NCBI GenBank assembly: GCA_944332715.1
Contig: CALVKN010000068.1
Location: 79,755 to 143,754 of the forward strand
DNA length: 64,000 bases
Origin: an uncultured Bacilli bacterium
GTDB taxonomy: Bacteria; Bacillota_I; Bacilli_A; RF39; UBA660
Direction of reading: 5' to 3'
Both the position numbers and the translations under genes were made by a program. This document shows positions 1 to 64,000 of this stretch, piece after piece (within the stretch, counting starts at the first letter, position 1; each line of letters opens with the position of its first letter). Below the pieces are notes generated by a model. The model was given only the letters and a program-made list of their open reading frames with translations, was not told the origin of the DNA and made no database searches.

Positions 1-314
1 CGCACCCGGTCTATACCAAAGTCAAGGACGAGGTCAGCGCGCGCTACGGCGAGGCGGCGGCGGTGCACAACGCCATCCTGGCCGACGGCTGCGACATCGA
101 CGGCGCGGTGGAGAACAGCGTGCTGTTCCGCGGCGTGACGGTCGGCCGCGGCAGCATGGTGAAAAATTCCATCGTCATGCAGGGCGTGACCATCGGCAAC
201 GGTTGCACGCTCGACCACGTGGTGCTCGACAAGGGCGTCACCATCCGCGACGGGCGCACGCTCGTCGGGTACGACAGCTTTCCGATCATTCTCAAGAAGA
301 ACACGACGGTCTGA
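1..314 (+). CDS. glgD: Glucose-1-phosphate adenylyltransferase family, GlgD-like subunit; C-terminal fragment (5' end outside window)
   Basis: Frame 3 is open from the window edge (HPVYTKVKDEVSARYGE...) into ORF 63..314. The hexapeptide-repeat beta-helix sequence (DGCDIDGAVENSVLFRGVTVGRGSMVKNSIVMQGVTIGNGCTL) is typical of GlgC/GlgD C-termini. It lies directly upstream of glgA, as in Firmicute glgC-glgD-glgA operons. Confidence 0.7.
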   Translation, partial: HPVYTKVKDEVSARYGEAAAVHNAILADGCDIDGAVENSVLFRGVTVGRGSMVKNSIVMQGVTIGNGCTLDHVVLDKGVTIRDGRTLVGYDSFPIILKKNTTV

Positions 315-353
315 GCCGCGCTCGGCCGTCCGCGACAGAAGGAGGAGCAGCGC

Positions 354-2078
354 ATGAAGGTTCTGTATGTGACCAGCGAATGCGTCCCGTTCATCAAGAC
401 GGGCGGACTGGCGGATGTGGCGGGCTCGCTGCCCATTGAGCTCAACCGGCAGGGCGCGGACGTGCGCGTGGTGCTGCCCAAGTACCGCTGCATCGACTGG
501 TACTGGCGCGAGCGGATGACGCACGTGACGGACTTCCCGGTCCTGTTCGGCTTTGGGAGCATGTATTGCGGCGTGGAGACGCTCGTGGACAACGGCGTGA
601 CGTACTATTTCATCGACAACGAGGAGATGTTCTCCGTCGACTCGATCTATGGCGACGGGATGCAGGAGGGGTACCGCTTTGCGTTCTTCTGCCGCGCGGT
701 GGCCGAAATGCTGCGGCACATCGACTTTGCGCCGGACGTGCTGCACCTCAACGACTGGCAGACCGGGCTCATCGCGGCCATGGTGCGCACGCAATATGCC
801 GGCGACGCGCGGTTTGGCGCGATGCGCATCGTGTTCTCCATCCACAACCTGCGCTATCAGGGCATCTTCGACTGGCCGCTCATGAACGCGCGGCTCGGCT
901 TTGACGAGCGGCTGTTCACGCCGGACTATCTGGAGTTTTACGGCAACCTCAGCTGCATGAAGGCCGGGCTCGTGTTTGCCGACCACATCAACACCGTGAG
1001 CCCGACCTATGCGCGCGAGATCCGCACCGCCTACTATGGCGAGCGGCTGGACGGCCTGCTGCGCGCGCGCGGCGCGGCGGTCTCCGGCATTTTAAACGGC
1101 ATCGACCGCACGATCTACGACCCGGCCACCGACCGGTTCCTCGGCGCGCACTTCAGCGTGGACGACATGGCGGGCAAGGCCACGCAGAAACGGTACCTGC
1201 AACAGGAGATGCACCTTTCAGAGCGGCCGGAGGTGCCGGTAATCGCCATGGTCTCCCGGCTCACGCCGCAGAAGGGGCTCGACCTGGTCGAGCGCGTGCT
1301 GACGGATATCCTGCGCATGGATGTGCAGCTCGTGCTGCTGGGCGACGGCGACCGGCGCTTTGTGGATCTGCTCAACTGGGCGGCGTGGCGCTATCCCGGG
1401 CAGGTGGGCACGTACATCGGCCTCAACGAGGGGCTGGCGCACCGCGCCTATGCCGGCAGCGACATGTTCCTCATGCCGTCGCAGTTTGAGCCGTGCGGCC
1501 TGTCCCAGATGATTGCGCTGCGCTATGGCTCTGTACCGGTCGTGCGCGAGACGGGCGGCCTGTGCGACACTGTCGTACCCTATAACAAATATACCGACGA
1601 GGGGACCGGCTTCTCCTTTGCCAACTACAACGCGCACGAGATGCTCTTTACGCTCGAGCGCGCGGTGCGGTATTATTATGAAGATCCGCCCATGTGGGCG
1701 CGCCTGGTGCGCCGCGGCATGGAGCAGGACTTTGGCTGGGGGGCGTCGGCGCGGCAGTATCTCGCGCTGTACCGGCTGCTCTGCGGCCTGCCGTCCGAGG
1801 AAGCGGCGCCGGAACCGGCCGCCGGGGAGCAGACGGAGGCGGTGCAGGCGGAGCCCCAGGCGGGCGTGGAGGCACAGCCGGCAGCGGCGGCGCCGGAGGG
1901 CGGGCAGCCGGCGGAGCCGACGCCCGCCGCGAAGAAACCTGCGGCAAAGAAACCCGCGGCGAAGCAGCCGGCGGAGAAAAAAACCCCCGAGAAAAAGCCT
2001 GCGGCGAAGAAGCGCGCCGAGAAAAAGCCTGCGGCGAAGAAGCCCGCGGCCAAAGGCCCGGGAGGGACGCAGGCATAG
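354..2078 (+). CDS. glgA: Glycogen (starch) synthase GlgA with a 96-aa C-terminal low-complexity extension
   Basis: 574-aa ORF. The N-terminus MKVLYVTSECVPFIKTGGLADV contains the KTGGL ADP-glucose motif, and the GT5/GT1 core is recognisable to about residue 478. The tail is acidic and then becomes AAKKP-type repeats. Confidence 0.93.
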   Translation: MKVLYVTSECVPFIKTGGLADVAGSLPIELNRQGADVRVVLPKYRCIDWYWRERMTHVTDFPVLFGFGSMYCGVETLVDNGVTYYFIDNEEMFSVDSIYGDGMQEGYRFAFFCRAVAEMLRHIDFAPDVLHLNDWQTGLIAAMVRTQYAGDARFGAMRIVFSIHNLRYQGIFDWPLMNARLGFDERLFTPDYLEFYGNLSCMKAGLVFADHINTVSPTYAREIRTAYYGERLDGLLRARGAAVSGILNGIDRTIYDPATDRFLGAHFSVDDMAGKATQKRYLQQEMHLSERPEVPVIAMVSRLTPQKGLDLVERVLTDILRMDVQLVLLGDGDRRFVDLLNWAAWRYPGQVGTYIGLNEGLAHRAYAGSDMFLMPSQFEPCGLSQMIALRYGSVPVVRETGGLCDTVVPYNKYTDEGTGFSFANYNAHEMLFTLERAVRYYYEDPPMWARLVRRGMEQDFGWGASARQYLALYRLLCGLPSEEAAPEPAAGEQTEAVQAEPQAGVEAQPAAAAPEGGQPAEPTPAAKKPAAKKPAAKQPAEKKTPEKKPAAKKRAEKKPAAKKPAAKGPGGTQA

Positions 2079-2143
2079 CGGCCGCACGGCGGGGCCGGGC
2101 GATACAAAACACAAGGGATGGCCGCCGACAGGGCGGCAGAGCG

Positions 2144-2181
2144 GGCGAGGGGGGCGCGGCGCGCGCCCCTCGCCGCATTTT
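2144..2181 (+). terminator. GC-rich stem-loop followed by ATTTTGGGG; probable glgA terminator
   Basis: ggcgagggg (2144-2152) pairs with cccctcgcc (2166-2174), with additional inner pairs. A short T run follows. Confidence 0.45.
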
Positions 2182-2199
2182 GGGGCAGGAGGAAGCCAT

Positions 2200-2949
2200 A
2201 TGACGATGGAAACGGAGGGACGGGCCCTCGATTTAAGCGGTATCGACACCGTGCTGCTGGATCTCGACGGGACGCTGATCCCGATGGAGCAGCAGTCGTT
2301 TCTCGACGCGTACTTTGCCGACCTGGCGCGCTTTGTCGCCGGGTACGGGTATCGGGATGTGCGCGCGCTGTTCGAGGCGCTCATGCGCGGCGTGGGGGCA
2401 ATGATCCAAAATGACGGCGGCGCCACGAACCGCGAGCGGTTTTGGGACGCGTTTTCGGCCGTGCTGGGGCGGCAGGTGCGGGAGCTGGAGCCGGCGCTGC
2501 TCGGGTTTTATCGGCACGAGTTTGACGCGGTGCGCCGCGTGCTCGGCCCGGCGCGCGACGTGCGCCGCCTGCTCACGCTGCTGCGCGGCCCGGGGCGCAC
2601 GCTGTATCTGGCCACAAACCCGCTGTTCCCGCCGGTTGCGGTGGAGACGCGGCTCGGTTGGATCGGCCTGACGCCGGCGGACTTTGCCGGCATCACCACC
2701 TATGACAACAGCCACTTTTGCAAGCCGAACCCGGACTACTACCGGGAAATCCTGCGGCGGCTCGGCCGGCGGCCGGAGACCTGCCTGATGGTGGGCAACA
2801 ACCCGTCGGACGACATGTCGGCGTTGCAGGCGGGCCTTCACGGCTTTCTCGTGACGGACTATCTGGAGAACGAGCAGGGACTCGACATCGCGCCGTTTTG
2901 CCATGGCACGTTTTTCGAGCTGACGGCGCTCGCGGCGCGGCAGGCCTAA
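2200..2949 (+). CDS. HAD-superfamily hydrolase
   Basis: ATG at 2200 is preceded by aggaggaag. HAD motif I is present (VLLDLDGTLIP), followed by LATNP and GNNPSDD motifs. The longer track ORF from 1513 overlaps the glgA tail and is Arg-rich junk upstream of 2200. Confidence 0.85.
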   Translation: MTMETEGRALDLSGIDTVLLDLDGTLIPMEQQSFLDAYFADLARFVAGYGYRDVRALFEALMRGVGAMIQNDGGATNRERFWDAFSAVLGRQVRELEPALLGFYRHEFDAVRRVLGPARDVRRLLTLLRGPGRTLYLATNPLFPPVAVETRLGWIGLTPADFAGITTYDNSHFCKPNPDYYREILRRLGRRPETCLMVGNNPSDDMSALQAGLHGFLVTDYLENEQGLDIAPFCHGTFFELTALAARQA

Positions 2950-3018
2950 CCTGCGGCGCGGCGTATGCCGGATGAGGGGCGTACCCACCGGGAGGGAAAG
3001 GAAAGGCGAAAGGAAACA

Positions 3019-3786
3019 ATGATACTGTATTTTAGCGGCACCGGCAACAGCCGGTATGTGGCAAAGCGGCTCGGCGAGGCGCTGCAGGACGAGGTCGTGT
3101 CCATGAACGGCTGCCTGCGCAGCGGCGAGCAGGGCGCGTTTCAGTCCGAGACGCCGTATGTGATCGTGACGCCGACGTATGCGTGGCGCATGCCGCGCGT
3201 GGTGCGGGCGTTTCTCGAACAGGCGGCGCTCACCGGCAGCCGCGACGCCTATTTTGTGCTGACCTGCGGCGGCGCGGTGGGCAACGCCGCGGCGGACGCG
3301 GCGCAGCTGTGCGCGGAAAAGGGGCTGCGCTTTTGCGGGCTGCAGCCGGTCGTGATGCCGGACAACTATCTCGTCATGTTCCCGGTGCCCGCGCCGGACG
3401 AGGCGGCGCGCATCGTGCGCGCGGCGGCGCCGGCCATCCGGCAGGCGGCGGATTGCATCCGCGCCCGGAAGCCGTTCCCGGCGCGCCGGGCCGGGCTGGG
3501 CGGCAGGCTGCTCAGCGCGCTGGTCAACCCGCTGTTCTATCTGCAGCCGCAACGCGACCGCGCCTTCACCGTCAGCAACGCCTGCATCGGTTGCGGGCGG
3601 TGCGCGGCGCTTTGCCCGCTCGGCAACATCCGTTTGGAGCAGGGCCGCCCCGTCTACGGCGGCAACTGCACGCACTGCATGGCGTGTATCTCGGCCTGCC
3701 CGGTGCGCGCGATCGAATATGGCCGCGCGACGCGCGGCAAGCAGCGCCACTATCTGGAGGACGGCGGCCCGGCGGGAGAGGCGTGA
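3019..3786 (+). CDS. Flavodoxin-like domain fused to a 2x[4Fe-4S] ferredoxin domain (EFR1-type ferredoxin family)
   Basis: The N-terminus MILYFSGTGNSRYVAKRL is a flavodoxin-like phosphate loop. The C-terminus carries CIGCGRCAALCP and CTHCMACISACP cluster motifs. Confidence 0.8.
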   Translation: MILYFSGTGNSRYVAKRLGEALQDEVVSMNGCLRSGEQGAFQSETPYVIVTPTYAWRMPRVVRAFLEQAALTGSRDAYFVLTCGGAVGNAAADAAQLCAEKGLRFCGLQPVVMPDNYLVMFPVPAPDEAARIVRAAAPAIRQAADCIRARKPFPARRAGLGGRLLSALVNPLFYLQPQRDRAFTVSNACIGCGRCAALCPLGNIRLEQGRPVYGGNCTHCMACISACPVRAIEYGRATRGKQRHYLEDGGPAGEA

Positions 3787-3802
3787 CCGCGCGGCCGCGG
3801 CG

Positions 3803-4948
3803 CTAAAACAGCAGCGCCGCGACGCCCAGCAGCAGCGCGAGCCCGGCCACGTTCACGAGCGTGAACACGGAGAGGAACCGCCGCGCTCTGGCGCCCGGCT
3901 CCTTCAGGTACAGCCGCAGGGAGATGAGGCTCGCCAGCGAGGCGACCGGCGTGCCCAGCCCGCCGATGTTGACCCCGGCCAGCAGGCCCTGCCAGTCGCC
4001 CGTGAAGCCGGAGAGCAGGATCGCCGCCGGCACGTTGCTGATGCACTGGCTGGCCGCTGCGGCGCACAGCAGCGTGTTGCGATCGAGCAGCGACTCGAGC
4101 AGCGCGCGCACGGCCGGGATGCGGCCGAGGTTCCCGGAAAACATGAAAAAGCAGCAGAACGTGAGCAGCAGGTCGTAGTCGATGCGCCGGAGCAGCGGCC
4201 GGTCGAGCAGCAGCAGGAGCAGCAGCGCCGCCACGGCGGCAATGGCATAGTGGACGAGGCGGAACACGGCCGCAAGGCACAGCAGAAACAGCGCCGCATA
4301 GGCGGCGAGCCGCCGCACATCCGCGATGCGCGCGGGCTCTGCAAACGTCACATGCACCCGGCCGCGCGGCGGCGCGGACAGCACCGCCGTGAGCGCGAGC
4401 GCGACGAGGCTCACGAGCGCGAGCGGCAGCACCACGCTGAAGAACTGGCCGGCGGTCAACGCATAGCGTGCGTGCAGATACAGGTTTTGCGGGTTGCCGA
4501 TGGGCGTGGCCATGCTGCCGAGGTTGGCGGCCACGGTCTGCAGCACGCAGACGCGCACGCCCAGCGCCTCCGCGTCCGCCTGCCGCAGCAGGAAGAACGT
4601 AAACGGCACGAGTGCGAGGAGCGCCACGTCGTTTGTCACCACCATGGAGACGAAAAAAGGCAGCAGGACGAGCAGCAGGCAGAGTGCGCGCAGCGTGCGT
4701 TCGCCGCTGAGCAGGCGCTCCGCGAGCAGCCGGAACAGCCCGCACCGCACAAAGCCCTGTACCACCGCCATGAGCGCAAACAGCAGGCACAGCACCCTGA
4801 GGTCGATATAGGAGAGATAGGCCGCGTCCGGCGGCACAAACAGCGCCGAGAGCAGCGCTGCGGCAAACGAAATGCACAACACCGCCTCCGCGCGCAGCCG
4901 GCGCAGCAGGCGGTTCGGGAAGGTCTGGCGTTCCATGGCCCTGTTCAT
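3803..4948 (-). CDS. Anion permease of the ArsB/NhaD (YbiR/SLC13-like) superfamily
   Basis: Polytopic membrane protein starting MNRAMERQTFPNRLL, with ATPIGNPQNLYL and GTPVASLASLI motifs typical of this permease superfamily. The upstream part of track ORF 3803..5278 is Arg/Gly-rich non-coding-like sequence. Confidence 0.75.
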   Translation of the reverse strand: MNRAMERQTFPNRLLRRLRAEAVLCISFAAALLSALFVPPDAAYLSYIDLRVLCLLFALMAVVQGFVRCGLFRLLAERLLSGERTLRALCLLLVLLPFFVSMVVTNDVALLALVPFTFFLLRQADAEALGVRVCVLQTVAANLGSMATPIGNPQNLYLHARYALTAGQFFSVVLPLALVSLVALALTAVLSAPPRGRVHVTFAEPARIADVRRLAAYAALFLLCLAAVFRLVHYAIAAVAALLLLLLLDRPLLRRIDYDLLLTFCCFFMFSGNLGRIPAVRALLESLLDRNTLLCAAAASQCISNVPAAILLSGFTGDWQGLLAGVNIGGLGTPVASLASLISLRLYLKEPGARARRFLSVFTLVNVAGLALLLGVAALLF

Positions 4949-5420
4949 TGCAGCCTTTCCGCGGGGCGTTTTGCGCGCTGGCCGCCCGGTTGCGGGCGCG
5001 CCGCGGTCTTTTCCCCGCCGTCCGCGAACAGTATAGCAGATTTGTGCCGCCGCGGGTAGTCCCGCGGCGGCTGCGCGTGTCAAAAAGTGCGTCCCTTCGC
5101 GCCCCTTCCGTGTGCGGCGCGACCGCGCCGTTTCGCGCCGTTGCCCGCCGCGCGGCACCCCTGCGGCGGTTGCTGCGCCCACCGTGGGGCCTGCCGCGCC
5201 GTCCTCCGTCCGACGCTTTCCGGCTGCCGGCGTTCCAAGCTGGGGGCGTTTTGCCGTTTGATGGCCGCCATGTTGCATTTGCGGCCGGCTTGCCGGCTAA
5301 TATACCCGGCAACGGGGCGCAGCCCTGCAAGAACGTGCAGCAAATCCTGCAAATCATGCCTGACTTGCATCCGACTGGCCAAAAAACCGCCAATTTTGCA
5401 GGATTTGCCGTCACGTTTGA

Positions 5421-5449
5421 TTGACAGGCCCCGGTGCGGAGATTATAAT
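5421..5449 (+). promoter_or_regulatory. Consensus sigma-A type promoter for nifJ (TTGACA-17 nt-TATAAT)
   Basis: TTGACA at 5421-5426, exactly 17 nt spacer, TATAAT at 5444-5449. This lies about 80 nt upstream of the nifJ ATG, which has an aggaggaag RBS. Confidence 0.7.
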
Positions 5450-5513
5450 AATATTCGGTAAGAAGCGGGCTTTTGCACCCGTACAGGCTCGAAAATCGGG
5501 CAGTTTTACATAA

Positions 5514-9101
<3,588 letters not shown>

Positions 9102-9118
9102 CGTATCCTGTGCATCCC

Positions 9119-9151
9119 GCGCCGCCCGGCATCGCCGGGCGGCGCTTTTTT
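9119..9151 (+). terminator. Rho-independent terminator of nifJ
   Basis: gcgccgcccggc / gccgggcggcgc form a 12-bp stem with a 3-nt loop, followed by TTTTTT. Confidence 0.8.
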
Positions 9152-9381
9152 GCGCGTGCCACCCCATCCGCGCGATCCCATGCCGCATCGCGTTGCGCGC
9201 GCTCCCTGCCCGCCGGAACATGGCAAACGGGCGGCACAGGCAGCGCAGACGGAACGGCCTGCCGCACAGAATTTGCCGGGAGTTCACAATTTGGTTAACA
9301 CTGTTACCCGGTTTTCTGCTATACTAAAGACAACCGCACAAGACGGCTTCCCATCTTCACAGGAGTATTGCAAAACCGGTT

Positions 9382-10083
9382 ATGAACGAGGCGTATGAAA
9401 AGAACGAGACCGTCGCCCTGTGGGGCGATTCGCTGGCCAAGGGCGTGATCTGGAACGGGCAGCGCGGCCGCCATACCTACGCGCAGGAGACGGCCGTGGC
9501 CGTGGCGGAGCGGGAGCTCGACATCCACATCATCAACCGCGCGCGCTTTGGCTACACCGCGCCGCAGGGGCTGGCGCTGATGGAAAAGGACCTGGCCGGC
9601 GGCATGACGGCCGACGCGGCGGTCATCGAGTTTGGCGGCAACGACTGCAACTTCGACTGGCAGGCCATCTCGGACAACCCGGAGGCCGAGCATCTGCCCA
9701 ACACGCTGCCGCACGTCTTTGCGGATACGCTCCGGCGCATGGTGACGCTGCTGCGCGAGCGCGGCATCCGGCCGATCCTCATGACGCTGCCGCCCATCGA
9801 CGCGGAGAAATATTTCCGCTTCCTCGTGGGCGACAAGCTCAACGCAGCCAACATCCTGCGCTGGCTTGGCGACAAGCAGCGGATCTACCGGTTCCAGGAG
9901 ATGTATTCGCTGCTCGTGGAGCGGGTGGCGCGCCAGATGCAGTGCGCGCTGGTGGATCTGCGCGAGGCCTGCCTGCTCGACAGGGACATGTTCTTCATGC
10001 TCTGTGACGACGGGCTGCACCTGACCGACGAGGGGCAGCGGTTCATCGGGGCCCAGGTCGTGTCGCTCGTGCGCCAGGGCTGA
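9382..10083 (+). CDS. SGNH/GDSL-family hydrolase
   Basis: Block I is WGDSLAKG, block III is GGNDCNF, and block V is DGLHLTDEG. Confidence 0.85.
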   Translation: MNEAYEKNETVALWGDSLAKGVIWNGQRGRHTYAQETAVAVAERELDIHIINRARFGYTAPQGLALMEKDLAGGMTADAAVIEFGGNDCNFDWQAISDNPEAEHLPNTLPHVFADTLRRMVTLLRERGIRPILMTLPPIDAEKYFRFLVGDKLNAANILRWLGDKQRIYRFQEMYSLLVERVARQMQCALVDLREACLLDRDMFFMLCDDGLHLTDEGQRFIGAQVVSLVRQG

Positions 10084-10140
10084 CGGACCGCCGGCTGCCG
10101 GCAGCGCGGGCGGACGGAAACGAAATGCAAAAATGCAAAG

Positions 10141-10172
10141 CGGCGCCCCTGCCTTGTCTGGCAGGGGCGCCG
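10141..10172. terminator. Bidirectional stem-loop between convergent genes
   Basis: cggcgcccctgcc (10141-10153) pairs with ggcaggggcgccg (10160-10172). It lies between the stop at 10083 (+) and the stop at 10194 (-). Confidence 0.6.
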
Positions 10173-10193
10173 GTGTTCGTATTGCGTGGGGGG

Positions 10194-11051
10194 TCACTCA
10201 CCCGCGGTGGGCAGCGGGATGTCGATGAGCGTGTTCTCCGCGCCGGACATGACGGTGGGCAGCTTGCCGTCCCATTTCTGCACGGACTGGTACTGGAGCA
10301 GCAGCTCGGTCAGCGACTCGGTCAGGATCCGGTTGCTCTCGGCGTTGGCCTCGGCCAGCACCTTGATCTCATTGGCTTCCGCTTCCGCGGCGATGACGCG
10401 CTTTTCCGCCTCCGTGTTGGCAATGACGAGCGCCTGTTCCTGCTCGGTGCGCGTCTTGATGAGGTTCTGCTCGGCTACCTGTTTGGCTTCGACCGCTGCG
10501 ATGTATTCCTCGGAGAAATCCCAGTTGATGATGTTCAGTTCGTTGACATAGATACCATATTCGTTGAGCTTGTTGTTGAGCCCCTCGTTGAGCAGCACGC
10601 TGACTTCGCCGCGGGAGCCGACCAGATCCACGGCGGTGTATTCCGCGGTGACGGCCTTGAGCACCTCGTTGACCACGGGCGTGATGAGCACGTCTTCAAA
10701 ATTGGGGCCGATCTCCTTGTAGATGTTCTGGCTCTGGTCCTTGTTGACGCGATAGTTGACCGCAAGCACGGTGGAAACGGTCTGCAAATCCTTGCTGAAC
10801 GCCTCGGTGGTCACCTCGAGCTTGACGATGCGGTTGTCGATCGTGACGACCTGCTGCGCAAACGGCAGCTTGAAGTGCAGGCCCTCCTGCAACACCACGT
10901 CGTTGACGCGGCCGAATGTGAGTACGACGCCGGTGTGCCCGGCGGGGATGACGACGAAGCTGGACGAGACCAGCACGCCGAGGACCAGCACGACGGCGAC
11001 GGCCAGGATGATCTTGCCAACGGAAAGGTTGCCTGCTTTGTCACGGAACAT
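10194..11051 (-). CDS. SPFH/band-7 (prohibitin-like) membrane protein
   Basis: ATG at 11051 with an aggagga RBS. N-terminal anchor is GKIILAVAVVLVLGVLV, followed by an SPFH core (VVIPAGHTGVVLTFGRV...) and a coiled-coil A/E-rich C-terminus. Confidence 0.85.
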   Translation of the reverse strand: MFRDKAGNLSVGKIILAVAVVLVLGVLVSSSFVVIPAGHTGVVLTFGRVNDVVLQEGLHFKLPFAQQVVTIDNRIVKLEVTTEAFSKDLQTVSTVLAVNYRVNKDQSQNIYKEIGPNFEDVLITPVVNEVLKAVTAEYTAVDLVGSRGEVSVLLNEGLNNKLNEYGIYVNELNIINWDFSEEYIAAVEAKQVAEQNLIKTRTEQEQALVIANTEAEKRVIAAEAEANEIKVLAEANAESNRILTESLTELLLQYQSVQKWDGKLPTVMSGAENTLIDIPLPTAGE

Positions 11052-11168
11052 AGTCAATCCTCCTAATACACGGTGTTGTCGAACAGTATACCATACGGCG
11101 CGGCATAATGCCATAGCCAAAAGCGCCCATCGGGCGGGTTGCTGCCCAGCCTGACTGGCGGCACAGAC

Positions 11169-11205
11169 AAAGGCGCCCCGCCGGCAACGCCGGCGGGGCG
11201 CCTTT
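11169..11205 (-). terminator. Rho-independent terminator downstream of the molybdenum hydroxylase gene
   Basis: Perfect 16-bp stem aaaggcgccccgccgg / ccggcggggcgccttt with a 5-nt loop. On the minus strand the stem runs into TTTGTCTG. Confidence 0.75.
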
Positions 11206-11234
11206 GTGCTTCCAATTTCCAATGGCCGCAGGGC

Positions 11235-13793
11235 CTATTTCTTTTTGCGCGAATACGGCGTGTCCGCAAGCGGCAGGCTGTTGCGCTCCTTGCCGTCGTA
11301 GCGGTAGTAGGCCTCTGCGATGGCGGGCGCGGTGGGGATGGAGGTGATCTCGCCGATGCCGATGGCGCCGTAGGCCACGTTGAGCCCCGGCTTCTCGACG
11401 ATGATGGCCTGCACCTTGGGCACGTTGTCGGCGCGGAACAGGCCGAGCGTGCCAAAGCGCGCGGTGGGCCTGCAGTTGTCGAGCGGGAACTGCTCCGTCA
11501 ACGCGTAGCCCATGCTCATGACGACGCCGCCCTCGATCTGCCCTTCGATGGACAGCGGGTTCACGGCGCGCCCCACGTCGTGCGCGGCGACGATCCGCTC
11601 GAGCCGCCCGTCTTCGCCGACGATGGCCACCTGTGTGGCATAGCCGTAGGCGACGTGGCTCACGGGGTTCGGCTTGTCGGCGCCGAGCGGGTCGGTCTTG
11701 GCCAGGTATTCGGCGTAGAACTCCTCGCCCTCCATGTCGGAGAGGCTCCGTCCCTGCCGCGCCGCGTTGAATAGCGTGCAGGCGCGGCGGCACGCCTCGC
11801 CCGTGATGAGCGTCTGGCGGGAGCCGGAGGTGGTGCCGGAGTCGGGCGCGTCGAACGTGTTCACGCGGTCGTAGTGGATCTGGTCGCGCGGCAGGCCGGT
11901 CGTCTCCGTCACGATCTGCACGAGCACCGTGCCCACACCCTGCCCGATGCAGGATGCGCCCGAGTGGATGGCCAGCCGCCCCTGCTCCACGCACAGGCGC
12001 ACGCGCCCGGTGTCGGGGATGCCGACGCCCACGCCCGCGTTCTTCATCGCGCAGGCGATGCCGGCGCGCGGGCTGGATTCATAGATGTCGCGCACGGCCT
12101 CGAGCGTCTCGACGAGGCCGGTGGAGTCGTCCACGATCTGGCCGTTCGGCAGCGTTTGCCACGGGCGGATGGCGTTGCGGTAGCGGATCTCCCAGGGGGA
12201 GATGCCGAGCTTGTGCGCCATGCGGTTGAGCAGCGTTTCAATGCAGAAGCACGTCTGCGTCACGCCAAAGCCGCGGAACGCGCCGGCGGGCGGGTTGTTC
12301 GTGTAATACGCCTTGCCGTCGATCTCGAAATTCTGGTAGTTGTAGGGGCCGGCCGCGTGCGTGCAGGCGCGCTCGAGCACCGGGCCGCCGAGCGACGCAT
12401 AGGCGCCGGTGTCCGCGACGACCTGCGCCTTGACGCCGAGGATCGTGCCGTCGTCGTCGCAGGCGAGCGTGAAATCCATGTCCATCGGGTGGCGCTTGGG
12501 GTGGATGAGGATGCTCTCTGCGCGCGTCAGCTTGACCTTGACGGGGCGCTTGAGCAGGTACGCGACGAGCGCCGCGTGGTGCTGCACGACCACGTCCTCC
12601 TTGCCGCCAAAGCCGCCGCCGACGAGCTTGTTTTCCACGCGCACCAGCTCCGGCGGCAGGCCGAGCATGGGGCAGATCTCGTGCTGGGTGTCGTACACGC
12701 TCTGGTCGGAACAGTAGATCAGCACGCCCTCGCCCCACGGCTGCGCCACGGCGCACTCCGGCTCGAGGAACGCGTGCTCGGTAAACGGCGTCGTAAAGTG
12801 CGCGGAGAGCACGTGCGGCGCCTCGCGGATCGCCTTGTCGGCGTCGCCGCGGCGCACGTGGCGGTGGGCGAGCAGGTTGCCGCCCTCGTGGAGCTGTGGC
12901 GCGTCCTCGGCCATGGCTTCCTGCGCGGAGCGGACGGGCGGGAGCTCTTCGTATTCGACTTCGACGAGTGCCTTTGCCGCTTCCAGGATCTCCGGCGTCT
13001 CCGCCGCGACGAGCGCGATGGCGTCGCCCAGGTAGTGGGTGATGCCGCCCACGCCGATCATCACGTCCCAGTCGCGCTTGAGGTGGCCCACCTTGTGCAG
13101 GCAGGGGATGTCGTCCGCCGTCAGCACGCAGGCGACGCCGGGCAGCGCCCTGGCGCGCTCGGTGTGGATGGCCAGCACGCGCGCGCGCGGGTATTTGCTG
13201 CGCACGGCGGAGGCGTGGAGCATGCCGGGCAGCTCGATGTCGTCGGTATACACGCCGGTGCCCAGCACCTTTTCGCGCACATCCAGCCGCGGCACGCGCG
13301 CGCCGAGCCGCCAGTCGCCGTCAGCCTTCGGAATCTTGCCGGCGCGCAGTACGGCGGCGGCGATGCGCACCGCCTCGATGATCTTCACGTAGCCCGTGCA
13401 GCGGCAGATGTTGTTGCGCAGCGCGTGCGCGATGGCGGCCTCGTCCGGGTCGGGGTTCACGTCCAGCAGCGCCTTGGCGCACAGCACCATGCCGGGGATG
13501 CAGAAGCCGCACTGCACCGCGCCGGCCGTGCCGAACGCGTATACGTAGACCTCTTTTTCAAAATCGGACAGGCCCTCGACGGTCAGGATGTGCCGCCCGT
13601 CCAGCCTGTCGGTCTGCTGGACGCACGCCTTGACCGGCTTGCCGTCGAGCAGGATGGTGCAGGTGCCGCACGCGCCCTCGCTGCACCCGTCCTTGACGGA
13701 GGTCAGGCGCAGCGTGTCGCGCAGGTAACGCATCAGTTTCTGGTTTTGCGGGACCGTCACGGTCTGGCCGTTGACGGTGAAGGTAGCAGCCAT
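11235..13793 (-). CDS. Xanthine dehydrogenase-family molybdenum hydroxylase: fused [2Fe-2S] and molybdopterin-binding subunit (XdhD / selenium-dependent hydroxylase-like)
   Basis: 852 aa. The N-terminal plant-type and second 2Fe-2S motifs are CSEGACGTCT and CGFCIPG...CRCTGY. Aldehyde oxidase/xanthine dehydrogenase a/b-hammerhead and MoCo-binding regions follow. No FAD domain is present. Confidence 0.88.
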   Translation of the reverse strand: MAATFTVNGQTVTVPQNQKLMRYLRDTLRLTSVKDGCSEGACGTCTILLDGKPVKACVQQTDRLDGRHILTVEGLSDFEKEVYVYAFGTAGAVQCGFCIPGMVLCAKALLDVNPDPDEAAIAHALRNNICRCTGYVKIIEAVRIAAAVLRAGKIPKADGDWRLGARVPRLDVREKVLGTGVYTDDIELPGMLHASAVRSKYPRARVLAIHTERARALPGVACVLTADDIPCLHKVGHLKRDWDVMIGVGGITHYLGDAIALVAAETPEILEAAKALVEVEYEELPPVRSAQEAMAEDAPQLHEGGNLLAHRHVRRGDADKAIREAPHVLSAHFTTPFTEHAFLEPECAVAQPWGEGVLIYCSDQSVYDTQHEICPMLGLPPELVRVENKLVGGGFGGKEDVVVQHHAALVAYLLKRPVKVKLTRAESILIHPKRHPMDMDFTLACDDDGTILGVKAQVVADTGAYASLGGPVLERACTHAAGPYNYQNFEIDGKAYYTNNPPAGAFRGFGVTQTCFCIETLLNRMAHKLGISPWEIRYRNAIRPWQTLPNGQIVDDSTGLVETLEAVRDIYESSPRAGIACAMKNAGVGVGIPDTGRVRLCVEQGRLAIHSGASCIGQGVGTVLVQIVTETTGLPRDQIHYDRVNTFDAPDSGTTSGSRQTLITGEACRRACTLFNAARQGRSLSDMEGEEFYAEYLAKTDPLGADKPNPVSHVAYGYATQVAIVGEDGRLERIVAAHDVGRAVNPLSIEGQIEGGVVMSMGYALTEQFPLDNCRPTARFGTLGLFRADNVPKVQAIIVEKPGLNVAYGAIGIGEITSIPTAPAIAEAYYRYDGKERNSLPLADTPYSRKKK

Positions 13794-13877
13794 GGCAGGC
13801 CATCTCCTTATGCTTGAAATGGGTGGGGCGGGGGCGGCGCGCGCCGCCCCGCCCGCAGCGGTGGCCGGATGGGGCCG

Positions 13878-16862
13878 TCAGATCAGGTAGTTGTAATCGG
13901 TCAGCACCGCGAGCAGGAAGCGCTCGAGCGCCTGGTCCAGCGCGGCGGGCGGCGCGTCGAGGTCGATCTCCTGCGCCGTGCCGCCGGTGCGCAGCAGCAG
14001 CTTTTTGCCGCCGAGCGGCAGGAAGCCGGGGTTGTCGCTCTCTTCAAAGGCAGCGCGGTCGGAGAACAGCGTCAGCTTTTCCTTGTAGGGGCGGCTGTCA
14101 TAGGGGCAGAACACGGCGCAGTTGCCGCACTCGTTGCACATGCGGTCCACGTGCAGGATCTGTGGCATGGGCTGGCCCTTGACACGGATGGCGATGTTGG
14201 CGCGGTTCGGGCAGACCTGTACGCAGCACTCGCATATGGTGGAGCAGTGCAGGCAGCGGCCGGCCTCGTGCGTGGCGCAGTCGTACACCCGGAGCACGCC
14301 CTGCTTGGCGATGCAGCTCTCCTCGCTCACGGCCGCGTTTTCCGGCACGGCGTAGCGGTGCTCGCCGACGATCGCGTCCGCCACGGTGCGCGCGTCCGCG
14401 ATGGCCTCGACCACCGTGGCCGGGCCGCGGTTCGCGTCGCCGATGACGTACACGCCGTCGAGGTTCGTCTGCAACAGGCCGTCCACCGCCGCGCGGCCGC
14501 GCTCGTTCAGCGCAATGCCGTTCGCGGCGAGCGCCTCGCCGTCCACGCGTTCGCCCGTCGCGGCGATGAGCGTGGAGCACGGCAGTTCCGCCGTCTCGCC
14601 CGTGGGGACGGGGGAGCGACGGCCGGAGGCGTCCGGATCGCCGAGGCGCATCACGTCGCAGAGCAGCTTGCCGTCCCGCAGCGCGCGCGGCGCAAGCAGT
14701 TCGCAGAATTCCACGCCGTCGTCGAGCGCGAGCTGCAGCTCCTCCTCGTCGGCCGGCATGTAGCGGCGCGTGCGGCGGTAGACCAGCCGCGCGTGCTTCA
14801 CGCCCGGCACGCGCCGCGCGGTGCGCGCCGCGTCCATGGCGGTGTTGCCGCCGCCGATGACGATCACGTCCTCCCCGAGCGGGGGCAGCGTGCCGGCCTT
14901 GTAGTCTGAGAGGAAGCGCAGCACGTTCATCGCCTCGCCCGCCTCGAGCGAGACGCCGCCGGGCTTCCACGCGCCGATGGCGTAGACGATGTGCGTATAG
15001 CCCGCCGCGCGCAGCGCCGCCGCGTCCGGCGCCTTCGTGCCGGTGCGGACGTCCACGCCCATGGACTGCATGATCTGCACGTCGCGGTCGATGCCCAGCT
15101 CCCCGATGCGGAACGGCGGGATCACGTAGCGGACGATACCGCCGAGCTGCTCGCGCTGTTCAAACAGCGTCACCGCCGCGCCCGCGCAGCCGAGGAAGAA
15201 GGAGACGGCCATGCCGGCCGGGCCGCCGCCGACGACGGCCACGCGCACGTCCGCAAGGCGCGCGCCCGGCTTGAGCGTGCCGATCACGGCGTCAAACCCG
15301 TTGCGCGCGGCGGCGAGCTTGGCGTCGCGGATGTGGACGCTCTCTTCATAGAAGTTGCGCGTGCACTTGTCCATGCAGCGGTGGCTGCAGATGCGGCCGG
15401 TGATGAACGGCAGCGGGTTCTTTTCCAGTATGAGTTGCAACGCGTCGGCGTATGCGCCCTTGCCCACCAGCTCCACGTATTCGGGGATGTCCTGGTGGAT
15501 GGGGCAGCCGTGCGCGCAGGGGGCGGTGAAGCAGTCGAGCAGCGGCACCTTGCCGTCCAGCTTGCGCCGGGGCGCCGGCTTGATCGCCTTGTGCTGGCGC
15601 GCGTCGCGGCGGGCCAGGTCGGACAGGTACGCGACCTTGCCGACGGATACGCCGTCAAACGGCGCATAGTCGTGCTTTTGCAGCTGTTCGGCCAGCTGCG
15701 TAAAGCGCTGGTAGCCGCCGGGCTTGAGCAGCGTGGTCGCCATCGTGATGGGCCACACGCCCGCGTCGAACAGCGGCTCGATGTTGAAGTGGTCGATGCC
15801 GCCGGAGAAGGACAGGCGCAGCTTGCCGTCGAACTCGCGGCTCAGGCGGTGCGCCATCTCGATGGTCAGCGGATAGAGCGCGCGCCCGCTCATGTACATC
15901 TCCTCGCTCGGCAGCTCGCCCCGGCGCACGTCGACCGGGAAGGTGTTGGAGAGCTTCAGGCCGAACGAGAGGCCGTGTTCCCCGGCGAGCGTCAGCAGGC
16001 GCTTGAACATGGGCACCGCGTCGCGGTATTGCAGGTCCTCGTTGAAGTGGTGGTCGTCGAAGGCGATGTAGTCAAAGCCCAGCCCGTCCAGCGTGCGGCG
16101 CGCAAAGTCATAGCCCAGCAGGGTCGGGTTGCACTTGACGAACGTGTGCAGGTGCTTGGTCTCGATCAGGTAGGCCGCGATGCGTTCGATCTCCTGCGGC
16201 GGGCAGCCGTGGAGCGTGGACAGCGTGATCGAGGTGCAGATGCGCGGGCTGATGGCGTCGAGGTAGGCGGCGTCCACGCCGGGCAGCTCGGCAAGGTGCG
16301 CTTCGGCCCAGGCGCGGCACTCGGCAAAGATCGCGGTGCGGGAGGCGTCCTTGAGCCCCTCGATAAAGCGGTCGATCTTCTCGCTCGTGATGCCGGCATA
16401 GTCGTAGCCGACGCTCATGTTGAAGATGAAGCCGTCCGGGTCGCCCCAGCCGAACGCGCGGGTGAGGAGCTTGAGCGCGTACCAGGCCTTGACGTATTCG
16501 TCAAACGCCTGGGGCACGGTCAGCTCGGTGGACCACTCGCAGTTGTAGCACTCGTCCTCGGCGGCGATGCAGGGCTTTGGCACGCAGCGGGAGAGCTCCT
16601 CGCCGTCCATGATCTGCACGGTCTTGAGCTCGAAGAAGCGGCTGCCGGCGTAATAGGCGGCGATCAGGTTCTGCGCCAGCTGCGTGTGCGGGCCGGCGGC
16701 GGGGCCAAAGGGCGTCTCGAGCCGCTCGCCAAACAGGGACAGGAGCTTGCCGGGCGCGGGCTGAAACGCCCGGTGCAGGCCAAACACGCTGCCGGCCTGC
16801 CGCTCGGCGAGGATCCAGCGCATGAGCTGGGCAAAGGGGATGGGGGTCATGAGGTCGGTCAT
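13878..16862 (-). CDS. ygfK: YgfK-like Fe-S flavoprotein (putative selenate reductase subunit YgfK family)
   Basis: Start MTDLMTPIPFAQLMRW at 16862 with a ggaggag RBS. Two dinucleotide folds (VAVVGGGPAGMA, VIVIGGGNTAMD) and C-terminal ferredoxin motifs (CSTICECCVQVCP, CNECGNCAVFCP). About 994 aa, matching the E. coli YgfK size class. Confidence 0.82.
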   Translation of the reverse strand: MTDLMTPIPFAQLMRWILAERQAGSVFGLHRAFQPAPGKLLSLFGERLETPFGPAAGPHTQLAQNLIAAYYAGSRFFELKTVQIMDGEELSRCVPKPCIAAEDECYNCEWSTELTVPQAFDEYVKAWYALKLLTRAFGWGDPDGFIFNMSVGYDYAGITSEKIDRFIEGLKDASRTAIFAECRAWAEAHLAELPGVDAAYLDAISPRICTSITLSTLHGCPPQEIERIAAYLIETKHLHTFVKCNPTLLGYDFARRTLDGLGFDYIAFDDHHFNEDLQYRDAVPMFKRLLTLAGEHGLSFGLKLSNTFPVDVRRGELPSEEMYMSGRALYPLTIEMAHRLSREFDGKLRLSFSGGIDHFNIEPLFDAGVWPITMATTLLKPGGYQRFTQLAEQLQKHDYAPFDGVSVGKVAYLSDLARRDARQHKAIKPAPRRKLDGKVPLLDCFTAPCAHGCPIHQDIPEYVELVGKGAYADALQLILEKNPLPFITGRICSHRCMDKCTRNFYEESVHIRDAKLAAARNGFDAVIGTLKPGARLADVRVAVVGGGPAGMAVSFFLGCAGAAVTLFEQREQLGGIVRYVIPPFRIGELGIDRDVQIMQSMGVDVRTGTKAPDAAALRAAGYTHIVYAIGAWKPGGVSLEAGEAMNVLRFLSDYKAGTLPPLGEDVIVIGGGNTAMDAARTARRVPGVKHARLVYRRTRRYMPADEEELQLALDDGVEFCELLAPRALRDGKLLCDVMRLGDPDASGRRSPVPTGETAELPCSTLIAATGERVDGEALAANGIALNERGRAAVDGLLQTNLDGVYVIGDANRGPATVVEAIADARTVADAIVGEHRYAVPENAAVSEESCIAKQGVLRVYDCATHEAGRCLHCSTICECCVQVCPNRANIAIRVKGQPMPQILHVDRMCNECGNCAVFCPYDSRPYKEKLTLFSDRAAFEESDNPGFLPLGGKKLLLRTGGTAQEIDLDAPPAALDQALERFLLAVLTDYNYLI

Positions 16863-16888
16863 ACAGTCGTCTCCTCCTTCCTTGGGGT

Positions 16889-18214
16889 TCAGCCGTTGAT
16901 GGACGTCCAGAGCCGCCGCGCGCTCTCGCGGCACTCGGCCATGAGCGCCTGTTCGTCGATGCCGGTGAGCACGCGGTCGCGCATGAGCACCTTGCCGTTG
17001 CACACCGTGTGCGTGACGGAGCGGCCCTGCATGCCGAAGAGGATGTGCCCGTTGACGTTCGAGCCGTCCATCGGCGTGAGCGGGTCGTAGTCGGTCACGA
17101 TCACGTCGGCATAGGCGCCGGGCTTGAGCACGCCGACGGGCGCCTTGAGGAACCGGCCGGCCATCGCCGCGTTGTTGTCAAACAGCATGGCCGGGATCTC
17201 GCCCCAGGCCACGGTCGGGTCGCACAGGTGGTGCTTGTGGATGATGTTGCCGACCTTGTAGCTCTCGAGCATGTCGTTGGTGTAGCCGTCGGTGCCGAGG
17301 CCCACCGTCACGCCCTCGCGCAGCATGTGCAGCACCGGGCCGCAGCCGACGGCGTTGCCCATGTTCGATTCCGGGTTGTGCACGACCATGGAGCCGGTGT
17401 CGCTGAGCAGCTGCATCTCGGCGCGGTTGATGTGGACGCAGTGGATGGCGAGCGTGTGGTCGCCCAGCACGCCGGCGTCGTAAAACCGCTCGATGATGCG
17501 CTTGCCGTAGGTCTTGAGGCAGTGCGCCAGGTCGGCCGGCCCCTCGGCGCAGTGGACGTGATAGCCCGCACCGTGGCGGTGCCGCTCGCACAGGCGCAGC
17601 GTCTCGTCCGATACGGTGAACGAGGCGTGCAGGCCCATCATGCCCTGCAGCATGTCGGAGCCCTCCGCCTGGGTGCGCAGGATGAACCGCTCGTTTTCGA
17701 GCACGGATTCCTCGGCCTTTTTCGCACCGTCGCGGTCGGACACTTCGTAGCAGAGGCTTGCGCGCACGCCGAGCGCGGTCGCCGCGGACGCGATGTCGTC
17801 GAGGCTGCCGGGCACGTCGAAAAAGCTCGCGTGGTGGTCGAACACGGTCGTCACGCCGTTTTTGATGCAGTCGGCATAGACCGCGAGCGCGGAGAGGCGG
17901 TTGTTCTCGTGCGTGAGGTGGCGGTCGATCTTCCACCACTGCCCCTCCAGGATGTCGTTGAAGTCCTTCGGGTTGTAGCCCCTGATCGAGAGGCCGCGCG
18001 CGAACGCGCTGTAGATGTGGTTGTGCATGTTGATCAGGCCCGGCATGATGACGCCGCCTCTGGCGTCGATCTGCTCGGCTTCGGGGTAGCGCTGCCGCAG
18101 CGCGTCGCTGTCGCCAACCTCGACGATCCGTTCGCCGTCGATGACGACCGCGCCATGTTCGAGGAATGTGCCGTTGTCGCGTGTGATGAGCCTGCCGTTA
18201 CCGATCCAAAGCAT
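16889..18214 (-). CDS. ssnA: SsnA-like amidohydrolase (chlorohydrolase/aminohydrolase family)
   Basis: 441 aa. Contains the metal-binding MHNHIYS (HxH) motif and an amidohydrolase fold. Same size as E. coli SsnA, and adjacent to ygfK as in E. coli. Confidence 0.82.
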   Translation of the reverse strand: MLWIGNGRLITRDNGTFLEHGAVVIDGERIVEVGDSDALRQRYPEAEQIDARGGVIMPGLINMHNHIYSAFARGLSIRGYNPKDFNDILEGQWWKIDRHLTHENNRLSALAVYADCIKNGVTTVFDHHASFFDVPGSLDDIASAATALGVRASLCYEVSDRDGAKKAEESVLENERFILRTQAEGSDMLQGMMGLHASFTVSDETLRLCERHRHGAGYHVHCAEGPADLAHCLKTYGKRIIERFYDAGVLGDHTLAIHCVHINRAEMQLLSDTGSMVVHNPESNMGNAVGCGPVLHMLREGVTVGLGTDGYTNDMLESYKVGNIIHKHHLCDPTVAWGEIPAMLFDNNAAMAGRFLKAPVGVLKPGAYADVIVTDYDPLTPMDGSNVNGHILFGMQGRSVTHTVCNGKVLMRDRVLTGIDEQALMAECRESARRLWTSING

Positions 18215-18374
18215 GAAAATACGATCCCCTTTCCAATTGTTACACGAGAGAAATGCAGTATCTTTGAGTGTCAGTTCATTATACTATGCGCCGTGTGCGC
18301 GCGCAATAGAGAGCGGCCGAAAACCTAAAATTTATTTTTGCAAACAAAAATTATTTTGAATACAAAAATCCTAC

Positions 18375-18403
18375 TGTACAACTTCCCCAAAAACTGCTAT
18401 GAT
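18375..18403 (+). promoter_or_regulatory. Candidate promoter (TGTACA-17-TATGAT with TGn extended -10) for the ThrC-like gene
   Basis: tgc-TATGAT at 18395-18403 and a -35-like TGTACA at 18375-18380. It lies in an AT-rich divergent intergenic region. Confidence 0.4.
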
Positions 18404-18443
18404 AAAAACACATTTCCTTGTGTTGATTGGGGAGGATGCCGTC

Positions 18444-19682
18444 ATGCGACGCGTTGCCGGATATCGCTGCACGATCTGCGGCCGGGAATTTCCGTTCGAG
18501 CCGGAACGGATGACCTGCCCGCATTGCGGGGAAAAGGGCATACTGGACATTCTCTACGATTATGATGAAATCGCCCGCGACCTCACGCGCGAGAGCCTGG
18601 CCGCCTGCCGCGACAACAGCATGTGGCGCTACCGCGCGCTGATGCCCGTGGCCGACACGGTAGACGTGTCGCGCTTTCTGCGCATCGGCTGGACGCCGCT
18701 GTACGAGTCGCTTTCGCTCGGGCGGGAGCTGGGCGTGAAGGCGCTCTACATCAAGGACGACGGGCTGAACCCGACGGCGTCGCTCAAGGATCGCGCGTCG
18801 GGCGTGGCGGTGGCCAAGGCCATCGAGCTCGGATACGATACCATCGCCTGCTCCTCCACGGGGAACGCCGCCTCCTCCTGCGCCGGCAGCGCCGCGCGCA
18901 TGGGGCTCAAGGCGGTCATTTTCGTCCCGGAGCGCGCGCCGGAGGGCAAGGTCGCGCAGCTGATGATCTTCGGCGCGCGGGTGGTCTCCGTCCACGGGGA
19001 CTACAAGGCCACGTTCGACCTGTCCAAGGCGGCCATCGAGAAATACGGCTGGTACAACCGCAACGCGGGCATCAACCCGGTCATGACCGAGGGCAAGAAG
19101 ACCGTCGCGCTGGAGATTGCCGAGCAGCTCGGCTGGAACGTGACGGACTGGGTCGCCTGTTCCGTGGGCGACGGCTGCACGATCGGCGGCGTGTACAACG
19201 GGTTTTACGACCTGTACCGCCTGGGGCTGATCGAGCGGATCCCGAAGATCCTGGGCGTGCAGTCCACCGGCTGCTGCCCGTTTGTCGACGCGGCGCGGGA
19301 GAACCGGCCGCTCCGGCCCACCGCGGAGAACACGCTGGCGGATTCGATCGCCGTGGGCGTGCCGCGCAACCCCGTCAAGGCGCTGCGCGCGGTGCGGGAG
19401 AGCGGCGGCGCGTGGATCGCCGTTTCGGACGAGCGGATTCTGGACGCGATGCGCGTGCTGGGCCGCACCGAGGGCGTGTTCGGAGAGCCTGCCGGCGTGA
19501 CCGCGACGGCGGGCGTCATCCAGGCGGTGGCCGACGGGCTGATCCGGCCGGACGAGACCGTGACCGCCATCAGCACGGGCAGCGGGCTCAAGGATGTGAA
19601 GAACGCGCTGCGCGCGGCGGGCAAGCCGCGGCTGTGCGAGCCCGATCTCGCCGCGCTGGAGGAGAGCGGCATCCTCTCCTGA
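18444..19682 (+). CDS. Threonine synthase-family PLP enzyme (fold type II) with an N-terminal zinc-ribbon
   Basis: ATG at 18444 after a ggggagga RBS. Zn-ribbon is CTICG...CPHCG, the PLP-lysine motif is NPTASLKDRASG, and there is a glycine-rich SVGDGCTIGG loop. Confidence 0.8.
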   Translation: MRRVAGYRCTICGREFPFEPERMTCPHCGEKGILDILYDYDEIARDLTRESLAACRDNSMWRYRALMPVADTVDVSRFLRIGWTPLYESLSLGRELGVKALYIKDDGLNPTASLKDRASGVAVAKAIELGYDTIACSSTGNAASSCAGSAARMGLKAVIFVPERAPEGKVAQLMIFGARVVSVHGDYKATFDLSKAAIEKYGWYNRNAGINPVMTEGKKTVALEIAEQLGWNVTDWVACSVGDGCTIGGVYNGFYDLYRLGLIERIPKILGVQSTGCCPFVDAARENRPLRPTAENTLADSIAVGVPRNPVKALRAVRESGGAWIAVSDERILDAMRVLGRTEGVFGEPAGVTATAGVIQAVADGLIRPDETVTAISTGSGLKDVKNALRAAGKPRLCEPDLAALEESGILS

Positions 19683-19985
19683 GCGTGCCGGCCGGCGCGG
19701 GGGCGCGCCGGGAAACGGACAACAGAATACAGACGCTGTCTTTTAGAAATATGAAAAACGTGCCGCGCGCGGCGGGCAAGCCGTGACGGTGTTCGCCGGG
19801 GGAGAGGCCTCCGGGGCGGTGGGAAGTGCCGCCGGGACATGAAAGGTGCGTTACGCGGTTGGAAATGCCGCGTAGACGGCCCGCAGAAGGGATTCGCCTG
19901 ACCTTGGCTTTTGTGGTTCCCCGTCTTTTCCGGTTGCCGCATCCGCAAGGATGTAGAATATGCAACAATCATAAGGAGGTTAAAA

Positions 19986-21266
19986 ATGAAGAAACTGCTT
20001 GCTCTGTTGCTTTGTCTGACCCTCGTGTTCGGGCTCGTGGCATGCACGACCGGCACGCCGTCCGGCGACGATGCGGATGCCAACGACACGGCGGCGCCGG
20101 TGACGGATGACAACGACGCGGATACGCCGGATGACGGCGACGCCGAAGCCGATCCCATCAAAGTAGGATTCATCTTCCTGCACGACGAAAACTCCACCTA
20201 TGACCTCAACTTCATCAACGCTGCCAATCAGGCCTGCTCCGAGCTGGGGCTGACGGAGGATCAGTACATCCTGCGCGTCAACGTCCCCGAGGGACAGGAG
20301 TGCTACGATGCGGCGGCGGAGCTCGTGGACGAGGGCTGCGACATCATCTTTGCCGACAGCTTCGGCCATGAGCCGTACATGCTCCAGGCGGCGCAGGAGT
20401 TCCCGGAGGTCCAGTTCTGCCACTCGACCGGCACGCGCGCCCACACCGAGGGCCTGGACAACTACCACAACGCGTTTGCTGACATCTATCAGGGCCGCTA
20501 CCTGGCCGGCATCGCGGCCGGCATGAAGCTCAACGAGATGATCGAGGCGGGCGAGTTCACCGCTGAGGAAGCCAAGATCGGCTACGTCGGCGCGTACACC
20601 TATGCGGAGGTCATCTCCGGCTACACCTCCTTCTTCCTCGGCGCTCGCTCCGTGTGCCCGACGGTCACGATGGAGGTCACCTTCACCAGCTCCTGGTACG
20701 ACGAGACGGCAGAGAAGGAAGGCGCGACGCTGCTCATCAACAACGGCTGCAAGCTCATCAGCCAGCACGCCGACTCCATGGGCGCGCCCACGGCCTGTGA
20801 GGAGGCCGGCGTGCCGAACGTGTCCTACAACGGCAGCACGATCGACGCCTGCCCGAACACGTTCATCATCTCCTCCCGCATCGACTGGACGCCGTACTAC
20901 AAGCTGGCCATCGAGGCCGTCATGAACGGCGAAGCGATCCCGGCCGACTGGTGCGGCGGCATTGAAGAGGGCTCGGTCGTGCTGACCGAGGTCAACGAGG
21001 CCGTGGCGGCCGAGGGCACCGCGGAGGCGATTGCGGAAGCCCAGGCCAAGCTGGTCGCGGGCGAACTCCACGTGTTCGACACCTCCACCTTCACCGTGGA
21101 CGGCAAGACGCTGACCAGCTACATGGCCGACGTCGATACGGACGACGCCTACACCCCGGACACCGAGGTCATCAGCGACGGTTACTTCCACGAGTCCGAG
21201 TACCGCAGCGCGCCGTACTTCGATCTGCGCATCGACGGCATCACGCTGCTCGACGAAGCCTTCTAA
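19986..21266 (+). CDS. BMP-family (PnrA/Med-like) ABC transporter substrate-binding lipoprotein, probably for nucleosides/purines
   Basis: Signal peptide with lipobox MKKLLALLLCLTLVFGLVAC, an acidic linker, then a BMP-family core (KVGFIFLHDENSTYDLNF...). RBS is aaggaggt. Confidence 0.85.
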   Translation: MKKLLALLLCLTLVFGLVACTTGTPSGDDADANDTAAPVTDDNDADTPDDGDAEADPIKVGFIFLHDENSTYDLNFINAANQACSELGLTEDQYILRVNVPEGQECYDAAAELVDEGCDIIFADSFGHEPYMLQAAQEFPEVQFCHSTGTRAHTEGLDNYHNAFADIYQGRYLAGIAAGMKLNEMIEAGEFTAEEAKIGYVGAYTYAEVISGYTSFFLGARSVCPTVTMEVTFTSSWYDETAEKEGATLLINNGCKLISQHADSMGAPTACEEAGVPNVSYNGSTIDACPNTFIISSRIDWTPYYKLAIEAVMNGEAIPADWCGGIEEGSVVLTEVNEAVAAEGTAEAIAEAQAKLVAGELHVFDTSTFTVDGKTLTSYMADVDTDDAYTPDTEVISDGYFHESEYRSAPYFDLRIDGITLLDEAF

Positions 21267-21413
21267 TCGACGTCAAGCGGAAGCCCCGCCCTCATGGACG
21301 GGGCTTCCCCCCATTCCTGCTTCCGCCGGAGGGGGCGGCGCAGCGGCTCGCACCCCTGCGCCGCCCCGTTCGGCGGAGCCCTTGCCGAACCCCTGGATAG
21401 AGGAGGGAAGTCA

Positions 21414-22952
21414 TTGGAAACGAAGATCCCAGCGGTGCGCATGCGCAACATCACCAAGACCTTTGGCCGCGTTACGGCGAACGACAGCGTAGACCTCGAC
21501 ATCTACCGCGGCGAGATCCTGTCGCTGCTCGGGGAGAACGGCAGTGGCAAGACCACGCTCATGAACATGCTCTCGGGCATCTATTTCCCGGATGAGGGCG
21601 AAATCGAGGTGGACGGGCGCAAGGTGTCCATCGGAAGCCCGAAGGACGCGTTCGACCTCGGCATCGGCATGATCCACCAGCACTTCAAGCTCGTGGACGT
21701 GCTGACCGCGGCGGAGAACATCATCCTGGGCCTGCCGGGCAGGCAGGTGCTGGACCTCAAGGCCGTCGCCGCGCGCATCCGGGAGATCTGCGATGCCTAC
21801 GGCTTTGAGGTGGACCCGAACCAGAAGATCTACAACATGTCCGTCTCGCAAAAGCAGACGGTCGAGATCGTCAAGGTGCTCTACCGCGGCGCGGACATCC
21901 TGATCCTCGACGAGCCGACCGCCGTGCTCACGCTGCAGGAGACGGAAAAGCTCTTTGCCGTGCTGCGCAACATGCGCGACGCGGGCAAGGCCATCGTGCT
22001 CATCACGCACAAGCTCAACGAGGTGGAGGAGCTGTCCGACCGCGTGGTCGTGCTGCGGCATGGCAAGTTCGTGGGCGACCTCGTTACGCGCGAGACGAAC
22101 GCGCAGGAGATGACCAACATGATGGTCGGCCGCCAGGTCACGCTCAACATCGCCCGGCCGGACCCGGTGGACCCGAAGCCGCGCCTGCGCGTGGAGGGGC
22201 TGACCGTGCGCAGCAGCGACGGGGTGCTCAAGCTCGAGGACGTATCGTTTACGGCCAACAGCGGCGAGATCCTCGGCATCGCGGGCATCTCCGGCAGCGG
22301 GCAGAAGGAGCTGCTCGAGGCCATCGCCGGCCTGCAGACGGCGGAAAAGGGCAGCATCCGCTACATCGACGACGACGGCGCGGAGAGCGAGCTGCTCGGG
22401 TGCGACCCGTTGGCCATCCAGCAAAAGGGCGTGCTGCTCTCGTTCGTGCCGGAGGACCGGCTGGGCATGGGCCTTGCCGCCAGCATGGACCTGGCGGACA
22501 ACATGATGCTGCGCTCGTTCCGCAGCGGCCGCGGCATGTTCACCGACCGCAAGAGCCCGCGCGCGCTGGCGCGGCGCGTCGTGGAGGAGCTGGACGTGGT
22601 GACGCCGGGCATCTTCACGCCGGTGCGCCGCCTCTCCGGCGGCAACGTGCAGAAGGTGCTCGTCGGGCGCGAGATCTCGTCCGCGCCGGCGGTGCTGCTG
22701 ACGGCGTACGCGGTGCGCGGGCTGGACATCAACTCCTCCTACACCATCTACGATCTTGTGAACCGGCAAAAGCAGAGAGGTGTGGCCGTGATCTTTGTCG
22801 GCGAGGACCTTGACGTGCTGCTGGAGCTGTCCGACCGCATCCTCGTGCTGTGCGGCGGCAGGGTCAGCGGCGTCGTGCCCGGCCGCGGCGCGGACAAGCG
22901 CAGCGTCGGCATGATGATGACCCGCCTAGGAGGTGAGAATGCCCATGCGTAA
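21414..22952 (+). CDS. ABC transporter ATP-binding protein with duplicated ATPase domains
   Basis: Walker A motifs are GENGSGKTT and GISGSGQKE; signature motifs are MSVSQKQ and LSGGNVQK. The start is uncertain: TTG at 21414 after aggaggg, or alternatively ATG at 21441. Confidence 0.88.
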   Translation: METKIPAVRMRNITKTFGRVTANDSVDLDIYRGEILSLLGENGSGKTTLMNMLSGIYFPDEGEIEVDGRKVSIGSPKDAFDLGIGMIHQHFKLVDVLTAAENIILGLPGRQVLDLKAVAARIREICDAYGFEVDPNQKIYNMSVSQKQTVEIVKVLYRGADILILDEPTAVLTLQETEKLFAVLRNMRDAGKAIVLITHKLNEVEELSDRVVVLRHGKFVGDLVTRETNAQEMTNMMVGRQVTLNIARPDPVDPKPRLRVEGLTVRSSDGVLKLEDVSFTANSGEILGIAGISGSGQKELLEAIAGLQTAEKGSIRYIDDDGAESELLGCDPLAIQQKGVLLSFVPEDRLGMGLAASMDLADNMMLRSFRSGRGMFTDRKSPRALARRVVEELDVVTPGIFTPVRRLSGGNVQKVLVGREISSAPAVLLTAYAVRGLDINSSYTIYDLVNRQKQRGVAVIFVGEDLDVLLELSDRILVLCGGRVSGVVPGRGADKRSVGMMMTRLGGENAHA

Positions 22953-24066
22953 AGCGAACCGGGCCCCCCTGTTCCATATCGCCAAGCGCGCGGCGCTGCC
23001 CTGGCAGAAGGCCTGGGCCATCCGCGGCGTCGCGCTGGTGCTGGCGCTGATCGTCTGCGCGCTCATCACCACGCTGCTCACCGGTGAGAACCCCATCGAC
23101 ATCTACGCCGCCATCCTCGACGGCGGCTTCGGCACGGCGCGCAAGACGTGGGTGCTGTTCCAGAACCTGGCGGTGCTGCTGTGCATCTCGCTGGCGGTGA
23201 CGCCGGCGTTCAAGATGCGCTTTTGGAACATCGGCGCCGAGGGGCAGGTGCTCGCCGGCGCGCTGGCGTGCGCGGCGTGCATGATCTGCCTGCGGAACGT
23301 GCTGCCCAACTGGGCGATCATCCTCTGCATGATCGTGTCGAGCATCGCCGCCGGCGCGGTCTGGGCGGCGATCCCCGGCTTTTTCAAGGCCCACTGGAAC
23401 ACGAACGAGACGCTCTTCACGCTGATGATGAACTACATCGCTACACAGCTGGTCGCCTACTTCGTCATCCTGTGGGAGGTGCCCAAGGGCGCCGGCAAGA
23501 TCGGCATCATCAACCAGACCTCGCAGGCGGGCTGGCTGCCGCAGATCGGCGAATACCGCTACCTGCTCACCATCGTCGTCGTGGCGGTGCTGACGGTGCT
23601 GCTCTACATCTACCTCAACTACAGCAAGCACGGCTATGAGATCGCCGTCGTCGGCGAGAGCGAGCGCACGGCGCGCTATGTGGGCATCAACGTAAAGCGC
23701 GTCATCGTGCGCACGATGCTGCTCTCCGGCGCCATCTGCGGCGTGGCGGGCCTGCTGCTGGTCGGCAGCACGGAGCACACGCTCACCACCACCATCGCCG
23801 ACGGGCGCGGCTTTACGGCGGTCATGGTTTCGTGGCTGGCCAAGTTCAACCCGATCTTCATGATCTTTACGAGCTTCCTGCTCGTGCTGCTCGGCCGCGG
23901 CGCAAGCGAGATCTCCACGGACTTTGGCCTCAACCAGTCGTTTGCCGACATCCTGACGGGCGTGATCCTGTTCTTCATCATCGGCAGCGAGTTCTTCATC
24001 AACTATCAAATCCATTTCCGCCGGGCCGCAAAGCCTGCGCAGAAGGAGGGCGTCGCCCATGTTTGA
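22939..24066 (+). CDS. ABC transporter permease (BMP/ribose-type family)
   Basis: Polytopic membrane protein. ATG at 22939 follows a taggagg RBS and overlaps the end of the ATPase gene. Confidence 0.85.
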   Translation: MPMRKANRAPLFHIAKRAALPWQKAWAIRGVALVLALIVCALITTLLTGENPIDIYAAILDGGFGTARKTWVLFQNLAVLLCISLAVTPAFKMRFWNIGAEGQVLAGALACAACMICLRNVLPNWAIILCMIVSSIAAGAVWAAIPGFFKAHWNTNETLFTLMMNYIATQLVAYFVILWEVPKGAGKIGIINQTSQAGWLPQIGEYRYLLTIVVVAVLTVLLYIYLNYSKHGYEIAVVGESERTARYVGINVKRVIVRTMLLSGAICGVAGLLLVGSTEHTLTTTIADGRGFTAVMVSWLAKFNPIFMIFTSFLLVLLGRGASEISTDFGLNQSFADILTGVILFFIIGSEFFINYQIHFRRAAKPAQKEGVAHV

Positions 24067-25051
24067 TTTCATCACATTTTTCCCGCGTGCAGTGATGCAG
24101 GGTATCCCGCTGCTGTTCGGCAGCACGGGCGAGACGTTGACGGAGAAATCCGGCAACCTGAACCTCGGCATCCCGGGCGTGATGTACGTGGGCGCCATCT
24201 GCGGCGTGATCGGCTCGTTCTTCTATGAGCACGGCGTCGGCGCGGAGAACATGACGGCGTTCCTGGCCATCGGCATCCCGCTGGTGTGTTCGCTGCTCGG
24301 CTCGTTGCTGATGGGCCTGCTGTACTGCTTTTTGACGGTCACGCTGCGCGCCAACCAGAATGTCATGGGCCTTGCGCTGACGACGTTTGGCGTGGGCGTG
24401 GGCAACTTCTTCGGCGGTTCGCTCATCAAGCTGACCGGCAGCGAGGTGCCGTCCATCGCGCTGTCCGGCACGAGCATCTACTTTTCCAAGTCGCTGCCGT
24501 TTGCCGCCGACTGCGGCGTGTTCGGGCAGCTGTTCCTCTCATACGGCTTCCTCGCCTATGTGGCGATCATCATCGCGCTCATCTGTTCCTATGTGCTCAA
24601 GCGCACGCGCGTGGGCCTGCAGCTGCGCGCCGTGGGCGAGAGCCCGGCCACGGCGGATGCGGCCGGCATCAACGTCAACCGGTATAAATACGTGGCCACC
24701 TGTGTGGGCAGCATGATCGCAGGGCTTGGCGGGCTCTACTACATCATGGATTACGCCAGCGGCGTGTGGTCGAACAACGCCTTTGGCGACCGCGGCTGGC
24801 TGGCCATCGCGCTGGTCATCTTCACGATCTGGCGGCCGAACGTGAGCATCCCCTCGTCCATCCTGTTCGGCGGGCTGTACATCCTGTATCTGTCGTTGCC
24901 GACGGGCGGGAACTTTGCGGTGAAGGAGCTGCTCAAGATGATCCCCTACGTCGCGACGGTCATCGTGCTCATCGCGGTGTCGCTGCGCCGCCGCCGCGAG
25001 GATCAGCCGCCGGAGAGCCTGGGCCTGCCGTATTTCCGAGAAGAGCGGTAG
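24059..25051 (+). CDS. ABC transporter permease (second membrane subunit)
   Basis: 330-aa polytopic protein. It overlaps the upstream permease gene by 8 nt. Confidence 0.85.
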   Translation: MFDFITFFPRAVMQGIPLLFGSTGETLTEKSGNLNLGIPGVMYVGAICGVIGSFFYEHGVGAENMTAFLAIGIPLVCSLLGSLLMGLLYCFLTVTLRANQNVMGLALTTFGVGVGNFFGGSLIKLTGSEVPSIALSGTSIYFSKSLPFAADCGVFGQLFLSYGFLAYVAIIIALICSYVLKRTRVGLQLRAVGESPATADAAGINVNRYKYVATCVGSMIAGLGGLYYIMDYASGVWSNNAFGDRGWLAIALVIFTIWRPNVSIPSSILFGGLYILYLSLPTGGNFAVKELLKMIPYVATVIVLIAVSLRRRREDQPPESLGLPYFREER

Positions 25052-25080
25052 CAGGACGGCACACAAACCATACGGCGTGC

Positions 25081-25104
25081 GAAAGGGCGTTCCCGCGCCC
25101 TTTC
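25081..25104 (+). terminator. Weak stem-loop after the transporter operon
   Basis: gaaagggcg / cgccctttc with a 6-nt loop and no clear T tract. Confidence 0.3.
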
Positions 25105-25182
25105 CGGCTATGGGAATAGCGGGAAATATCGACTATGATGCCACGGGAACCTGGCTTCCCGGGCGCTGAAAAGGAGGTTCAT

Positions 25183-26274
25183 ATGATGGATTACGGTCGT
25201 ACGTACAATTTTTCTGCCGGTCCCTCCATGCTGCCGCAGCAGGTGCTGGAGGAATGTCGGGACGAGATGCTCAATTACCGCGGCAGCGGCATGAGCGTCA
25301 TGGAGATGTCGCACCGTTCAAAGGCGTTCCAGACCATCGTCGACGAGGCGGAGGCGGATCTGCGATCGCTCATGGGGATTCCGGATAATTACAAGGTGCT
25401 GTTCGTACAGGGCGGCGCCACGCTGCAGTTTTCCATGATCCCGATGAACCTGATGCCAAACGGCGTGGCGGACTACATCGTTTCCGGCGCCTGGTCGAAG
25501 AAGGCCTATGCCGAGGCGAAGAAATTCGGCAAGATCAACCTGCTGGCCACCAGCGAGGATCGCAACTACAGCTACATTCCCGATGGGCGCGACCTGCCGG
25601 TGGACCCGGCTGCGGACTACGTCTATATCTGTGAGAACGAAACGATTCACGGCACGACCTATCAGCAGCTGCCGGATACCAAGGGCAAGGTGCTCGTGTC
25701 CGACCAGTCCAGCATGTTCCTGTCCAAGCCGTGCAACGTGGCGGACTACGGCGTGATCTATGGCGGCGTGCAGAAGAACATCGGCCCGGCCGGCATGGCG
25801 ATCGTCATCATCCGGGAGGACCTGATCCGCGAGGACGTGGACGCGAAGACGCCCGTGTATCTCAAGTACAGCACGCACGCCGACAACGGCTCCATGTACA
25901 ACACGCCCAACTGCTGGTGCATCTACGTATGCGGCAAGGTGTTCAAATACCTGAAGTCGATCGGCGGCCTGGCGGAAATGGACCGGCGGAACCGGGAAAA
26001 GGCCGCCATCCTGTACGATTTTCTCGACGGCAGCGCCATGTTCCACGGCACCGTGGAAAAGCCGTTCCGCTCGCTGATGAACGTGCCGTTCGTCACGGCC
26101 AGCAAGGAGCTGGATGCGGAGGTCGTCGCCGCGAGCAAGGCGGCCGGGTTTGACAACCTCAAGGGGCACAAGAGCGTCGGCGGCCTGCGCGCCTCGATCT
26201 ACAACGCCATGCCCAAGGAGGGCGTGGAGGCGCTGGTCGCGTTTTTGAAGGACTATGAGGCCAAACACGCATAA
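25183..26274 (+). CDS. serC: Phosphoserine aminotransferase
   Basis: Start MMDYGRTYNFSAGPSMLP after an aaggagg RBS. The class-V aminotransferase PLP-lysine region is GGVQKNIGPAG. Confidence 0.93.
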   Translation: MMDYGRTYNFSAGPSMLPQQVLEECRDEMLNYRGSGMSVMEMSHRSKAFQTIVDEAEADLRSLMGIPDNYKVLFVQGGATLQFSMIPMNLMPNGVADYIVSGAWSKKAYAEAKKFGKINLLATSEDRNYSYIPDGRDLPVDPAADYVYICENETIHGTTYQQLPDTKGKVLVSDQSSMFLSKPCNVADYGVIYGGVQKNIGPAGMAIVIIREDLIREDVDAKTPVYLKYSTHADNGSMYNTPNCWCIYVCGKVFKYLKSIGGLAEMDRRNREKAAILYDFLDGSAMFHGTVEKPFRSLMNVPFVTASKELDAEVVAASKAAGFDNLKGHKSVGGLRASIYNAMPKEGVEALVAFLKDYEAKHA

Positions 26275-26286
26275 GGAGGGGACGAT

Positions 26287-27201
26287 ATGATCCGCATTTT
26301 GGCATCCGACGGCATGGAGAAGGGCGCGATCGCCGCGCTGGAGCAGAAGGGCTGTGAGGTGGTCTGCCGGTTTTATGATCCGGAGGCGCTCAAGGAAGCA
26401 GTGAAGGAGTTTGACGCGCTCGTGGTGCGCTCTGCGACCAAGGTGCGCGTGCCGCACATCGACGCGGCGTGCGAGGCCGGCCGCCTGCGCATCATCATCC
26501 GCGGCGGCGTCGGCGTGGACAATATCGACGTGAAGTACGCCGAGGAGAAGGGCCTCATCGTGCGCAACACACCCTGTGCCAGTTCGGATGCCGTGGCAGA
26601 GCTGGCGCTCGGGCACATGTTCTCCGTTGCGCGGTATATCTCTGCGGCGGGGCACAGCATGCGCGAGGGCGGCTGGGAGAAGAAAGCATACAAGGGCATT
26701 GAAATCACGGGCCGCACGGTGGGCATTGTGGGCTATGGCCGTATCGGCCAGGCGCTGGGCCGCCGCTGCCAGGCGCTGGGCATGAGCGTGCTCGCTTATG
26801 ACGTGTATCGCAATCCGAGCCTGGAGTGCGAAACCATGCGCTATGTGGAGCTCGAGGAACTGCTCGCGCTGTCGGATATCATCTCGCTGCACGTGCCGTC
26901 GCTGCCGGGCCAGCCGCTCGTCAATGCGGACACCATTGCGCAGATGAAAGACGGCGTGATTCTGATCAACACGTCCCGCGGCAACAACGTCGATGAAGAT
27001 GCGCTGCTGGCCGCGCTCGAGTCCGGCAAGGTATATGGCGCGGGGCTGGACGTGTTTGCAGAGGAGCCGCCGAAAAACGCGGCGCTGCTCAACCATCCGC
27101 GGGTTTCCGCAACGCCGCACATCGGCGCATCCACCGTGGAGGCGCAAAAGCGGATCGGCGCGGAGATCGTGGAGATCCTGACCGAAACGTTCTCGCTGTA
27201 A
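26287..27201 (+). CDS. serA: D-3-phosphoglycerate dehydrogenase, short form without an ACT domain
   Basis: 304 aa. NAD-binding motif GRTVGIVGYGRIGQAL, a 2-hydroxyacid dehydrogenase catalytic region, and a position directly after serC. Confidence 0.88.
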   Translation: MIRILASDGMEKGAIAALEQKGCEVVCRFYDPEALKEAVKEFDALVVRSATKVRVPHIDAACEAGRLRIIIRGGVGVDNIDVKYAEEKGLIVRNTPCASSDAVAELALGHMFSVARYISAAGHSMREGGWEKKAYKGIEITGRTVGIVGYGRIGQALGRRCQALGMSVLAYDVYRNPSLECETMRYVELEELLALSDIISLHVPSLPGQPLVNADTIAQMKDGVILINTSRGNNVDEDALLAALESGKVYGAGLDVFAEEPPKNAALLNHPRVSATPHIGASTVEAQKRIGAEIVEILTETFSL

Positions 27202-27220
27202 TCCGGCGCATCGCGCAGCC

Positions 27221-27272
27221 AACGCACCGAAAAAGCGCCCCCCTGATAGGGGGGGCGCTTTTTCGGTGCGTT
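27221..27272. terminator. Long perfect hairpin terminator after serA
   Basis: aacgcaccgaaaaagcgcccccc / ggggggcgctttttcggtgcgtt. The stem includes A/T runs on both sides, so it could act bidirectionally. Confidence 0.85.
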
Positions 27273-27282
27273 GGGGACAGAA

Positions 27283-27330
27283 CCACAAGATATTGTGTTT
27301 CAACTTGTTTCACGCTACAAATTGTTGTAC
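27283..27330. promoter_or_regulatory. Distal pair of NrdR-box-like palindromes (centres 32 bp apart)
   Basis: ccacaagatattgtgt (27283-27298) matches 14/16 to the remembered consensus acaCwAtATaTwGtgt. ctacaaattgttgtac (27315-27330) is a weaker 9/16 match. Confidence 0.45.
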
Positions 27331-27516
27331 AAAGCGAGAACAAATTATGAACTCTTTTTTAACAAAATTCATAACCATTCATTCCATACAGCATGTACCC
27401 GCCTTATCCACATGGCCAGTCTGTTGCAAAAAGGTGGGAAACCGCCCCAATTACAACACTTTTCCAGTTGCAAGGGAATTTTTTCCACTTCTTATCCACC
27501 GCATATCCACCGATTT

Positions 27517-27574
27517 TATCAAAATATGGTATGCAAATTCCGAGATTGACACAATATCTTGTATGCGATACACT
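27517..27574 (+). promoter_or_regulatory. nrdD promoter (TTGACA-17-TACACT) overlapped by a proximal pair of NrdR-box-like sites
   Basis: TTGACA at 27546-27551 and TACACT at 27569-27574. Box acacaatatcttgtat (27549-27564) matches 14/16 and box tatcaaaatatggtat (27517-27532) matches 10/16. Their centres are 32 bp apart. Confidence 0.55.
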
Positions 27575-27627
27575 ATCAAAGCACACAATGCGTGGAAAGC
27601 GCCAATAGATAGGGGAGGATGACAGGG

Positions 27628-29703
27628 ATGTTTACTGAGATCGTCAAGCGCGACGGAAGAACCGAGCCGTTCGATAAAAAGAAGATTCAAAACGCCATCT
27701 GGAAGGCCGCGCAGGCGGTCAACGGCACGGATGAGGCGCTGTCTGCGCGCCTGACGGACGAAGTCATCCGCCTGGCGGAGCTGCGCTATACCGACAAGGC
27801 GCCCGACGTCGAGGGCATCCAGGACATCGTGGAAAAGGTGCTCATCGAGGCGGGCCACGCCCGTACCGCGAAGGCCTACATCCTCTATCGCGAAAAGCGC
27901 CGCGGTACGCGCGAGATCAACGCGCTCATCGGCGCGACGATCGACATGTTCGGGGATTACCTCAACGACAAGGACTGGCAGATCAAGGAAAACTCCAACA
28001 TGCAAAAGAGCGTGAACGGGCTCAACAACTATGTCCGCGAGGCGTTCACGAAGAAATACTGGCTCTATGAGGTCTATCCGATCGACGTGTGCAAGGCGCA
28101 CGAGAGCGGCGACGTACACATCCATGACCTCGGGTTCTTTGGCCCGTACTGCGCGGGCTGGGATCTGCGCCAGCTGCTGTCGGAGGGCTTTGGCGGCGTG
28201 GAGGGCAAGGTGGAGTCCAAGCCTGCCAAGCACCTGCGCTCGTTCCTCGGCCAGATCGTGAACTCCACGTTCACCACGCAGGGCGAGACGGCCGGCGCAC
28301 AGGCCTGGAGCTCGTTCGACACGTATTGCGCGCCGTTCATCCGCTATGACAACATGGACTTCGACCAGGTGCGCCAGTGCCTGCAGGAGTTCGTGTTTAA
28401 CATCAACGTCCCGACGCGCGTGGGCTTCCAGTGCCCGTTCTCCAACCTGACGTTCGACATCAAGGTGCCCAAGACCCTGCGCGACGAGCCGGTCATCATC
28501 GGCGGCGAGTACAAGGACGCCACCTACGGCGAGTTCCAGGAGGAGATGGACCTGTTCAACCGTGCGTTCTGCGCCGTCATGCTCGAGGGCGACGCCAAGG
28601 GCCGCGTGTTCACCTTCCCGATCCCGACGATCAACATCACGAAGGATTTCGAGTGGGACAGCCCGGTCGTGGACGACTTCATGCGCATCACCTGCAAATA
28701 CGGCATCCCGTACTTTGCCAACTATATCAACTCCGACCTGTCGCCGGAGGACGCGGTGTCCATGTGCTGCCGGCTGCGCCTCGACAAGCGCGAGCTGCGC
28801 AAGCGCGGCGGCGGCCTGTTTGGCTCCAACCCGATGACCGGCTCGATCGGCGTATATACGATCAACCTGCCGCGCATCGGCTACCTGTCCAAGACGAAGG
28901 AAGAGTTCTTCGAGCGGCTGGCGCACCTGGCCACGCTCGGCAAGACGAGCCTCGAGATCAAGCGCAAGATCATCGAGCAGCAGACGGACCGCGGGCTGTA
29001 TCCGTATTCGGCGTTCTATCTGCGTAACGTCAAGGCACGCACGGGCGAATACTGGACGAACCACTTCAACACGATCGGCCTCGTCGGCATGAACGAGGCG
29101 TGCCTGAACTTCCTCGGCAAGGACATTGGCAGCCCGGAGGGCCTTGCGTTTGCGCTCGAAGTCATGCACTTCCTGCGCGACCTGATGATCCGCTTCCAGG
29201 AGGAGACGGGCCACAGCTACAACCTCGAGGCCACGCCGGCCGAGGGCACGAGCTATCGCCTGGCCAAGCTCGACAAGGCGCGCTATCCGGATATCATCCA
29301 GGCCGGCATCGACGAGCCGATGTACACCAACTCGTCGCAGCTGCCGGTCACCTATACGGACGACATCTTCGAGTGCTGCGATTTGCAGGATGAGCTGCAG
29401 TCGCTGTATACCGGCGGCACGGTGCAGCACCTGTATATCGGCGAGCGGATTGAGGACATCGAGACCTGCAAGAACCTGATCCGCACGGTGTTCGAGAAGT
29501 ACAAGATGCCGTACATCTCGATCACGCCGACCTTCTCGGTCTGCCACGAGCACGGCTATATCGCCGGCGAACACTTCACCTGCCCCGAGTGCGGGCGCGA
29601 GGCGGAGGTCTGGAGCCGCGTGGTGGGCTACCTGCGCCCGGTGCAGAACTACAACCCCGGCAAGCGGGAAGAGTACATGATGCGCCAGAAGTTCGTCATC
29701 TGA
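27628..29703 (+). CDS. nrdD: Anaerobic ribonucleoside-triphosphate reductase (class III)
   Basis: N-terminal ATP-cone (IVKRDGRTEPFDKKKI), a C-terminal Zn site (CHEHGY...CPECG) and the glycyl-radical motif RVVGYLRPV. The ATG at 27628 has better spacing from GGAGG than the ATG at 27619. Confidence 0.96.
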   Translation: MFTEIVKRDGRTEPFDKKKIQNAIWKAAQAVNGTDEALSARLTDEVIRLAELRYTDKAPDVEGIQDIVEKVLIEAGHARTAKAYILYREKRRGTREINALIGATIDMFGDYLNDKDWQIKENSNMQKSVNGLNNYVREAFTKKYWLYEVYPIDVCKAHESGDVHIHDLGFFGPYCAGWDLRQLLSEGFGGVEGKVESKPAKHLRSFLGQIVNSTFTTQGETAGAQAWSSFDTYCAPFIRYDNMDFDQVRQCLQEFVFNINVPTRVGFQCPFSNLTFDIKVPKTLRDEPVIIGGEYKDATYGEFQEEMDLFNRAFCAVMLEGDAKGRVFTFPIPTINITKDFEWDSPVVDDFMRITCKYGIPYFANYINSDLSPEDAVSMCCRLRLDKRELRKRGGGLFGSNPMTGSIGVYTINLPRIGYLSKTKEEFFERLAHLATLGKTSLEIKRKIIEQQTDRGLYPYSAFYLRNVKARTGEYWTNHFNTIGLVGMNEACLNFLGKDIGSPEGLAFALEVMHFLRDLMIRFQEETGHSYNLEATPAEGTSYRLAKLDKARYPDIIQAGIDEPMYTNSSQLPVTYTDDIFECCDLQDELQSLYTGGTVQHLYIGERIEDIETCKNLIRTVFEKYKMPYISITPTFSVCHEHGYIAGEHFTCPECGREAEVWSRVVGYLRPVQNYNPGKREEYMMRQKFVI

Positions 29704-29748
29704 GCGCAGGGGGCGCGCCGCAGCGGCGGCGCGCAGCAGGGCAAAGGA

Positions 29749-29790
29749 CGCGCACCGGCCCGCCAGCGGCGGCGGGTGCGCGTTTGTCTT
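29749..29790 (+). terminator. Intra-operon GC stem-loop followed by TTTGTCTT between nrdD and nrdG (possible attenuator)
   Basis: cgcgcacc (29749-29756) pairs with ggtgcgcg (29775-29782), with further inner pairs. A T-rich tail follows. Confidence 0.3.
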
Positions 29791-29842
29791 ACGGCCGCGC
29801 CCCGCCCCGGGGCGCACGGCCGGCGAAGGGGGGAGAGGGCAT

Positions 29843-30514
29843 ATGCTGATTGCGGGCTTTCGCAAGACGTCGTTTCTGGACTATCCGGGCCAGCCGTGCG
29901 CGGTGGTGTTCACGCCGCACTGCAACATGAACTGCACCTACTGCCACAACGAGCAAATCCTGCGCGGCAGCGTGCCGCTTGTGCCGGAGGCGGAGGTGCT
30001 CTCGTATCTGGAAAAGCGCGTGGGGCTGCTGCCGGCCGTGACCGTGTCGGGCGGCGAGCCGACGCTGCAGCAGGACCTCGTGCCGTTTGTGGAGCGGGTC
30101 AAGGCGCTGGGCTTCCTCGTGAAGCTGGATACGAACGGCATGAAGCCGGCCGTGCTGCAACAGCTGCTGTTGCGCGGCCTCGTGGACTACGTGGCCATGG
30201 ACATCAAGGCGTCGCCGGAGAAATATGACGCGGTGACGCGCGTGCGCTGCGATCTGGACGCCGTGCGCCGCAGCATCTATCTGCTGCAGAACAGCGGCGT
30301 GGCGCATGAATTTCGCACCACGTTCGCGCCGGAGCTGACGGCGGAGGACGTCGTCGGCGCGGCGGAGCTGGTGCGCGGGACGGAGCGGTATTTTTTGCAG
30401 CAGTACCGGCCGCGCAAGGACGAGGACCTGCCCGCCCATCCGCCCTCCTATGTGCGCGAGACGGCGGAGAAGGTGCGGCAGGCGATCGGCGTGTGTGAGG
30501 TGCGCGGGCTGTGA
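29843..30514 (+). CDS. nrdG: Anaerobic ribonucleotide reductase activating protein (radical SAM)
   Basis: CNMNCTYCHN radical-SAM cluster motif and a GGEPTLQ motif. It lies directly after nrdD. Confidence 0.93.
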   Translation: MLIAGFRKTSFLDYPGQPCAVVFTPHCNMNCTYCHNEQILRGSVPLVPEAEVLSYLEKRVGLLPAVTVSGGEPTLQQDLVPFVERVKALGFLVKLDTNGMKPAVLQQLLLRGLVDYVAMDIKASPEKYDAVTRVRCDLDAVRRSIYLLQNSGVAHEFRTTFAPELTAEDVVGAAELVRGTERYFLQQYRPRKDEDLPAHPPSYVRETAEKVRQAIGVCEVRGL

Positions 30515-30687
30515 ACTGGGAACCGAAGGAATATGTCGTGTCGCGGATCGACGGGGAATACGCCTATCTGCGCCGCACGGACCAGCCTGAGGCGGAGGAG
30601 CTGTTCATCGCCCTGGCGCTGCTGCCGCAGGGGACGGACGAGGGCAGCCGCCTGCGCTATGAGCTGCTGCAATATACGCTGCTGTAG
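30511..30687 (+). CDS. Small 58-aa protein, DUF3006-like; not in the ORF track because it is shorter than 60 aa
   Basis: GTG at 30511 overlaps the nrdG TGA (GTGA). Translation is MNWEPKEYVVSRIDGEYAYLRRTDQPEAEELFIALALLPQGTDEGSRLRYELLQYTLL. The pattern xVVxRIEGxxAxL...LP.G..EG is as I remember for DUF3006. Confidence 0.5.
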   Translation: MNWEPKEYVVSRIDGEYAYLRRTDQPEAEELFIALALLPQGTDEGSRLRYELLQYTLL

Positions 30688-30873
30688 CCGCATTTCCCCA
30701 TTGCGATGCGGAAAGCGCCGTTCGGGCATGTGGCCGTGGCCGCTGGTGCAGCCGCGCCCGCCCGTTGAGGACGCGGAAGAGTATAGGAGGATACCGGCCG
30801 CCGGGCCCTGTCGACCGGCGGTCGGTTGTGTTCTGCGCGCACGTGGGCTATACTGGTGACGAGGTGATCGGAC

Positions 30874-31524
30874 ATGGACAGGCGGAAGACCGGCGCGCTG
30901 ATCGCGTCCCGGCGCCGCGCGTGCGGCATGACGCAGCAGGCGCTGGCCGGGTGCGTGCACGTCACGGCCAAGGCCGTCTCCAAGTGGGAGCGCGGGCTGA
31001 GCTTTCCCGGTGTGGACGTGTTACCCGGCCTGGCGGCGGCGCTGGGGCTCTCCGTGGAGGAGCTGCTCGCGGGGGAGACGGGGGAGGCGCGGCCGGCCGC
31101 GCCGGCGGACCCATCCCCGGAAGGGGGCGCGCAAGCCTGCGACGGCGCGAAAAAGCGCCGCAGGCGCGTGCTCGTGGCGCTCGTGGCGCTGCTGCTCGCG
31201 GCGGGCGGCGTGCTCTGGCGCTATGGCGGGGCGATCTTCCAGCGCGGCAACCCGATCCCGTACCTGCTGGCCGCCGCACAGCTCGATGGCGACACGCCGT
31301 TTGCCGAGGTGGGCAGCGGCGATGGGGTGTACATCGCGCCGCGGGGCGAGTGCCCCGCGCTGCTGGAGTTTGTGGAGCGGACGCGGCATGTCTCGTTTGT
31401 GGAGCGGGCGGGCAGCGGCTATCTGTTTTCCAACGGTGTGGACGGCCTCGTCGTGCAATCGGAGGTCTATTGGGGGCGGTTTACCGTTTATCAGGTGCCC
31501 CTGCACACACTGCAGGCGCCGTGA
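30874..31524 (+). CDS. XRE-family HTH protein with a single transmembrane helix and an extracytoplasmic C-terminal domain
   Basis: HTH is MTQQALAGCVHVTAKAVSKWERG, followed by a basic stretch KKRRRR and then TM helix VLVALVALLLAAGGVLW. The ~100-aa C-terminal domain has no motif I recognise. Confidence 0.8.
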   Translation: MDRRKTGALIASRRRACGMTQQALAGCVHVTAKAVSKWERGLSFPGVDVLPGLAAALGLSVEELLAGETGEARPAAPADPSPEGGAQACDGAKKRRRRVLVALVALLLAAGGVLWRYGGAIFQRGNPIPYLLAAAQLDGDTPFAEVGSGDGVYIAPRGECPALLEFVERTRHVSFVERAGSGYLFSNGVDGLVVQSEVYWGRFTVYQVPLHTLQAP

Positions 31525-31697
31525 CGGGCGTGCCGTATCGGCGCACCGGGCGCGGGGACTGTTTCTGCTTCCTGCCGGCTTCGGGCGGCTCCCGCGTGGC
31601 CGCTGTCGGTTTGCCCTCTCTCCCAATGGAAGGACGGCTCGATTCCCATCTGGCAGTCCGATGGCGCCCATTCGTGGATCGATGTTTGCTCCGTTGC

Positions 31698-32345
31698 CTA
31701 TATCCCAAATGGAATCAGCATACCCAATATGATAGCCACCGGAATCGAAGCGGCAACCAGGCCGATGGTTTCTTTCCAGGATTTCCGCAATATCGCGACG
31801 CCAAGAATCAGCAGGAGCAGATGCAATGAGGACCGAACGTCAACATACCACATGCCATAGGCGAGCGTACAGTGGATCAAAAACCCCAAAATGCCGGCGG
31901 AAACTGCAAACGCAAACCACCCTTTCCCCGTTGCATACCAGCAGAAAAACGCCAAAACAGGGGAAAGAAACGTAAATGCAACCCATATCATCGCATAGCT
32001 TTTCGGAAAGAAACCTGCCACAAAGTTGGAGTATAGATAATAGCTGGTCACCATTCCGGCAAAAAACGCAAAGACATGCAGCCCTGCCCGGAAGGCGCTG
32101 CTGCTTTTGATGGAAAGGAAGACGGCCAGAACGACCCACGGGGCAAACGTTCCAAAAAAATTGTGAAGATCCAACGTTTGATCGATCAAACTGAGAAAGG
32201 GCGGCAGTTCCGCTTGACGGTAATCCAAAAACTTTGAAAACGCGCCAAGACAGACGCCCAACAGCAGGACACCAGCGGTGATGCCGATTTCTTTTTTCAG
32301 AGGGTCGTGTCTTTCGGGCGTCCGCACTTTTTCAAAACAGTTCAT
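31698..32345 (-). CDS. Polytopic membrane protein of unknown function (low-GC islet)
   Basis: 215 aa with about 6 hydrophobic helices. The codon usage is clearly more AT-rich than the flanking genes. I recognise no family. Confidence 0.65.
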   Translation of the reverse strand: MNCFEKVRTPERHDPLKKEIGITAGVLLLGVCLGAFSKFLDYRQAELPPFLSLIDQTLDLHNFFGTFAPWVVLAVFLSIKSSSAFRAGLHVFAFFAGMVTSYYLYSNFVAGFFPKSYAMIWVAFTFLSPVLAFFCWYATGKGWFAFAVSAGILGFLIHCTLAYGMWYVDVRSSLHLLLLILGVAILRKSWKETIGLVAASIPVAIILGMLIPFGI

Positions 32346-32387
32346 GAGCCCCTCCGTTCCAGGCGTGGTTGCAACCGCACCTGCAAC

Positions 32388-32813
32388 TTAGAAACCCGCC
32401 TCAAAGTAGTACCATTTTTCAGCGAGCTTTTTCGTTGTTCCACGGTTGTCTCCCGCTGCCTGCCAGATCCAGCTGCCTTCGCCGTCCGGCAGCAGAGAGA
32501 CGTCGGTATTTTGAAACGGCAGAGGCACGTCGTCGGGAGAGTAGTATACGCCCCAGTATTGACGGTCTCCGGTTCCAGTCCCCAATCGGAATTCGTACAT
32601 GAGATGCGCGCCGTCCCACGTATCGATCGCTATCTCGTCTAGTATTGCAGGGATTGGCTGGCCGCTATCTGCCAGCGCAGAAAAGGCGGCGCCATGTTCC
32701 CTGACAAACTGTGCGGCCTTGTTTTCGGGCGCACGGGCCCCGACGGCCCAACCGATGAGAACCGCTGCCAACAGCAGGACGCCAACTGCAAGAAAGGCGG
32801 TTTTCTGTTTCAT
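32388..32813 (-). CDS. Small membrane-anchored/exported protein of unknown function (low-GC islet)
   Basis: Start MKQKTAFLAVGVLLLAAVLIGWAVG at 32813 (signal/anchor), followed by a ~115-aa soluble domain rich in W/Y/D. The part of the track ORF upstream of 32813 is not supported. Confidence 0.6.
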   Translation of the reverse strand: MKQKTAFLAVGVLLLAAVLIGWAVGARAPENKAAQFVREHGAAFSALADSGQPIPAILDEIAIDTWDGAHLMYEFRLGTGTGDRQYWGVYYSPDDVPLPFQNTDVSLLPDGEGSWIWQAAGDNRGTTKKLAEKWYYFEAGF

Positions 32814-32960
32814 ATTTTCCACGTTCCACAATCGTTTTGCCGCGTGCTCAGCCATCCGCCGGCGTGATGGCGCGACGGATGCCGGTCCCGCGCCTGTCCG
32901 TGGCACGCTGCCACAGGTCGCCGGGCGCGCTCGCGGCGGAACCTGCCGCCGGAACGGCCG

Positions 32961-33119
32961 CTACCGTTTCTTCTCGATGGCGTACAGCAGGAAGCCGCCG
33001 ATGGAGACCACGGCAAACAGCGTGCCGATGCCGGCCATGTTCCAGCTGATGCCGATACTTGCCTCGAGCAGCAATGCGATGAAGAATATCGCAACAGAAA
33101 TCAAAATGGCCTTTAACAT
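32961..33119 (-). CDS. Candidate 52-aa two-helix membrane peptide (not in the ORF track)
   Basis: ATG at 33119 is preceded by gggagaaaagg. Translation is MLKAILISVAIFFIALLLEASIGISWNMAGIGTLFAVVSIGGFLLYAIEKKR, which gives two hydrophobic helices and a basic C-terminus. Confidence 0.35.
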   Translation of the reverse strand: MLKAILISVAIFFIALLLEASIGISWNMAGIGTLFAVVSIGGFLLYAIEKKR

Positions 33120-33218
33120 AGCCTTTTCTCCCGTTCGTTCCGGCGCCTCGTACGTTCGTTCGCTGCGCCGGTGGTTTTGCGCGCCGGCGGGCGGGGCTTG
33201 GGAAGGGCCGCCCGCCGG

Positions 33219-33494
33219 TCAGCCTTTCGGCCCGTCCAAAAGCGCGGCGTCCAGCACGGCGCGCATGGCCTCGCGCGAGGGCACGCCCTCGTGCAGCTTT
33301 TTGCCGCCCACAAAGCAGCACGGCACGTACCAGTAGTCGAGCGAGTCCGCCAGCGCCTTGTTGCGGCTCTCGTCCTCGATCTGCAGCGGGATGGCGGCAT
33401 AGTCCGGCCGTTCGGCGCGCAGTTCGTCGAGCAGCGCCAGTGCGCGGCGGCAGTGGGGACAGTTGGGAAGGATCATCATGAGGATGGATTGCAT
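33219..33494 (-). CDS. Glutaredoxin/thioredoxin-fold small redox protein (CPHC active site)
   Basis: Start MQSILMMILPNCPHCRRAL; 91 aa. CxxC lies at the N-terminus of helix 1, as in glutaredoxin-like proteins. Confidence 0.7.
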   Translation of the reverse strand: MQSILMMILPNCPHCRRALALLDELRAERPDYAAIPLQIEDESRNKALADSLDYWYVPCCFVGGKKLHEGVPSREAMRAVLDAALLDGPKG

Positions 33495-33556
33495 GGGGGG
33501 AAGTTCCTTTCTCCGGCTTGTGCGCCGGCCGGGGCAGGTAGAGGGCAAACAACGGG

Positions 33557-33589
33557 CTGCGCCCCGCTCGAATGGGGAGCGGGGCGCAG
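33557..33589 (-). terminator. Terminator downstream of ftsZ
   Basis: 13-bp stem ctgcgccccgctc / gagcggggcgcag with a 7-nt loop. On the minus strand it is followed by CCCGTTGTTTG. Confidence 0.6.
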
Positions 33590-33622
33590 GTGGGAACGAC
33601 TGCCGGGGGTACGGCGCTCCGC

Positions 33623-34897
<1,275 letters not shown>

Positions 34898-34909
34898 CGT
34901 CGTTCCCCC

Positions 34910-36112
34910 TTATTTTATCAATAAGTTTCGCAGTTTATCCAAAATCCGGTCCCACAAAGAACCGGCGGAGGGCTCCTGTGCCGCCGCTTCGCTTTCGTTG
35001 CTGGCGCGAAGCACAAAGTCGAGTGCGCCAAACGCGCTGGTGTAGTTGGGCGAGTTCATCTCGTGCATGTAGGAGGGCATGTCCCGCCGGACGTGGTAGC
35101 CCAGCTGCTGCCGCAGGTATTCGCCCGAGCCGTGCATCATCGAAATGCCGCCGCCGGTGAGATAGATCACGGGCCGCGATTCCGGCCGGATGCCCATGTC
35201 GCGCAGCGCCTTTTTGATCAGGTCGGCCAGCTCCTGCGCCCTGGCGTCCACGATCAGGTCCACCACGCGGTGGTCGACACGCTTGACGCCGGTCGGCATG
35301 CGGATGATCTCCACACTCGAGAGCGGCTCCTGCAAAAACGTGTAGCGCCGCTTGACCTGCTCGGCATATTCCATCGGAATGTCGAGTCCAAAGCTCAGGT
35401 CGGACGCAAACTGCTGGCCGCCCAGCTCAAACGACTGGAGGTTGGTCAGCGCCGCGTTTTCGATGAGGCAGACGTCGGTGTGTGAGTAGCCCACGTCGAT
35501 CAGCACGGCCGGGCGCACGCGCTCCTGCTCCGGGATGATGTGGATGGCCTCGGCGAGCTGCGCGCTCACGCACATGGAGATTTCCACGTGCATGGACGAG
35601 AGGATGCGCTCCATCTGCTGTACGAACGATTCGCGCACGTACATGTGCGACACCTCGGCGGACAGCTCGTCCGCGCGCGCGCCCTCGGGGACCGTTGCGC
35701 TCTCGATCCCGCCGACGGTGAAGGAGACGGGCGTGCTGTGCATGAGCAGGTGCTCCGGCGCGCGCGCCTTTTCGAGCGACATGGAGATCACGTCGTCGAT
35801 GTCGTCCACCGTGATGCGGCGGTTGCGCGATTCGATGTGGAGCGTGGCGCGCGTGGTGATGAGCTTCACAAACGGCGCGGGCACCGCCACGGCCACCTCG
35901 CGGATGCGGGTGCAGCTCTGCTGTTCTGCGTCCTCGATGGCCGTCAGCACCGCCTCGCCGAGGGAGGCCATGTCGTTGAATTCCCCGTTTTCGAAGCCCG
36001 CATATTCGCAGATGCCGACCCCGTGCACCAGGATCCCGTCCGTGTGGACGGAGCTGCCGCACAGACAGACGACTTTCGAGCTTCCAATATCCAGTATTGC
36101 AGCGGGTTTCAA
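34910..36112 (-). CDS. ftsA: Cell division protein FtsA
   Basis: Actin-fold motifs AILDIGSSKVVCL and IYLTGGGISMMHG; directly upstream of ftsZ. The TTG at 36112 with a ggaggag RBS is preferred as the start. The maximal ORF begins at GTG 36136. Confidence 0.9.
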   Translation of the reverse strand: MKPAAILDIGSSKVVCLCGSSVHTDGILVHGVGICEYAGFENGEFNDMASLGEAVLTAIEDAEQQSCTRIREVAVAVPAPFVKLITTRATLHIESRNRRITVDDIDDVISMSLEKARAPEHLLMHSTPVSFTVGGIESATVPEGARADELSAEVSHMYVRESFVQQMERILSSMHVEISMCVSAQLAEAIHIIPEQERVRPAVLIDVGYSHTDVCLIENAALTNLQSFELGGQQFASDLSFGLDIPMEYAEQVKRRYTFLQEPLSSVEIIRMPTGVKRVDHRVVDLIVDARAQELADLIKKALRDMGIRPESRPVIYLTGGGISMMHGSGEYLRQQLGYHVRRDMPSYMHEMNSPNYTSAFGALDFVLRASNESEAAAQEPSAGSLWDRILDKLRNLLIK

Positions 36113-36157
36113 CCTCAGGACTCCTCCGCGCAGCACAAACGCTATATATACTGAGGT

Positions 36158-36166
36158 ATTATATCA
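36158..36166 (-). promoter_or_regulatory. Extended -10 element (TGaTATAAT) for ftsA-ftsZ
   Basis: The minus strand reads gTGaTATAATacc and lies about 45 nt upstream of the proposed ftsA TTG start. Confidence 0.45.
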
Positions 36167-36244
36167 CACAAAATTCGTCATGCGCAACCTTCGGCTCAGG
36201 TTTTACCGTTTTTTCGCAAATGGCGCTGTTCATAGTTTGTTTGC

Positions 36245-36274
36245 TTGTTGCGCGGCAAAGCAAGGCGATATAAT
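36245..36274 (+). promoter_or_regulatory. Candidate mreB promoter (TTGTTG-18-TATAAT)
   Basis: TATAAT at 36269-36274 and TTGTTG at 36245-36250, about 38 nt upstream of the mreB ATG. Confidence 0.4.
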
Positions 36275-36311
36275 GTACTTATCTATATGCATTTGGAATG
36301 GGAGCGGGACT

Positions 36312-37349
36312 ATGGGGCTGTTTGAGACCTCCGACATCGGCATTGACCTGGGCACTTCGAGCATCCTGGTATACGTGAAGCACCAGGGCATCGTGCTCCG
36401 TGAACCGTCCATTGTGGCCGTCGAGCGGCAGACCGGACGGTTGACCGCCATCGGCGAGGAGGCGCGCGCCATGCTGGGGCGCACGCCGCCCGGCATTGCC
36501 GTGGTGCGGCCGCTGCAGGACGGGGTGATCTCGAACTTTGACGTGACGGCCCGCATGTTGCGCCACTTTTTCAAACAAGCTGCCGGCGCGCGCCCGTTTT
36601 TCAGGCCGCGCGTGGTCATCTGTGTGCCGTCGGGCGTGACGGAAGCGGAGAAACGCTGCGTGGTCGAGGCGGCGGCGGAGGCCGGCGCGCGCTATTGCTA
36701 TCTGATCGAGGAGCCCATCGCCGCAGCGATTGGCGCGGGCGTGGACATTGCCGCCGCGCGGGGCAGCATGGTGCTGGACATCGGCGGCGGCACGACGGAC
36801 ATCGCGGTCATCTCCTTTGGCAGCGTCGTGCTGTCCGATTCCATCCGTGTGGCGGGGGACAAATTCGACGAGGCGCTTGTGCGGTATATGAGGCGCAAGC
36901 ACGACCTGGCTATCGGCGAGCGATCCGCTGAGGACATCAAGATCGCGTATGGCCGGGCGCACATCGAAAAGGAGCAGCAGATCGTGGAGATCCGCGGCCG
37001 CAACCTGCTTACCGGTCTGCCGGAGTCCGTGCCGGTGGCGACCAACGAGCTGGTGGACGCCACGGCGGAGCCGCTCCGGCAGATCATGGAGCGCGTGCGC
37101 GGCCTGTTTGAACAGACGCCCCCCGAGCTTGCGGCCGACATCACCGAAACGGGCATCTGCCTGACCGGCGGCGGCGCGCAGTTGCGCGGGCTGGATCGTT
37201 ACATCGCCGAGCACACCGGGGTGCCGTGCCACCTGGCGGAGGACCCGGTCAGCTGCGTGGCCATCGGCACCGGCAAGGTGCTGGAGGACTTTTCTGCATA
37301 TGCCGGCGCCATACAGGATTACCACCGCGGGGGATTCGCGCGCGCCTGA
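36312..37349 (+). CDS. mreB: Rod-shape determining actin homologue MreB/Mbl
   Basis: Start MGLFETSDIGIDLGTSSILVYV. Contains EPIAAAIGAG and DIGGGTTDIAV phosphate motifs; 345 aa. The long track ORF from 35535 is an artefactual extension. Confidence 0.95.
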   Translation: MGLFETSDIGIDLGTSSILVYVKHQGIVLREPSIVAVERQTGRLTAIGEEARAMLGRTPPGIAVVRPLQDGVISNFDVTARMLRHFFKQAAGARPFFRPRVVICVPSGVTEAEKRCVVEAAAEAGARYCYLIEEPIAAAIGAGVDIAAARGSMVLDIGGGTTDIAVISFGSVVLSDSIRVAGDKFDEALVRYMRRKHDLAIGERSAEDIKIAYGRAHIEKEQQIVEIRGRNLLTGLPESVPVATNELVDATAEPLRQIMERVRGLFEQTPPELAADITETGICLTGGGAQLRGLDRYIAEHTGVPCHLAEDPVSCVAIGTGKVLEDFSAYAGAIQDYHRGGFARA

Positions 37350-37437
37350 ACGCCAAAAAGCAGGAAAAACTCCCCGGTTTGGGGATAATTTTCCGAAGAA
37401 GAGTTTATCCTTTGTTCAAGGAATGGACACAGTTGCA

Positions 37438-37446
37438 TGGTATACT
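37438..37446 (+). promoter_or_regulatory. Extended -10 element (TGgTATACT) upstream of the NlpC/P60 gene
   Basis: aTGgTATACTgg lies about 50 nt upstream of the ATG at 37498. Confidence 0.35.
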
Positions 37447-37497
37447 GGATCCACATAAAATAGGAACGCGATGCTTTGAGAAAGGAAACGTGCTTAC

Positions 37498-39336
37498 ATG
37501 AATCGTTTTTGGCGCCGCACCCGGGCGCTAGCCAAACGGGCCGGGAAAATCTTTCTGGCACTGATGAAAAAACTGGGCCGGCTGGCCTGGCGGGCGCTTC
37601 AGGATGGGTTCCGGAGATTGTACCAGTTCCTGACCAGCCTGCCGCCGCGCACGCTCTGGGTCGGCATCGGCGCCATGAGCCTCGTGCTCGTGGTTGCGCT
37701 TGTGATTGCCATTGCGCTGCCCGGCAAGCCGTCCACGCAGACCGTGTCGGGCGGGGATCGCAGCGCGCAGTTGGCGGCGACGAACGTCCCCGTGCTGCCT
37801 AACGTGACCCCCGTGCCGGTAGAGCCGGATACGCCCGTTGCGCCCGTTACGGCCGATGACGCGGAGCAGACGGGAAACGGGACGCAGGCGCAGACGGCCA
37901 CGGAGCCGGATACGTCCGGCGGCAACACGACGGCCGAACCGACTGCCACGCCGTTTGCCGTGTTGAAAGAAGGCGACGATGGGGAAGTGATCGCCACGAT
38001 CCAGACACGGCTCATGGAGCTTGGCTATATGGATTCCGACGAACCGACGGAACATTTTGGCCCCCTTACGGAGACGGCAATTCGCACGTTCCAGCGCCAC
38101 AACGGCCTGACGGTCGACGGCACAGTCGGCTCCCAGACGTACACGGTGCTGATGGGCGGCGACGCCAAGCAGTTCGTCATGCAGGTGGGAGACGAGGGCG
38201 AGGACGTCAAGAGCGTGCAGCAGCGGCTGTATGAGCTGGGCTACATCACCGACAAGGGGAACCTCACCGGCACGTTCGGCGAAAAGACCGAGGCGGCCGT
38301 CAAGGAGTTCCAGGAGCGCAACAAGCTCGCCGGCGACGGCAAGGTCGGCAATGTGACGATGGAAAAGCTCTACAGCACGGAGGTCGTCTCCAAGTTTTAC
38401 TCCGTGGGCGACGAGAGCGACGAAATCAAGGAGTTCCAGCAGCGCCTGCAAAAGCTCGGATATTATGACGGCAAGGCAAGCGGCGAGTTCACCAAGGCGA
38501 CCGCCGCCGCCGTGCGCGAATTCCAGTCCGCCAACGGCCTCGTCGTGGATGGCAACGTCGGCCCGGCCACGAAGGCGCTGCTGCTCTCGAGCGACGCGCA
38601 GTCCAAGGTCATCAAGCTGGGCGACAGCGGCAGCGACGTCGTGGCGATCCAGAAGCGGCTGGCCGAGCTGGGCTACATGCGCGCGGCGAACGCGACCGGA
38701 TACTTTGGCGAGATCACGCAGGAGGCCGTCATGGCCTTCCAGCGCCGCAACAGCCTGGGCGCGGACGGCAAGGTCGGCACCGTCACGCTCAACACGCTCA
38801 ATTCGAGCAAGGCCAAGAAGGCCGCTTCCAGCAGCTCGTCTTCCGGTTCGTCGTCTTCCGGCAGCTCGTCGTCCGGGTCCTCGTCCGGCAGCTCGTCCTC
38901 CGGCTCGTCGTCTTCCGGCAGTTCGTCCTCCGGCAGCTCGTCGTCCTCCACCGGCGTGGAACGGCTCATCGACGTGGCGGAGAGCAAGCTGGGTTGCAAG
39001 TATGTGCGCGGCGCCAAGGGGCCGAGCTCGTTCGACTGCTCCGGCTTTGTGTACTGGTGTTTGAACCAGGCGGGCGTCAAGCAGAGCTATCTCACGTCCG
39101 TCGCGTGGCGCAGCTGCACCAAGTATAAAAAGATCACCGACATGGACGACATCAAACGCGGCGACATCCTCGTGTTCTCCGACACGTCCATGGCGACGGG
39201 ACACGTGGGCATCTATCTGGGCAGCGGCAAGATGATCGACGCCAGCTCCGGCGCGGGCAAGGTGCGCATCACCTCCACCGTGCTGAGCGGCTCCTACTGG
39301 CCGAGCCACTTCCTGATGGCGTTCCGCGTATTCTGA
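37498..39336 (+). CDS. Membrane-anchored cell-wall hydrolase: five PG_binding_1 repeats, a poly-Ser linker and an NlpC/P60 endopeptidase domain
   Basis: N-terminal TM helix LWVGIGAMSLVLVVALVIAIAL. Five repeats of the type G..G..V..IQ.RL.ELGY...DG.FG..T..AV..FQ..NGL..DG.VG. The P60 catalytic Cys is in FDCSGFVYWC and the His in GHVGIYLG. Confidence 0.9.
   Translation: MNRFWRRTRALAKRAGKIFLALMKKLGRLAWRALQDGFRRLYQFLTSLPPRTLWVGIGAMSLVLVVALVIAIALPGKPSTQTVSGGDRSAQLAATNVPVLPNVTPVPVEPDTPVAPVTADDAEQTGNGTQAQTATEPDTSGGNTTAEPTATPFAVLKEGDDGEVIATIQTRLMELGYMDSDEPTEHFGPLTETAIRTFQRHNGLTVDGTVGSQTYTVLMGGDAKQFVMQVGDEGEDVKSVQQRLYELGYITDKGNLTGTFGEKTEAAVKEFQERNKLAGDGKVGNVTMEKLYSTEVVSKFYSVGDESDEIKEFQQRLQKLGYYDGKASGEFTKATAAAVREFQSANGLVVDGNVGPATKALLLSSDAQSKVIKLGDSGSDVVAIQKRLAELGYMRAANATGYFGEITQEAVMAFQRRNSLGADGKVGTVTLNTLNSSKAKKAASSSSSSGSSSSGSSSSGSSSGSSSSGSSSSGSSSSGSSSSSTGVERLIDVAESKLGCKYVRGAKGPSSFDCSGFVYWCLNQAGVKQSYLTSVAWRSCTKYKKITDMDDIKRGDILVFSDTSMATGHVGIYLGSGKMIDASSGAGKVRITSTVLSGSYWPSHFLMAFRVF
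38827..38949 (+). repeat. In-frame tandem (SSSSG)n-coding microsatellite-like repeat, ~15-nt period
   Basis: Repeated agctcgtc(g/t)tccgg(c/t) units encode SSSSSSGSSSSGSSSSGSSSGSSSSGSSSSGSSSSGSSSSS. Confidence 0.85.
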
Positions 39337-39431
39337 TTGGCACACCGCATTGCCGCGGGCAGGGCTCATGGCGGCCCTGCCCGCATATACTGTGAAACGA
39401 CACATTCGGCAAGAACAGGGGAGGGCTTTTG

Positions 39432-40484
39432 ATGAAGCGGGGACTGGCGCTGCTGTTGTGCGCGATCACCTTGCTGGCCGTTTGTTCGGCGCCCGGCACG
39501 GCGAAGGCGCTCGACGAATTGAAGAACACCGATCCCGACAAATATTACATCCTGCTCGACCTGCGCAACCAGATCGTAACCGTGTATGAGCGCGACGAGG
39601 CGGGGGAATACACCCGCGTCGTGCGCCGCTTCCTGTGCACCACCGGCCGTACGGAGGTCGATCCCGAGGATCCGGAGGACGAGGCGACGCCCACGCCTTC
39701 CGGCATCTGGAAGATGGGCGGGCGCGAGCGCTTTGGCAAGTTTGCCAACTTTGGCAATGAATATGCGCGGTATTGGACGCAGATCGTCGGCGATATCTTT
39801 TTCCACTCGATCATGTTTTCAAAGCGCGACGTGGATACCCTCAAGCGCGGCGCGTTCAGCAACCTGGGCGACAACGTGTCGCACGGCTGCGTACGCCTGT
39901 ACATCGAGGATGCCAAGTGGCTTTACTACTATGCCTGCCCCGGCACCACCGTGGAGGTCTCCACGAACGAGCCGTCGCAGCGGGCGCTGCGCAATGCGCT
40001 CAAGAGCACGCTCTCGTTTTCCGATTATAACGAGCTGCAGAAGAACTTTTATGACGGGCCGGAACTGCCCAACCCGAGCGCCTGGGTGACCGTGGACGGC
40101 GCGCGCATGCGCAAGGAGGGCAAGGACAGCGCCGTGTCCGTCAAAAAACTGGCGCTGGGCACCGAGGTCGAGGTGCTGCTCGAGGGCGAGGCCTGGGTCA
40201 AGGTGCGCTGCGAAGAGCGGGAGGGCTACATCAGGCGAGGCTACATCTCCATGGTGGAGGGCGAGCTCGACACGCGCGAGGACGCCAACCTGATCCGCCA
40301 GACCGTGTGGCTCATGACGGAGCCGGGCGGCGGCGAGCGCATCGTCAAGGTGCCGACCGATACGTCCGTCAAGATCCTGGAGACGACGGAGGACGGCGAC
40401 TATATCAAAATTGAATATTGGGGCGAGACGGGCTATCTGCGCGCCAATGCCGTCAAGCAGGGCTGGGGCAAGGACGTGGGCTGA
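39432..40484 (+). CDS. L,D-transpeptidase (YkuD) with C-terminal SH3-like domains
   Basis: Signal peptide MKRGLALLLCAITLLAVCSAPGTAKA. YkuD catalytic motif is HSIMF...SHGCVRL. The C-terminus has two SH3b-like segments. Confidence 0.88.
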   Translation: MKRGLALLLCAITLLAVCSAPGTAKALDELKNTDPDKYYILLDLRNQIVTVYERDEAGEYTRVVRRFLCTTGRTEVDPEDPEDEATPTPSGIWKMGGRERFGKFANFGNEYARYWTQIVGDIFFHSIMFSKRDVDTLKRGAFSNLGDNVSHGCVRLYIEDAKWLYYYACPGTTVEVSTNEPSQRALRNALKSTLSFSDYNELQKNFYDGPELPNPSAWVTVDGARMRKEGKDSAVSVKKLALGTEVEVLLEGEAWVKVRCEEREGYIRRGYISMVEGELDTREDANLIRQTVWLMTEPGGGERIVKVPTDTSVKILETTEDGDYIKIEYWGETGYLRANAVKQGWGKDVG

Positions 40485-40509
40485 CCCGGCCGCTGGAGTG
40501 CAAACACAC

Positions 40510-40555
40510 GCCGCCCGCCCGGCGCATGCGCCGGGCGGGCGGCATTGCCGTTTTG
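40510..40555 (+). terminator. Rho-independent terminator after the L,D-transpeptidase gene
   Basis: Perfect 34-nt palindrome gccgcccgcccggcgcatgcgccgggcgggcggc followed by attgccgtttt. Confidence 0.75.
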
Positions 40556-40680
40556 GCGGCGGCATCGGCTTGCCGCGGCACCAAACGGGGCGGCGGTTCA
40601 GCGCCGCGCCTGTCCGGGGCGTGTGCCGCCCTCACGCCTGCCGGCGGTTGCCTGCGGCCTCCCGCGCATGGCGCGCGGCA

Positions 40681-40714
40681 CAAAACAGGACGGCGGAGCA
40701 TTGCTCCGCCGTCC
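40681..40714 (-). terminator. Rho-independent terminator of the SH3-domain gene
   Basis: The minus strand reads GGACGGCGGAGCaatGCTCCGCCGTCC followed by TGTTTTG. Confidence 0.75.
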
Positions 40715-40740
40715 GAAAGGGGTCGCTCAGTCCATTCGCG

Positions 40741-41565
40741 TCATGGCACAGGCGTGCCGGTGGGCACGGACGATTCCGCGGTGATGTATTCGGCAAAGGT
40801 ATAGGCCTTGGCCCCGGTGCGGGCGACCTCGATGTAGTAGAACGTGTCGCCGCTGGCGTTGGTGTATTTGAAGTAGATGTACACCGGTTCGCCCTGCTCG
40901 ATCTGGCCGACCTTATTGCCGTCGTCTTCGAGATCCGGGGCGCTGCGCAGCGCGACGATGCTCGCGCGCACCGTGCCGCCCACGGCGCCGGAGGGGACGC
41001 TGGTCGTGATCGGCTCCGGCGTGGCCGTGTTCACCTCGATGAACTTTTTGGCCATATAGCCGTACACGCCCTCTTTGACGATCTGGACGAAGTAATAGTC
41101 GCCAGACTCGCCGTACACCTCGAGGTTGGTCCCCGAAATGTATTTGCCGAGGATTGCGCCGTCGGTATTCGGCGCAGCGCGCAGTACGACGCCGCCCGTC
41201 GTGAGCTTGCCCTCTTTGGCGTTCGCCTTTTCATCGGGCGAGGGCGTGCGCACCGTCGCGGGCGTGTTGGTCGGCGCCGCCGTGGTGGGCACCTGGGTCG
41301 GCGGGTTGGTTGGGACGAGCGACGGCGTGGGAGAGCCCAAGGCCGGGTTCTGCGTGGACAGCCCCGGGGAGGCGCTCGTGGAGAGGTCGGGCGAGACGCT
41401 GGGGGAAGCGCTTGCGGTATTGGCCAGCGGCGGCGTCGGCGTGGCTCCGGCCGATCCGTCGCCGCCAATGCCGCGGATAATCAGGTACAGCCCGCCCAGG
41501 ATGAGCAGGATCAGCACTGCGGCGACAACATACCCCAACGGGGTCAGACGGACACGTCTGTGCAT
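40741..41565 (-). CDS. Membrane-anchored protein with two SH3b domains and a Pro/Thr/Ser-rich linker
   Basis: ATG at 41565 with a ggagg RBS. TM helix is LGYVVAAVLILLILGGLYLII. SH3b-like segments are VLRAAPNTDGAILGKYISGTNLEVYG and VALRSAPDLEDDGNKVGQIEQGEPVYIY. Confidence 0.75.
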   Translation of the reverse strand: MHRRVRLTPLGYVVAAVLILLILGGLYLIIRGIGGDGSAGATPTPPLANTASASPSVSPDLSTSASPGLSTQNPALGSPTPSLVPTNPPTQVPTTAAPTNTPATVRTPSPDEKANAKEGKLTTGGVVLRAAPNTDGAILGKYISGTNLEVYGESGDYYFVQIVKEGVYGYMAKKFIEVNTATPEPITTSVPSGAVGGTVRASIVALRSAPDLEDDGNKVGQIEQGEPVYIYFKYTNASGDTFYYIEVARTGAKAYTFAEYITAESSVPTGTPVP

Positions 41566-41714
41566 GGCGACCTCCAAAATCTCTTGATGAGCGTATCATA
41601 CCACAAATTCCCGGCGCTGGATAGTGGGGAAGATTGGGAAATGGGCAAATTTCACTGATTTTTCAAATAAAAATGAATTGTAAATTTCTGCCCTGCCGCA
41701 GCGGCAGCCTGCGG

Positions 41715-41740
41715 CAAAAACGGGCGGCAAATTGCCGCCC
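41715..41740 (-). terminator. Rho-independent terminator of the nucleotidyltransferase gene
   Basis: The minus strand reads GGGCGGCAATTTGCCGCCC followed by GTTTTTGCC. Confidence 0.7.
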
Positions 41741-41760
41741 GCCGTCCGTATCTGCCGGGT

Positions 41761-42684
41761 TCAAAACAGCTTGCGGTCCGGATACAGCCCCTGCCGGGTC
41801 AGCTCGCGCATGGCCGCGGCGACGGCCGGCTTGTCTTCGCGATAGGTCACGCCATGCCAGCGGTCGGGCGAGGAGAGCACGTCCACCGTGCAGCGCCCCT
41901 CGCGCAGCAGCGCGCCCACCTCCATGGGGATGTACATTTCAGCTTTTTCCGGGTTTTGCGGCACATCCTGCGCCAAAAAGCGCGGGAAACGCACGGCAAG
42001 CTCGTCAAACAGCGCGGGGGTGAAGCCCCACATGTTCATGGAAACGAGGTTATCCGCCGGCACATGCGTCCAGGTTTCGCCGTCCTCGGTGAAGGCCGGC
42101 GAGCCGTCTTGCAGCGCCACGCGCGTGCGTTCCACGATGTTGATGAGCTGTCCCGTAGCGTCCGTCTCGCAGATGCCGCGGGCGACGGACCCGTGCTCGG
42201 TCAGCGTGTTGGCCAGCCGGAAGCCGACCATGCTGAAGTCGTATTTGCCATCCCGGTCGCAGCTGCGGCACAGGCGGTCGTAGAGCAGCTGGAAGGCATG
42301 GCTGCCGTAGTAGTCGTCCGCATTGATGACGGCGAACGGCCCGTCGATGTGTTCGCGGCAGCAGAGAATGGCGTGGGCGGTGCCCCAGGGCTTTTGCCGC
42401 CCGGCGGGGATGGCAAAGCCGGCCGGCAGGTGCGCGTCCAGCTCCTGGAACACGTATTCCACCTGCAGGTGCTCGGCTACGCGGTCGCCGACGACCTCCT
42501 TGAAATCCGCTTCAATGCGCCGGCTGATGATGAACACGACCTTTTCAAAGCCGGCGCGCATCGCGTCGAACAGCGAATAGTCGATGATGATTTCGCCGTG
42601 CGGGCCAATGGGATCGATCTGTTTGAGCCCGCCGTAGCGCGAGCCCATGCCTGCTGCCATGACGACGAGGACAGGATGTTGCAT
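41761..42684 (-). CDS. Sugar-phosphate nucleotidyltransferase (NTP_transferase family)
   Basis: N-terminal VLVVMAAGMGSRYGGLKQ (GxGxR signature), then PWGTAHAIL and VINADDYYG motifs; 307 aa. Confidence 0.82.
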   Translation of the reverse strand: MQHPVLVVMAAGMGSRYGGLKQIDPIGPHGEIIIDYSLFDAMRAGFEKVVFIISRRIEADFKEVVGDRVAEHLQVEYVFQELDAHLPAGFAIPAGRQKPWGTAHAILCCREHIDGPFAVINADDYYGSHAFQLLYDRLCRSCDRDGKYDFSMVGFRLANTLTEHGSVARGICETDATGQLINIVERTRVALQDGSPAFTEDGETWTHVPADNLVSMNMWGFTPALFDELAVRFPRFLAQDVPQNPEKAEMYIPMEVGALLREGRCTVDVLSSPDRWHGVTYREDKPAVAAAMRELTRQGLYPDRKLF

Positions 42685-42795
42685 AACGTTGTTCCTCCTA
42701 AGCGGTTGTGTGGAAACGGCGGCGCCGTGTGCGGCCCGCCACAGGAGAGGGCCGCGGTGCGCCCGGGCGACGGATGCACGCGGCTGGGGGACGGG

Positions 42796-43812
42796 TCAGT
42801 CGTCGTACCCGTTCGGGTTCTGCGACTGCCAGCGCCAGGAGTCGGCGCACATGCGTGCGAGGTCGTAGCGGGCGGACCAGCCCAGCAGCGTGCGGGCCAG
42901 CGTCGGGTCGGCGTAGCAGGCGGCCACGTCCCCGCTGCGGCGCGCCTCGATGCGATATGGCAGGGGTTTGCCGCAGGCGGCTTCATAGGCGTGCAACACG
43001 TCGAGTACCGAGTAGCCGGTGCCGGTGCCCAGGTTGACTGCGCGCACGCCCGGACCGTTGCGTTCCAGTTCCCGGAGCGCCGCCACATGCCCCTCAGCCA
43101 GGTCGCAGACGTGGATGTAGTCGCGCACGCCGGTGCCGTCGGGCGTGGGGTAGTCGTTGCCGAATACGCGCAGGTACGGCAGCTTGCCGGCGGCCACCTG
43201 CGCAATGTACGGGACGAGGTTGTTCGGGATGCCGTTCGGGTCCTCGCCGATCCGGCCGCTTTCGTGTGCGCCGATCGGGTTGAAGTAGCGCAGCAGCGAT
43301 ACCCTGAAGGCCGGGTCGGCAGCCGCCACATCGCGCAGGATCTGCTCGATCATGTATTTGGTCCAGCCATACGGATTGGTGGCCGTGCGCGGGAAATCTT
43401 CCCGGATCGGCACGCTGGCAGGGTCCCCATAGACCGTGGCGCTTGAGCTGAATACAAAGCGCGTCACGCCATGCCGGCGCATGGAATGGAGGATGTTCAG
43501 CGTACAGGTGAGGTTGTTTTCATAGTAGCGGAGCGGCTGCTCGACCGATTCGCCCACGGCCTTCAGCCCGGCAAAGTGGATCACCGCGCCGATCTCATGC
43601 GTGGAAAACAGGCGCTCGGCTGCTTCGGCGTCGCACAGGTCGCACCGCTCAAACAGGAACGGCCGGCAGGCGAGCTCGTGCAGCCGGTCCAGTACCTGCG
43701 GCTTGCTGTTGACAAAGCTGTCGGCGATGAGCACGTCATATCCCGCTTCCAGCAGCGCAAGGACGGTGTGGGAACCGATGTATCCGGCGCCGCCGGTTAC
43801 GAGAATTTGCAT
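42796..43812 (-). CDS. galE: UDP-glucose 4-epimerase
   Basis: Start MQILVTGGAGYIGSHTV with a ggagg RBS. Contains the SSSATVYG and YGWTKYMIEQ (YxxxK) catalytic motifs; 338 aa. Confidence 0.93.
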   Translation of the reverse strand: MQILVTGGAGYIGSHTVLALLEAGYDVLIADSFVNSKPQVLDRLHELACRPFLFERCDLCDAEAAERLFSTHEIGAVIHFAGLKAVGESVEQPLRYYENNLTCTLNILHSMRRHGVTRFVFSSSATVYGDPASVPIREDFPRTATNPYGWTKYMIEQILRDVAAADPAFRVSLLRYFNPIGAHESGRIGEDPNGIPNNLVPYIAQVAAGKLPYLRVFGNDYPTPDGTGVRDYIHVCDLAEGHVAALRELERNGPGVRAVNLGTGTGYSVLDVLHAYEAACGKPLPYRIEARRSGDVAACYADPTLARTLLGWSARYDLARMCADSWRWQSQNPNGYDD

Positions 43813-43913
43813 GGGAAATGCCTCCTCAACGTTGGATTGTTCAGATATTATAGCCTGTCGGGTGCGAAAAGGCAAGTGCTGACAGGGGGAACAGAAAAAT
43901 CGCTATTTTTTTA

Positions 43914-43942
43914 TTGAAATGACGACACGTTTATGATATCAT
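43914..43942 (+). promoter_or_regulatory. Promoter of the hydrogenase operon (TTGAAA-17-TATCAT)
   Basis: TTGAAA at 43914-43919, a 17-nt spacer, TATCAT at 43937-43942. It sits in an AT-rich region about 150 nt upstream of hydC. Confidence 0.55.
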
Positions 43943-44087
43943 TTAGAAAAAGTTATATCGATATATATAGAAAGGTATGCCCTCCCGGTTCAGCGCTGGC
44001 TGCCTGTGAGGGTTGCATTTCGCCGGGAAGCCCGGACAAGAGCCGGGACTTTCGATCAGGGAGCAAATCGTTCTTAGGAGGTAACGT

Positions 44088-44585
44088 ATGGCAAAGCAGA
44101 AGACCGTGGTACCGTTCCAGGGCACGCCGGAGCAGGAGGCCAAGCTCAAGGAGATCATTGCGGAGTACCGGGAGGTGCGCGGCGCGCTGATGCCGGTGCT
44201 GCAGAAGGCGCAGGAGCTGTATGGCTACCTGCCGATCGAGGTACAGATCATGATCGCCGAGGGCCTGGGCCTGTCGCTGGAGGAAGTGTACGCGGTGGTC
44301 ACGTTCTATTCGCAGTTTGCACTCAATCCGACGGGCAAATACCGCGTGTCGGTGTGCCTGGGCACGGCGTGCTACGTCAAGGGCGCGCAGACGATCCTCG
44401 ACGAGCTGGAGAAGCAGCTGGGCATCAAGGCCGGCGGCACCACGCCGGACGGCCTGTTTACGCTGGAAGCCACGCGTTGCCTGGGGTGCTGCGGGCTTGC
44501 GCCGGTCATGACGGTGGGCGAGGAGGTCTACGGCCGCCTGGTGCCTGCGGATGTAAAGGATATTCTGGCCAAATACCGCGCCTAA
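44088..44585 (+). CDS. hydC: NuoE-like [2Fe-2S] subunit of the bifurcating [FeFe]-hydrogenase (HydC)
   Basis: 165 aa. NuoE/24-kDa family with cluster motifs CLGTACYVKG and CLGCCGLAP. RBS is taggagg. Confidence 0.9.
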   Translation: MAKQKTVVPFQGTPEQEAKLKEIIAEYREVRGALMPVLQKAQELYGYLPIEVQIMIAEGLGLSLEEVYAVVTFYSQFALNPTGKYRVSVCLGTACYVKGAQTILDELEKQLGIKAGGTTPDGLFTLEATRCLGCCGLAPVMTVGEEVYGRLVPADVKDILAKYRA

Positions 44586-44609
44586 CCGCGCGGCAAAAGG
44601 GGGAAGCGC

Positions 44610-44957
44610 ATGAAGATCCGGCAAATCGCGGCGCTGCTCGGCGCCGAGGTGCTTGCAGGGGAGGAACACCTGGCAGAGGAGGTGCTCTCCGCCTGTGGCA
44701 GCGACATGATGAGCGACGTGCTGGCCTATGTCAAGGATCAGGCGGTGTTGCTGACGGGCCTGGTGAACCCGCAGGTGATCCGCACGGCGATGATGATGGA
44801 CATGCGGTGCGTGGTGTTCGTGCGCAGCAAGCGCCCGAGCCCGGAAATGCTGGAGCTGGCGCGGGAGAGCGGCATCGCCGTATTGACCACCGCCATGCGC
44901 ATGTACGAGTCGTGCGGCAGGCTGTACAGCGGCGGCCTGGGCCGCGTGGAGGCCTGA
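44610..44957 (+). CDS. DRTGG-domain protein (copy 1)
   Basis: 115 aa. Its layout parallels the second copy at 46689 (L..a.vl.g......V.g.y..D.mSdVl....d.avLlT...N..vi.tA...d...vv...g..p....le.A...gi.vl.t....y), as I recall for DRTGG domains found in hydrogenase operons. Confidence 0.65.
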   Translation: MKIRQIAALLGAEVLAGEEHLAEEVLSACGSDMMSDVLAYVKDQAVLLTGLVNPQVIRTAMMMDMRCVVFVRSKRPSPEMLELARESGIAVLTTAMRMYESCGRLYSGGLGRVEA

Positions 44958-44960
44958 GCC

Positions 44961-45383
44961 GTGGGCGCGCTGCAACTCCACTTCGACGTGGACGGCGACA
45001 ACTTCACGTCCGCCGGCGAGGCGTCGGTCGAGGTCAAGCGCAAGCTGCGCCTGCTCGGCTTTTCGCCGGAGGTCATCCGCTGCGTGTCGATCGCGATGTA
45101 CGAGGGCGAGATCAACATGGTCATCCATGCTCGCGGCGGCGCGGCGGATGTGACGATCTACCGCGACCGGATCGAGATCGTGCTGACCGACCACGGCCCG
45201 GGCATTGCGGACATCGGCCTGGCGATGCAGGAGGGCTATTCCACCGCGCCGGACAACATCCGCACGCTGGGGTTTGGCGCGGGCATGGGCCTGCCCAACA
45301 TGAAGCGCTATACCGATGAAATGGAGATCACGTCCAAGGTCGGCGAGGGGACGACGGTGCGCATGACCGTGCTGGTCAAATGA
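44961..45383 (+). CDS. Small GHKL ATPase of the anti-sigma-factor Ser/Thr kinase type (RsbW/SpoIIAB-like)
   Basis: 140 aa with a GTG start 3 nt after the upstream stop. N-box-like region is AMYEGEINMVIHA, G1 is DHGPGI and G2 is GFGAGMGLPN. Confidence 0.7.
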   Translation: MGALQLHFDVDGDNFTSAGEASVEVKRKLRLLGFSPEVIRCVSIAMYEGEINMVIHARGGAADVTIYRDRIEIVLTDHGPGIADIGLAMQEGYSTAPDNIRTLGFGAGMGLPNMKRYTDEMEITSKVGEGTTVRMTVLVK

Positions 45384-45393
45384 GGAGCGGACG

Positions 45394-46692
45394 ATGGAAT
45401 ACAAACATTCGGTTTCGCTGGATTTAGAAAAGTGCAAGGGCTGTACCAACTGCCTCAAGCGCTGCCCCACGCAGGCGATCCGCATCCGCGACGGCCACGC
45501 CGTCATCGACGCGAGCATGTGCATCGACTGCGGGGAATGTATCCGCGTCTGCCCCTACAAGGCCAAGAAGGCGCTGTTCGACCGGCTGGAGGACATCCCC
45601 GCCGGCAAGAAGTGGCGCATCGCGCTGCCGGCGCCGTCGCTGTATGGCCAGTTCGACCATCTCGACGACGTGGACTATGTGCTGCAGGGCCTGCTCGACA
45701 TCGGCTTTGACGACGTGTTCGAGGTCGCGCGCGCGGCGGAGCTGGTGTCCGAATACACGCGCAACTACATGCGCCGCATGGACGTGCCGCGTCCGGTCAT
45801 CAACTCGGCCTGCCCGGCCATCGTGCGGCTGATCAGCCTGCGGTTCCCGTATCTTTGCGACCACGTGATGCCGCTGCTGCCGCCCATCGAGATCGCCAGC
45901 CGCATGGCCAAGGCCGAGGCGCGGCAAAAGCACCCGGAGCTGCGGGACGACGAGATTTGCACCGTGTTCATCTCGCCGTGCCCCGCCAAGGCGAGCTTTG
46001 TGAAGAACGGGTTCCAGACGGGGGGCGACGGCGTGGACTACGTCGTCTCCATGAGCGACATCTATTTCCGCCTGCTGCCGGCCATGAAGCGGAGCAAGGC
46101 GCCGGAGGCGGCGAGCCAGACCGGCATGATCGGCATCAGCTGGGCGAGCACCGGCGGCGAGGCGTCCGCGCTGCTCAACGACCGGTACCTGGCGGCGGAC
46201 GGCATTGAAAACGTGATCCGCGTGCTCGACCAGATCGAGACGGGCAGCTTCCCGATGCTGGAGTTCGTCGAGCTCAACGCGTGCAACGGCGGCTGCGTCG
46301 GCGGCGCGGCGACCGTGGAGAACCCGTACATCGCGCGCGTGCGGCTGCAGTCGCTGCGGCGGTACCTGCCGGTGTCGGAAAACCGGATCCCGCCGTGCGA
46401 CGACGCGACGTTCGTGCCGGACGACTATGTGACCAACACGTCCGTCAAATACCGCCCGGCCGCGCAGCTGGACGAGGACATGGAGCGGGCGCTCGAAAAG
46501 ATGTCGGCAATCGAGCAGATTTACGAGACGCTGCCGGCGCTCGACTGTGGGTTCTGCGGCGCGCCGTCGTGCCGCGCGTTTGCCGAGGACGTGGTGCGCG
46601 GGGCGTGCCACGTGGACGAGTGCATCGTGCGCATGCGCGAGCGGATGCAGGACTATCTGCGCAAGACGCGCGGGGAGGAGCCGGATTCATGA
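45394..46692 (+). CDS. Sensor-type [FeFe]-hydrogenase-like protein: 2x[4Fe-4S] ferredoxin domain, H-cluster domain and a C-terminal CxxCxxxxC Fe-S domain
   Basis: CKGCTNCLKRCP and CIDCGECIRVCP ferredoxin motifs. H-cluster motifs are degenerate: NSACP, SPCPAK, ELNACNGGCVGG. The C-terminus is LPALDCGFCGAPSCRAFAEDV...C...C. There is no HydA-type N-terminal 2Fe-2S domain. Confidence 0.8.
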   Translation: MEYKHSVSLDLEKCKGCTNCLKRCPTQAIRIRDGHAVIDASMCIDCGECIRVCPYKAKKALFDRLEDIPAGKKWRIALPAPSLYGQFDHLDDVDYVLQGLLDIGFDDVFEVARAAELVSEYTRNYMRRMDVPRPVINSACPAIVRLISLRFPYLCDHVMPLLPPIEIASRMAKAEARQKHPELRDDEICTVFISPCPAKASFVKNGFQTGGDGVDYVVSMSDIYFRLLPAMKRSKAPEAASQTGMIGISWASTGGEASALLNDRYLAADGIENVIRVLDQIETGSFPMLEFVELNACNGGCVGGAATVENPYIARVRLQSLRRYLPVSENRIPPCDDATFVPDDYVTNTSVKYRPAAQLDEDMERALEKMSAIEQIYETLPALDCGFCGAPSCRAFAEDVVRGACHVDECIVRMRERMQDYLRKTRGEEPDS

Positions 46693-47021
46693 CGGTTGGA
46701 GAGCTGGTAGAGGCGCTGCACCTCACGGCCTATGCGCTGCCGGAGCCGGAGCGGGCGGTCACGGGTGCCTATGCGGGCGACCTGCTGAGCTGGGTCATGC
46801 GCCGCGCGCAGGCGGACGGCGCGTGGCTCACGATCATGTCGAACCGCAACATTGTGGCCGTGGCCACGCTGACGGACGTGTCGGCCATCGTGCTGACCGA
46901 GGGCGTGCCGCCGGACGAGGGCGTGGCGGAGCTGGCCGAGGCGCGCGGCGTCAACCTGCTGGGCAGCGCGGCGGACACGCTGGAGACGGGCGCGGCGCTG
47001 CTGGAGCGGCTAAGCACATGA
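46689..47021 (+). CDS. DRTGG-domain protein (copy 2)
   Basis: 110 aa. Its ATG overlaps the upstream TGA (ATGA). Contains GDLLSWVMRRAQADGAWLTIMSNRNIVAVATL...AIVLTEG and has the same layout as copy 1. Confidence 0.65.
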   Translation: MTVGELVEALHLTAYALPEPERAVTGAYAGDLLSWVMRRAQADGAWLTIMSNRNIVAVATLTDVSAIVLTEGVPPDEGVAELAEARGVNLLGSAADTLETGAALLERLST

Positions 47022-47782
47022 GCGTGCTGCGCGCCCAGCTGCACCTGCACTCCTGCCTGTCGCCCTGCGCGGACGACGACATGACGCCCGCCAACATCGC
47101 CGGCATGGCGATGCTCGCCGGGCTGGACGTGGCGGCGCTGACCGACCACAACGCTACCGACAACTGCCCCGCGTTTTTTGCCGCGTGCGAGGCGTATGGC
47201 GTGGTGCCGGTGGGCGGGATGGAGCTGACCACGGCGGAGGAGATCCACCTGGTCTGCCTGTTTGAAAGTTTGGAAGCGGCCATGGCGTTTGGCGCGGCGG
47301 TGCGGCCGTACCGCGGGCGGGTGCCGAACCGGCCGGCGTACTTTGGCCGCCAGCTCGTGATGGACGCGGCGGACCGCGTCGCCGGGGAGGAGCCGTGCCT
47401 GCTGCTGCAGGCGACCGACCTGGCGCTCGAGGCGGCCGTGACGCTCGTGAGGGCGCATGGCGGCGTGGCATATCCGGCGCACCTGGACCGGGAGGCGGGC
47501 GGCCTGCTCGCGATCCTCGGGGCCATGCCCGAGACGCCGCGCTTTCAGGCGGCGGAGGTGCGCGACCCGGCAAACGCGGCGCTGTACCGCGCGCGGCCGG
47601 ATACGGCGGGGCTGCTGCTCGTGTCCGCCTCGGATGCGCACCGGCTCGGGGACGTGGAGGACGCGGCGTTCCCGTTTGACGCCGGCCCGATCGACGATAC
47701 GCGCACGCGGGCGCGCGCCCGGCAGGTGCGCGCGGCGCTCCTGGCGCTGCTGCGGCGCGGGGCGCCGGGGAGGGGCATTTGA
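47018..47782 (+). CDS. PHP-domain metal-dependent phosphoesterase
   Basis: LHLHSCLSPCADDD (HxH), LTDHN, and later AYPAHLDR and SDAHRLGDV motifs; 254 aa. The start overlaps the upstream stop (ATGA). Confidence 0.8.
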   Translation: MSVLRAQLHLHSCLSPCADDDMTPANIAGMAMLAGLDVAALTDHNATDNCPAFFAACEAYGVVPVGGMELTTAEEIHLVCLFESLEAAMAFGAAVRPYRGRVPNRPAYFGRQLVMDAADRVAGEEPCLLLQATDLALEAAVTLVRAHGGVAYPAHLDREAGGLLAILGAMPETPRFQAAEVRDPANAALYRARPDTAGLLLVSASDAHRLGDVEDAAFPFDAGPIDDTRTRARARQVRAALLALLRRGAPGRGI

Positions 47783-47783
47783 G

Positions 47784-48398
47784 ATGAAGGAACTCTCGCT
47801 CAACATTCTCGACATCGCCCAGAATTCCATCCGCGCCGGCGCGCGGCACGTGGAGATCGCGCTCACGGACGGCGGCGGATGGCGCACGCTGACCGTGACG
47901 GACGACGGCAGCGGAATGGACGAGGCGCTGCTCCGGCGGGTGACGGACCCGTTTGCGACCACGCGCACGACGCGGCCGGTGGGGCTGGGGCTGCCGCTGC
48001 TCAAGCTGGCGGCCGAGCAGACGGGCGGCGCGCTTTCCATCGACTCGCGCACGGCGCAGGCCGGGGACGCGGGGGCGGCGTTTGCGGCGGGCAGCGCGCA
48101 CGGCACGCGCGTGACGGCCACGTTTGACCCGGGGCACATCGACTGCGTGCCGCTGGGCGACCTGGCGGCGACCGTGGTCACGCTGCTGCAGGGCAGCCCG
48201 GAGCTCGACTTCCGCTTTACGCTCGCGCTTGCCGGCATGGCGGAGCCGTTCGTGCTGGACACGGCACAGATGCGCGCGGCGCTCGGCGGCGAGGTGCCGC
48301 TCAGCGAGCCGGAGGTGCTGGCCTGGGCGCGGGAGGGCGTCGAGGAGGCGCTCTCGGCGGTGCCGGCGCAGGAAGCGGCCTGGATGGAAACACCCTGA
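47784..48398 (+). CDS. GHKL-family ATPase (histidine-kinase-like ATP-binding domain only)
   Basis: N box is LDIAQNSIRAG, G1 is DDGSGM and G2 is GLGLPLLK. There is no DHp/His phosphoacceptor, TM or sensor domain. It starts 1 nt after the PHP stop codon. Confidence 0.78.
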   Translation: MKELSLNILDIAQNSIRAGARHVEIALTDGGGWRTLTVTDDGSGMDEALLRRVTDPFATTRTTRPVGLGLPLLKLAAEQTGGALSIDSRTAQAGDAGAAFAAGSAHGTRVTATFDPGHIDCVPLGDLAATVVTLLQGSPELDFRFTLALAGMAEPFVLDTAQMRAALGGEVPLSEPEVLAWAREGVEEALSAVPAQEAAWMETP

Positions 48399-48438
48399 CA
48401 GGTTTTCATAGATGACATTCAGAAAGGAAGAACAAGGC

Positions 48439-48813
48439 ATGAAATCGCTAGCTGAACTGCAGGCAATCCGGGACAAGATGAAGGGCAGAGTGGCCCTGCG
48501 CGAGGGTGTCCAGTCCATCCGCATCGTGGTGGGCATGGCCACGTGCGGCATTGCCGCCGGCGCGCGCCCCGTGCTGAACACGCTGGTCGAGGAGATCGAG
48601 CGCCAGGGCCTGGGCGACACCGCGACCGTGACGCAGACCGGTTGCATCGGGATCTGCCGGCTGGAGCCGATCGTCGAGGTGTACGAAAACGGCAAGGACG
48701 AGAAGGTCACCTATGTGAAGATGACGCCGGAGAAGGCCCGCCGCGTCGTGGAAGAGCACATCAAGGGCGGCAAACCCGTCTATGAATACACCATCGGCGA
48801 AGCCCAGAAGTGA
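48439..48813 (+). CDS. Thioredoxin-like [2Fe-2S] ferredoxin (HydD-type small subunit)
   Basis: 124 aa from MKSLAELQAIRDK. Cluster motifs are ATCGIAAG and GCIGICRLEP. Confidence 0.8.
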   Translation: MKSLAELQAIRDKMKGRVALREGVQSIRIVVGMATCGIAAGARPVLNTLVEEIERQGLGDTATVTQTGCIGICRLEPIVEVYENGKDEKVTYVKMTPEKARRVVEEHIKGGKPVYEYTIGEAQK

Positions 48814-48832
48814 CAGTGTTGGGAGGTAAACC

Positions 48833-50629
48833 ATGATTCGTTCACACGTACTGATCTGCGGCGGCACGGGCTGCACCTCGTCGGGCAGCCCCGCGATCCG
48901 CGCGCATCTGGAAAAGGAGCTGGCCGCGCACGGCCTGTCCGACGAGATCAAGGTCGTGCAGACGGGCTGTTTTGGCCTGTGCGCGCTCGGCCCGATCATG
49001 ATCGTCTATCCCGAGGGCACGTTCTACAGCCGCGTGACCGAGGCGGACGTGACGGAGATCGTCGAGGAGCACCTGCTCAAGGGGCGCGTCGTCGACCGCC
49101 TGGTCTACAACGAGCCGGCGCCCGGCAACGAGAAGCACGAGGTGGCGTCGCTGTCCGACACGGGCTTTTACAAGACGCAGCTGCGCGTCGCGCTGCGCAA
49201 CTGCGGCGTCATCAACCCGGAGGACATCGAGGAGTACATCGGCGTGGACGGGTACCAGGCGCTCGGCAAGGTGCTCACCGAAATGACGCCCGAGGAGGTC
49301 ATCGACCTCATGAAGCGCTCCGGCCTGCGCGGCCGCGGCGGCGCGGGCTTCCCGACCGGGCTCAAGTGGGAGTTTGCGGCCAAGAACGTCTGCGACGAGA
49401 AGTACGTCATCTGCAACGCCGACGAGGGTGACCCGGGCGCGTTCATGGACCGCTCGGTGCTCGAGGGCGACCCGCACGCGGTGCTCGAGGCCATGGCCAT
49501 CGCGGGCTATGCCATCGGCGCGCACCACGGCTACATCTACGTGCGCGCGGAGTACCCCATCGCGGTCAAGCGGCTGGAGATCGCCATCGGCCAGGCGCGG
49601 GACTACGGCCTGCTCGGGAAGAACATCTTCGACAGCGGGTTCGACTTTGACATCGACATCCGCCTGGGCGCGGGCGCGTTCGTGTGCGGCGAGGAGACGG
49701 CGCTGATCACCTCCATCGAGGGCAACCGCGGCGAGCCGAAGAACAAGCCGCCGTTCCCGGCGAACAAGGGCCTGTTCGGGCAGCCGACGATCATCAACAA
49801 CGTCGAGACGTTGGCCAACATCCCGCAGATCATCGTCAAGGGGCCGGAGTGGTTCGCGTCGATGGGCACCGAGACGTCCAAGGGCACCAAGGTGTTTGCG
49901 CTCGGCGGCAAGATCACGAACACCGGCCTCGTCGAGATCCCCATGGGCACCACGTTGCGCGAGATCATCTACGACATCGGCGGCGGCATCCCGGGCGGCA
50001 AGGCGTTCAAGGCGGCGCAGACGGGCGGCCCGTCCGGCGGCTGCATCCCGGCCAAGCACCTCGATACGCCGATCGACTACGAGAACCTGAAGGCCATCGG
50101 CTCGATGATGGGCTCCGGCGGGCTCATCGTCATGGACGAGGACAACTGCATGGTGGACGTGGCGCGCTTCTTCCTGGAGTTCACCGTGGACGAGAGCTGC
50201 GGCAAGTGCGTCCCGTGCCGCATCGGCACGCGGCGGCTGCTGGAGCTGCTCAACAAGATCACCGAGGGCAACGGCACGCTCGAGGACATCGACAAGATGG
50301 AGGAGCTGTGCCACTACATCCAGAAGAACGCGCTGTGCGCGCTCGGGCAGACGGCGCCGAACCCGGTGCTGTCCACGCTGAAGTATTTCCGCGAGGAGTA
50401 TGAGGCGCACGTGGTGGAGAAGCGCTGCCCGGCGGGCGTGTGCAAAAAGCTCCTGCACTATGAGATCGACCCGGAGAAGTGCCGCGGCTGTACCGCGTGC
50501 GCGCGCAAGTGCCCGGTGGGCGCGATCCAGGGCAAGGTGCGCGAGGTGCATACGATCGACAAGGCCAAGTGTATCAAGTGCGGCGCGTGCATGGAGACGT
50601 GCAAGTTTGGCGCCATTTCGAAACAGTAA
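48833..50629 (+). CDS. hydB: NuoF-like NADH-binding flavoprotein subunit of the bifurcating [FeFe]-hydrogenase (HydB)
   Basis: 598 aa. N-terminal thioredoxin-like 2Fe-2S domain (CGGTGCTSSG...CFGLCALGP), FMN/NADH motif GLRGRGGAGFPTGLKW, N3 cluster motif CGKCVPCRIG, and C-terminal CRGCTACARKCP and CIKCGACMETC. Confidence 0.95.
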   Translation: MIRSHVLICGGTGCTSSGSPAIRAHLEKELAAHGLSDEIKVVQTGCFGLCALGPIMIVYPEGTFYSRVTEADVTEIVEEHLLKGRVVDRLVYNEPAPGNEKHEVASLSDTGFYKTQLRVALRNCGVINPEDIEEYIGVDGYQALGKVLTEMTPEEVIDLMKRSGLRGRGGAGFPTGLKWEFAAKNVCDEKYVICNADEGDPGAFMDRSVLEGDPHAVLEAMAIAGYAIGAHHGYIYVRAEYPIAVKRLEIAIGQARDYGLLGKNIFDSGFDFDIDIRLGAGAFVCGEETALITSIEGNRGEPKNKPPFPANKGLFGQPTIINNVETLANIPQIIVKGPEWFASMGTETSKGTKVFALGGKITNTGLVEIPMGTTLREIIYDIGGGIPGGKAFKAAQTGGPSGGCIPAKHLDTPIDYENLKAIGSMMGSGGLIVMDEDNCMVDVARFFLEFTVDESCGKCVPCRIGTRRLLELLNKITEGNGTLEDIDKMEELCHYIQKNALCALGQTAPNPVLSTLKYFREEYEAHVVEKRCPAGVCKKLLHYEIDPEKCRGCTACARKCPVGAIQGKVREVHTIDKAKCIKCGACMETCKFGAISKQ

Positions 50630-50644
50630 CGGAGGGCTGCATCA

Positions 50645-52522
50645 ATGGAAACTGTGAAAGTCAAGATCAACGGCATCCAGGTCGAGGTGCCAGCGGATGC
50701 GACCATCCTGGAGGCCGCCCACAAGGCGGGCGTGCGGATCCCAACGCTCTGCTACCTCAAGAAGATCAACGCCATCGCCGCCTGCCGCATCTGCCTCGTG
50801 GAGGCGACCGGGGTGCGCGGCCTGGCCGCGGCCTGCGTGCAGCAGGTGGCGGACGGCATGGAGGTGCAGACCAACACCCCCGCGCTGCGCAAGGCGCGGA
50901 AGACCACGCTCGAGCTGATCCTCTCCAACCACCGCATGGACTGCCTGTCCTGCGTGCGCAGCGACGACTGCGAGCTGAGGCGACTGGCGCATGAATACGG
51001 CGTGGACCAGTACAAATACGGCCGCGGCGAGCAGACGGCGCAGGCCGAGGCGCCCGCGGCGAAGCCGGGCGCGCGCAAAATGCGCTGCCGCGTGTGCGGC
51101 GCCGTGTTCGACGAGGGGATGGTCGCCTGCCCGGTGTGCGGCGTGGGGCCGGAGAACTTTGAGCCGGTCGACGAGGCGCCGGCCGTGGACCTGTCGCCGC
51201 GCATCCTGCGGGACAACAGCAAGTGCATTCTGTGCCGCCGCTGCGTGGCCGTTTGCAAGTACAACCAGGGCGTGTCCGTGATCGGCGCGAACGAGCGCGG
51301 GTTCGACACGCGCATCTCCTGCGCGTTCGACATGCCGCTCAGCGACACTTCCTGCGTCAACTGCGGCCAGTGCGTCGCGGTGTGCCCGACCGGCGCGCTG
51401 ACCGAGCGGGACGACACCGACAAGGTCTGGAAGGCGCTGGCCGACCCGTCCAAGGTCGTGATCGTCGGCCCGGCGCCGAGCGTGCGCGCGCAGATCGGCG
51501 AGTGCTTCGGCTATCCGATCGGCACCAACGTGGAGGGCAAGCTCGTGGCGGCGCTGCGCCGGCTGGGCTTTGACCACGTGTTCGACGTGGACACCGCCGC
51601 GGACGTGACGATCATGGAGGAGGGCACCGAGCTGCTCGAGCGGCTGCAAAACGGCGGCGTGCTGCCGCTGATGACGTCCTGCTCGCCCGGCTGGATCAAG
51701 TTCTGCGAGCACTACTATCCCGACATGATCCCGAACCTGTCCAGCTGCAAGAGCCCGCAGCAGATGTTCGGCGCGCTCATCAAGACGTACTGGGCGGAGA
51801 AGAACGGCGTGGACCCGAAGGACATCGTCGTCGTGTCGGCCATGCCGTGCACCGCCAAGAAGTTCGAGATCACGCGCGACCATCAGGCGGCGGCCGGCGT
51901 GCCGGACGTGGACATCTCTCTGACGACGCGCGAGCTGGCGGGCATGATCAAGCGCGCAGGCATCCGCTTCAACGATCTCGAGGACGAAGCGTTTGAGCCG
52001 GCGTTCGGCATCGCCTCCGGCGCGGGCCACATCTTCGGCGCCACCGGCGGCGTCATGGAGGCGGCGCTGCGCACCGTGGCGGAGATCGTAACGGGCAAGC
52101 CGCTCGAGAGCGTGGACTTCCAGGCTGTGCGCGGCACGGAGGCCATCAAGGAGGCCGAGTATGACCTGGCGGGCACGAAGGTGCGCGTGGCGGTCACCTC
52201 CGGCCTGGCCAACGCGAGGAAGCTGCTTGACATGGTCAGGCGCGGCGAGAAGGACTATCACTTCATCGAGGTCATGGCGTGCCCCGGCGGGTGTGTCAAC
52301 GGCGGCGGCCAGCCGCACCAGAGCGGCGAGGTGATGAACTTCACCGACCTGCGCGCCGAGCGCGCCAAGGCGCTCTACAGCGAGGACGCGGGCATGGCGT
52401 TGCGCAAGAGCCACGAGAACCCGGTGGTCAAGGAGCTGTATGAGACGTATCTCGAAAAGCCCGGCAGCCACAAGGCGCACGAGATCCTGCACACGAGCTA
52501 CGTGCGGCGGAGCGTGTACTGA
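50645..52522 (+). CDS. hydA: [FeFe]-hydrogenase catalytic subunit HydA (bifurcating/trimeric type)
   Basis: 625 aa. It has an N-terminal 2Fe-2S domain, a His-ligated cluster motif HRMDCLSCVRSDDC, and ferredoxin motifs CILCRRCVAVC and CVNCGQCVAVCP. H-cluster motifs are TSCSPGW, MPCTAKKFE and EVMACPGGCVNGGGQP. Confidence 0.95.
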   Translation: METVKVKINGIQVEVPADATILEAAHKAGVRIPTLCYLKKINAIAACRICLVEATGVRGLAAACVQQVADGMEVQTNTPALRKARKTTLELILSNHRMDCLSCVRSDDCELRRLAHEYGVDQYKYGRGEQTAQAEAPAAKPGARKMRCRVCGAVFDEGMVACPVCGVGPENFEPVDEAPAVDLSPRILRDNSKCILCRRCVAVCKYNQGVSVIGANERGFDTRISCAFDMPLSDTSCVNCGQCVAVCPTGALTERDDTDKVWKALADPSKVVIVGPAPSVRAQIGECFGYPIGTNVEGKLVAALRRLGFDHVFDVDTAADVTIMEEGTELLERLQNGGVLPLMTSCSPGWIKFCEHYYPDMIPNLSSCKSPQQMFGALIKTYWAEKNGVDPKDIVVVSAMPCTAKKFEITRDHQAAAGVPDVDISLTTRELAGMIKRAGIRFNDLEDEAFEPAFGIASGAGHIFGATGGVMEAALRTVAEIVTGKPLESVDFQAVRGTEAIKEAEYDLAGTKVRVAVTSGLANARKLLDMVRRGEKDYHFIEVMACPGGCVNGGGQPHQSGEVMNFTDLRAERAKALYSEDAGMALRKSHENPVVKELYETYLEKPGSHKAHEILHTSYVRRSVY

Positions 52523-52532
52523 GCCATAAAAA

Positions 52533-52566
52533 AGCGGCCTCCCGATCGGGAGGTCGCTTTTTTGCG
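52533..52566 (+). terminator. Rho-independent terminator of the hydrogenase operon
   Basis: gcggcctccc / gggaggtcgc form a 10-bp stem (one G-U pair) with a gatc loop, followed by TTTTTTG. Confidence 0.85.
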
Positions 52567-52597
52567 TTTCCTGCGCCCAGCGCGCGGCGTGTAAGGG

Positions 52598-54466
52598 CTA
52601 TCCCTGGAACTCGTCGCTGCCGCCGGGCTGCAGCGGCGTGGCGGTGGCGGGCGGCGGGGTGACCGTCAGCCCGGGGTCGGGCGTCTGCGGCGTCAGGCCG
52701 CCCGTGGTGGTCGGGTCGCCCAGGTTCGGGTCGGCAACATTCGGGTCATTTGTACCCGGATCGGTGTTTTCCGGATCGGGGCTGGCCAGCGCGCCCGCGC
52801 CTGCGGGCGAGTAGACCGTGCCGCCGCGCGCGGACAGGTACAGCGTGCCCGTGCTGATGCCGGCGCTCAGGAACTGCGGCAGGTTTTCGTGCAGCGAGAG
52901 CATCTTTTCGTCCAGGTCGGTCGGCTGCCCCACGTGAATTTTCAGCCCGTTTTTCGCGTACATCACGATGGCGAGCGGCGTCGTCAGGTCGAGCGAGGCG
53001 ATGTCGTCGAGCAGCATGTATTCCTCCAGCTTGTTGATCATCGTGATCAACGTGGCGGTGCTGAAGTCGTCCGACTGGCCAAGCCGCTGACCCACCTGGA
53101 AGCCCGTCATGCTCACGCCGGTCACCTGCAGCAGGTCGGTGAGGTCGGTTCCGCCGCCCATGGACAGCACATAGCCGTTGTGGTCGATGATGACGTTGTA
53201 GTCGAGACCCAGGATGCCCGCGACCTCCTTGCGCTCCGTCACCTGGATGCGCACGCGCGCGGGGAAGATGTAGTCCACGGCGTCCACCTGCAGGTACGGG
53301 TCCTCCTCGATGCCGGCGCGCGCCGCGTCGAGGTCGCACAGCAGCATGTGGCGGCCATATTGCAGGCCGGAGAGGCCGATGATATACTCGTCCGAATACG
53401 TCTCGTTCCCGCTCACGACGATGTCCTTGAGCAGGAAGGTGAAGTACAGCGCCGCGAGTACCGCGATCACGATGAACGACACGAACGCGATGTTGGCGGC
53501 CATGCGTTTCATGGCGCGTTTGCGCCGCCGCTGCCGCTTCTGGCGCTGCACGTACGCCTCGTGCTGGCGCTGCGCCTCCTTTTCCCGCTGGCGGCGCTTG
53601 GCCTCGTCGATGCTGCGCAGCGTCTCCGTCTCGTTCATGTTGATGCGCGCCGCAGTGCCGCTGCCGGTGCGGAACATGCGCGTCCGGCTGCCCCGGCGCG
53701 CGGGCGGCGTGTCGTCGTCAAACAGCCGAATGGGCGGCTCGTCCTCGCGGCTGCCAGGCCCGTCCGCCGGCGCTGCCGGCGGCGCGCCCGCAAACGTGGC
53801 GGCGCCTTCGTCGGGCGTCGCTGCGCTTCCTCCGGCCGTTGTGCCGGTTTCCGTGCTGCCTTCCGGCGCGCCGTATGCCGGCGCGCTTTCTTCGTGCGCC
53901 TCATATGCCGGCGCGGTCGCTTCGGGGGCCTGTTCCGCATCGCGCGCCGGCGCGGCGGAGCGGGTGAGGAATGCGGCGGCGTCCATGCCGCCTGTGGGGA
54001 CCGGCTCCTGCGCGGCGGGCGCGGGCTCGTCCGGCAGGGGCTCGTCCGGCAGGGGCGGCTCGCCCTCTGCCGCGGGGTGCAGGCGCGCCACGCGGTGCGG
54101 CGAACCGGCCGCGGCCGCGTGCTGGCGGCGCTTGCCCTTCTTGCGGCGGGCGGCGGGCCTGTCCTCCTGCGGCTCGTCCCGGTCGGCGCGCCGTTTCCGG
54201 TGCGCGGCATCTACCTGCCGGGTCAGGGAGGACACGTCCTCCACCACGTGCTCGCCGTCGTTCCAGGTCAGGTCGGACAGGACGGCTTCGTCCTGCTCGT
54301 CGGAATATTCCACGTCGTCGTCGTCAAACAGGTGGACGAGCTCGGCGTCGTCTTCGGGAGCGGGTTCGTCGAACAGGCCGTCCGTCTCCGGCGCGTCGGC
54401 CGGTTCAAACAGGCTGGACAGCAGGCTGCGTTTTTTTCGTTCGGGGTCCCGTTTCTTCTTTGCCAT
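52598..54466 (-). CDS. ftsQ: FtsQ/DivIB-type cell division protein with a ~320-aa disordered cytoplasmic N-terminus
   Basis: TM helix AANIAFVSFIVIAVLAALYFTFLL is followed by a POTRA-like segment, IVVSGNETYSDEYIIGLSGLQYGRHMLLCDLDAARAGIEEDPYLQVDAV...RVRIQVTERKEV. Position within the dcw block supports the call. Confidence 0.8.
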   Translation of the reverse strand: MAKKKRDPERKKRSLLSSLFEPADAPETDGLFDEPAPEDDAELVHLFDDDDVEYSDEQDEAVLSDLTWNDGEHVVEDVSSLTRQVDAAHRKRRADRDEPQEDRPAARRKKGKRRQHAAAAGSPHRVARLHPAAEGEPPLPDEPLPDEPAPAAQEPVPTGGMDAAAFLTRSAAPARDAEQAPEATAPAYEAHEESAPAYGAPEGSTETGTTAGGSAATPDEGAATFAGAPPAAPADGPGSREDEPPIRLFDDDTPPARRGSRTRMFRTGSGTAARINMNETETLRSIDEAKRRQREKEAQRQHEAYVQRQKRQRRRKRAMKRMAANIAFVSFIVIAVLAALYFTFLLKDIVVSGNETYSDEYIIGLSGLQYGRHMLLCDLDAARAGIEEDPYLQVDAVDYIFPARVRIQVTERKEVAGILGLDYNVIIDHNGYVLSMGGGTDLTDLLQVTGVSMTGFQVGQRLGQSDDFSTATLITMINKLEEYMLLDDIASLDLTTPLAIVMYAKNGLKIHVGQPTDLDEKMLSLHENLPQFLSAGISTGTLYLSARGGTVYSPAGAGALASPDPENTDPGTNDPNVADPNLGDPTTTGGLTPQTPDPGLTVTPPPATATPLQPGGSDEFQG

Positions 54467-54522
54467 GTGGTCCGTTGGCTCCCGGCGTGGGAGCGGTCCT
54501 TCCGGTTGGGGTTGGGCGGGGG

Positions 54523-55806
54523 TCAGTCGGCCTCCCGCCGCACGTGCGCGCCCAGGGCGCTGAGCGTGGCTTCCAGCCGCTCATAGCCGCGGTCGATGTG
54601 CTCGGCGCGCAGCACGGTGGTCACGCCTTTGGCGCGCAACCCCGCAAGCACGAGCGCCGCGCCCCCGCGCAGGTCGTGCGCGGTCACGGTCGCGCCGGTC
54701 AGCTGCGGCACGCCGCGTATGACGGCGGTCCGGTTCTTGATGGTGCTGATGGCGCCCATGCGCGAGAGCTCCTGCGCATGCTTGAACCGGTTTTCAAACA
54801 CGTTTTCGACGATCACGCTGGCGCCGTCGGCCACCGTGCACAGCGCGAAAACCTGCGCCTGCATGTCGGTGGGGAAGCCGGGGTGAGGCAGCGTTTCCAC
54901 GAGCTTGAGCTCGCGCGGGCGGGCGGGGGCGGTGAGCCGGATCGTGCGGTCGCGCACGTCGATGGTGCAGCCGGACTCCGTCAGTTTGGCGAGGGTGCCC
55001 GCCATGTCGTCGGGGATCACGTTTTCCAGCGCGATGCGCCCGCCGGTGATCGCCGCCGCCACGAGCAGCGTGCCCGCGGCAATGCGGTCGGGCCGGATGC
55101 GGTAGGTGACCTCCCGCGGTTCGCAGCCGCCGCGCACGACGATGGTCGAGGAGCCGGCGCCCCGCACGAAAAAGCCGGCGGCGTTCAAAAAATTCTGCAA
55201 ATCCACGATCTCCGGCTCACGCGCGGCGTTGTGGATCACGGTCTCGCCCTCGGCGGCAGTGGCTGCCATGAGAATGTTTTCCGTCGCGCCCACGGACGGG
55301 TAGTCCAGGTGGATGCTGGCCCCCAGCAGCCGCGCGCCGTCGCAGCGGATGCGGCCGCCCTCCTCCCGGATTTCGGCGCGCAGCGCGGACAGGCCGGTCA
55401 GGTGCAGGTCGATGGGCCGGTTGCCGATCTCGCAGCCGCCGGGATAGGTGACCACTGCCCGGTGAAAGCGGCCGAGTACGGGGCCCAGCAGAAAGATGGA
55501 GGAGCGCAGCTCCTTGGAGAGGTCCTCCGGCAGCTCACACCGGCACGCGCCCGACGCGTCGATGCACAGCGTGTCGCCCTCGCCGGGCGCGCCGGCCTGC
55601 GCCGGCAGCCGCTCTGCGCTGCAGCCGAGCAGCCGCAGGATGCGGAGCATGTTTTCCACGTCCGTGAGACGCGGACAGTCCAGCAGGCGGACGCGCCGGC
55701 GGGTCAGCACACAGGCCGCCAGGATGGGCAGTACGGCGTTTTTCGCGCCGCCGATCCGGCAAACGCCGTCGATCGGGTATCCGCCCTCCACGATCAGTTT
55801 CGGCAT
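54523..55806 (-). CDS. murA: UDP-N-acetylglucosamine 1-carboxyvinyltransferase
   Basis: Start MPKLIVEGGYPIDGVCRIGGAKNAVLPILAA with a ggaggtg RBS. 427 aa; EPSP-synthase-like fold repeats. Confidence 0.93.
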   Translation of the reverse strand: MPKLIVEGGYPIDGVCRIGGAKNAVLPILAACVLTRRRVRLLDCPRLTDVENMLRILRLLGCSAERLPAQAGAPGEGDTLCIDASGACRCELPEDLSKELRSSIFLLGPVLGRFHRAVVTYPGGCEIGNRPIDLHLTGLSALRAEIREEGGRIRCDGARLLGASIHLDYPSVGATENILMAATAAEGETVIHNAAREPEIVDLQNFLNAAGFFVRGAGSSTIVVRGGCEPREVTYRIRPDRIAAGTLLVAAAITGGRIALENVIPDDMAGTLAKLTESGCTIDVRDRTIRLTAPARPRELKLVETLPHPGFPTDMQAQVFALCTVADGASVIVENVFENRFKHAQELSRMGAISTIKNRTAVIRGVPQLTGATVTAHDLRGGAALVLAGLRAKGVTTVLRAEHIDRGYERLEATLSALGAHVRREAD

Positions 55807-55980
55807 GAAACACCTCCGACGCATCGATTGGACGCGGCGGCGACGGCACGGGCGAGCTCCATGGCGGGACATGGACGGGAGCCGGTGCGGGCAGCCTGCG
55901 TTCCACACACGATATTGTATGCGCGGAAGGTGTCGAATGTTCCCACTATTTTTTACAAGGTGCCGGATTGCGTCAGCCCG

Positions 55981-57201
55981 TCAGCGCGTGGACGGGGAAG
56001 GCGTGCGCGTGTCGCGGCGGGGGACGGGCAGGTCGGCGCCGCGGCGGGTTTCGGCCACGACGGGAAGCTGCCTCGTGGCGGCCGTGGTATAGCGCGAGAT
56101 GTTGAGCAGCACGCCCATCGCAGCGAGGAAGATCAGCAGCGAGGAGCCGCCGGCGCTGATGAACGGCAGCGCCTGTCCGGTCGTGGGCATGGAGCCCGTG
56201 ACGACGCCGATGTTCACGAATACCTGCAGCGCGAACACGACCGTGATGCCGGTGGCGAGCAGGCTGCCAAAGCGGTCGCGGCAGCGCAGCGCGGTGCGCA
56301 GGCCGCGGAAGATGATGAAGCCGTAGGCGCACATCACCGCGACGGCGCCGACAAAGCCGAGTTCTTCGCCGAGGATGGCGAAGATGAAGTCGCTCTCGCC
56401 GTAGGTCATGTACAGCAGCTTTTGCCTGCTGTTGTTCAGCCCCAGGCCGAACAGGCCGCCGCTGCCGAGCGCGTACAGCGACTGGATCAGCTGATAGCCG
56501 CTGCCGAGGCCGCCGTCGCCGTCGTTCCACGGGTCGCGGAACGACGTAAGCCGCGCGAACCGGTACGGCTCGATCACGGCGAACAGCACGAACAGCGCGA
56601 CCAGCACGACGCCGAGCAGCAGCATCTGCTTGATGTCCGCGCCGCCGGCAAACAGCAGCGCATAGCCCATCATGCCCACGATGACGGCCATGGACATGTT
56701 CGGCTGCAGCATGATCAGGCCGCAGATCACGCCGATGACGAGCAGCATCGGCAGCATGCCGCGCTTGAAGTCGCGCATGACGGCGTGTTTTTTGGACATG
56801 AACGCGCACATGTAGAGCATCATGCCGAACTTGGCGATCTCGGAGGGCTGGATACTCTGTCCGGCGATTTTGAGCCAGCGCTTGCCGCCGTTGAGCTCCT
56901 CGCCGAAGATCAGCACGGCGACCAGCAGCACGACCGACACGAGAAAGCCGATAACCTTGTATTTTTCCAGCCGCCGGTAGTCGAAAAACGAGAGCAGCAG
57001 CATGATCGGGTAGCCGATGAGCATGTAGACGGCCTGCTTTTTGAGATAGAAATAGCCGTCGTAGTCGGCGCCGGCATAGTTTTGCGCGTAATAATAGCTG
57101 GCGGAAAACACCATGACAAGGCCGAAGGCGCACAGCAGCGTCACCGTCAGCAGGATGCCATAGTCCATTCGATGCATTTTTACGCGCGTCTGTCTTTCCA
57201 T
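55981..57201 (-). CDS. ftsW: SEDS-family peptidoglycan polymerase FtsW/SpoVE/RodA
   Basis: 406 aa with about 10 TM helices and conserved SEDS blocks (GAKRWL-like GGKRWLKIAGQSIQPSEIAKF, and TTGQALPFISAGGSSLL). Confidence 0.9.
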   Translation of the reverse strand: MERQTRVKMHRMDYGILLTVTLLCAFGLVMVFSASYYYAQNYAGADYDGYFYLKKQAVYMLIGYPIMLLLSFFDYRRLEKYKVIGFLVSVVLLVAVLIFGEELNGGKRWLKIAGQSIQPSEIAKFGMMLYMCAFMSKKHAVMRDFKRGMLPMLLVIGVICGLIMLQPNMSMAVIVGMMGYALLFAGGADIKQMLLLGVVLVALFVLFAVIEPYRFARLTSFRDPWNDGDGGLGSGYQLIQSLYALGSGGLFGLGLNNSRQKLLYMTYGESDFIFAILGEELGFVGAVAVMCAYGFIIFRGLRTALRCRDRFGSLLATGITVVFALQVFVNIGVVTGSMPTTGQALPFISAGGSSLLIFLAAMGVLLNISRYTTAATRQLPVVAETRRGADLPVPRRDTRTPSPSTR

Positions 57202-57343
57202 TGCGCCTCCATGCTACAGGATACAGGATTATCAAATTATACTATGATATCTATGCAATCGCAAGCCGGGCGACCACCCGGCCGCCCGATTGTTGCAAAA
57301 TGTTTACCTTTGTGGCGCAGTTCGACGCCGCATTGCGCGCCGC

Positions 57344-58702
57344 TCAGCGCGCGCTTTCATACCCGTTCACGATCTCCTTGAACACGCGCCCGCGTTGCTC
57401 AAAGTTGTCGAACATGCCCCAGCTTGCGCTGGCGGGGGAGAGCAGCACCACGTCTCCGGGGCGGGCCAGGGCGCGCGCGGTGTCCACCGCCTCGCGGAAG
57501 GTGTCGGCCGTGTGGCACAGCTCGAGCATGTCGGCGTCTGCCGCGGTGCGCAGCAGCTGGTCGCGGGTCTGGCCCAGGATGACGAGCGCGCGCACGCGGC
57601 CGCGCAGCGCGTCAAACAGCTCGTGGAAATCCAGGTGCTTGTCGTAGCCGCCGAGCAGCAGCACGGTGGGGCGCGTCATGGCCTCGATGGCGCGGATCGT
57701 GCTGGCCGGGTTGGTGCCCTTGCTGTCGTTAATGAACGTCACGCCGTCCAGCTCCCGCACGAACTCGATGCGGTGCTCCACGCCGGGGAACGTGCGCAGC
57801 GTTTCGCGCACCGCGTCCGCCGGCACGCCCATGGCGAGCGCGAGCAGCGACGAGAGCATGGCGTTTTCGAGGTTGTGGCCGCCGGGGATACGGATCTCGG
57901 AGGCGCGCAGCAGCGGCAGCTCGTGGCCGCCGCGCCGGTAGATGACCACGCCGTCGCGCACGAACATGCCCTCCGGCACCTCGCTGCGGCGGGAAAAATA
58001 CAGGCAGGCGGCCGGGGTGAGCGTGTACATGGCGCGCACCTCCGGGTCGTCGTAGTTGAGCACGGCAAAGTCGTCCGCGGTCTGGTTGTCAAACACCTTG
58101 CACTTGGCCGCAATGTACCGGTCCATCGTGCCGAAGTGGTCGAGGTGGTCGGGCGTGATGTTGCAGCAGGCGGCCGCACGCGCATGAAAGCGGGAGCAGC
58201 CCTCGAGCTGCAGCGCCGCCGTCTCCGCCACGATCACGTCGCCCGGGCGCGTCTCCTCGGCGTGTTCGGTGATGGCCACGCCGATGTTGCCGAGCACGAA
58301 CGTGCGGAACCCGCCGGCCTTGAACAGCTCGCCGGTGAGCGCGGTGCAGGTGGTCTTGCCGTTCGTGCCGGTGATGCAGACGAAGTCGGCCTGCGCGTGC
58401 CGGTAACCCAGCTCGATTTCGGAGATCACCTCGATGCCCTGCTGCTGTGCCTGCACGAGAAACGGCGTGGTCATCGGGATGATCGGGCTGGGGATGACGA
58501 GCGACACGCCGCCCAGCAGCGTTTCGGGAGCCTCGCCGAGCCGGTTTTCCACATCGTACCCGGCGAGCGCCGCCTCCAGCCCGTCGATTTTCGGCTTCTG
58601 GTCGTTGATGATCACGCGCCAGCCGTTGCGGCACAGCAGCTTGGCGGCGCCGATGCCGCTCTTGGCCATGCCGACAATGAGCGCGGTTTGCTGTCTTTCC
58701 AT
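57344..58702 (-). CDS. murD: UDP-N-acetylmuramoylalanine--D-glutamate ligase
   Basis: N-terminal GMAKSGIGAAKLL Rossmann motif and P-loop ITGTNGKTT; 452 aa. Located between mraY and ftsW. Confidence 0.93.
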   Translation of the reverse strand: MERQQTALIVGMAKSGIGAAKLLCRNGWRVIINDQKPKIDGLEAALAGYDVENRLGEAPETLLGGVSLVIPSPIIPMTTPFLVQAQQQGIEVISEIELGYRHAQADFVCITGTNGKTTCTALTGELFKAGGFRTFVLGNIGVAITEHAEETRPGDVIVAETAALQLEGCSRFHARAAACCNITPDHLDHFGTMDRYIAAKCKVFDNQTADDFAVLNYDDPEVRAMYTLTPAACLYFSRRSEVPEGMFVRDGVVIYRRGGHELPLLRASEIRIPGGHNLENAMLSSLLALAMGVPADAVRETLRTFPGVEHRIEFVRELDGVTFINDSKGTNPASTIRAIEAMTRPTVLLLGGYDKHLDFHELFDALRGRVRALVILGQTRDQLLRTAADADMLELCHTADTFREAVDTARALARPGDVVLLSPASASWGMFDNFEQRGRVFKEIVNGYESAR

Positions 58703-58780
58703 GTCGGAATACCCCCTGAAAAATCTATGGGGACGGCAAGGCCGTCCGCCAAAAACAGTCTGGATTGTCGCCGGATGCGC

Positions 58781-59785
58781 CTACCGCAGGTAGGACAGCA
58801 GGCAGATGGCGCAGAGCACCGTCGTCACCAGTGTATACATCGTTACGATACGCGATTCCGAATAGCCGCACAGCTCAAAGTGGTGGTGGATCGGCGCCAT
58901 CTTGAACACGCGCTTGCCGTGGCGCAGCTTGTAGGAGCCGACCTGCAGGATGACCGACACCGTGGACCCGACGAAGCAGAAGCCCATCACCGGCAGCAGC
59001 AGGATGGAGCGGCTCGTGATGGCCATCATGGCGATGGCGCCGCCGAGCGCGAGCGAGCCCGTGTCGCCCATGAACACGCGGGCCGGGAACGTGTTGTAGC
59101 GGATAAAGCCGAGGCACGCGCCGGTCACGGCCGCGCAGAACACCGCCATGCCGTCGAGGTTCACGCCGTAGAGCGTCTGCCCGAGCAGCGTGGCGCGGCC
59201 GGAGAGCAGCGCGAACACGATGGTCATGGCGAGCGTATAAATCATCGTCACGCCGGAGGCGAGCCCGTCCAGCCCGTCGGTCAGGTTGACCGCATTCGTG
59301 GTGCCGATGACGACGAACATCACGAGCGGGATGTAATAGACGCCGATATCCCAGCTGCCGCCGGAGATGGGCAGGTACAGGCTGGAGCCGATGTACGGCG
59401 AACGGTAGGCCCAGAGCGCGACCAGCAGCGCAATGCCGAACTGCGCGATGATCTTCTGGTAGGCGCGCAGCCCGAGGTTGCGTTTGAGCCGGACCTTGAT
59501 AAAATCGTCGAGAAAGCCGACCAAGCCGAAGGCAAACGTGACCAGCAGCGCCGGCAACACGAGCTCGGCGCTTTCGAGCCCGAAGATCAGCGTGGCCACG
59601 AGAACGCCCAGCAGCGTCATGATGCCGCCCATGGTGGGCGTCCCCTGTTTGTTCTTGTGCGAATCCGGCCCTTCCTCGCGCTCCACCTGCCCAAATTTGA
59701 GCCGCCGCAGCATGGGGATTACAATGGGGCCGAGCACCAGCACAACGGCAAACGCGACGAGCGCGCTCAGTAAATAGGTCTGCAT
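58781..59785 (-). CDS. mraY: Phospho-N-acetylmuramoyl-pentapeptide transferase
   Basis: 334 aa polytopic protein with NAVNLTDGLDGLA and PIHHHFE motifs. Confidence 0.95.
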   Translation of the reverse strand: MQTYLLSALVAFAVVLVLGPIVIPMLRRLKFGQVEREEGPDSHKNKQGTPTMGGIMTLLGVLVATLIFGLESAELVLPALLVTFAFGLVGFLDDFIKVRLKRNLGLRAYQKIIAQFGIALLVALWAYRSPYIGSSLYLPISGGSWDIGVYYIPLVMFVVIGTTNAVNLTDGLDGLASGVTMIYTLAMTIVFALLSGRATLLGQTLYGVNLDGMAVFCAAVTGACLGFIRYNTFPARVFMGDTGSLALGGAIAMMAITSRSILLLPVMGFCFVGSTVSVILQVGSYKLRHGKRVFKMAPIHHHFELCGYSESRIVTMYTLVTTVLCAICLLSYLR

Positions 59786-59792
59786 GTGTCGT

Positions 59793-61229
59793 CTATTTCC
59801 GCTCCTCGAGCAGTTCCTTTACAGTTTCCTTGTCGTCAAAGTGATAGCGTGTGCCGTTGATCTCCTGATAATTCTCGTGACCCTTGCCGGCGATGAGGAT
59901 GACGTCGTCCGGCTCGGCGACCGAAATGGCGTGCGCGATGGCCTGGCGCCGGTTTTCAATGACGACGTATTTGGCCCCGGAGCGCTTGACGCCCTCTTCG
60001 ATCGTCTCGATGATCGCCATCGGGTCCTCGTTGCGCGGGTTGTCGGACGTGATGATGGCCAGGTCGGAGTACCGCCCGGCGATTTCGCCCATGATCGGCC
60101 GTTTGGCGCGGTCGCGGTCGCCGCCGCAGCCAAACACGCAGATCACGCGCTTTTTGGCGAAGTCGCACACCGTCTTAAGCACGTTTTCCAGCGCGTCCGG
60201 CGTGTGCGCATAATCGACAAAGATGGAGTAGGGCAGGTGGGAGCCGACGGCCTCCAGCCGCCCGGAGACGCTGGTCATGGACTCCAGCCCCTGCTTAATG
60301 GCGGGGAGCCGGATGCCGATGGCCTGCGCCATGCCCACGGCGCCCATCGCGTTGAACACGGAGAACAGGCCGGGGATGGGCAGGTTCATGCGCACGTCGC
60401 CGCACGGGGTGTGCAGGTCAAACTGGACGCCGCGCGTGGTGATGTCGATGTCGGACGCCGCAATGTCCGCGCGGTCGCGCACCCCGAACGTGGTGATCGG
60501 GATGGACAGGCCGGACATGATGCGGTCGGCATACGGGTCGTCCACGTTGACGACGGCCTTTTTCGCGTTCAAGAAGAGGATCTTTTTCGCCTGCAGGTAG
60601 TTTTCAAAGGTCTTGTGGTAGTCGAGGTGGTCCTGCGTCAGGTTTGTGAACAGCGCCACGTCGAACTTGATGCCATGCACGCGGAACTGCTCGAGCGCAT
60701 GCGACGAGACCTCCATGACGACGAGGTCCACGCGTGCGTCGGCCATCGTGCGCAGCAGCCGGAACAGGTCGACCGACTCGGGCGTCGTCCGGTCGGTGTG
60801 CAGGCTTTCGCTGCCGATCATGTTGCGGATGGTGCCGATGATGCCGACCTTTTTGCCGGCCTGCTCGGCGATGGCTTTGACCATGTAGGTGGTGGTCGTC
60901 TTGCCGTTGGTGCCGGTGACGCCCAGCACCTGGATCTCACGCTGCGGATAGCCGTAAAACGCGGCGGCCATTTCGGCCATGGATTTTCTGGCGTTTTTGA
61001 CCACGACCTGCGGCACGGCAAGCGGCAGCTCACGCTCTACGAGCAGCGCCACGGCGCCCTGCTTTACGGCGGCCTCGGCGAACGTGTGCCCGTCGAACAG
61101 CTGCCCGACGATGCAGCAGAACATGCTCCCCTGCTTGACCTTGCGCGAGTCGTACTCGATCGAACGGATGTCTACGTTTTCCCCCGTGTAGCGCAGGCCG
61201 GTCGACATGGCGAGTTCCGATAACAGCAT
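59793..61229 (-). CDS. murE: UDP-N-acetylmuramoyl-L-alanyl-D-glutamate--2,6-diaminopimelate ligase
   Basis: P-loop GVTGTNGKTTTT, a TTPESVDL motif, and the meso-DAP specificity motif DNPRNEDP. Confidence 0.92.
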   Translation of the reverse strand: MLLSELAMSTGLRYTGENVDIRSIEYDSRKVKQGSMFCCIVGQLFDGHTFAEAAVKQGAVALLVERELPLAVPQVVVKNARKSMAEMAAAFYGYPQREIQVLGVTGTNGKTTTTYMVKAIAEQAGKKVGIIGTIRNMIGSESLHTDRTTPESVDLFRLLRTMADARVDLVVMEVSSHALEQFRVHGIKFDVALFTNLTQDHLDYHKTFENYLQAKKILFLNAKKAVVNVDDPYADRIMSGLSIPITTFGVRDRADIAASDIDITTRGVQFDLHTPCGDVRMNLPIPGLFSVFNAMGAVGMAQAIGIRLPAIKQGLESMTSVSGRLEAVGSHLPYSIFVDYAHTPDALENVLKTVCDFAKKRVICVFGCGGDRDRAKRPIMGEIAGRYSDLAIITSDNPRNEDPMAIIETIEEGVKRSGAKYVVIENRRQAIAHAISVAEPDDVILIAGKGHENYQEINGTRYHFDDKETVKELLEERK

Positions 61230-61270
61230 GAGTCGTTTCCTCCCGAATTCCCCTGAAGATATCTGAAATA

Positions 61271-63514
61271 TTATTCCGTCGTCGGCACGGTGCCGCCTTC
61301 CGGCACGGTGCCGTTCTGTGGCACGGTGCCGTCCTCCGGCGTGAGCGTCGTGGCGGACGGCGGCGCCTTGTCAAACGTGACGAACACTTCCGTGCCCGGC
61401 TCCACTTCCGTGCCTTCCGGAATGGACTGCGTGAGGATCTGCCCAAGGCACGCGCTCTTGTCGTAGTTGAGCACGAGACCCAGCTTGTCCAGCGCGTCGA
61501 AGGCGTCCTGGCGGCGCTTGCCGACCAGGTTCGGCACTTCGACGAGGCTCTTGACCGTGTCTTCGTCGCTGTAGGTGGTCATGGTCGTGTAGATGACCAC
61601 GCGCGTCCCTTCCGGCACCTCGGTGTTGGCGGCGGGCACCTGCGTGAGCACGACGGCCTGCGCTTCCGATGTGGTGTAGATGGCCTCCGGGAAGCCGGCG
61701 CGCTCGAGGATATAGGAGGCGCGCTCGGCCGTTTCGCCGACCACGTTCGGCACCGTCACGGTCTCGGTCTCGGTGTTGGGCATGATGCCGTAATACTGCA
61801 CGAGGTTCGACAGCGTGCGCTGCACGAACGGCGCGGCGACCGTGCTGCCGTAGATCACGGGCACGCGCGGCTCGTCGACCATGACGAGGCAGATGAGCTC
61901 CGGGTCGTCCGCCGGCACAAAGCCGATGAACGAGGCGATCAGCAGCGTGCTGGACACCTTGCCGTTCTCGTCGTACTTCTGCGCGGTGCCGGTCTTGCCG
62001 CCGACCGTATAGCCGGTGATCTGCGCGTTGCTGCCGCTGCCCTCGTCCACGACCGACTGGAGGATCTCGCGCACCTTGGCGGAGGTCTCGGAGCTGATCA
62101 CGCGCCGCAGTTCCGTCGGTTCGTTGTGCTCGATGACGGAGGTCAGCCCGTCGTCGTCGGTGGCGGTGATCGAATCGATCACGTAGGGCTGCATGAGCAC
62201 CCCGCCGTTGATGGCGGCCGCCGCGGCGGAGAGCATTTGCAGCGGCGTGGTGGTGATGCTCTGGCCAAAGCCGATGCGCGCCAGATCCGTGTCGCGGATG
62301 TACTTGCGGTGGATGACTTCCCCGGTGTCCTCGCCGGGGATGCCGCTCTCGGTCGTGGTGCCGAAGCCGAAGGCGTAGATGTAGTCGTAGAACGTGTCCA
62401 CGCCCATCGCGAGCGCCATCTGCATGAACGCGCAGTTGCACGAGTTCTGGCACGCCTCGGCGAGCGTCTGGTGCCCGTGCCCGCCCTTCTTCCAGCAGTG
62501 GATCGTGTCTGTGCGGAAGGTCAGCGAGCCGGAGCACTCGAACGTGCTGTCCATCGTCACCGCGCCGGAGTCCAGCGCGGCTGCAAGCGTGATGATCTTG
62601 AAGATCGAGCCCGGTTCAAACGTGTCCGTGACCGAACGGTTGCGCGACATGGCCATCAACGAGGTGACGTCACTGCGGTCCGGGTTGTTCAGGTCAAACG
62701 TCGGGTTGGTGCCCGTGGCCAGGATGCGTCCAGTGGACGGATCCATGACGATGCCGGTGACCGTGCTCGCGTTGTTGACCGACATGCACTCGGCGAGCGC
62801 CGTCTCCAGGTAGCCCTGCACGGCCACATCGGTGGTCAGCGTGACGTCGTAGCCGTTGGTCGGGGCGATGTATTCCTCCTCGCCGTAGGCGAGCGGGTTG
62901 CCGCGGGCGTCCTTTGGCGTGACGATGCGGCCGTTGACGCCGGCCAGGTATTTGTCCAGCGACGCTTCAATGCCGGTCTGCCCTTCGCCGTCGATGCCGG
63001 TGAACCCGATCAGCTGCGCAAACAGGTTGCCGTTGGAGTATTTGCGCGTCATGTCGGTCGAAAAGCTGATGATGCCGTTGCCGAAGTTCAGCGCAATGAT
63101 CTCGTCGACCACATCGCTCGACACCTGCCGCTTGAGCACCAGCTGCGACCGGTCGGTGCGGGACACCTTGGCATAGACTTCGTCATAGCTCATGTCCAGG
63201 ATGTCCGACACGAGGATGGACACGCGCACGCGCTCCGATTCGGCGTCGTCGCCGTCGAGCACCTGCGGGTTGACCAGCACGCGGTAGGAGGTGCCGCTCT
63301 GCGCGAGCACGGTGCCGTTCGTGTCGAGGATCCGGCCGCGCTGGGCCTGGATAGCGCTTTGCCGCGTCTGCTGTTTCAGCGCCATGCTCTGCAGCCTGGG
63401 GCCGTCGATAATCTGCACCTGAAACAACCGGAACACGAGCAGTAAAAACAGGACCGCCGCGAATCCCAGCAGGATCATCAGGCGTTTTTTCAGTTGTGGC
63501 GCAGGTGCTGCCAT
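61271..63514 (-). CDS. Class B penicillin-binding protein (FtsI/PBP2B/SpoVD-like) with two C-terminal PASTA domains
   Basis: N-terminal anchor LMILLGFAAVLFLLLVF. Transpeptidase motifs are SIFK (SxxK), SCN (SxN) and KTGTA (KTG). PASTA segments are VPNVVGETAERASYILERAGF and VPNLVGKRRQDAFDALDKLGL. Confidence 0.93.
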   Translation of the reverse strand: MAAPAPQLKKRLMILLGFAAVLFLLLVFRLFQVQIIDGPRLQSMALKQQTRQSAIQAQRGRILDTNGTVLAQSGTSYRVLVNPQVLDGDDAESERVRVSILVSDILDMSYDEVYAKVSRTDRSQLVLKRQVSSDVVDEIIALNFGNGIISFSTDMTRKYSNGNLFAQLIGFTGIDGEGQTGIEASLDKYLAGVNGRIVTPKDARGNPLAYGEEEYIAPTNGYDVTLTTDVAVQGYLETALAECMSVNNASTVTGIVMDPSTGRILATGTNPTFDLNNPDRSDVTSLMAMSRNRSVTDTFEPGSIFKIITLAAALDSGAVTMDSTFECSGSLTFRTDTIHCWKKGGHGHQTLAEACQNSCNCAFMQMALAMGVDTFYDYIYAFGFGTTTESGIPGEDTGEVIHRKYIRDTDLARIGFGQSITTTPLQMLSAAAAAINGGVLMQPYVIDSITATDDDGLTSVIEHNEPTELRRVISSETSAKVREILQSVVDEGSGSNAQITGYTVGGKTGTAQKYDENGKVSSTLLIASFIGFVPADDPELICLVMVDEPRVPVIYGSTVAAPFVQRTLSNLVQYYGIMPNTETETVTVPNVVGETAERASYILERAGFPEAIYTTSEAQAVVLTQVPAANTEVPEGTRVVIYTTMTTYSDEDTVKSLVEVPNLVGKRRQDAFDALDKLGLVLNYDKSACLGQILTQSIPEGTEVEPGTEVFVTFDKAPPSATTLTPEDGTVPQNGTVPEGGTVPTTE
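61284..61331 (-). repeat. Three tandem copies (18-nt period) of ggcacggtgccg at the 3' end of the PBP gene
   Basis: Copies lie at 61284-61295, 61302-61313 and 61320-61331. They encode the GTVP-x-x triplet in ...EDGTVPQNGTVPEGGTVPTTE. Confidence 0.8.
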
Positions 63515-63562
63515 GCCTTGGCTCCTTCCTGCGGGCGGATCCGCTATCCGCCGTCCGTAGCC

Positions 63563-63946
63563 TTACGGTACGGCGGGCGTATCCTCGTCCGGCGTCTGCC
63601 CGGTGGGATCCTCCCCGTCCGGCGTCGTCCCGTCCGGCGCGTCCCCGGAGGGGGTGGTGCTGCCGGTGATGGGGATCGGACTGCCCGATTGCAAGTATTG
63701 CGACTGTACCGGATAGCGCATGCCATGGCTTTCGGCGTATTGCTGGGCGTCCTCGAGCGTCACGGCGCATTCGATGTCGGCCTCCAGCGTGTTGATGTGG
63801 AGCTGGATCTCCTCGATCGAATCGTTCAACGTGTTGATCTGGGCGTAGGCGCGGGAAATGCGCTCATACCCGGACAGGACGAACACCAGCATGCCGGCGA
63901 ACACAAAGGCGCAGAACATGATGCCGATGCGCGAACTGAGCTTCAT
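63563..63946 (-). CDS. ftsL: FtsL/septum-formation-initiator-like small bitopic division protein (may extend past the window edge)
   Basis: TM helix IGIMFCAFVFAGMLVFVL is followed by a coiled-coil (INTLNDSIEEIQLHINTLEADIE) and a Pro/Thr/Asp-rich tail. It lies immediately upstream of the PBP gene. The reading frame stays open from 63947 to 64000, so the true start may be outside the window. Confidence 0.6.
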   Translation of the reverse strand: MKLSSRIGIMFCAFVFAGMLVFVLSGYERISRAYAQINTLNDSIEEIQLHINTLEADIECAVTLEDAQQYAESHGMRYPVQSQYLQSGSPIPITGSTTPSGDAPDGTTPDGEDPTGQTPDEDTPAVP

Positions 63947-64000
63947 CTCGGTGCGCGGGCGGAGGGCGACCGGGGTCGCCTTCAGCGGCGCGGCTTTGAG

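What the first reader, a model, noticed from the sequence alone, without database searches (positions are those of the whole stretch)
44610..48398. Six-gene sensor/kinase/phosphatase cassette nested inside the HydABC bifurcating hydrogenase operon
Six tightly packed genes with no obvious catalytic role in H2 turnover sit between hydC (44088-44585) and the ferredoxin/hydB/hydA genes (48439-52522). In order they are: a DRTGG protein; an RsbW/SpoIIAB-like small GHKL ATPase; an H-cluster-domain protein with a C-terminal CxxCxxxxC Fe-S motif; a second DRTGG protein; a PHP phosphoesterase; and a second GHKL ATPase. The gene junctions are 3 nt, 10 nt, two ATGA start/stop overlaps (46689-46692 and 47018-47021) and 1 nt. 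I see no hairpin terminator before 52533, so the whole stretch from the promoter at 43914 looks like one ~8.6 kb transcription unit with translational coupling. None of the six proteins has a DNA-binding, receiver or His-phosphotransfer (DHp) domain, so this is not a classical two-component system. The composition looks more like a partner-switching or Ser/Thr-phosphorylation module. Its input would be an H2-sensing hydrogenase-like protein and its output would be post-translational control of HydABC. Related gene sets are known next to hydrogenases in other Clostridia, and sensory-type hydrogenases have been studied spectroscopically. To my knowledge the signalling circuit itself (substrates of the two ATPases, the roles of DRTGG and PHP) is undescribed.
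Basis: partly seen in the sequence, partly recalled or inferred. Interest (0 to 1): 0.75.

Follow-up and report, generated by a model that had tools for sequence, protein, structure and literature searches.

The report
Hydrogen-sensor signalling genes inside hydrogenase operon
A gut-type Clostridia bacterium carries, inside the operon for its NADH/ferredoxin-linked hydrogenase, a known but mechanistically unsolved set of genes for a hydrogen-sensor protein, two small partner proteins, a switch kinase and a phosphoesterase.

Summary
All six genes, their domains, the junctions and the single promoter/terminator frame are as described. All six genes are present in 63/63 informative related genomes, and all ten operon genes in 39/39.

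The locus itself is not new. The hydrogenase-like protein is a group D (M2e) "putative sensory" [FeFe] hydrogenase. Its position next to kinase-like genes and a bifurcating HydABC has been reported since about 2010-2012. The second ATPase and the "ferredoxin" correspond to HydE/Tte0891 and HydD of the classical hydC-hydE-hydD-hydB-hydA operon.

The "six-gene cassette" is really two units:
- a mobile five-gene module, DRTGG1-kinase-HydS-DRTGG2-PHP;
- one resident operon gene, the second ATPase (K2).

- The DRTGG1-kinase pair is fused in one lineage.
- HydS and a CBS pair fused to the kinase are near-exclusive alternatives (26/29 versus 31/32 loci).
- The module also sits in operons of formate-dehydrogenase-like NuoEF enzymes.

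The PHP protein resembles nucleotide and nucleic-acid phosphoesterases, not protein phosphatases. The second ATPase resembles MutL-type ATPases as much as kinases.

The signalling mechanism remains unproven. A 2026 paper still lists the sensor's partners as unknown.

The parts
43914..43942 (+). Sigma-70-like promoter candidate: TTGAAA, 17-nt spacer, TATCAT, with a TG extension
   Evidence: 10/12 match. It lies in the AT-rich gap between divergent genes. It is a consensus match only.
44088..44585 (+). hydC, the NuoE-like [2Fe-2S] subunit of the bifurcating hydrogenase
   Evidence: Pfam 2Fe-2S_thioredx, 181.6 bits. NuoE and HoxE models match in NCBIfam.
44610..44957 (+). D1, a stand-alone DRTGG protein (115 aa) that is the constant upstream partner of K1
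   Evidence: Pfam DRTGG, 35.9 bits. The family has 713 representatives at E<=1e-10. D32, S35 and T49 are invariant across 50 diverse members. D1 is fused to K1 in protein P0507.
44961..45383 (+). K1, an RsbW/SpoIIAB/RsbT-like small GHKL protein (140 aa) and the candidate switch kinase
   Evidence: Pfam HATPase_c_2, 41.5 bits. Anti-sigma F factor 1til matches at E = 3e-5 with E48, N52 and H56 aligned. The N-box, DxGxG and GxGxG motifs are conserved. NCBIfam spIIAB scores 57.5 bits, below the cut-off of 135.
45394..46692 (+). HydS, a group D (M2e) putative sensory [FeFe] hydrogenase (432 aa)
   Evidence: Fer4 x2, Fe_hyd_lg_C and PF04060. H-cluster Cys are C140, C196, C297 and C301. Substitutions: C299->A139, M353->S194, M497->N295. 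The C-terminal Cx2Cx4Cx16C is present and there is no PAS domain.
46689..47021 (+). D2, a second DRTGG protein (110 aa) and a paralogue of D1, overlapping HydS and PHP by ATGA
   Evidence: Pfam DRTGG, 32.6 bits. hhalign D1 against D2 gives probability 98.5%, E = 1.7e-15, although BLASTP finds no match.
47018..47782 (+). PHP-family metal-dependent phosphoesterase (254 aa) with an intact metal site and a conserved CLSPC insert
   Evidence: Pfam PHP, 33.3 bits. H9, H11, H44, E69, H77, H155, D206 and H208 are invariant, D19 nearly so, and C13 and C17 are invariant. The AF2 model has pLDDT 94. Nearest folds are EndoQ, BAD_1165/Cv1693, RNase AM and the Pol III PHP domain. Nearest sequences are 2yb1, 9etk and 5zb8.
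47784..48398 (+). K2, a GHKL ATPase with a small C-terminal domain (204 aa), equivalent to HydE (A. woodii), Tte0891 and Cthe_0339
   Evidence: Pfam HATPase_c, 53.4 bits. D10, N14, D40, G42, G44, G67 and G69 are invariant, as is an H118-x-D120-C121-x-P123-L-G-D motif. The AF2 model has pLDDT 87.
48439..48813 (+). HydD-like small thioredoxin-fold ferredoxin-like protein (124 aa) with only three conserved Cys
   Evidence: Pfam 2Fe-2S_thioredx scores 22.8 bits, below the cut-off. Conservation is shown. HydD of Caldanaerobacter and A. woodii is described.
48833..50629 (+). hydB, the NuoF-like FMN/NADH subunit with an N-terminal [2Fe-2S] domain and a C-terminal 2x[4Fe-4S] domain
   Evidence: Pfam Complex1_51K, NADH_4Fe-4S, Fer4 and 2Fe-2S_thioredx.
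50645..52522 (+). hydA, the catalytic [FeFe] hydrogenase subunit, with a lineage-specific CxxC...CxxC insertion
   Evidence: NCBIfam NF040763 scores 880 bits against a cut-off of 765. Pfam finds Fe_hyd_lg_C and Fe_hyd_SSU. The insertion is absent from 49/49 orthologues.
52527..52564 (.). Bidirectional intrinsic terminator hairpin flanked by an A-run and a T-run
   Evidence: -28.2 kcal/mol, z = -5.5, and 0 of 200 shuffles fold as well.

Best explanation
The stretch is one operon for an electron-bifurcating HydABC(D) hydrogenase that carries two accessory layers.

Layer 1 is resident in this operon type: K2 (= HydE/Tte0891) plus the small HydD protein. K2 is an ATP-binding GHKL protein and is not a stable enzyme subunit.

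Layer 2 is a five-gene signalling module, D1-K1-HydS-D2-PHP, inserted here between hydC and K2.

Proposed mechanism:
- HydS is a slow, high-affinity, H-cluster-containing H2 sensor. Its H2-dependent state is passed by direct contact to K1, an RsbW/SpoIIAB-type switch kinase.
- K1 acts on, or swaps between, its obligate partner D1 and a target. By analogy with partner switching, it phosphorylates a Ser or Thr of the DRTGG protein. S35 and T49 are the invariant candidates.
- D2, a paralogue of D1, works with the PHP hydrolase as the reset arm.
- The output is most likely exerted on the NuoE/NuoF (HydC/HydB) part of the enzyme rather than on DNA.

Shown: gene content, domain identities, intact ATP- and metal-binding residues, co-conservation, modularity, the D1-K1 fusion, and the interchange of HydS with a CBS pair.

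Inferred: every protein-protein contact, the phosphorylation, the PHP substrate and the target.
For: HydS identity:
- HydS meets every sequence criterion of group D sensory hydrogenases (with criteria).
- The characterised member TamHydS has low turnover, high H2 affinity and an H2-induced structural change.

K1:
- K1 aligns to SpoIIAB with the catalytic Glu, Asn and His conserved.
- All of its ATP-binding motifs are conserved.

K1 and D1 as a pair:
- They are the most conserved cassette proteins, with median identity 70-72% against 60% for HydS.
- D1 immediately precedes K1 in every locus.
- They are fused, with a linker of about 30 aa, in a lineage seen on 10 contigs, in the same gene context.

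HydS and CBS as alternative inputs:
- Short K1 goes with HydS in 26 of 29 loci.
- CBS-CBS-K1 goes without HydS in 31 of 32 loci, and in 22 of these D2 follows K1 directly.
- This places HydS functionally at K1.

D2 and PHP:
- D2 is homologous to D1.
- D2 overlaps PHP by 4 nt in most loci.
- The PHP metal ligands are invariant.

Target at the enzyme:
- The module is embedded at different positions in operons of NuoEF-type enzymes with different catalytic subunits: HydA, a molybdopterin FDH-like subunit, and a NuoG-Pyr_redox fusion.
- One lineage fuses a receiver domain to the HydC homologue.
- In the window's clade all six genes are present in 63/63 loci and all ten in 39/39.
- No DNA-binding protein lies in or beside the operon.
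- NADH-dependent hydrogenase activity in Caldanaerobacter responds to H2 pressure, as cited.
Against: - No STAS domain and no PP2C phosphatase are present, so the partner-switching analogy rests on K1 alone.
- There is no evidence that a DRTGG domain can be phosphorylated. T49 is the generic DRTGG motif residue.
- The nearest PHP relatives act on nucleotides and nucleic acids, not on phosphoproteins.
- Some modules lack PHP (L140, L146, L147), and some stand alone far from any hydABC.
- rex is translationally coupled to the module in one lineage, and an AraC regulator flanks TamHydS. Both would fit a transcriptional output.
- The neighbourhood samples were chosen by similarity and are not an unbiased census.
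Confidence: 0.45

Rival explanations
1. The sensor and module are the same, but the output is transcriptional. K1 behaves as an anti-sigma or anti-regulator factor, like RsbW and SpoIIAB. It sequesters a sigma factor or a repressor encoded elsewhere (Rex, or an AraC-type protein), so that H2 controls hyd and fermentation gene expression.
For: - The closest characterised relatives of K1 are anti-sigma factors.
- rex overlaps the D1-K1 gene in L081-L083, with a perfect Rex box upstream.
- An AraC regulator flanks TamHydS.
- Module copies stand alone, away from hydABC.
- The group C HydS of R. albus is linked to transcriptional changes under H2.
Against: - No sigma factor or DNA-binding gene lies in the operon or its flanks in the window.
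- No rex gene lies within 10 kb in any of the 80 relatives or anywhere in the window.
- The operon's own promoter looks sigma-70-like.
- Repeated nesting inside enzyme operons at different positions is not needed for a trans-acting transcriptional switch.
Confidence: 0.25
2. The genes are assembly, maturation or quality-control factors for the Fe-S/flavin enzyme, not a signalling circuit. K2 would be a MutL/Hsp90-like ATP-driven clamp or chaperone working with HydD. PHP and the DRTGG proteins would handle a nucleotide cofactor or by-product. HydS would be a low-activity hydrogenase or a scaffold.
For: - The K2 model matches two-domain GHL ATPases best.
- Tte0891 was not among the subunits identified in the purified complex.
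- The PHP protein sits in the nucleotide-phosphoesterase clade.
- The cassette follows NuoEF enzymes whatever the catalytic subunit.
Against: - Many HydABC enzymes, such as that of Thermotoga, assemble without these genes.
- The interchange of HydS with a CBS ligand-sensing pair points to a sensory input, not to assembly.
- K1 is a switch-kinase type protein.
- TamHydS has sensor-like kinetics.
- TM-scores for K2 against the GHL ATPases are only 0.5-0.58.
Confidence: 0.15
3. The module signals through a small nucleotide rather than through protein phosphorylation. The PHP enzyme would degrade a nucleotide or oligonucleotide signal such as pAp. The DRTGG proteins (and the CBS pair) would be the nucleotide-binding receptors, as in the CBS-DRTGG regulatory insert of family II pyrophosphatases.
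For: - The nearest PHP relatives are pAp phosphatase and RNase AM.
- D1 matches the DRTGG part of the adenine-nucleotide-regulated CBS-pyrophosphatase (PDB 3l2b, 3l31).
- CBS pairs are fused to K1 in the HydS-less variant.
Against: - No nucleotide cyclase or synthetase is present in the module.
- K1 is a protein-kinase/ATPase type.
- PHP is missing from some otherwise intact modules.
- In the pyrophosphatase, ligand binding is by the CBS domains and not by DRTGG (from my own recollection of that work, not tested here).
Confidence: 0.1

Closest known systems
Group D (M2e) putative sensory [FeFe] hydrogenase loci: TamHydS of Thermoanaerobacter mathranii; TTE0887, Cthe_0335, Athe_1292, Csac_1857, Cphy_3798, Teth39_1463
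   Same: - The hydrogenase architecture is the same: 2x[4Fe-4S] N-domain, an H-domain lacking the proton-relay Cys, M353 replaced by Ser, C-terminal Cx2Cx4Cx16C, and no PAS domain.
- It is encoded with kinase-like genes next to a trimeric bifurcating group A hydrogenase.
- HydS lies five gene numbers away from the first listed hydrogenase gene in all six published examples. This matches the variant order D1-K1-HydS-D2-PHP-hydC-K2-hydD-hydB-hydA seen here in 8 loci.
   Different: - In the window hydC sits in front of the module, so the module is nested between hydC and K2.
- M497 is Asn here, against Leu in TamHydS.
- No AraC regulator is adjacent.
- I could not align directly to TamHydS because its sequence is not held.
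Classical hydC-hydE-hydD-hydB-hydA operon: Acetobacterium woodii Awo_c26970-27010; Caldanaerobacter hydC-tte0891-hydD-hydB-hydA; C. thermocellum Cthe_0338-0342
   Same: The subunits and their order are the same. They include an ORF like a histidine-kinase ATP-binding domain (K2) between hydC and the small HydD protein. That ORF is not part of the purified enzyme.
   Different: Five extra genes are inserted between hydC and K2 in the window. In A. woodii no HydS module is described beside the operon.
Group C (M2f) sensory [FeFe] hydrogenases: T. maritima HydS and R. albus HydS
   Same: These are H-cluster sensor proteins lacking the proton pathway, with the same C-terminal Fe-S motif, encoded beside catabolic hydrogenases. 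They are proposed to report H2 through phosphorylation-type partners.
   Different: Group C carries a fused PAS domain and pairs with a Ser/Thr (PP2C-type) phosphatase subunit. The window protein has no PAS domain and pairs with DRTGG proteins, an RsbW-like kinase and a PHP hydrolase.
Partner-switching modules: RsbV-RsbW-SigB with RsbU/RsbX, SpoIIAA-SpoIIAB-SigF with SpoIIE, and RsbR/S-RsbT
   Same: - A small HATPase_c_2 switch kinase is encoded directly after a small alpha/beta partner protein.
- A hydrolase is encoded nearby.
- The partner genes are paralogous (D1/D2, like RsbS/RsbV).
   Different: There is no STAS domain, no PP2C phosphatase and no sigma factor. K1 scores below the NCBIfam cut-offs for SpoIIAB and RsbW. 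Phosphorylation of a DRTGG protein has never been shown, to my knowledge.
Regulatory [NiFe] hydrogenase system HoxBC-HoxJ-HoxA of aerobic H2 oxidisers
   Same: The logic is the same: a catalytically slow hydrogenase acts as an H2 sensor wired to a kinase.
   Different: The hydrogenase class is unrelated. HoxJ is a true PAS histidine kinase with a response regulator and a transcriptional output. None of these parts is present here.
CBS-DRTGG-CBS regulatory insert of family II (CBS-) pyrophosphatases (PDB 3l2b, 3l31)
   Same: DRTGG, a CBS pair and a metal-dependent phosphoesterase occur together. D1 matches this DRTGG region. The HydS-less variant of the module has a CBS pair on K1.
   Different: There the three are domains of one enzyme, and the phosphoesterase is of the DHH type. 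Here they are separate proteins with a GHKL kinase, and the phosphoesterase is of the PHP type.

Membership tests
Group D (M2e) putative sensory [FeFe] hydrogenase | [quoted passage not shown] | tested here: met
   Fer4, Fer4_10 and Fer4_7 hits over residues 7-57. The Cys motifs are invariant.
Group D (M2e) putative sensory [FeFe] hydrogenase | H-domain with the four H-cluster-ligating cysteines | tested here: met
   Fe_hyd_lg_C, 108 bits. C140, C196, C297 and C301 are invariant in the SACP, SPCPAK and ELNACxGGC motifs.
Group D (M2e) putative sensory [FeFe] hydrogenase | Proton-relay Cys299 (CpI numbering) absent, and M353 replaced by Ser or Thr | tested here: met
   A139 precedes C140, and S194 sits in the SPC motif.
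Group D (M2e) putative sensory [FeFe] hydrogenase | C-terminal Cx2Cx4Cx16C motif and no PAS domain | tested here: met
   C385, C388, C393 and C410. PF04060 hit, and no PAS hit at E<=0.01.
Group D (M2e) putative sensory [FeFe] hydrogenase | H2 binding with sensor-like kinetics and a regulatory role | not testable with these tools
   This needs a biochemical test. Even for TamHydS the sensory role is called putative.
Partner-switching module (RsbW/RsbV, SpoIIAB/SpoIIAA type) | HATPase_c_2 serine kinase / anti-sigma protein | tested here: inconclusive
   K1 passes Pfam HATPase_c_2 (41.5 bits against 27.4) and aligns to 1til with catalytic residues conserved. It is below the NCBIfam cut-offs for SpoIIAB (57.5 against 135) and RsbW.
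Partner-switching module (RsbW/RsbV, SpoIIAB/SpoIIAA type) | STAS-domain antagonist that is the kinase substrate | tested here: not met
   No STAS hit in any of the six proteins. The small partners are DRTGG proteins.
Partner-switching module (RsbW/RsbV, SpoIIAB/SpoIIAA type) | PP2C (SpoIIE/RsbU-type) phosphatase and a sigma-factor target | tested here: not met
   The hydrolase is of the PHP type. There is no sigma factor in the operon or its flanks.
Classical two-component system | HisKA/DHp domain with a phospho-accepting His, plus a receiver domain | tested here: not met
   No HisKA, HPt or Response_reg hit in the window genes. A receiver is fused to the HydC homologue only in the distant locus L089.
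HydABC(D) electron-bifurcating [FeFe] hydrogenase operon with HydE-type ATPase | NuoE-like HydC, NuoF-like HydB carrying extra Fe-S domains, and an M3-type HydA | tested here: met
   Pfam architectures. HydA passes NF040763 (880 bits against 765).
HydABC(D) electron-bifurcating [FeFe] hydrogenase operon with HydE-type ATPase | An ORF like a histidine-kinase ATP-binding domain, followed by small HydD, upstream of hydB | tested here: met
   K2-fdx-hydB-hydA are adjacent in all complete loci.
HydABC(D) electron-bifurcating [FeFe] hydrogenase operon with HydE-type ATPase | NADH- and ferredoxin-coupled bifurcating activity | not testable with these tools
   This needs an enzymological test.
PHP-family protein tyrosine phosphatases (CpsB/YwqE) | Sequence or fold membership in the CpsB/YwqE subfamily | tested here: not met
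   No CpsB-type Pfam hit. The top 50 Foldseek and all profile hits are EndoQ, Cv1693/BAD_1165, RNase AM, TM0559 and Pol III PHP; no CpsB or YwqE entry appears.
PHP superfamily metal-dependent phosphoesterase | Full set of His/Asp/Glu ligands for the trinuclear metal site | tested here: met
   H9, H11, H44, E69, H77, H155, D206 and H208 are invariant and D19 is at least 90% conserved in 40 sequences. The model has pLDDT 94. The geometry was not inspected because no coordinates were available.
GHL ATPases (MutL / GyrB / Hsp90 / Topo VI-B) | Bergerat ATP-binding fold plus a second 'transducer' domain that contributes a catalytic Lys | tested here: inconclusive
   The best Foldseek hits cover both K2 domains, but TMq is only 0.5-0.58. 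The ExxxN-type N-box reads D10...N14. No conserved Lys is evident in the C-terminal domain.

The most novel reading that the evidence does not exclude
D1-K1-D2-PHP would be a previously undescribed, widespread type of partner-switching-like signalling cassette dedicated to NuoE/NuoF-type (Bfu/HydABC-family) flavin-based bifurcating enzymes.
- DRTGG proteins would take the place of STAS antagonists.
- A PHP hydrolase would take the place of the PP2C phosphatase.
- The input would be exchangeable: a trans-acting H2-sensing hydrogenase (HydS) or a cis CBS pair on the kinase.
- The output would be direct, ATP-dependent control of electron flow in the enzyme, through HydC/HydB, possibly with K2 and HydD.

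If so, cells would tune a bifurcating enzyme post-translationally to H2 pressure or energy charge.
Probability: 0.3. Interest if true: 0.78.

Novelty: new member of a known kind. Interest (0 to 1): 0.52.

Why it matters
Bifurcating HydABC hydrogenases decide whether fermenters in guts, rumens and digesters release or consume H2. How they are switched is unknown.

Group C and D [FeFe] hydrogenases have been called 'sensory' for more than ten years, yet no signalling partner has been demonstrated. The comparative pattern found here names concrete candidates and an order of action:
- the D1-K1 fusion;
- HydS and a CBS pair on K1 as near-exclusive alternatives;
- a mobile five-gene module;
- the same module inside formate-dehydrogenase-like NuoEF operons.

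Together these suggest that HydS talks to K1, that D1 is K1's partner, and that D2/PHP is the opposing arm. The open question can therefore be tested with a handful of purified proteins.

If the output is post-translational, it would be the first example of direct signal control of an electron-bifurcating enzyme.

Tried and rejected
- Rfam scan of the whole window: no match. The 143-nt leader is not unusually structured, z = -1.3. A riboswitch or leader mechanism is therefore not supported.
- Rex control of this operon: there is no Rex box upstream in the window. No rex gene lies within 10 kb in any of the 80 relatives or anywhere in the window. Rex-like matches upstream in 30/69 AT-rich relatives were not checked against a background.
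- Gene fusions among the six genes in the 80 close relatives: none. The apparent K2-HydD fusion in L161 and the D2-PHP fusion in L130 are frameshift artefacts. The K2-NuoG fusion in L152 rests on a single contig and is unverified. Long D1 'fusions' with ArgJ, peptidase M3 or SPOR look like chimeric or frameshifted calls.
- L036, the one close relative without D2/PHP/K2 downstream of HydS: it has unrelated housekeeping genes after a 133-aa ORF with no family. Its upstream side is cut by the contig end.
- A four-Cys Fe-S site in PHP: C50 is not conserved in the distant L081 homologue, so only C13, C17 and C80 are general.
- A DHp-like H-box in K2 (H118-x4-P-L): the spacing resembles HisKA, but the model puts it in a loop or short helix, not a long helix. 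This is not supported.
- Calusinska 2010, Poudel 2016 and Zheng 2014 could not be read because they are not held. What I say about them is from memory or from citing papers.
It was repeated with a narrower alignment.
Cys-metal geometry in PHP and the domain interface in K2 could therefore not be inspected.

Full report
**1. The observation**

All are in frame, and most are preceded by a purine-rich Shine-Dalgarno-like stretch. The junctions inside the finding are 3 nt, 10 nt, ATGA, ATGA and 1 nt.

Independent public gene calls on metagenome contigs that encode the identical HydS protein give the same product lengths. These calls include the GTG-started 140-aa gene.

Pfam confirms every domain call above the curated cut-offs:
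- DRTGG in both small proteins;
- HATPase_c_2/HATPase_c in the 140-aa protein;
- Fer4 x2 + Fe_hyd_lg_C + PF04060 in the 432-aa protein;
- PHP in the 254-aa protein;
- HATPase_c in the 204-aa protein.

No DNA-binding, receiver, HisKA or PAS domain is found.

The operon frame is also as described:
- A sigma-70-like site sits at 43914-43942.
- A strong bidirectional hairpin sits at 52527-52564, at -28.2 kcal/mol and z = -5.5.
- The single + strand terminator-like match inside the operon is weak and within chance expectation.
- Both flanks are - strand genes of unrelated function.
- GC3 is uniform across the ten genes.

**2. What the hydrogenase-like protein is**

The 432-aa protein belongs to a very large and well conserved family: all 8000 scored candidates had E <= 1e-10.

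It has the four H-cluster cysteines, C140, C196, C297 and C301. The proton-relay Cys is replaced by Ala, M353 by Ser and M497 by Asn. It ends with C385-x2-C388-x4-C393-x16-C410 and has no PAS domain.

These are the published criteria for group D (M2e) putative sensory [FeFe] hydrogenases, whose only characterised member is TamHydS.

**3. Co-conservation**

A scan of one genome per species found at least 594 loci. I analysed the best 80, all Clostridia MAGs with HydS identity of 55-71%.
- All six genes are present in 63 of 63 loci with enough flank.
- All ten genes are present in 39 of 39.
- The short gaps and 4-nt overlaps are the same as in the window.
- In eight loci the order is D1-K1-HydS-D2-PHP, then a gap of about 207 nt, then hydC-K2-fdx-hydB-hydA.

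Sampling distant D1 homologues gave further arrangements:
- The two halves are divergently transcribed (L085).
- The module stands alone, next to housekeeping genes, with PHP (L136) or without it (L140, L146, L147).
- The module keeps the same nested position, but in an operon whose last gene is a molybdopterin, formate-dehydrogenase-like NuoG homologue and whose HydC homologue carries a receiver domain (L089).

One is a mobile five-gene module, D1-K1-HydS-D2-PHP. The other is K2, which travels with hydC, the small ferredoxin-like gene, hydB and hydA.

**4. What is already known**

The literature has covered this neighbourhood for some time:
- Group D hydrogenases lie five gene numbers away from the first listed gene of the trimeric bifurcating hydrogenase in Caldicellulosiruptor, Caldanaerobacter, C. 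thermocellum, C. phytofermentans and Thermoanaerobacter. [quoted passage not shown]
- The native Caldanaerobacter order is hydC-tte0891-hydD-hydB-hydA. Tte0891 was not among the subunits identified in the purified enzyme (PMC4694547).
- In A. woodii the same position holds HydE. [quoted passage not shown]
- Cthe_0339 is annotated as a histidine kinase (PMC3990059).

K2 and the 'ferredoxin' are therefore HydE/Tte0891 and HydD.

The signalling circuit, however, is not described:
- A 2026 paper refutes redox signalling through the C-terminal cluster and names identification of the interaction partners as future work (PMC13104023).
- A 2022 review calls the sensory role putative.
- The survey of the HydABC/Bfu enzyme family does not mention kinase, PHP or CBS genes.
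- A full-text search for DRTGG together with hydrogenase found no relevant paper.

**5. The individual proteins**

*K1.* K1 aligns to the anti-sigma F factor SpoIIAB (1til, E = 3e-5), with E48, N52 and H56 matching the catalytic Glu, Asn and His. It aligns more weakly to RsbW. Its N, G1 and G2 boxes are conserved. It scores below the NCBIfam equivalog cut-offs. It is a relative of these kinases, not a member of either family.

*D1 and D2.* BLASTP finds no similarity between them. Profile comparison shows they are clearly homologous, at 98.5% probability.
- D1 has 713 representatives at E <= 1e-10 in a library clustered at 50% identity.
- D32, S35 and T49 are invariant across 50 diverse D1 members.
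- By profile, D1 matches the solved DRTGG structures 3l2b/3l31 and 2ioj.
- D1 and K1 are the most conserved proteins of the cassette, at 70-72% median identity. HydS is at 60%, and D2, PHP and K2 are at about 49%.

*PHP.* Eight expected metal ligands are invariant and a ninth (D19) is at least 90% conserved, as is a CLSPC insertion directly after the HxH motif. Its confident model (pLDDT 94) and its sequence profile both find the same relatives: EndoQ, the pAp phosphatase Cv1693/BAD_1165, RNase AM, TM0559 and the Pol III PHP domain. No CpsB or YwqE protein phosphatase entry appears.

*K2.* All ATP-binding residues are invariant, and so is an H-x-D-C-x-P-L-G-D motif in a small C-terminal domain. 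Its model (pLDDT 87) matches the MutL, MLH1, PMS2, Topo VI-B and Hsp90 N-terminal regions over both domains, at TMq 0.5-0.58. It matches histidine-kinase catalytic domains over the ATP-binding fold only.

**6. New comparative evidence on wiring**

First, D1 and K1 are fused through a linker of about 30 residues in protein P0507. It is seen on 10 contigs from independent sources. Its context is rex-[D1K1]-HydS-D2-PHP | hydC-K2-hydD-hydB-hydA, in an organism whose HydS is only 42% identical to the window's.

Second, I scanned metagenomes with a distant D1 alignment (at least 590 loci, 80 analysed) and annotated the neighbourhoods with profile HMMs. This revealed a second architecture in which K1 carries an N-terminal CBS pair and HydS is absent:
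- Short K1 goes with HydS in 26 of 29 loci.
- CBS-K1 goes without HydS in 31 of 32 loci.
- In 22 of these, D2 follows K1 directly.
- The CBS pair was confirmed by Pfam in 6 of 6 proteins tested.
- Exceptions exist: L091 and L114 have both a CBS pair and HydS.

Third, the CBS-type module is again followed by hydC-K2-hydD-hydB, or is nested between a NuoF-like and a NuoG-like gene. The catalytic partners include HydA, a molybdopterin enzyme and a NuoG-Pyr_redox fusion.

**7. Most likely mechanism**

- HydS and the CBS pair are alternative inputs to K1. HydS probably acts by binding K1.
- D1 is K1's obligate partner. By analogy with RsbV/RsbW and RsbS/RsbT, it would be K1's substrate or antagonist.
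- D2 with PHP is the opposing arm.
- The target is probably the NuoE/NuoF part of the enzyme. The module follows that part whatever the catalytic subunit is, and no DNA-binding protein is encoded with it in the window's clade.

All contacts, the phosphorylation and the PHP substrate are inferences. The evidence against is set out above under the best explanation. I give this model 0.45.

The rivals are:
- a transcriptional output through an anti-regulator role of K1 (0.25);
- an assembly or quality-control role, mainly for K2-HydD (0.15);
- nucleotide-based signalling (0.10).

**8. Verdict**

The locus is a new member of a known gene neighbourhood and not a new kind of system.

The interest lies in the open mechanistic question and in the specific, testable wiring suggested by the fusion and by the HydS/CBS exchange. 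The nesting itself is of little interest: it is one of several permutations.

The two neighbourhood samples were selected by similarity to the query, so the counts are not an unbiased census.

Noticed in passing
window 51023-51160 (HydA residues ~127-172): HydA carries an insertion of about 45 aa with a CxxC...CxxC rubredoxin/zinc-ribbon-like motif (weak Pfam RUBY_RBDX, 21 bits) between the NuoG-type N-terminal Fe-S region and the Fer4 domain. It is absent from all 49 full-length orthologues in the related loci.
   Followed up: partly
window 48439-48813: The HydD-like 'ferredoxin' keeps only three conserved cysteines (C35, C68, C72), and its thioredoxin-like [2Fe-2S] Pfam score is below the cut-off. 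It may bind a cluster with a non-Cys ligand, or none. This fits the published remark that A. woodii HydD has no obvious cofactor site.
   Followed up: partly
window 47018-47782 (PHP residues 9-19, 80): The PHP protein has an invariant H-x-H-S-C-L-S-P-C stretch. This is a three-residue insertion with two cysteines where TrpH-type PHP enzymes have HSxxSDG. C80 is also conserved. A Cys may serve as a metal ligand or a redox switch. The model coordinates could not be inspected.
   Followed up: partly
window 43933-43942 and 43954-43965: Two short perfect palindromes lie at the promoter: ATGATATCAT overlaps the -10 hexamer and TATATCGATATA lies just downstream. They are possible operator sites. No Rex box, Rfam family or unusual leader structure was found.
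   Followed up: no
L081 7372-8813 (also L082, L083): A rex gene (Put_DNA-bind_N + CoA_binding) overlaps by 4 nt the start of a D1-K1 fusion gene that heads the HydS module. A perfect Rex box, TTGTTAAAAATTTAACAA, lies upstream of rex. No rex gene is near the module in the window or in its 80 close relatives.
   Followed up: partly
L089 5469-6407: The HydC (NuoE-like) homologue has an N-terminal response-regulator receiver domain (110 bits). The operon holds the same nested D1-K1-HydS-D2-PHP-K2-HydD set but ends in a formate-dehydrogenase-like molybdopterin subunit. A second receiver protein, fused to GCV_H, lies just upstream.
   Followed up: partly
L140, L146, L147, L153 (about 10001-12500 in each): Some gut-metagenome organisms carry a stand-alone D1-K1-HydS-D2 set with no PHP gene, and no K2 or hydABC genes within the flanks held (10 kb each side except L153). 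In L147 the next gene is an isoleucyl-tRNA synthetase.
   Followed up: partly
L152 7949-11659: A shortened K2 reads in frame, with no stop codon, into a 1088-aa NuoG-like/Pyr_redox subunit. It is seen on a single contig, so a sequencing error cannot be excluded. In the related L137 the two genes are separate.
   Followed up: partly
L084 137-1549: A D1-like gene followed by CBS-CBS-K1 lies next to hypD and hypE ([NiFe] hydrogenase maturation genes) on the opposite strand. The contig is only 3.9 kb, so the rest of the context is unknown.
   Followed up: no

Follow-up and report, generated by a model that had tools for sequence, protein, structure and literature searches.

The hydS locus and its operon

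The window, a stretch of 64,000 nucleotides, carries a ten-gene operon in the order NuoE, DRTGG, GHKL, HydS, DRTGG, PHP, GHKL, Fdx, NuoF and HydA, all on the forward (+) strand. Its fourth gene, hydS (45,394 to 46,692), is an open reading frame with a stop-free translation of 432 aa. Pfam and NCBIfam searches, alignment to the Thermoanaerobacter mathranii homologue TamHydS, an ML tree, and AF2 and Foldseek analyses assign its product to the group D (M2e) [FeFe] hydrogenases of the HydS type. The N-terminal F-domain (residues 7-57; 45,412 to 45,564) matches Pfam Fer4, Fer4_10 and Fer4_7 and contains two [4Fe-4S] motifs (C14, C17, C20, C24, C43, C46, C49, C53), all eight cysteines being invariant in 72 species. 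The H-domain follows (residues 76-305; 45,619 to 46,308), as delimited by PF02906 (Fe_hyd_lg_C, E 6.9e-31) and by alignment to the Desulfovibrio desulfuricans enzyme (DdH). The AF2 model of the protein, built with a 34-row alignment as input, reached a pLDDT of 76.7 and gave DdH, CbA5H and CpI as its best Foldseek matches (probability 1.0).

The C-terminal part contains a [4Fe-4S] motif, C385-x2-C388-x4-C393-x16-C410 (46,531 to 46,626), which begins within LPALDCGFCGAPSCRAFAED (aa 380-399) and ends 22 residues before the end of the chain. All four cysteines are invariant in the 72 species, and an additional cysteine within the motif, C405, is unconserved in the same alignment. The spacing corresponds to the Cx2Cx4Cx16C motif defined for M2e and M2f enzymes (PMC8163306). 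The region matches PF04060 ("Putative Fe-S cluster"; residues 380-411, E 3.5e-11) and the N-terminal part of RsxB/RnfB, including the RnfB/RsxB model NF003475 over residues 368-412, and has in common with these proteins an LDCGxCGxxxC...C motif. The RnfB model TIGR01944 scored 53.9 bits, below its cut-off of 68.7, a match at the level of the domain. Unlike RnfB, HydS is a soluble hydrogenase-type protein with a single PF04060 domain at its C-terminus, and a Pfam scan of the operon genes found no rnf genes adjoining hydS; the likeness is therefore one of domain only.

Upstream of hydS, the operon opens with a NuoE-like, thioredoxin-type [2Fe-2S] subunit (HydC; 44,088 to 44,585; PF01257, E 9.5e-54), followed by a 115-aa DRTGG-domain protein (44,610 to 44,957; PF07085, E 6.8e-9) found in 74 of 80 related loci. 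A small SpoIIAB/RsbW-like GHKL ATPase of 140 aa (GHKL1; 44,961 to 45,383; PF13581 and PF02518; 79 of 80 loci) ends 10 nt before hydS; its match to the spIIAB model TIGR01925 (E 1.3e-15) is below the cut-off, and its N, DxGxG and GMG ATP-binding boxes align with those of SpoIIAB in the PDB (E 3e-5). Downstream, a second DRTGG-domain protein (110 aa; 46,689 to 47,021; PF07085, E 7.4e-8; 78 of 80 loci) starts in an ATGA overlap with the hydS stop codon, and a PHP-domain phosphoesterase (254 aa; 47,018 to 47,782; PF02811, E 7.6e-8; 75 of 80 loci) overlaps it in the same way. Next are a second GHKL ATPase of 204 aa with HATPase_c only (47,784 to 48,398; PF02518, E 4.3e-14; 74 of 80 loci) and a small thioredoxin-like [2Fe-2S] ferredoxin (Fdx; 48,412 to 48,813; PF01257, E 1e-4; NF041612, E 3.1e-11). 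The last two genes encode a NuoF-like FMN/NAD(H) subunit (HydB; 48,833 to 50,629; PF01512, E 2.7e-48; PF10589, E 5.3e-36) and a catalytic, group A-type HydA of 625 aa (50,645 to 52,522; PF02906, E 4.1e-98; PF02256) with GGGQP, MPCTAKKFE and TSCSPGW, the best PDB match of which, Acetobacterium woodii HydA1 (7q4v), has an identical TSCSPGW. The block from the first DRTGG gene to Fdx is tightly packed, with gaps of 1-3 nt at three of its six junctions and ATGA overlaps at two.

The ten-gene order is kept in essentially all of the 80 species-level loci, as far as their contigs reach, and a relative is encoded in 594 of the first 600 pattern matches listed, giving more than 590 species with one. 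HydS is always flanked by GHKL, DRTGG and PHP genes. In some loci NuoE is placed after PHP, so that DRTGG-GHKL-HydS-DRTGG-PHP moves as a module of its own. The hyd promoter contains no Rex operator; the one match with two mismatches lies elsewhere and is at chance level. Candidate HydS fusions among over-long open reading frames of related genomes were stop-to-stop artefacts; one 461-aa frame ends in a DRTGG domain and has no other Pfam domain. A literature search for DRTGG proteins together with hydrogenases found nothing relevant.

H-cluster motifs and assignment to group D

None of the canonical motifs TSCCPxW, MPCxxKxxE and ExMxCxxGCxxGGGQP is intact in HydS. Alignments to DdH and TamHydS place the L1 variant VINSACPAIV at aa 135-144 (45,796 to 45,825), with A139 at the position of the relay cysteine C299 of CpI and C140 as the cluster ligand (C300). 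In the L2 variant FISPCPAKASF (aa 192-202; 45,967 to 45,999), C196 (C355) and K199 (K358) are kept, S194 replaces M353, and the motif glutamate, E361, is F202. The L3 variant ELNACNGGCVGGAA (aa 293-306; 46,270 to 46,311) keeps E293 (TamHydS E289) and both ligands, C297 and C301 (C499, C503), with N295 in place of M497 and GGAAT in place of GGGQP. At the other group A relay positions, located by alignment with TamHydS and the HydA of this operon, E279, E282 and S319 are Y121, N124 and M159, and R286 is retained as R128.

The HMMER alignment to DdH pairs SACP with SCCP, ISPCPAK with IMPCIAK and ELNACNGGC with EYMACPGGC, and C178A relay mutants are among the best PDB matches of HydS; the motif register is therefore unshifted. 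Across the 72 species, no variation occurs at A139, at K199 or at any of the 16 cluster cysteines, and position 194 is serine in 71 and threonine in one. Judged by this conservation, the motif changes are not due to chance. A sequence-only reading of the DNA had described the three variants, with the relay cysteine, the L2 glutamate and GGGQP lost and all four H-cluster ligands kept, and had pointed to an RnfB-like motif at the C-terminus and to kinase/phosphatase-type neighbours; each of these observations is borne out by the alignments and Pfam matches, the neighbours being two DRTGG proteins, two GHKL ATPases and one PHP phosphoesterase.

The phylogenetic placement called for by the same reading joins HydS and TamHydS in one clade (support 100/99), apart from groups A and B; its sister group (99/99) is formed by three group C references that carry PAS domains. 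The ML tree is small, with 26 rows, and its references were picked for this analysis. HydS is 45% identical to TamHydS (WP_013150113; PMC6984386, PMC8163306, PMC10407848, PMC13104023) and colinear with it over 420 aa; the TamHydS sequence used was rebuilt from its published coding sequence, and 19 of 19 residues that the papers name occur in it at their published numbers. The two proteins have the same length (432 and 435 aa) and three-part architecture, and both have alanine at C299, serine at M353, the Cx2Cx4Cx16C motif and an alternative E/E/S(T)/D proton pathway. The equivalents of TamHydS R30, R32, K58, D(378)-C and E392-D393 are also conserved in HydS. Each gene precedes a trimeric group A hydrogenase and has a histidine-kinase-like ATPase gene as a neighbour.

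The two also differ. M497 is asparagine in HydS but leucine in TamHydS; E282 is asparagine in HydS and retained in TamHydS; R286 is retained in HydS and lysine in TamHydS; and K35, R42, S384 and D403 of TamHydS are H, M, A and E in HydS. The neighbourhood of HydS, unlike that of TamHydS, has a pair of DRTGG genes, a PHP gene and a further GHKL gene, and a Pfam scan of the ten operon genes here revealed nothing corresponding to the AraC-type regulator that is reported next to TamHydS. TamHydS comes from a thermophile, whereas the HydS type of the window belongs to high-GC, mesophilic, gut-type Clostridia.

The other groups are more distant. Group C (M2f) enzymes such as Thermotoga maritima HydS share the two-cluster F-domain, an H-domain without the group A pathway and the C-terminal Cx2Cx4Cx16C motif, but the group C references are only about 26% identical to HydS. 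They continue into a C-terminal PAS domain and are followed by SpoIIE/PP2C phosphatase and group B-type hydrogenase genes, whereas HydS gave no PAS match at E <= 0.01 in the Pfam scan that detects PAS in these references. Group A enzymes (CpI, DdHydAB and the operon's HydA) share the H-domain fold (Foldseek probability 1.0, TM 0.53-0.58), the four cysteine ligands and K358, but their C299, E279, E282, S319, M353, M497 and GGGQP are all replaced in HydS, which is 22% identical to the operon's own HydA and scores 92 bits with the group A model TIGR02512, far below its cut-off of 406. The group B monomeric model TIGR04105 gives 158 bits, again far short of its cut-off (450), and group B forms a separate clade in the tree. 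By its sequence, the hydS product is thus an ordinary member of the published group D (M2e) "HydS" class, and its motif pattern is not a new signature but the defining description of group D/M2e, published in 2019-2020.

Sensor or slow catalyst

Although the group A relay residues are replaced, HydS keeps the residues of another proton route. In TamHydS, the alternative pathway E252-E289-S249-D265 is supported by mutagenesis and exclusive to group D (PMC10407848). All four equivalents are present in HydS, as E256, E293, T253 and D269 (T253, E256 and D269 within 46,141 to 46,206); E256, E293 and D269 are invariant in the 72 species, and position 253 is serine or threonine in 68 of them. The earlier suggestion that the catalytic proton pathway is dismantled therefore applies to the group A route only, and protons in HydS would be routed through E256-E293-T253-D269. 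By analogy with TamHydS, which catalyses both directions near the thermodynamic potential (PMC8163306), HydS is probably a slow bidirectional catalyst.

We consider it likely that this group D (M2e) HydS-type hydrogenase is a slow, H2-binding sensor that tunes the operon's HydABC-type hydrogenase. The N-terminus would bind two [4Fe-4S] clusters, C140, C196, C297 and C301 would hold the H-cluster, and C385, C388, C393 and C410 would carry a further [4Fe-4S] cluster, cofactors that have been demonstrated experimentally in TamHydS only. Given alanine at the relay cysteine, serine at M353 and asparagine at M497, HydS is expected to bind H2 with high affinity and to turn over slowly; these two traits, together with uptake of the [2Fe] subcluster and CO tolerance, are the biochemical marks of group D. 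As we infer from gene context and tight linkage, H2 binding may change the conformation of HydS, which may signal to the SpoIIAB-like GHKL ATPase, the two DRTGG proteins and the PHP phosphoesterase, and these partners could adjust how strongly the HydABC-type hydrogenase of the same operon is expressed or how active it is. The C-terminal cluster has a doubtful part in such signalling, since that of TamHydS is not reduced by H2 (PMC13104023). To our knowledge, an in vivo sensor role has been shown for no group D enzyme.

The sequence-only reading had proposed a slow, H2-binding sensor rather than a catalyst. This proposal is partly borne out: it agrees with the literature, in which group D HydS-type proteins are proposed to be H2 sensors rather than H2 producers, and with the low turnover of TamHydS, which has a Km(H2) of about 0.1 mM (PMC8163306, PMC10407848). 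TamHydS is nevertheless a reversible though slow catalyst. This reversibility speaks against the sensor reading, as do the lack of a DNA-binding or other recognisable output domain in the cassette in the Pfam scan of the operon genes, the lack of a Rex operator at the promoter and the lack of HydE, HydF and HydG in the nearest relatives. HydS might instead be a second, low-rate catalytic module exchanging electrons through its F-clusters with the operon's NuoE, NuoF and ferredoxin, perhaps serving HydABC as a partner for H2 uptake or as a safety valve. The bidirectional activity of TamHydS would fit such a role, the conserved alternative proton pathway and N-terminal relay clusters point to selection for turnover, and hydS lies inside the structural operon, with hydC on one side and hydB and hydA on the other. 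However, the specific activity of TamHydS, about 0.1 umol H2 per mg per min, is orders of magnitude below that of group A enzymes (PMC10407848), the operon already encodes a complete catalytic HydA, and GHKL, DRTGG and PHP genes always surround HydS, the five-gene cassette moving as a module of its own in some loci; we therefore regard a second catalytic module as unlikely. The degenerate L1-L3 motifs and a PF02906 score of 108 bits, against 328 for HydA, could also suggest a decaying or non-functional hydrogenase paralogue, but the mean column identity of 68-70% across species, the conservation of all 16 cluster cysteines and the pocket residues, the strict synteny in 80 species and the folded, cofactor-binding homologue TamHydS effectively refute decay and leave it almost no probability.

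Maturases and implications for gut Clostridia

A further alternative to the sensor reading concerns the cofactor. If HydE, HydF and HydG were absent from this lineage, HydS, and perhaps HydA, could be without the [2Fe] subcluster, HydS then being a [4Fe-4S]-only redox sensor, or could be matured by an undescribed route. None of the three maturases was found in the source bin (GCA_944332715.1), but by GC profiling this assembly is chimeric, with only 238 kb assignable to the window's organism. Genome-wide absences in it are therefore uninformative for this organism, and we dropped them as evidence. The same profiling reversed an assignment of an AT-rich contig, which carries a canonical 408-aa HydA, as the contaminant; the foreign contig is that of the window.

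Related genomes give a mixed picture. HydG scored above cut-off in 27 of the 72 genomes with the syntenic operon and in 27 of the 103 HydS-positive genomes of the order, leaving about 60-75% without it in genomes of unreported completeness. It is missing from 13 of the 14 order genomes with the HydS nearest to that of the window, and none of the three maturases is encoded on the chromosome (closed, 3.7 Mb) of the closest relative with a name (71% identity). Among 22 genomes searched for all three, the pattern is nearly all-or-none: nine have the full set, ten have none, two have HydE and HydF only, and one retains only a HydG remnant, which contains a stop codon. In most genomes that possess them, hydE, hydG and hydF share a contig, so binning loss would be expected to produce the same pattern, and presence and absence of HydG are interspersed on the HydS tree (19 changes, where shuffling gives 21.9); both points weaken the pattern as proof of true loss. 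Moreover, near-identical HydS pairs differ in HydG state, and the H-cluster pocket is equally invariant with and without HydG. A HydS that lacks the [2Fe] subcluster, or acquires it by an undescribed route, is in our view quite unlikely. Genuine absence of HydE, HydF and HydG from the lineage of the window and from its nearest relatives, combined with strict purifying selection on HydS and the HydABC-type HydA and with preservation of the H-cluster pocket, is possible though doubtful. If true, these very common gut Clostridia would assemble the [2Fe] subcluster in some undescribed way, as already suspected in archaea and some protists (PMC11216029), or would use both proteins without it.

As one further natural sequence for an already described class, HydS is of limited weight alone, and its second-sphere variations N295 (M497), N124 (E282) and R128 may be of use for comparisons among group D enzymes. 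Of wider interest is the DRTGG-GHKL-HydS-DRTGG-PHP-GHKL cassette, a fixed feature of hundreds of gut and rumen Clostridia, in which it is coupled directly to the main H2-evolving enzyme. If most of its carriers really are without maturases, this would have consequences for our picture of H-cluster assembly in abundant gut bacteria.

Affiliation of HydS

The HydS gene at 45394-46692 (+) is an uninterrupted 432-codon open reading frame. A Pfam scan of the whole protein recovered two ferredoxin-type [4Fe-4S] motifs (residues 7-57), the [FeFe]-hydrogenase H-domain PF02906 (residues 76-305; E 6.9e-31) and PF04060, "putative Fe-S cluster" (residues 380-411; E 3.5e-11), with no PAS or further domains. 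The C-terminal motif reads C385-x2-C388-x4-C393-x16-C410, and the final 45 residues match the N-termini of RsxB/RnfB models, consistent with the RnfB-type Fe-S motif proposed in the sequence-only reading. An AlphaFold2 model based on an alignment of 34 homologues (pLDDT 76.7, pTM 0.76) matched the structures of the Desulfovibrio desulfuricans enzyme (DdH), CbA5H and the group A hydrogenase of Clostridium pasteurianum (CpI) in Foldseek, with a probability of 1.0 and TM of 0.53-0.58.

Alignment with HMMER placed VINSACP, ISPCPAK and ELNACNGGC of HydS on FTSCCP, IMPCIAK and EYMACPGGC of DdH, and C178A relay mutants were among the top-scoring PDB sequences. CpI numbering was carried over through HydA, the group A enzyme of the same operon, which was aligned to HydS and, residue for residue, to CpI 239-405. 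The earlier reading of motifs L1 to L3 was therefore right and in register, including the intact H-cluster cysteines (C140, C196, C297 and C301, for the CpI ligands C300, C355, C499 and C503). The pocket lysine K358 is also kept (K199); the pocket methionines M353 and M497 correspond to S194 and N295, the L2 glutamate E361 to F202, and the L3 tail GGGQP to GGAAT.

As published, M2e (group D) enzymes have two clusters in an N-terminal domain, lack C299 and the other group A proton-transfer residues in the H-domain, carry Ser/Thr in place of M353 and a C-terminal Cx2Cx4Cx16C motif, have no PAS domain, and share an operon with a group A hydrogenase (PMC8163306). The features of HydS are those of this definition, leading to its assignment to group D. 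For comparison with TamHydS, the characterised group D enzyme of Thermoanaerobacter mathranii, the 435-aa sequence was rebuilt from the codon-optimised CDS in the supplement of PMC13104023, with OCR frame errors mended following homology; 19/19 residues numbered in the papers fell at their stated numbers. HydS and TamHydS are colinear and 45% identical along 420 residues (E 3e-131), whereas HydS is 22% identical to HydA of its own operon. A small maximum-likelihood tree (26 rows) was calculated with TamHydS as group D marker; the references drawn from other genomes were four group B proteins, several of group A and three of group C with a PAS domain (PAS and adjoining SpoIIE phosphatase confirmed). 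The phylogenetic placement suggested earlier as a check joined HydS to TamHydS (100/99), with group C as sister (99/99) and apart from groups A and B. HydS is thus an ordinary further member of an already described class. Of the TamHydS residues compared, R30, R32, K58, D(378)-C and E392-D393 have conserved equivalents in HydS; K35, R42, S384 and D403 do not.

Proton pathway and divergent homologues

The sequence-only reading held that the catalytic proton pathway was dismantled. This is accurate for the group A relay, in which C299, E279, E282 and S319 are replaced by A139, Y121, N124 and M159 (R286 is kept as R128), but not for the route exclusive to group D, E252-E289-S249-D265 in TamHydS (Cabotaje et al., PMC10407848), where E252 and E289 variants lose activity (PMC10407848). 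All four positions are kept in HydS as E256, E293, T253 and D269; across 72 species the two glutamates and the aspartate were invariant, and position 253 was Ser/Thr in 68/72. Given this conservation, HydS would be expected to resemble TamHydS, a slow catalyst working in both directions, and not to be severed from protons.

Divergent homologues were observed elsewhere. In a 418-aa group-D-like ORF, 30% identical to HydS (L095; G023:C71:38500-41000), the relay residue is Gln (LSQCPS), L2 lacks Lys (VSECLSNF) and the C-terminal motif is CCACGSPSC; this protein forms a long, basal branch of the group D clade. A 566-aa group A-type HydA paralogue (L094; G021:C1:409500-412500) retains its N-terminal Fe-S domains but none of the four H-cluster cysteines (TSSSPGW, MPNTASKYE, no CxxGC); HydG is present in that genome.

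Chimeric bin and maturases

The window comes from a chimeric bin: 73 contigs (1.29 Mb) have 23-33% GC, and only the window's contig C68 (183 kb) and C69 (55 kb) have 66-68%. The 18 relatives classed as "same genus" correspond to the low-GC part, and the HydS operon occurs in none of them; 15/18 have only a canonical HydA of roughly 410 aa, like that on C59. Because of this chimerism, these relatives and any genome-level statements concern the low-GC organism and not the window's, and the failure to find the H-cluster maturases HydE, HydF and HydG in the bin is uninformative on the latter. The low-GC lineage (G000:C59, L002 594-1820; G001-G018) has its roughly 410-aa [FeFe] hydrogenase, with TSCCPSW and GGGQP, in 16/19 genomes and HydG in 0/19, with HydE and HydF likewise not found in G000, another apparent maturase-less hydrogenase.

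Maturases were also surveyed in genomes reached via loci L004-L083 (G031-G102) and in an order-level sample (G103-G302), with HydG called above the NCBIfam cut-off. HydG occurred in 27/72 genomes with the syntenic operon (9/22 and 18/50); in the first 22, HydE and HydF were distributed almost as HydG was, with all three maturases in nine genomes, HydE and HydF only in two, nothing but a HydG remnant containing a stop codon in one, and none in ten. Of 201 genomes sampled evenly from the order of the closest named relative (G031, 71% identity), 103 had HydS, 27 of them with HydG.

True loss of maturases from many operon carriers is an unexplained lead, from which we draw no conclusion. All three maturases are missing from the 3.7 Mb chromosome of G031, a closed sequence; 13/14 order genomes with HydS nearest the window's were without HydG, and HydS-positive genomes with very long contigs, counted from listed coordinates, had HydG in about 6 and lacked it in 9. 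Active [FeFe] hydrogenases without maturases are reported from most hydrogenase-bearing archaea and some protists, where an alternative route is suspected (PMC11216029). However, hydE, hydG and hydF share one contig in most genomes possessing them, the counts come from genomes of unreported completeness, and the H-cluster pocket is as invariant in HydG-negative as in HydG-positive genomes. The HydG state is moreover scattered over the HydS tree (19 changes versus 21.9 for shuffles); some of the absences may therefore come from binning loss.

Operon conservation and a putative sensing role

hydS is the fourth of ten genes in a plus-strand operon whose members abut closely or overlap. It follows genes for a NuoE-like HydC (44088-44585), a DRTGG protein (44610-44957) and a SpoIIAB/RsbW-like GHKL ATPase (44961-45383), and precedes those for a second DRTGG protein (46689-47021), a PHP phosphoesterase (47018-47782), a second GHKL ATPase (47784-48398), a [2Fe-2S] ferredoxin (48412-48813), a NuoF-like HydB (48833-50629) and the group A HydA (50645-52522). 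The kinase/phosphatase-type neighbourhood described earlier is thus borne out.

More than 8000 homologues of HydS were present in the protein collection at E < 1e-10, and a pattern scan with one genome per species yielded at least 594 relatives (594/600 among the matches listed). The best 80 loci have the same ten genes in the same order as far as the contig reaches, except that in 7 of them the NuoE gene lies behind PHP and not at the operon head. This minority arrangement (L006, L012, L022, L054, L065, L076 and others) indicates that DRTGG-GHKL-HydS-DRTGG-PHP and (NuoE)-GHKL-Fdx-NuoF-HydA behave as two separable modules. The locus is very common and conserved in Oscillospiraceae, Acutalibacteraceae, Christensenellaceae and relatives.

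The operon promoter/leader (43914-44087) contains the AT-rich palindromes ATGATATCAT and TATATCGATATA; a Rex-type operator was not found there. L1 of HydA reads TSCSPGW, not TSCCPGW (51674-51694; residues 344-350), as in the solved Acetobacterium woodii HydA1 (7q4v/8a5e) and in 50/50 HydA L1 motifs found across related loci; the motif therefore characterises this clade of HydABC-type enzymes and is no error. The HydA accessory region at 51083-51163 (residues 147-173) has a weak rubredoxin-like match below cut-off (PF21349 RUBY_RBDX, E 2.1e-4).

H2 turnover by TamHydS is slow in either direction, with a low Km for H2, and H2 induces a change in the secondary structure of the enzyme. Its C-terminal cluster is not reduced by H2 (PMC13104023). 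Because ligands and pocket are invariant, HydS would share the cofactor set and behaviour of TamHydS. The proposal that HydS is a sensor rather than a catalyst fits the putative role given to group D enzymes in the literature, except for the retained alternative proton path. No output domain is recognisable in the cassette; the signal would pass from HydS to its closely linked partners (GHKL, DRTGG and PHP), and then to HydABC.
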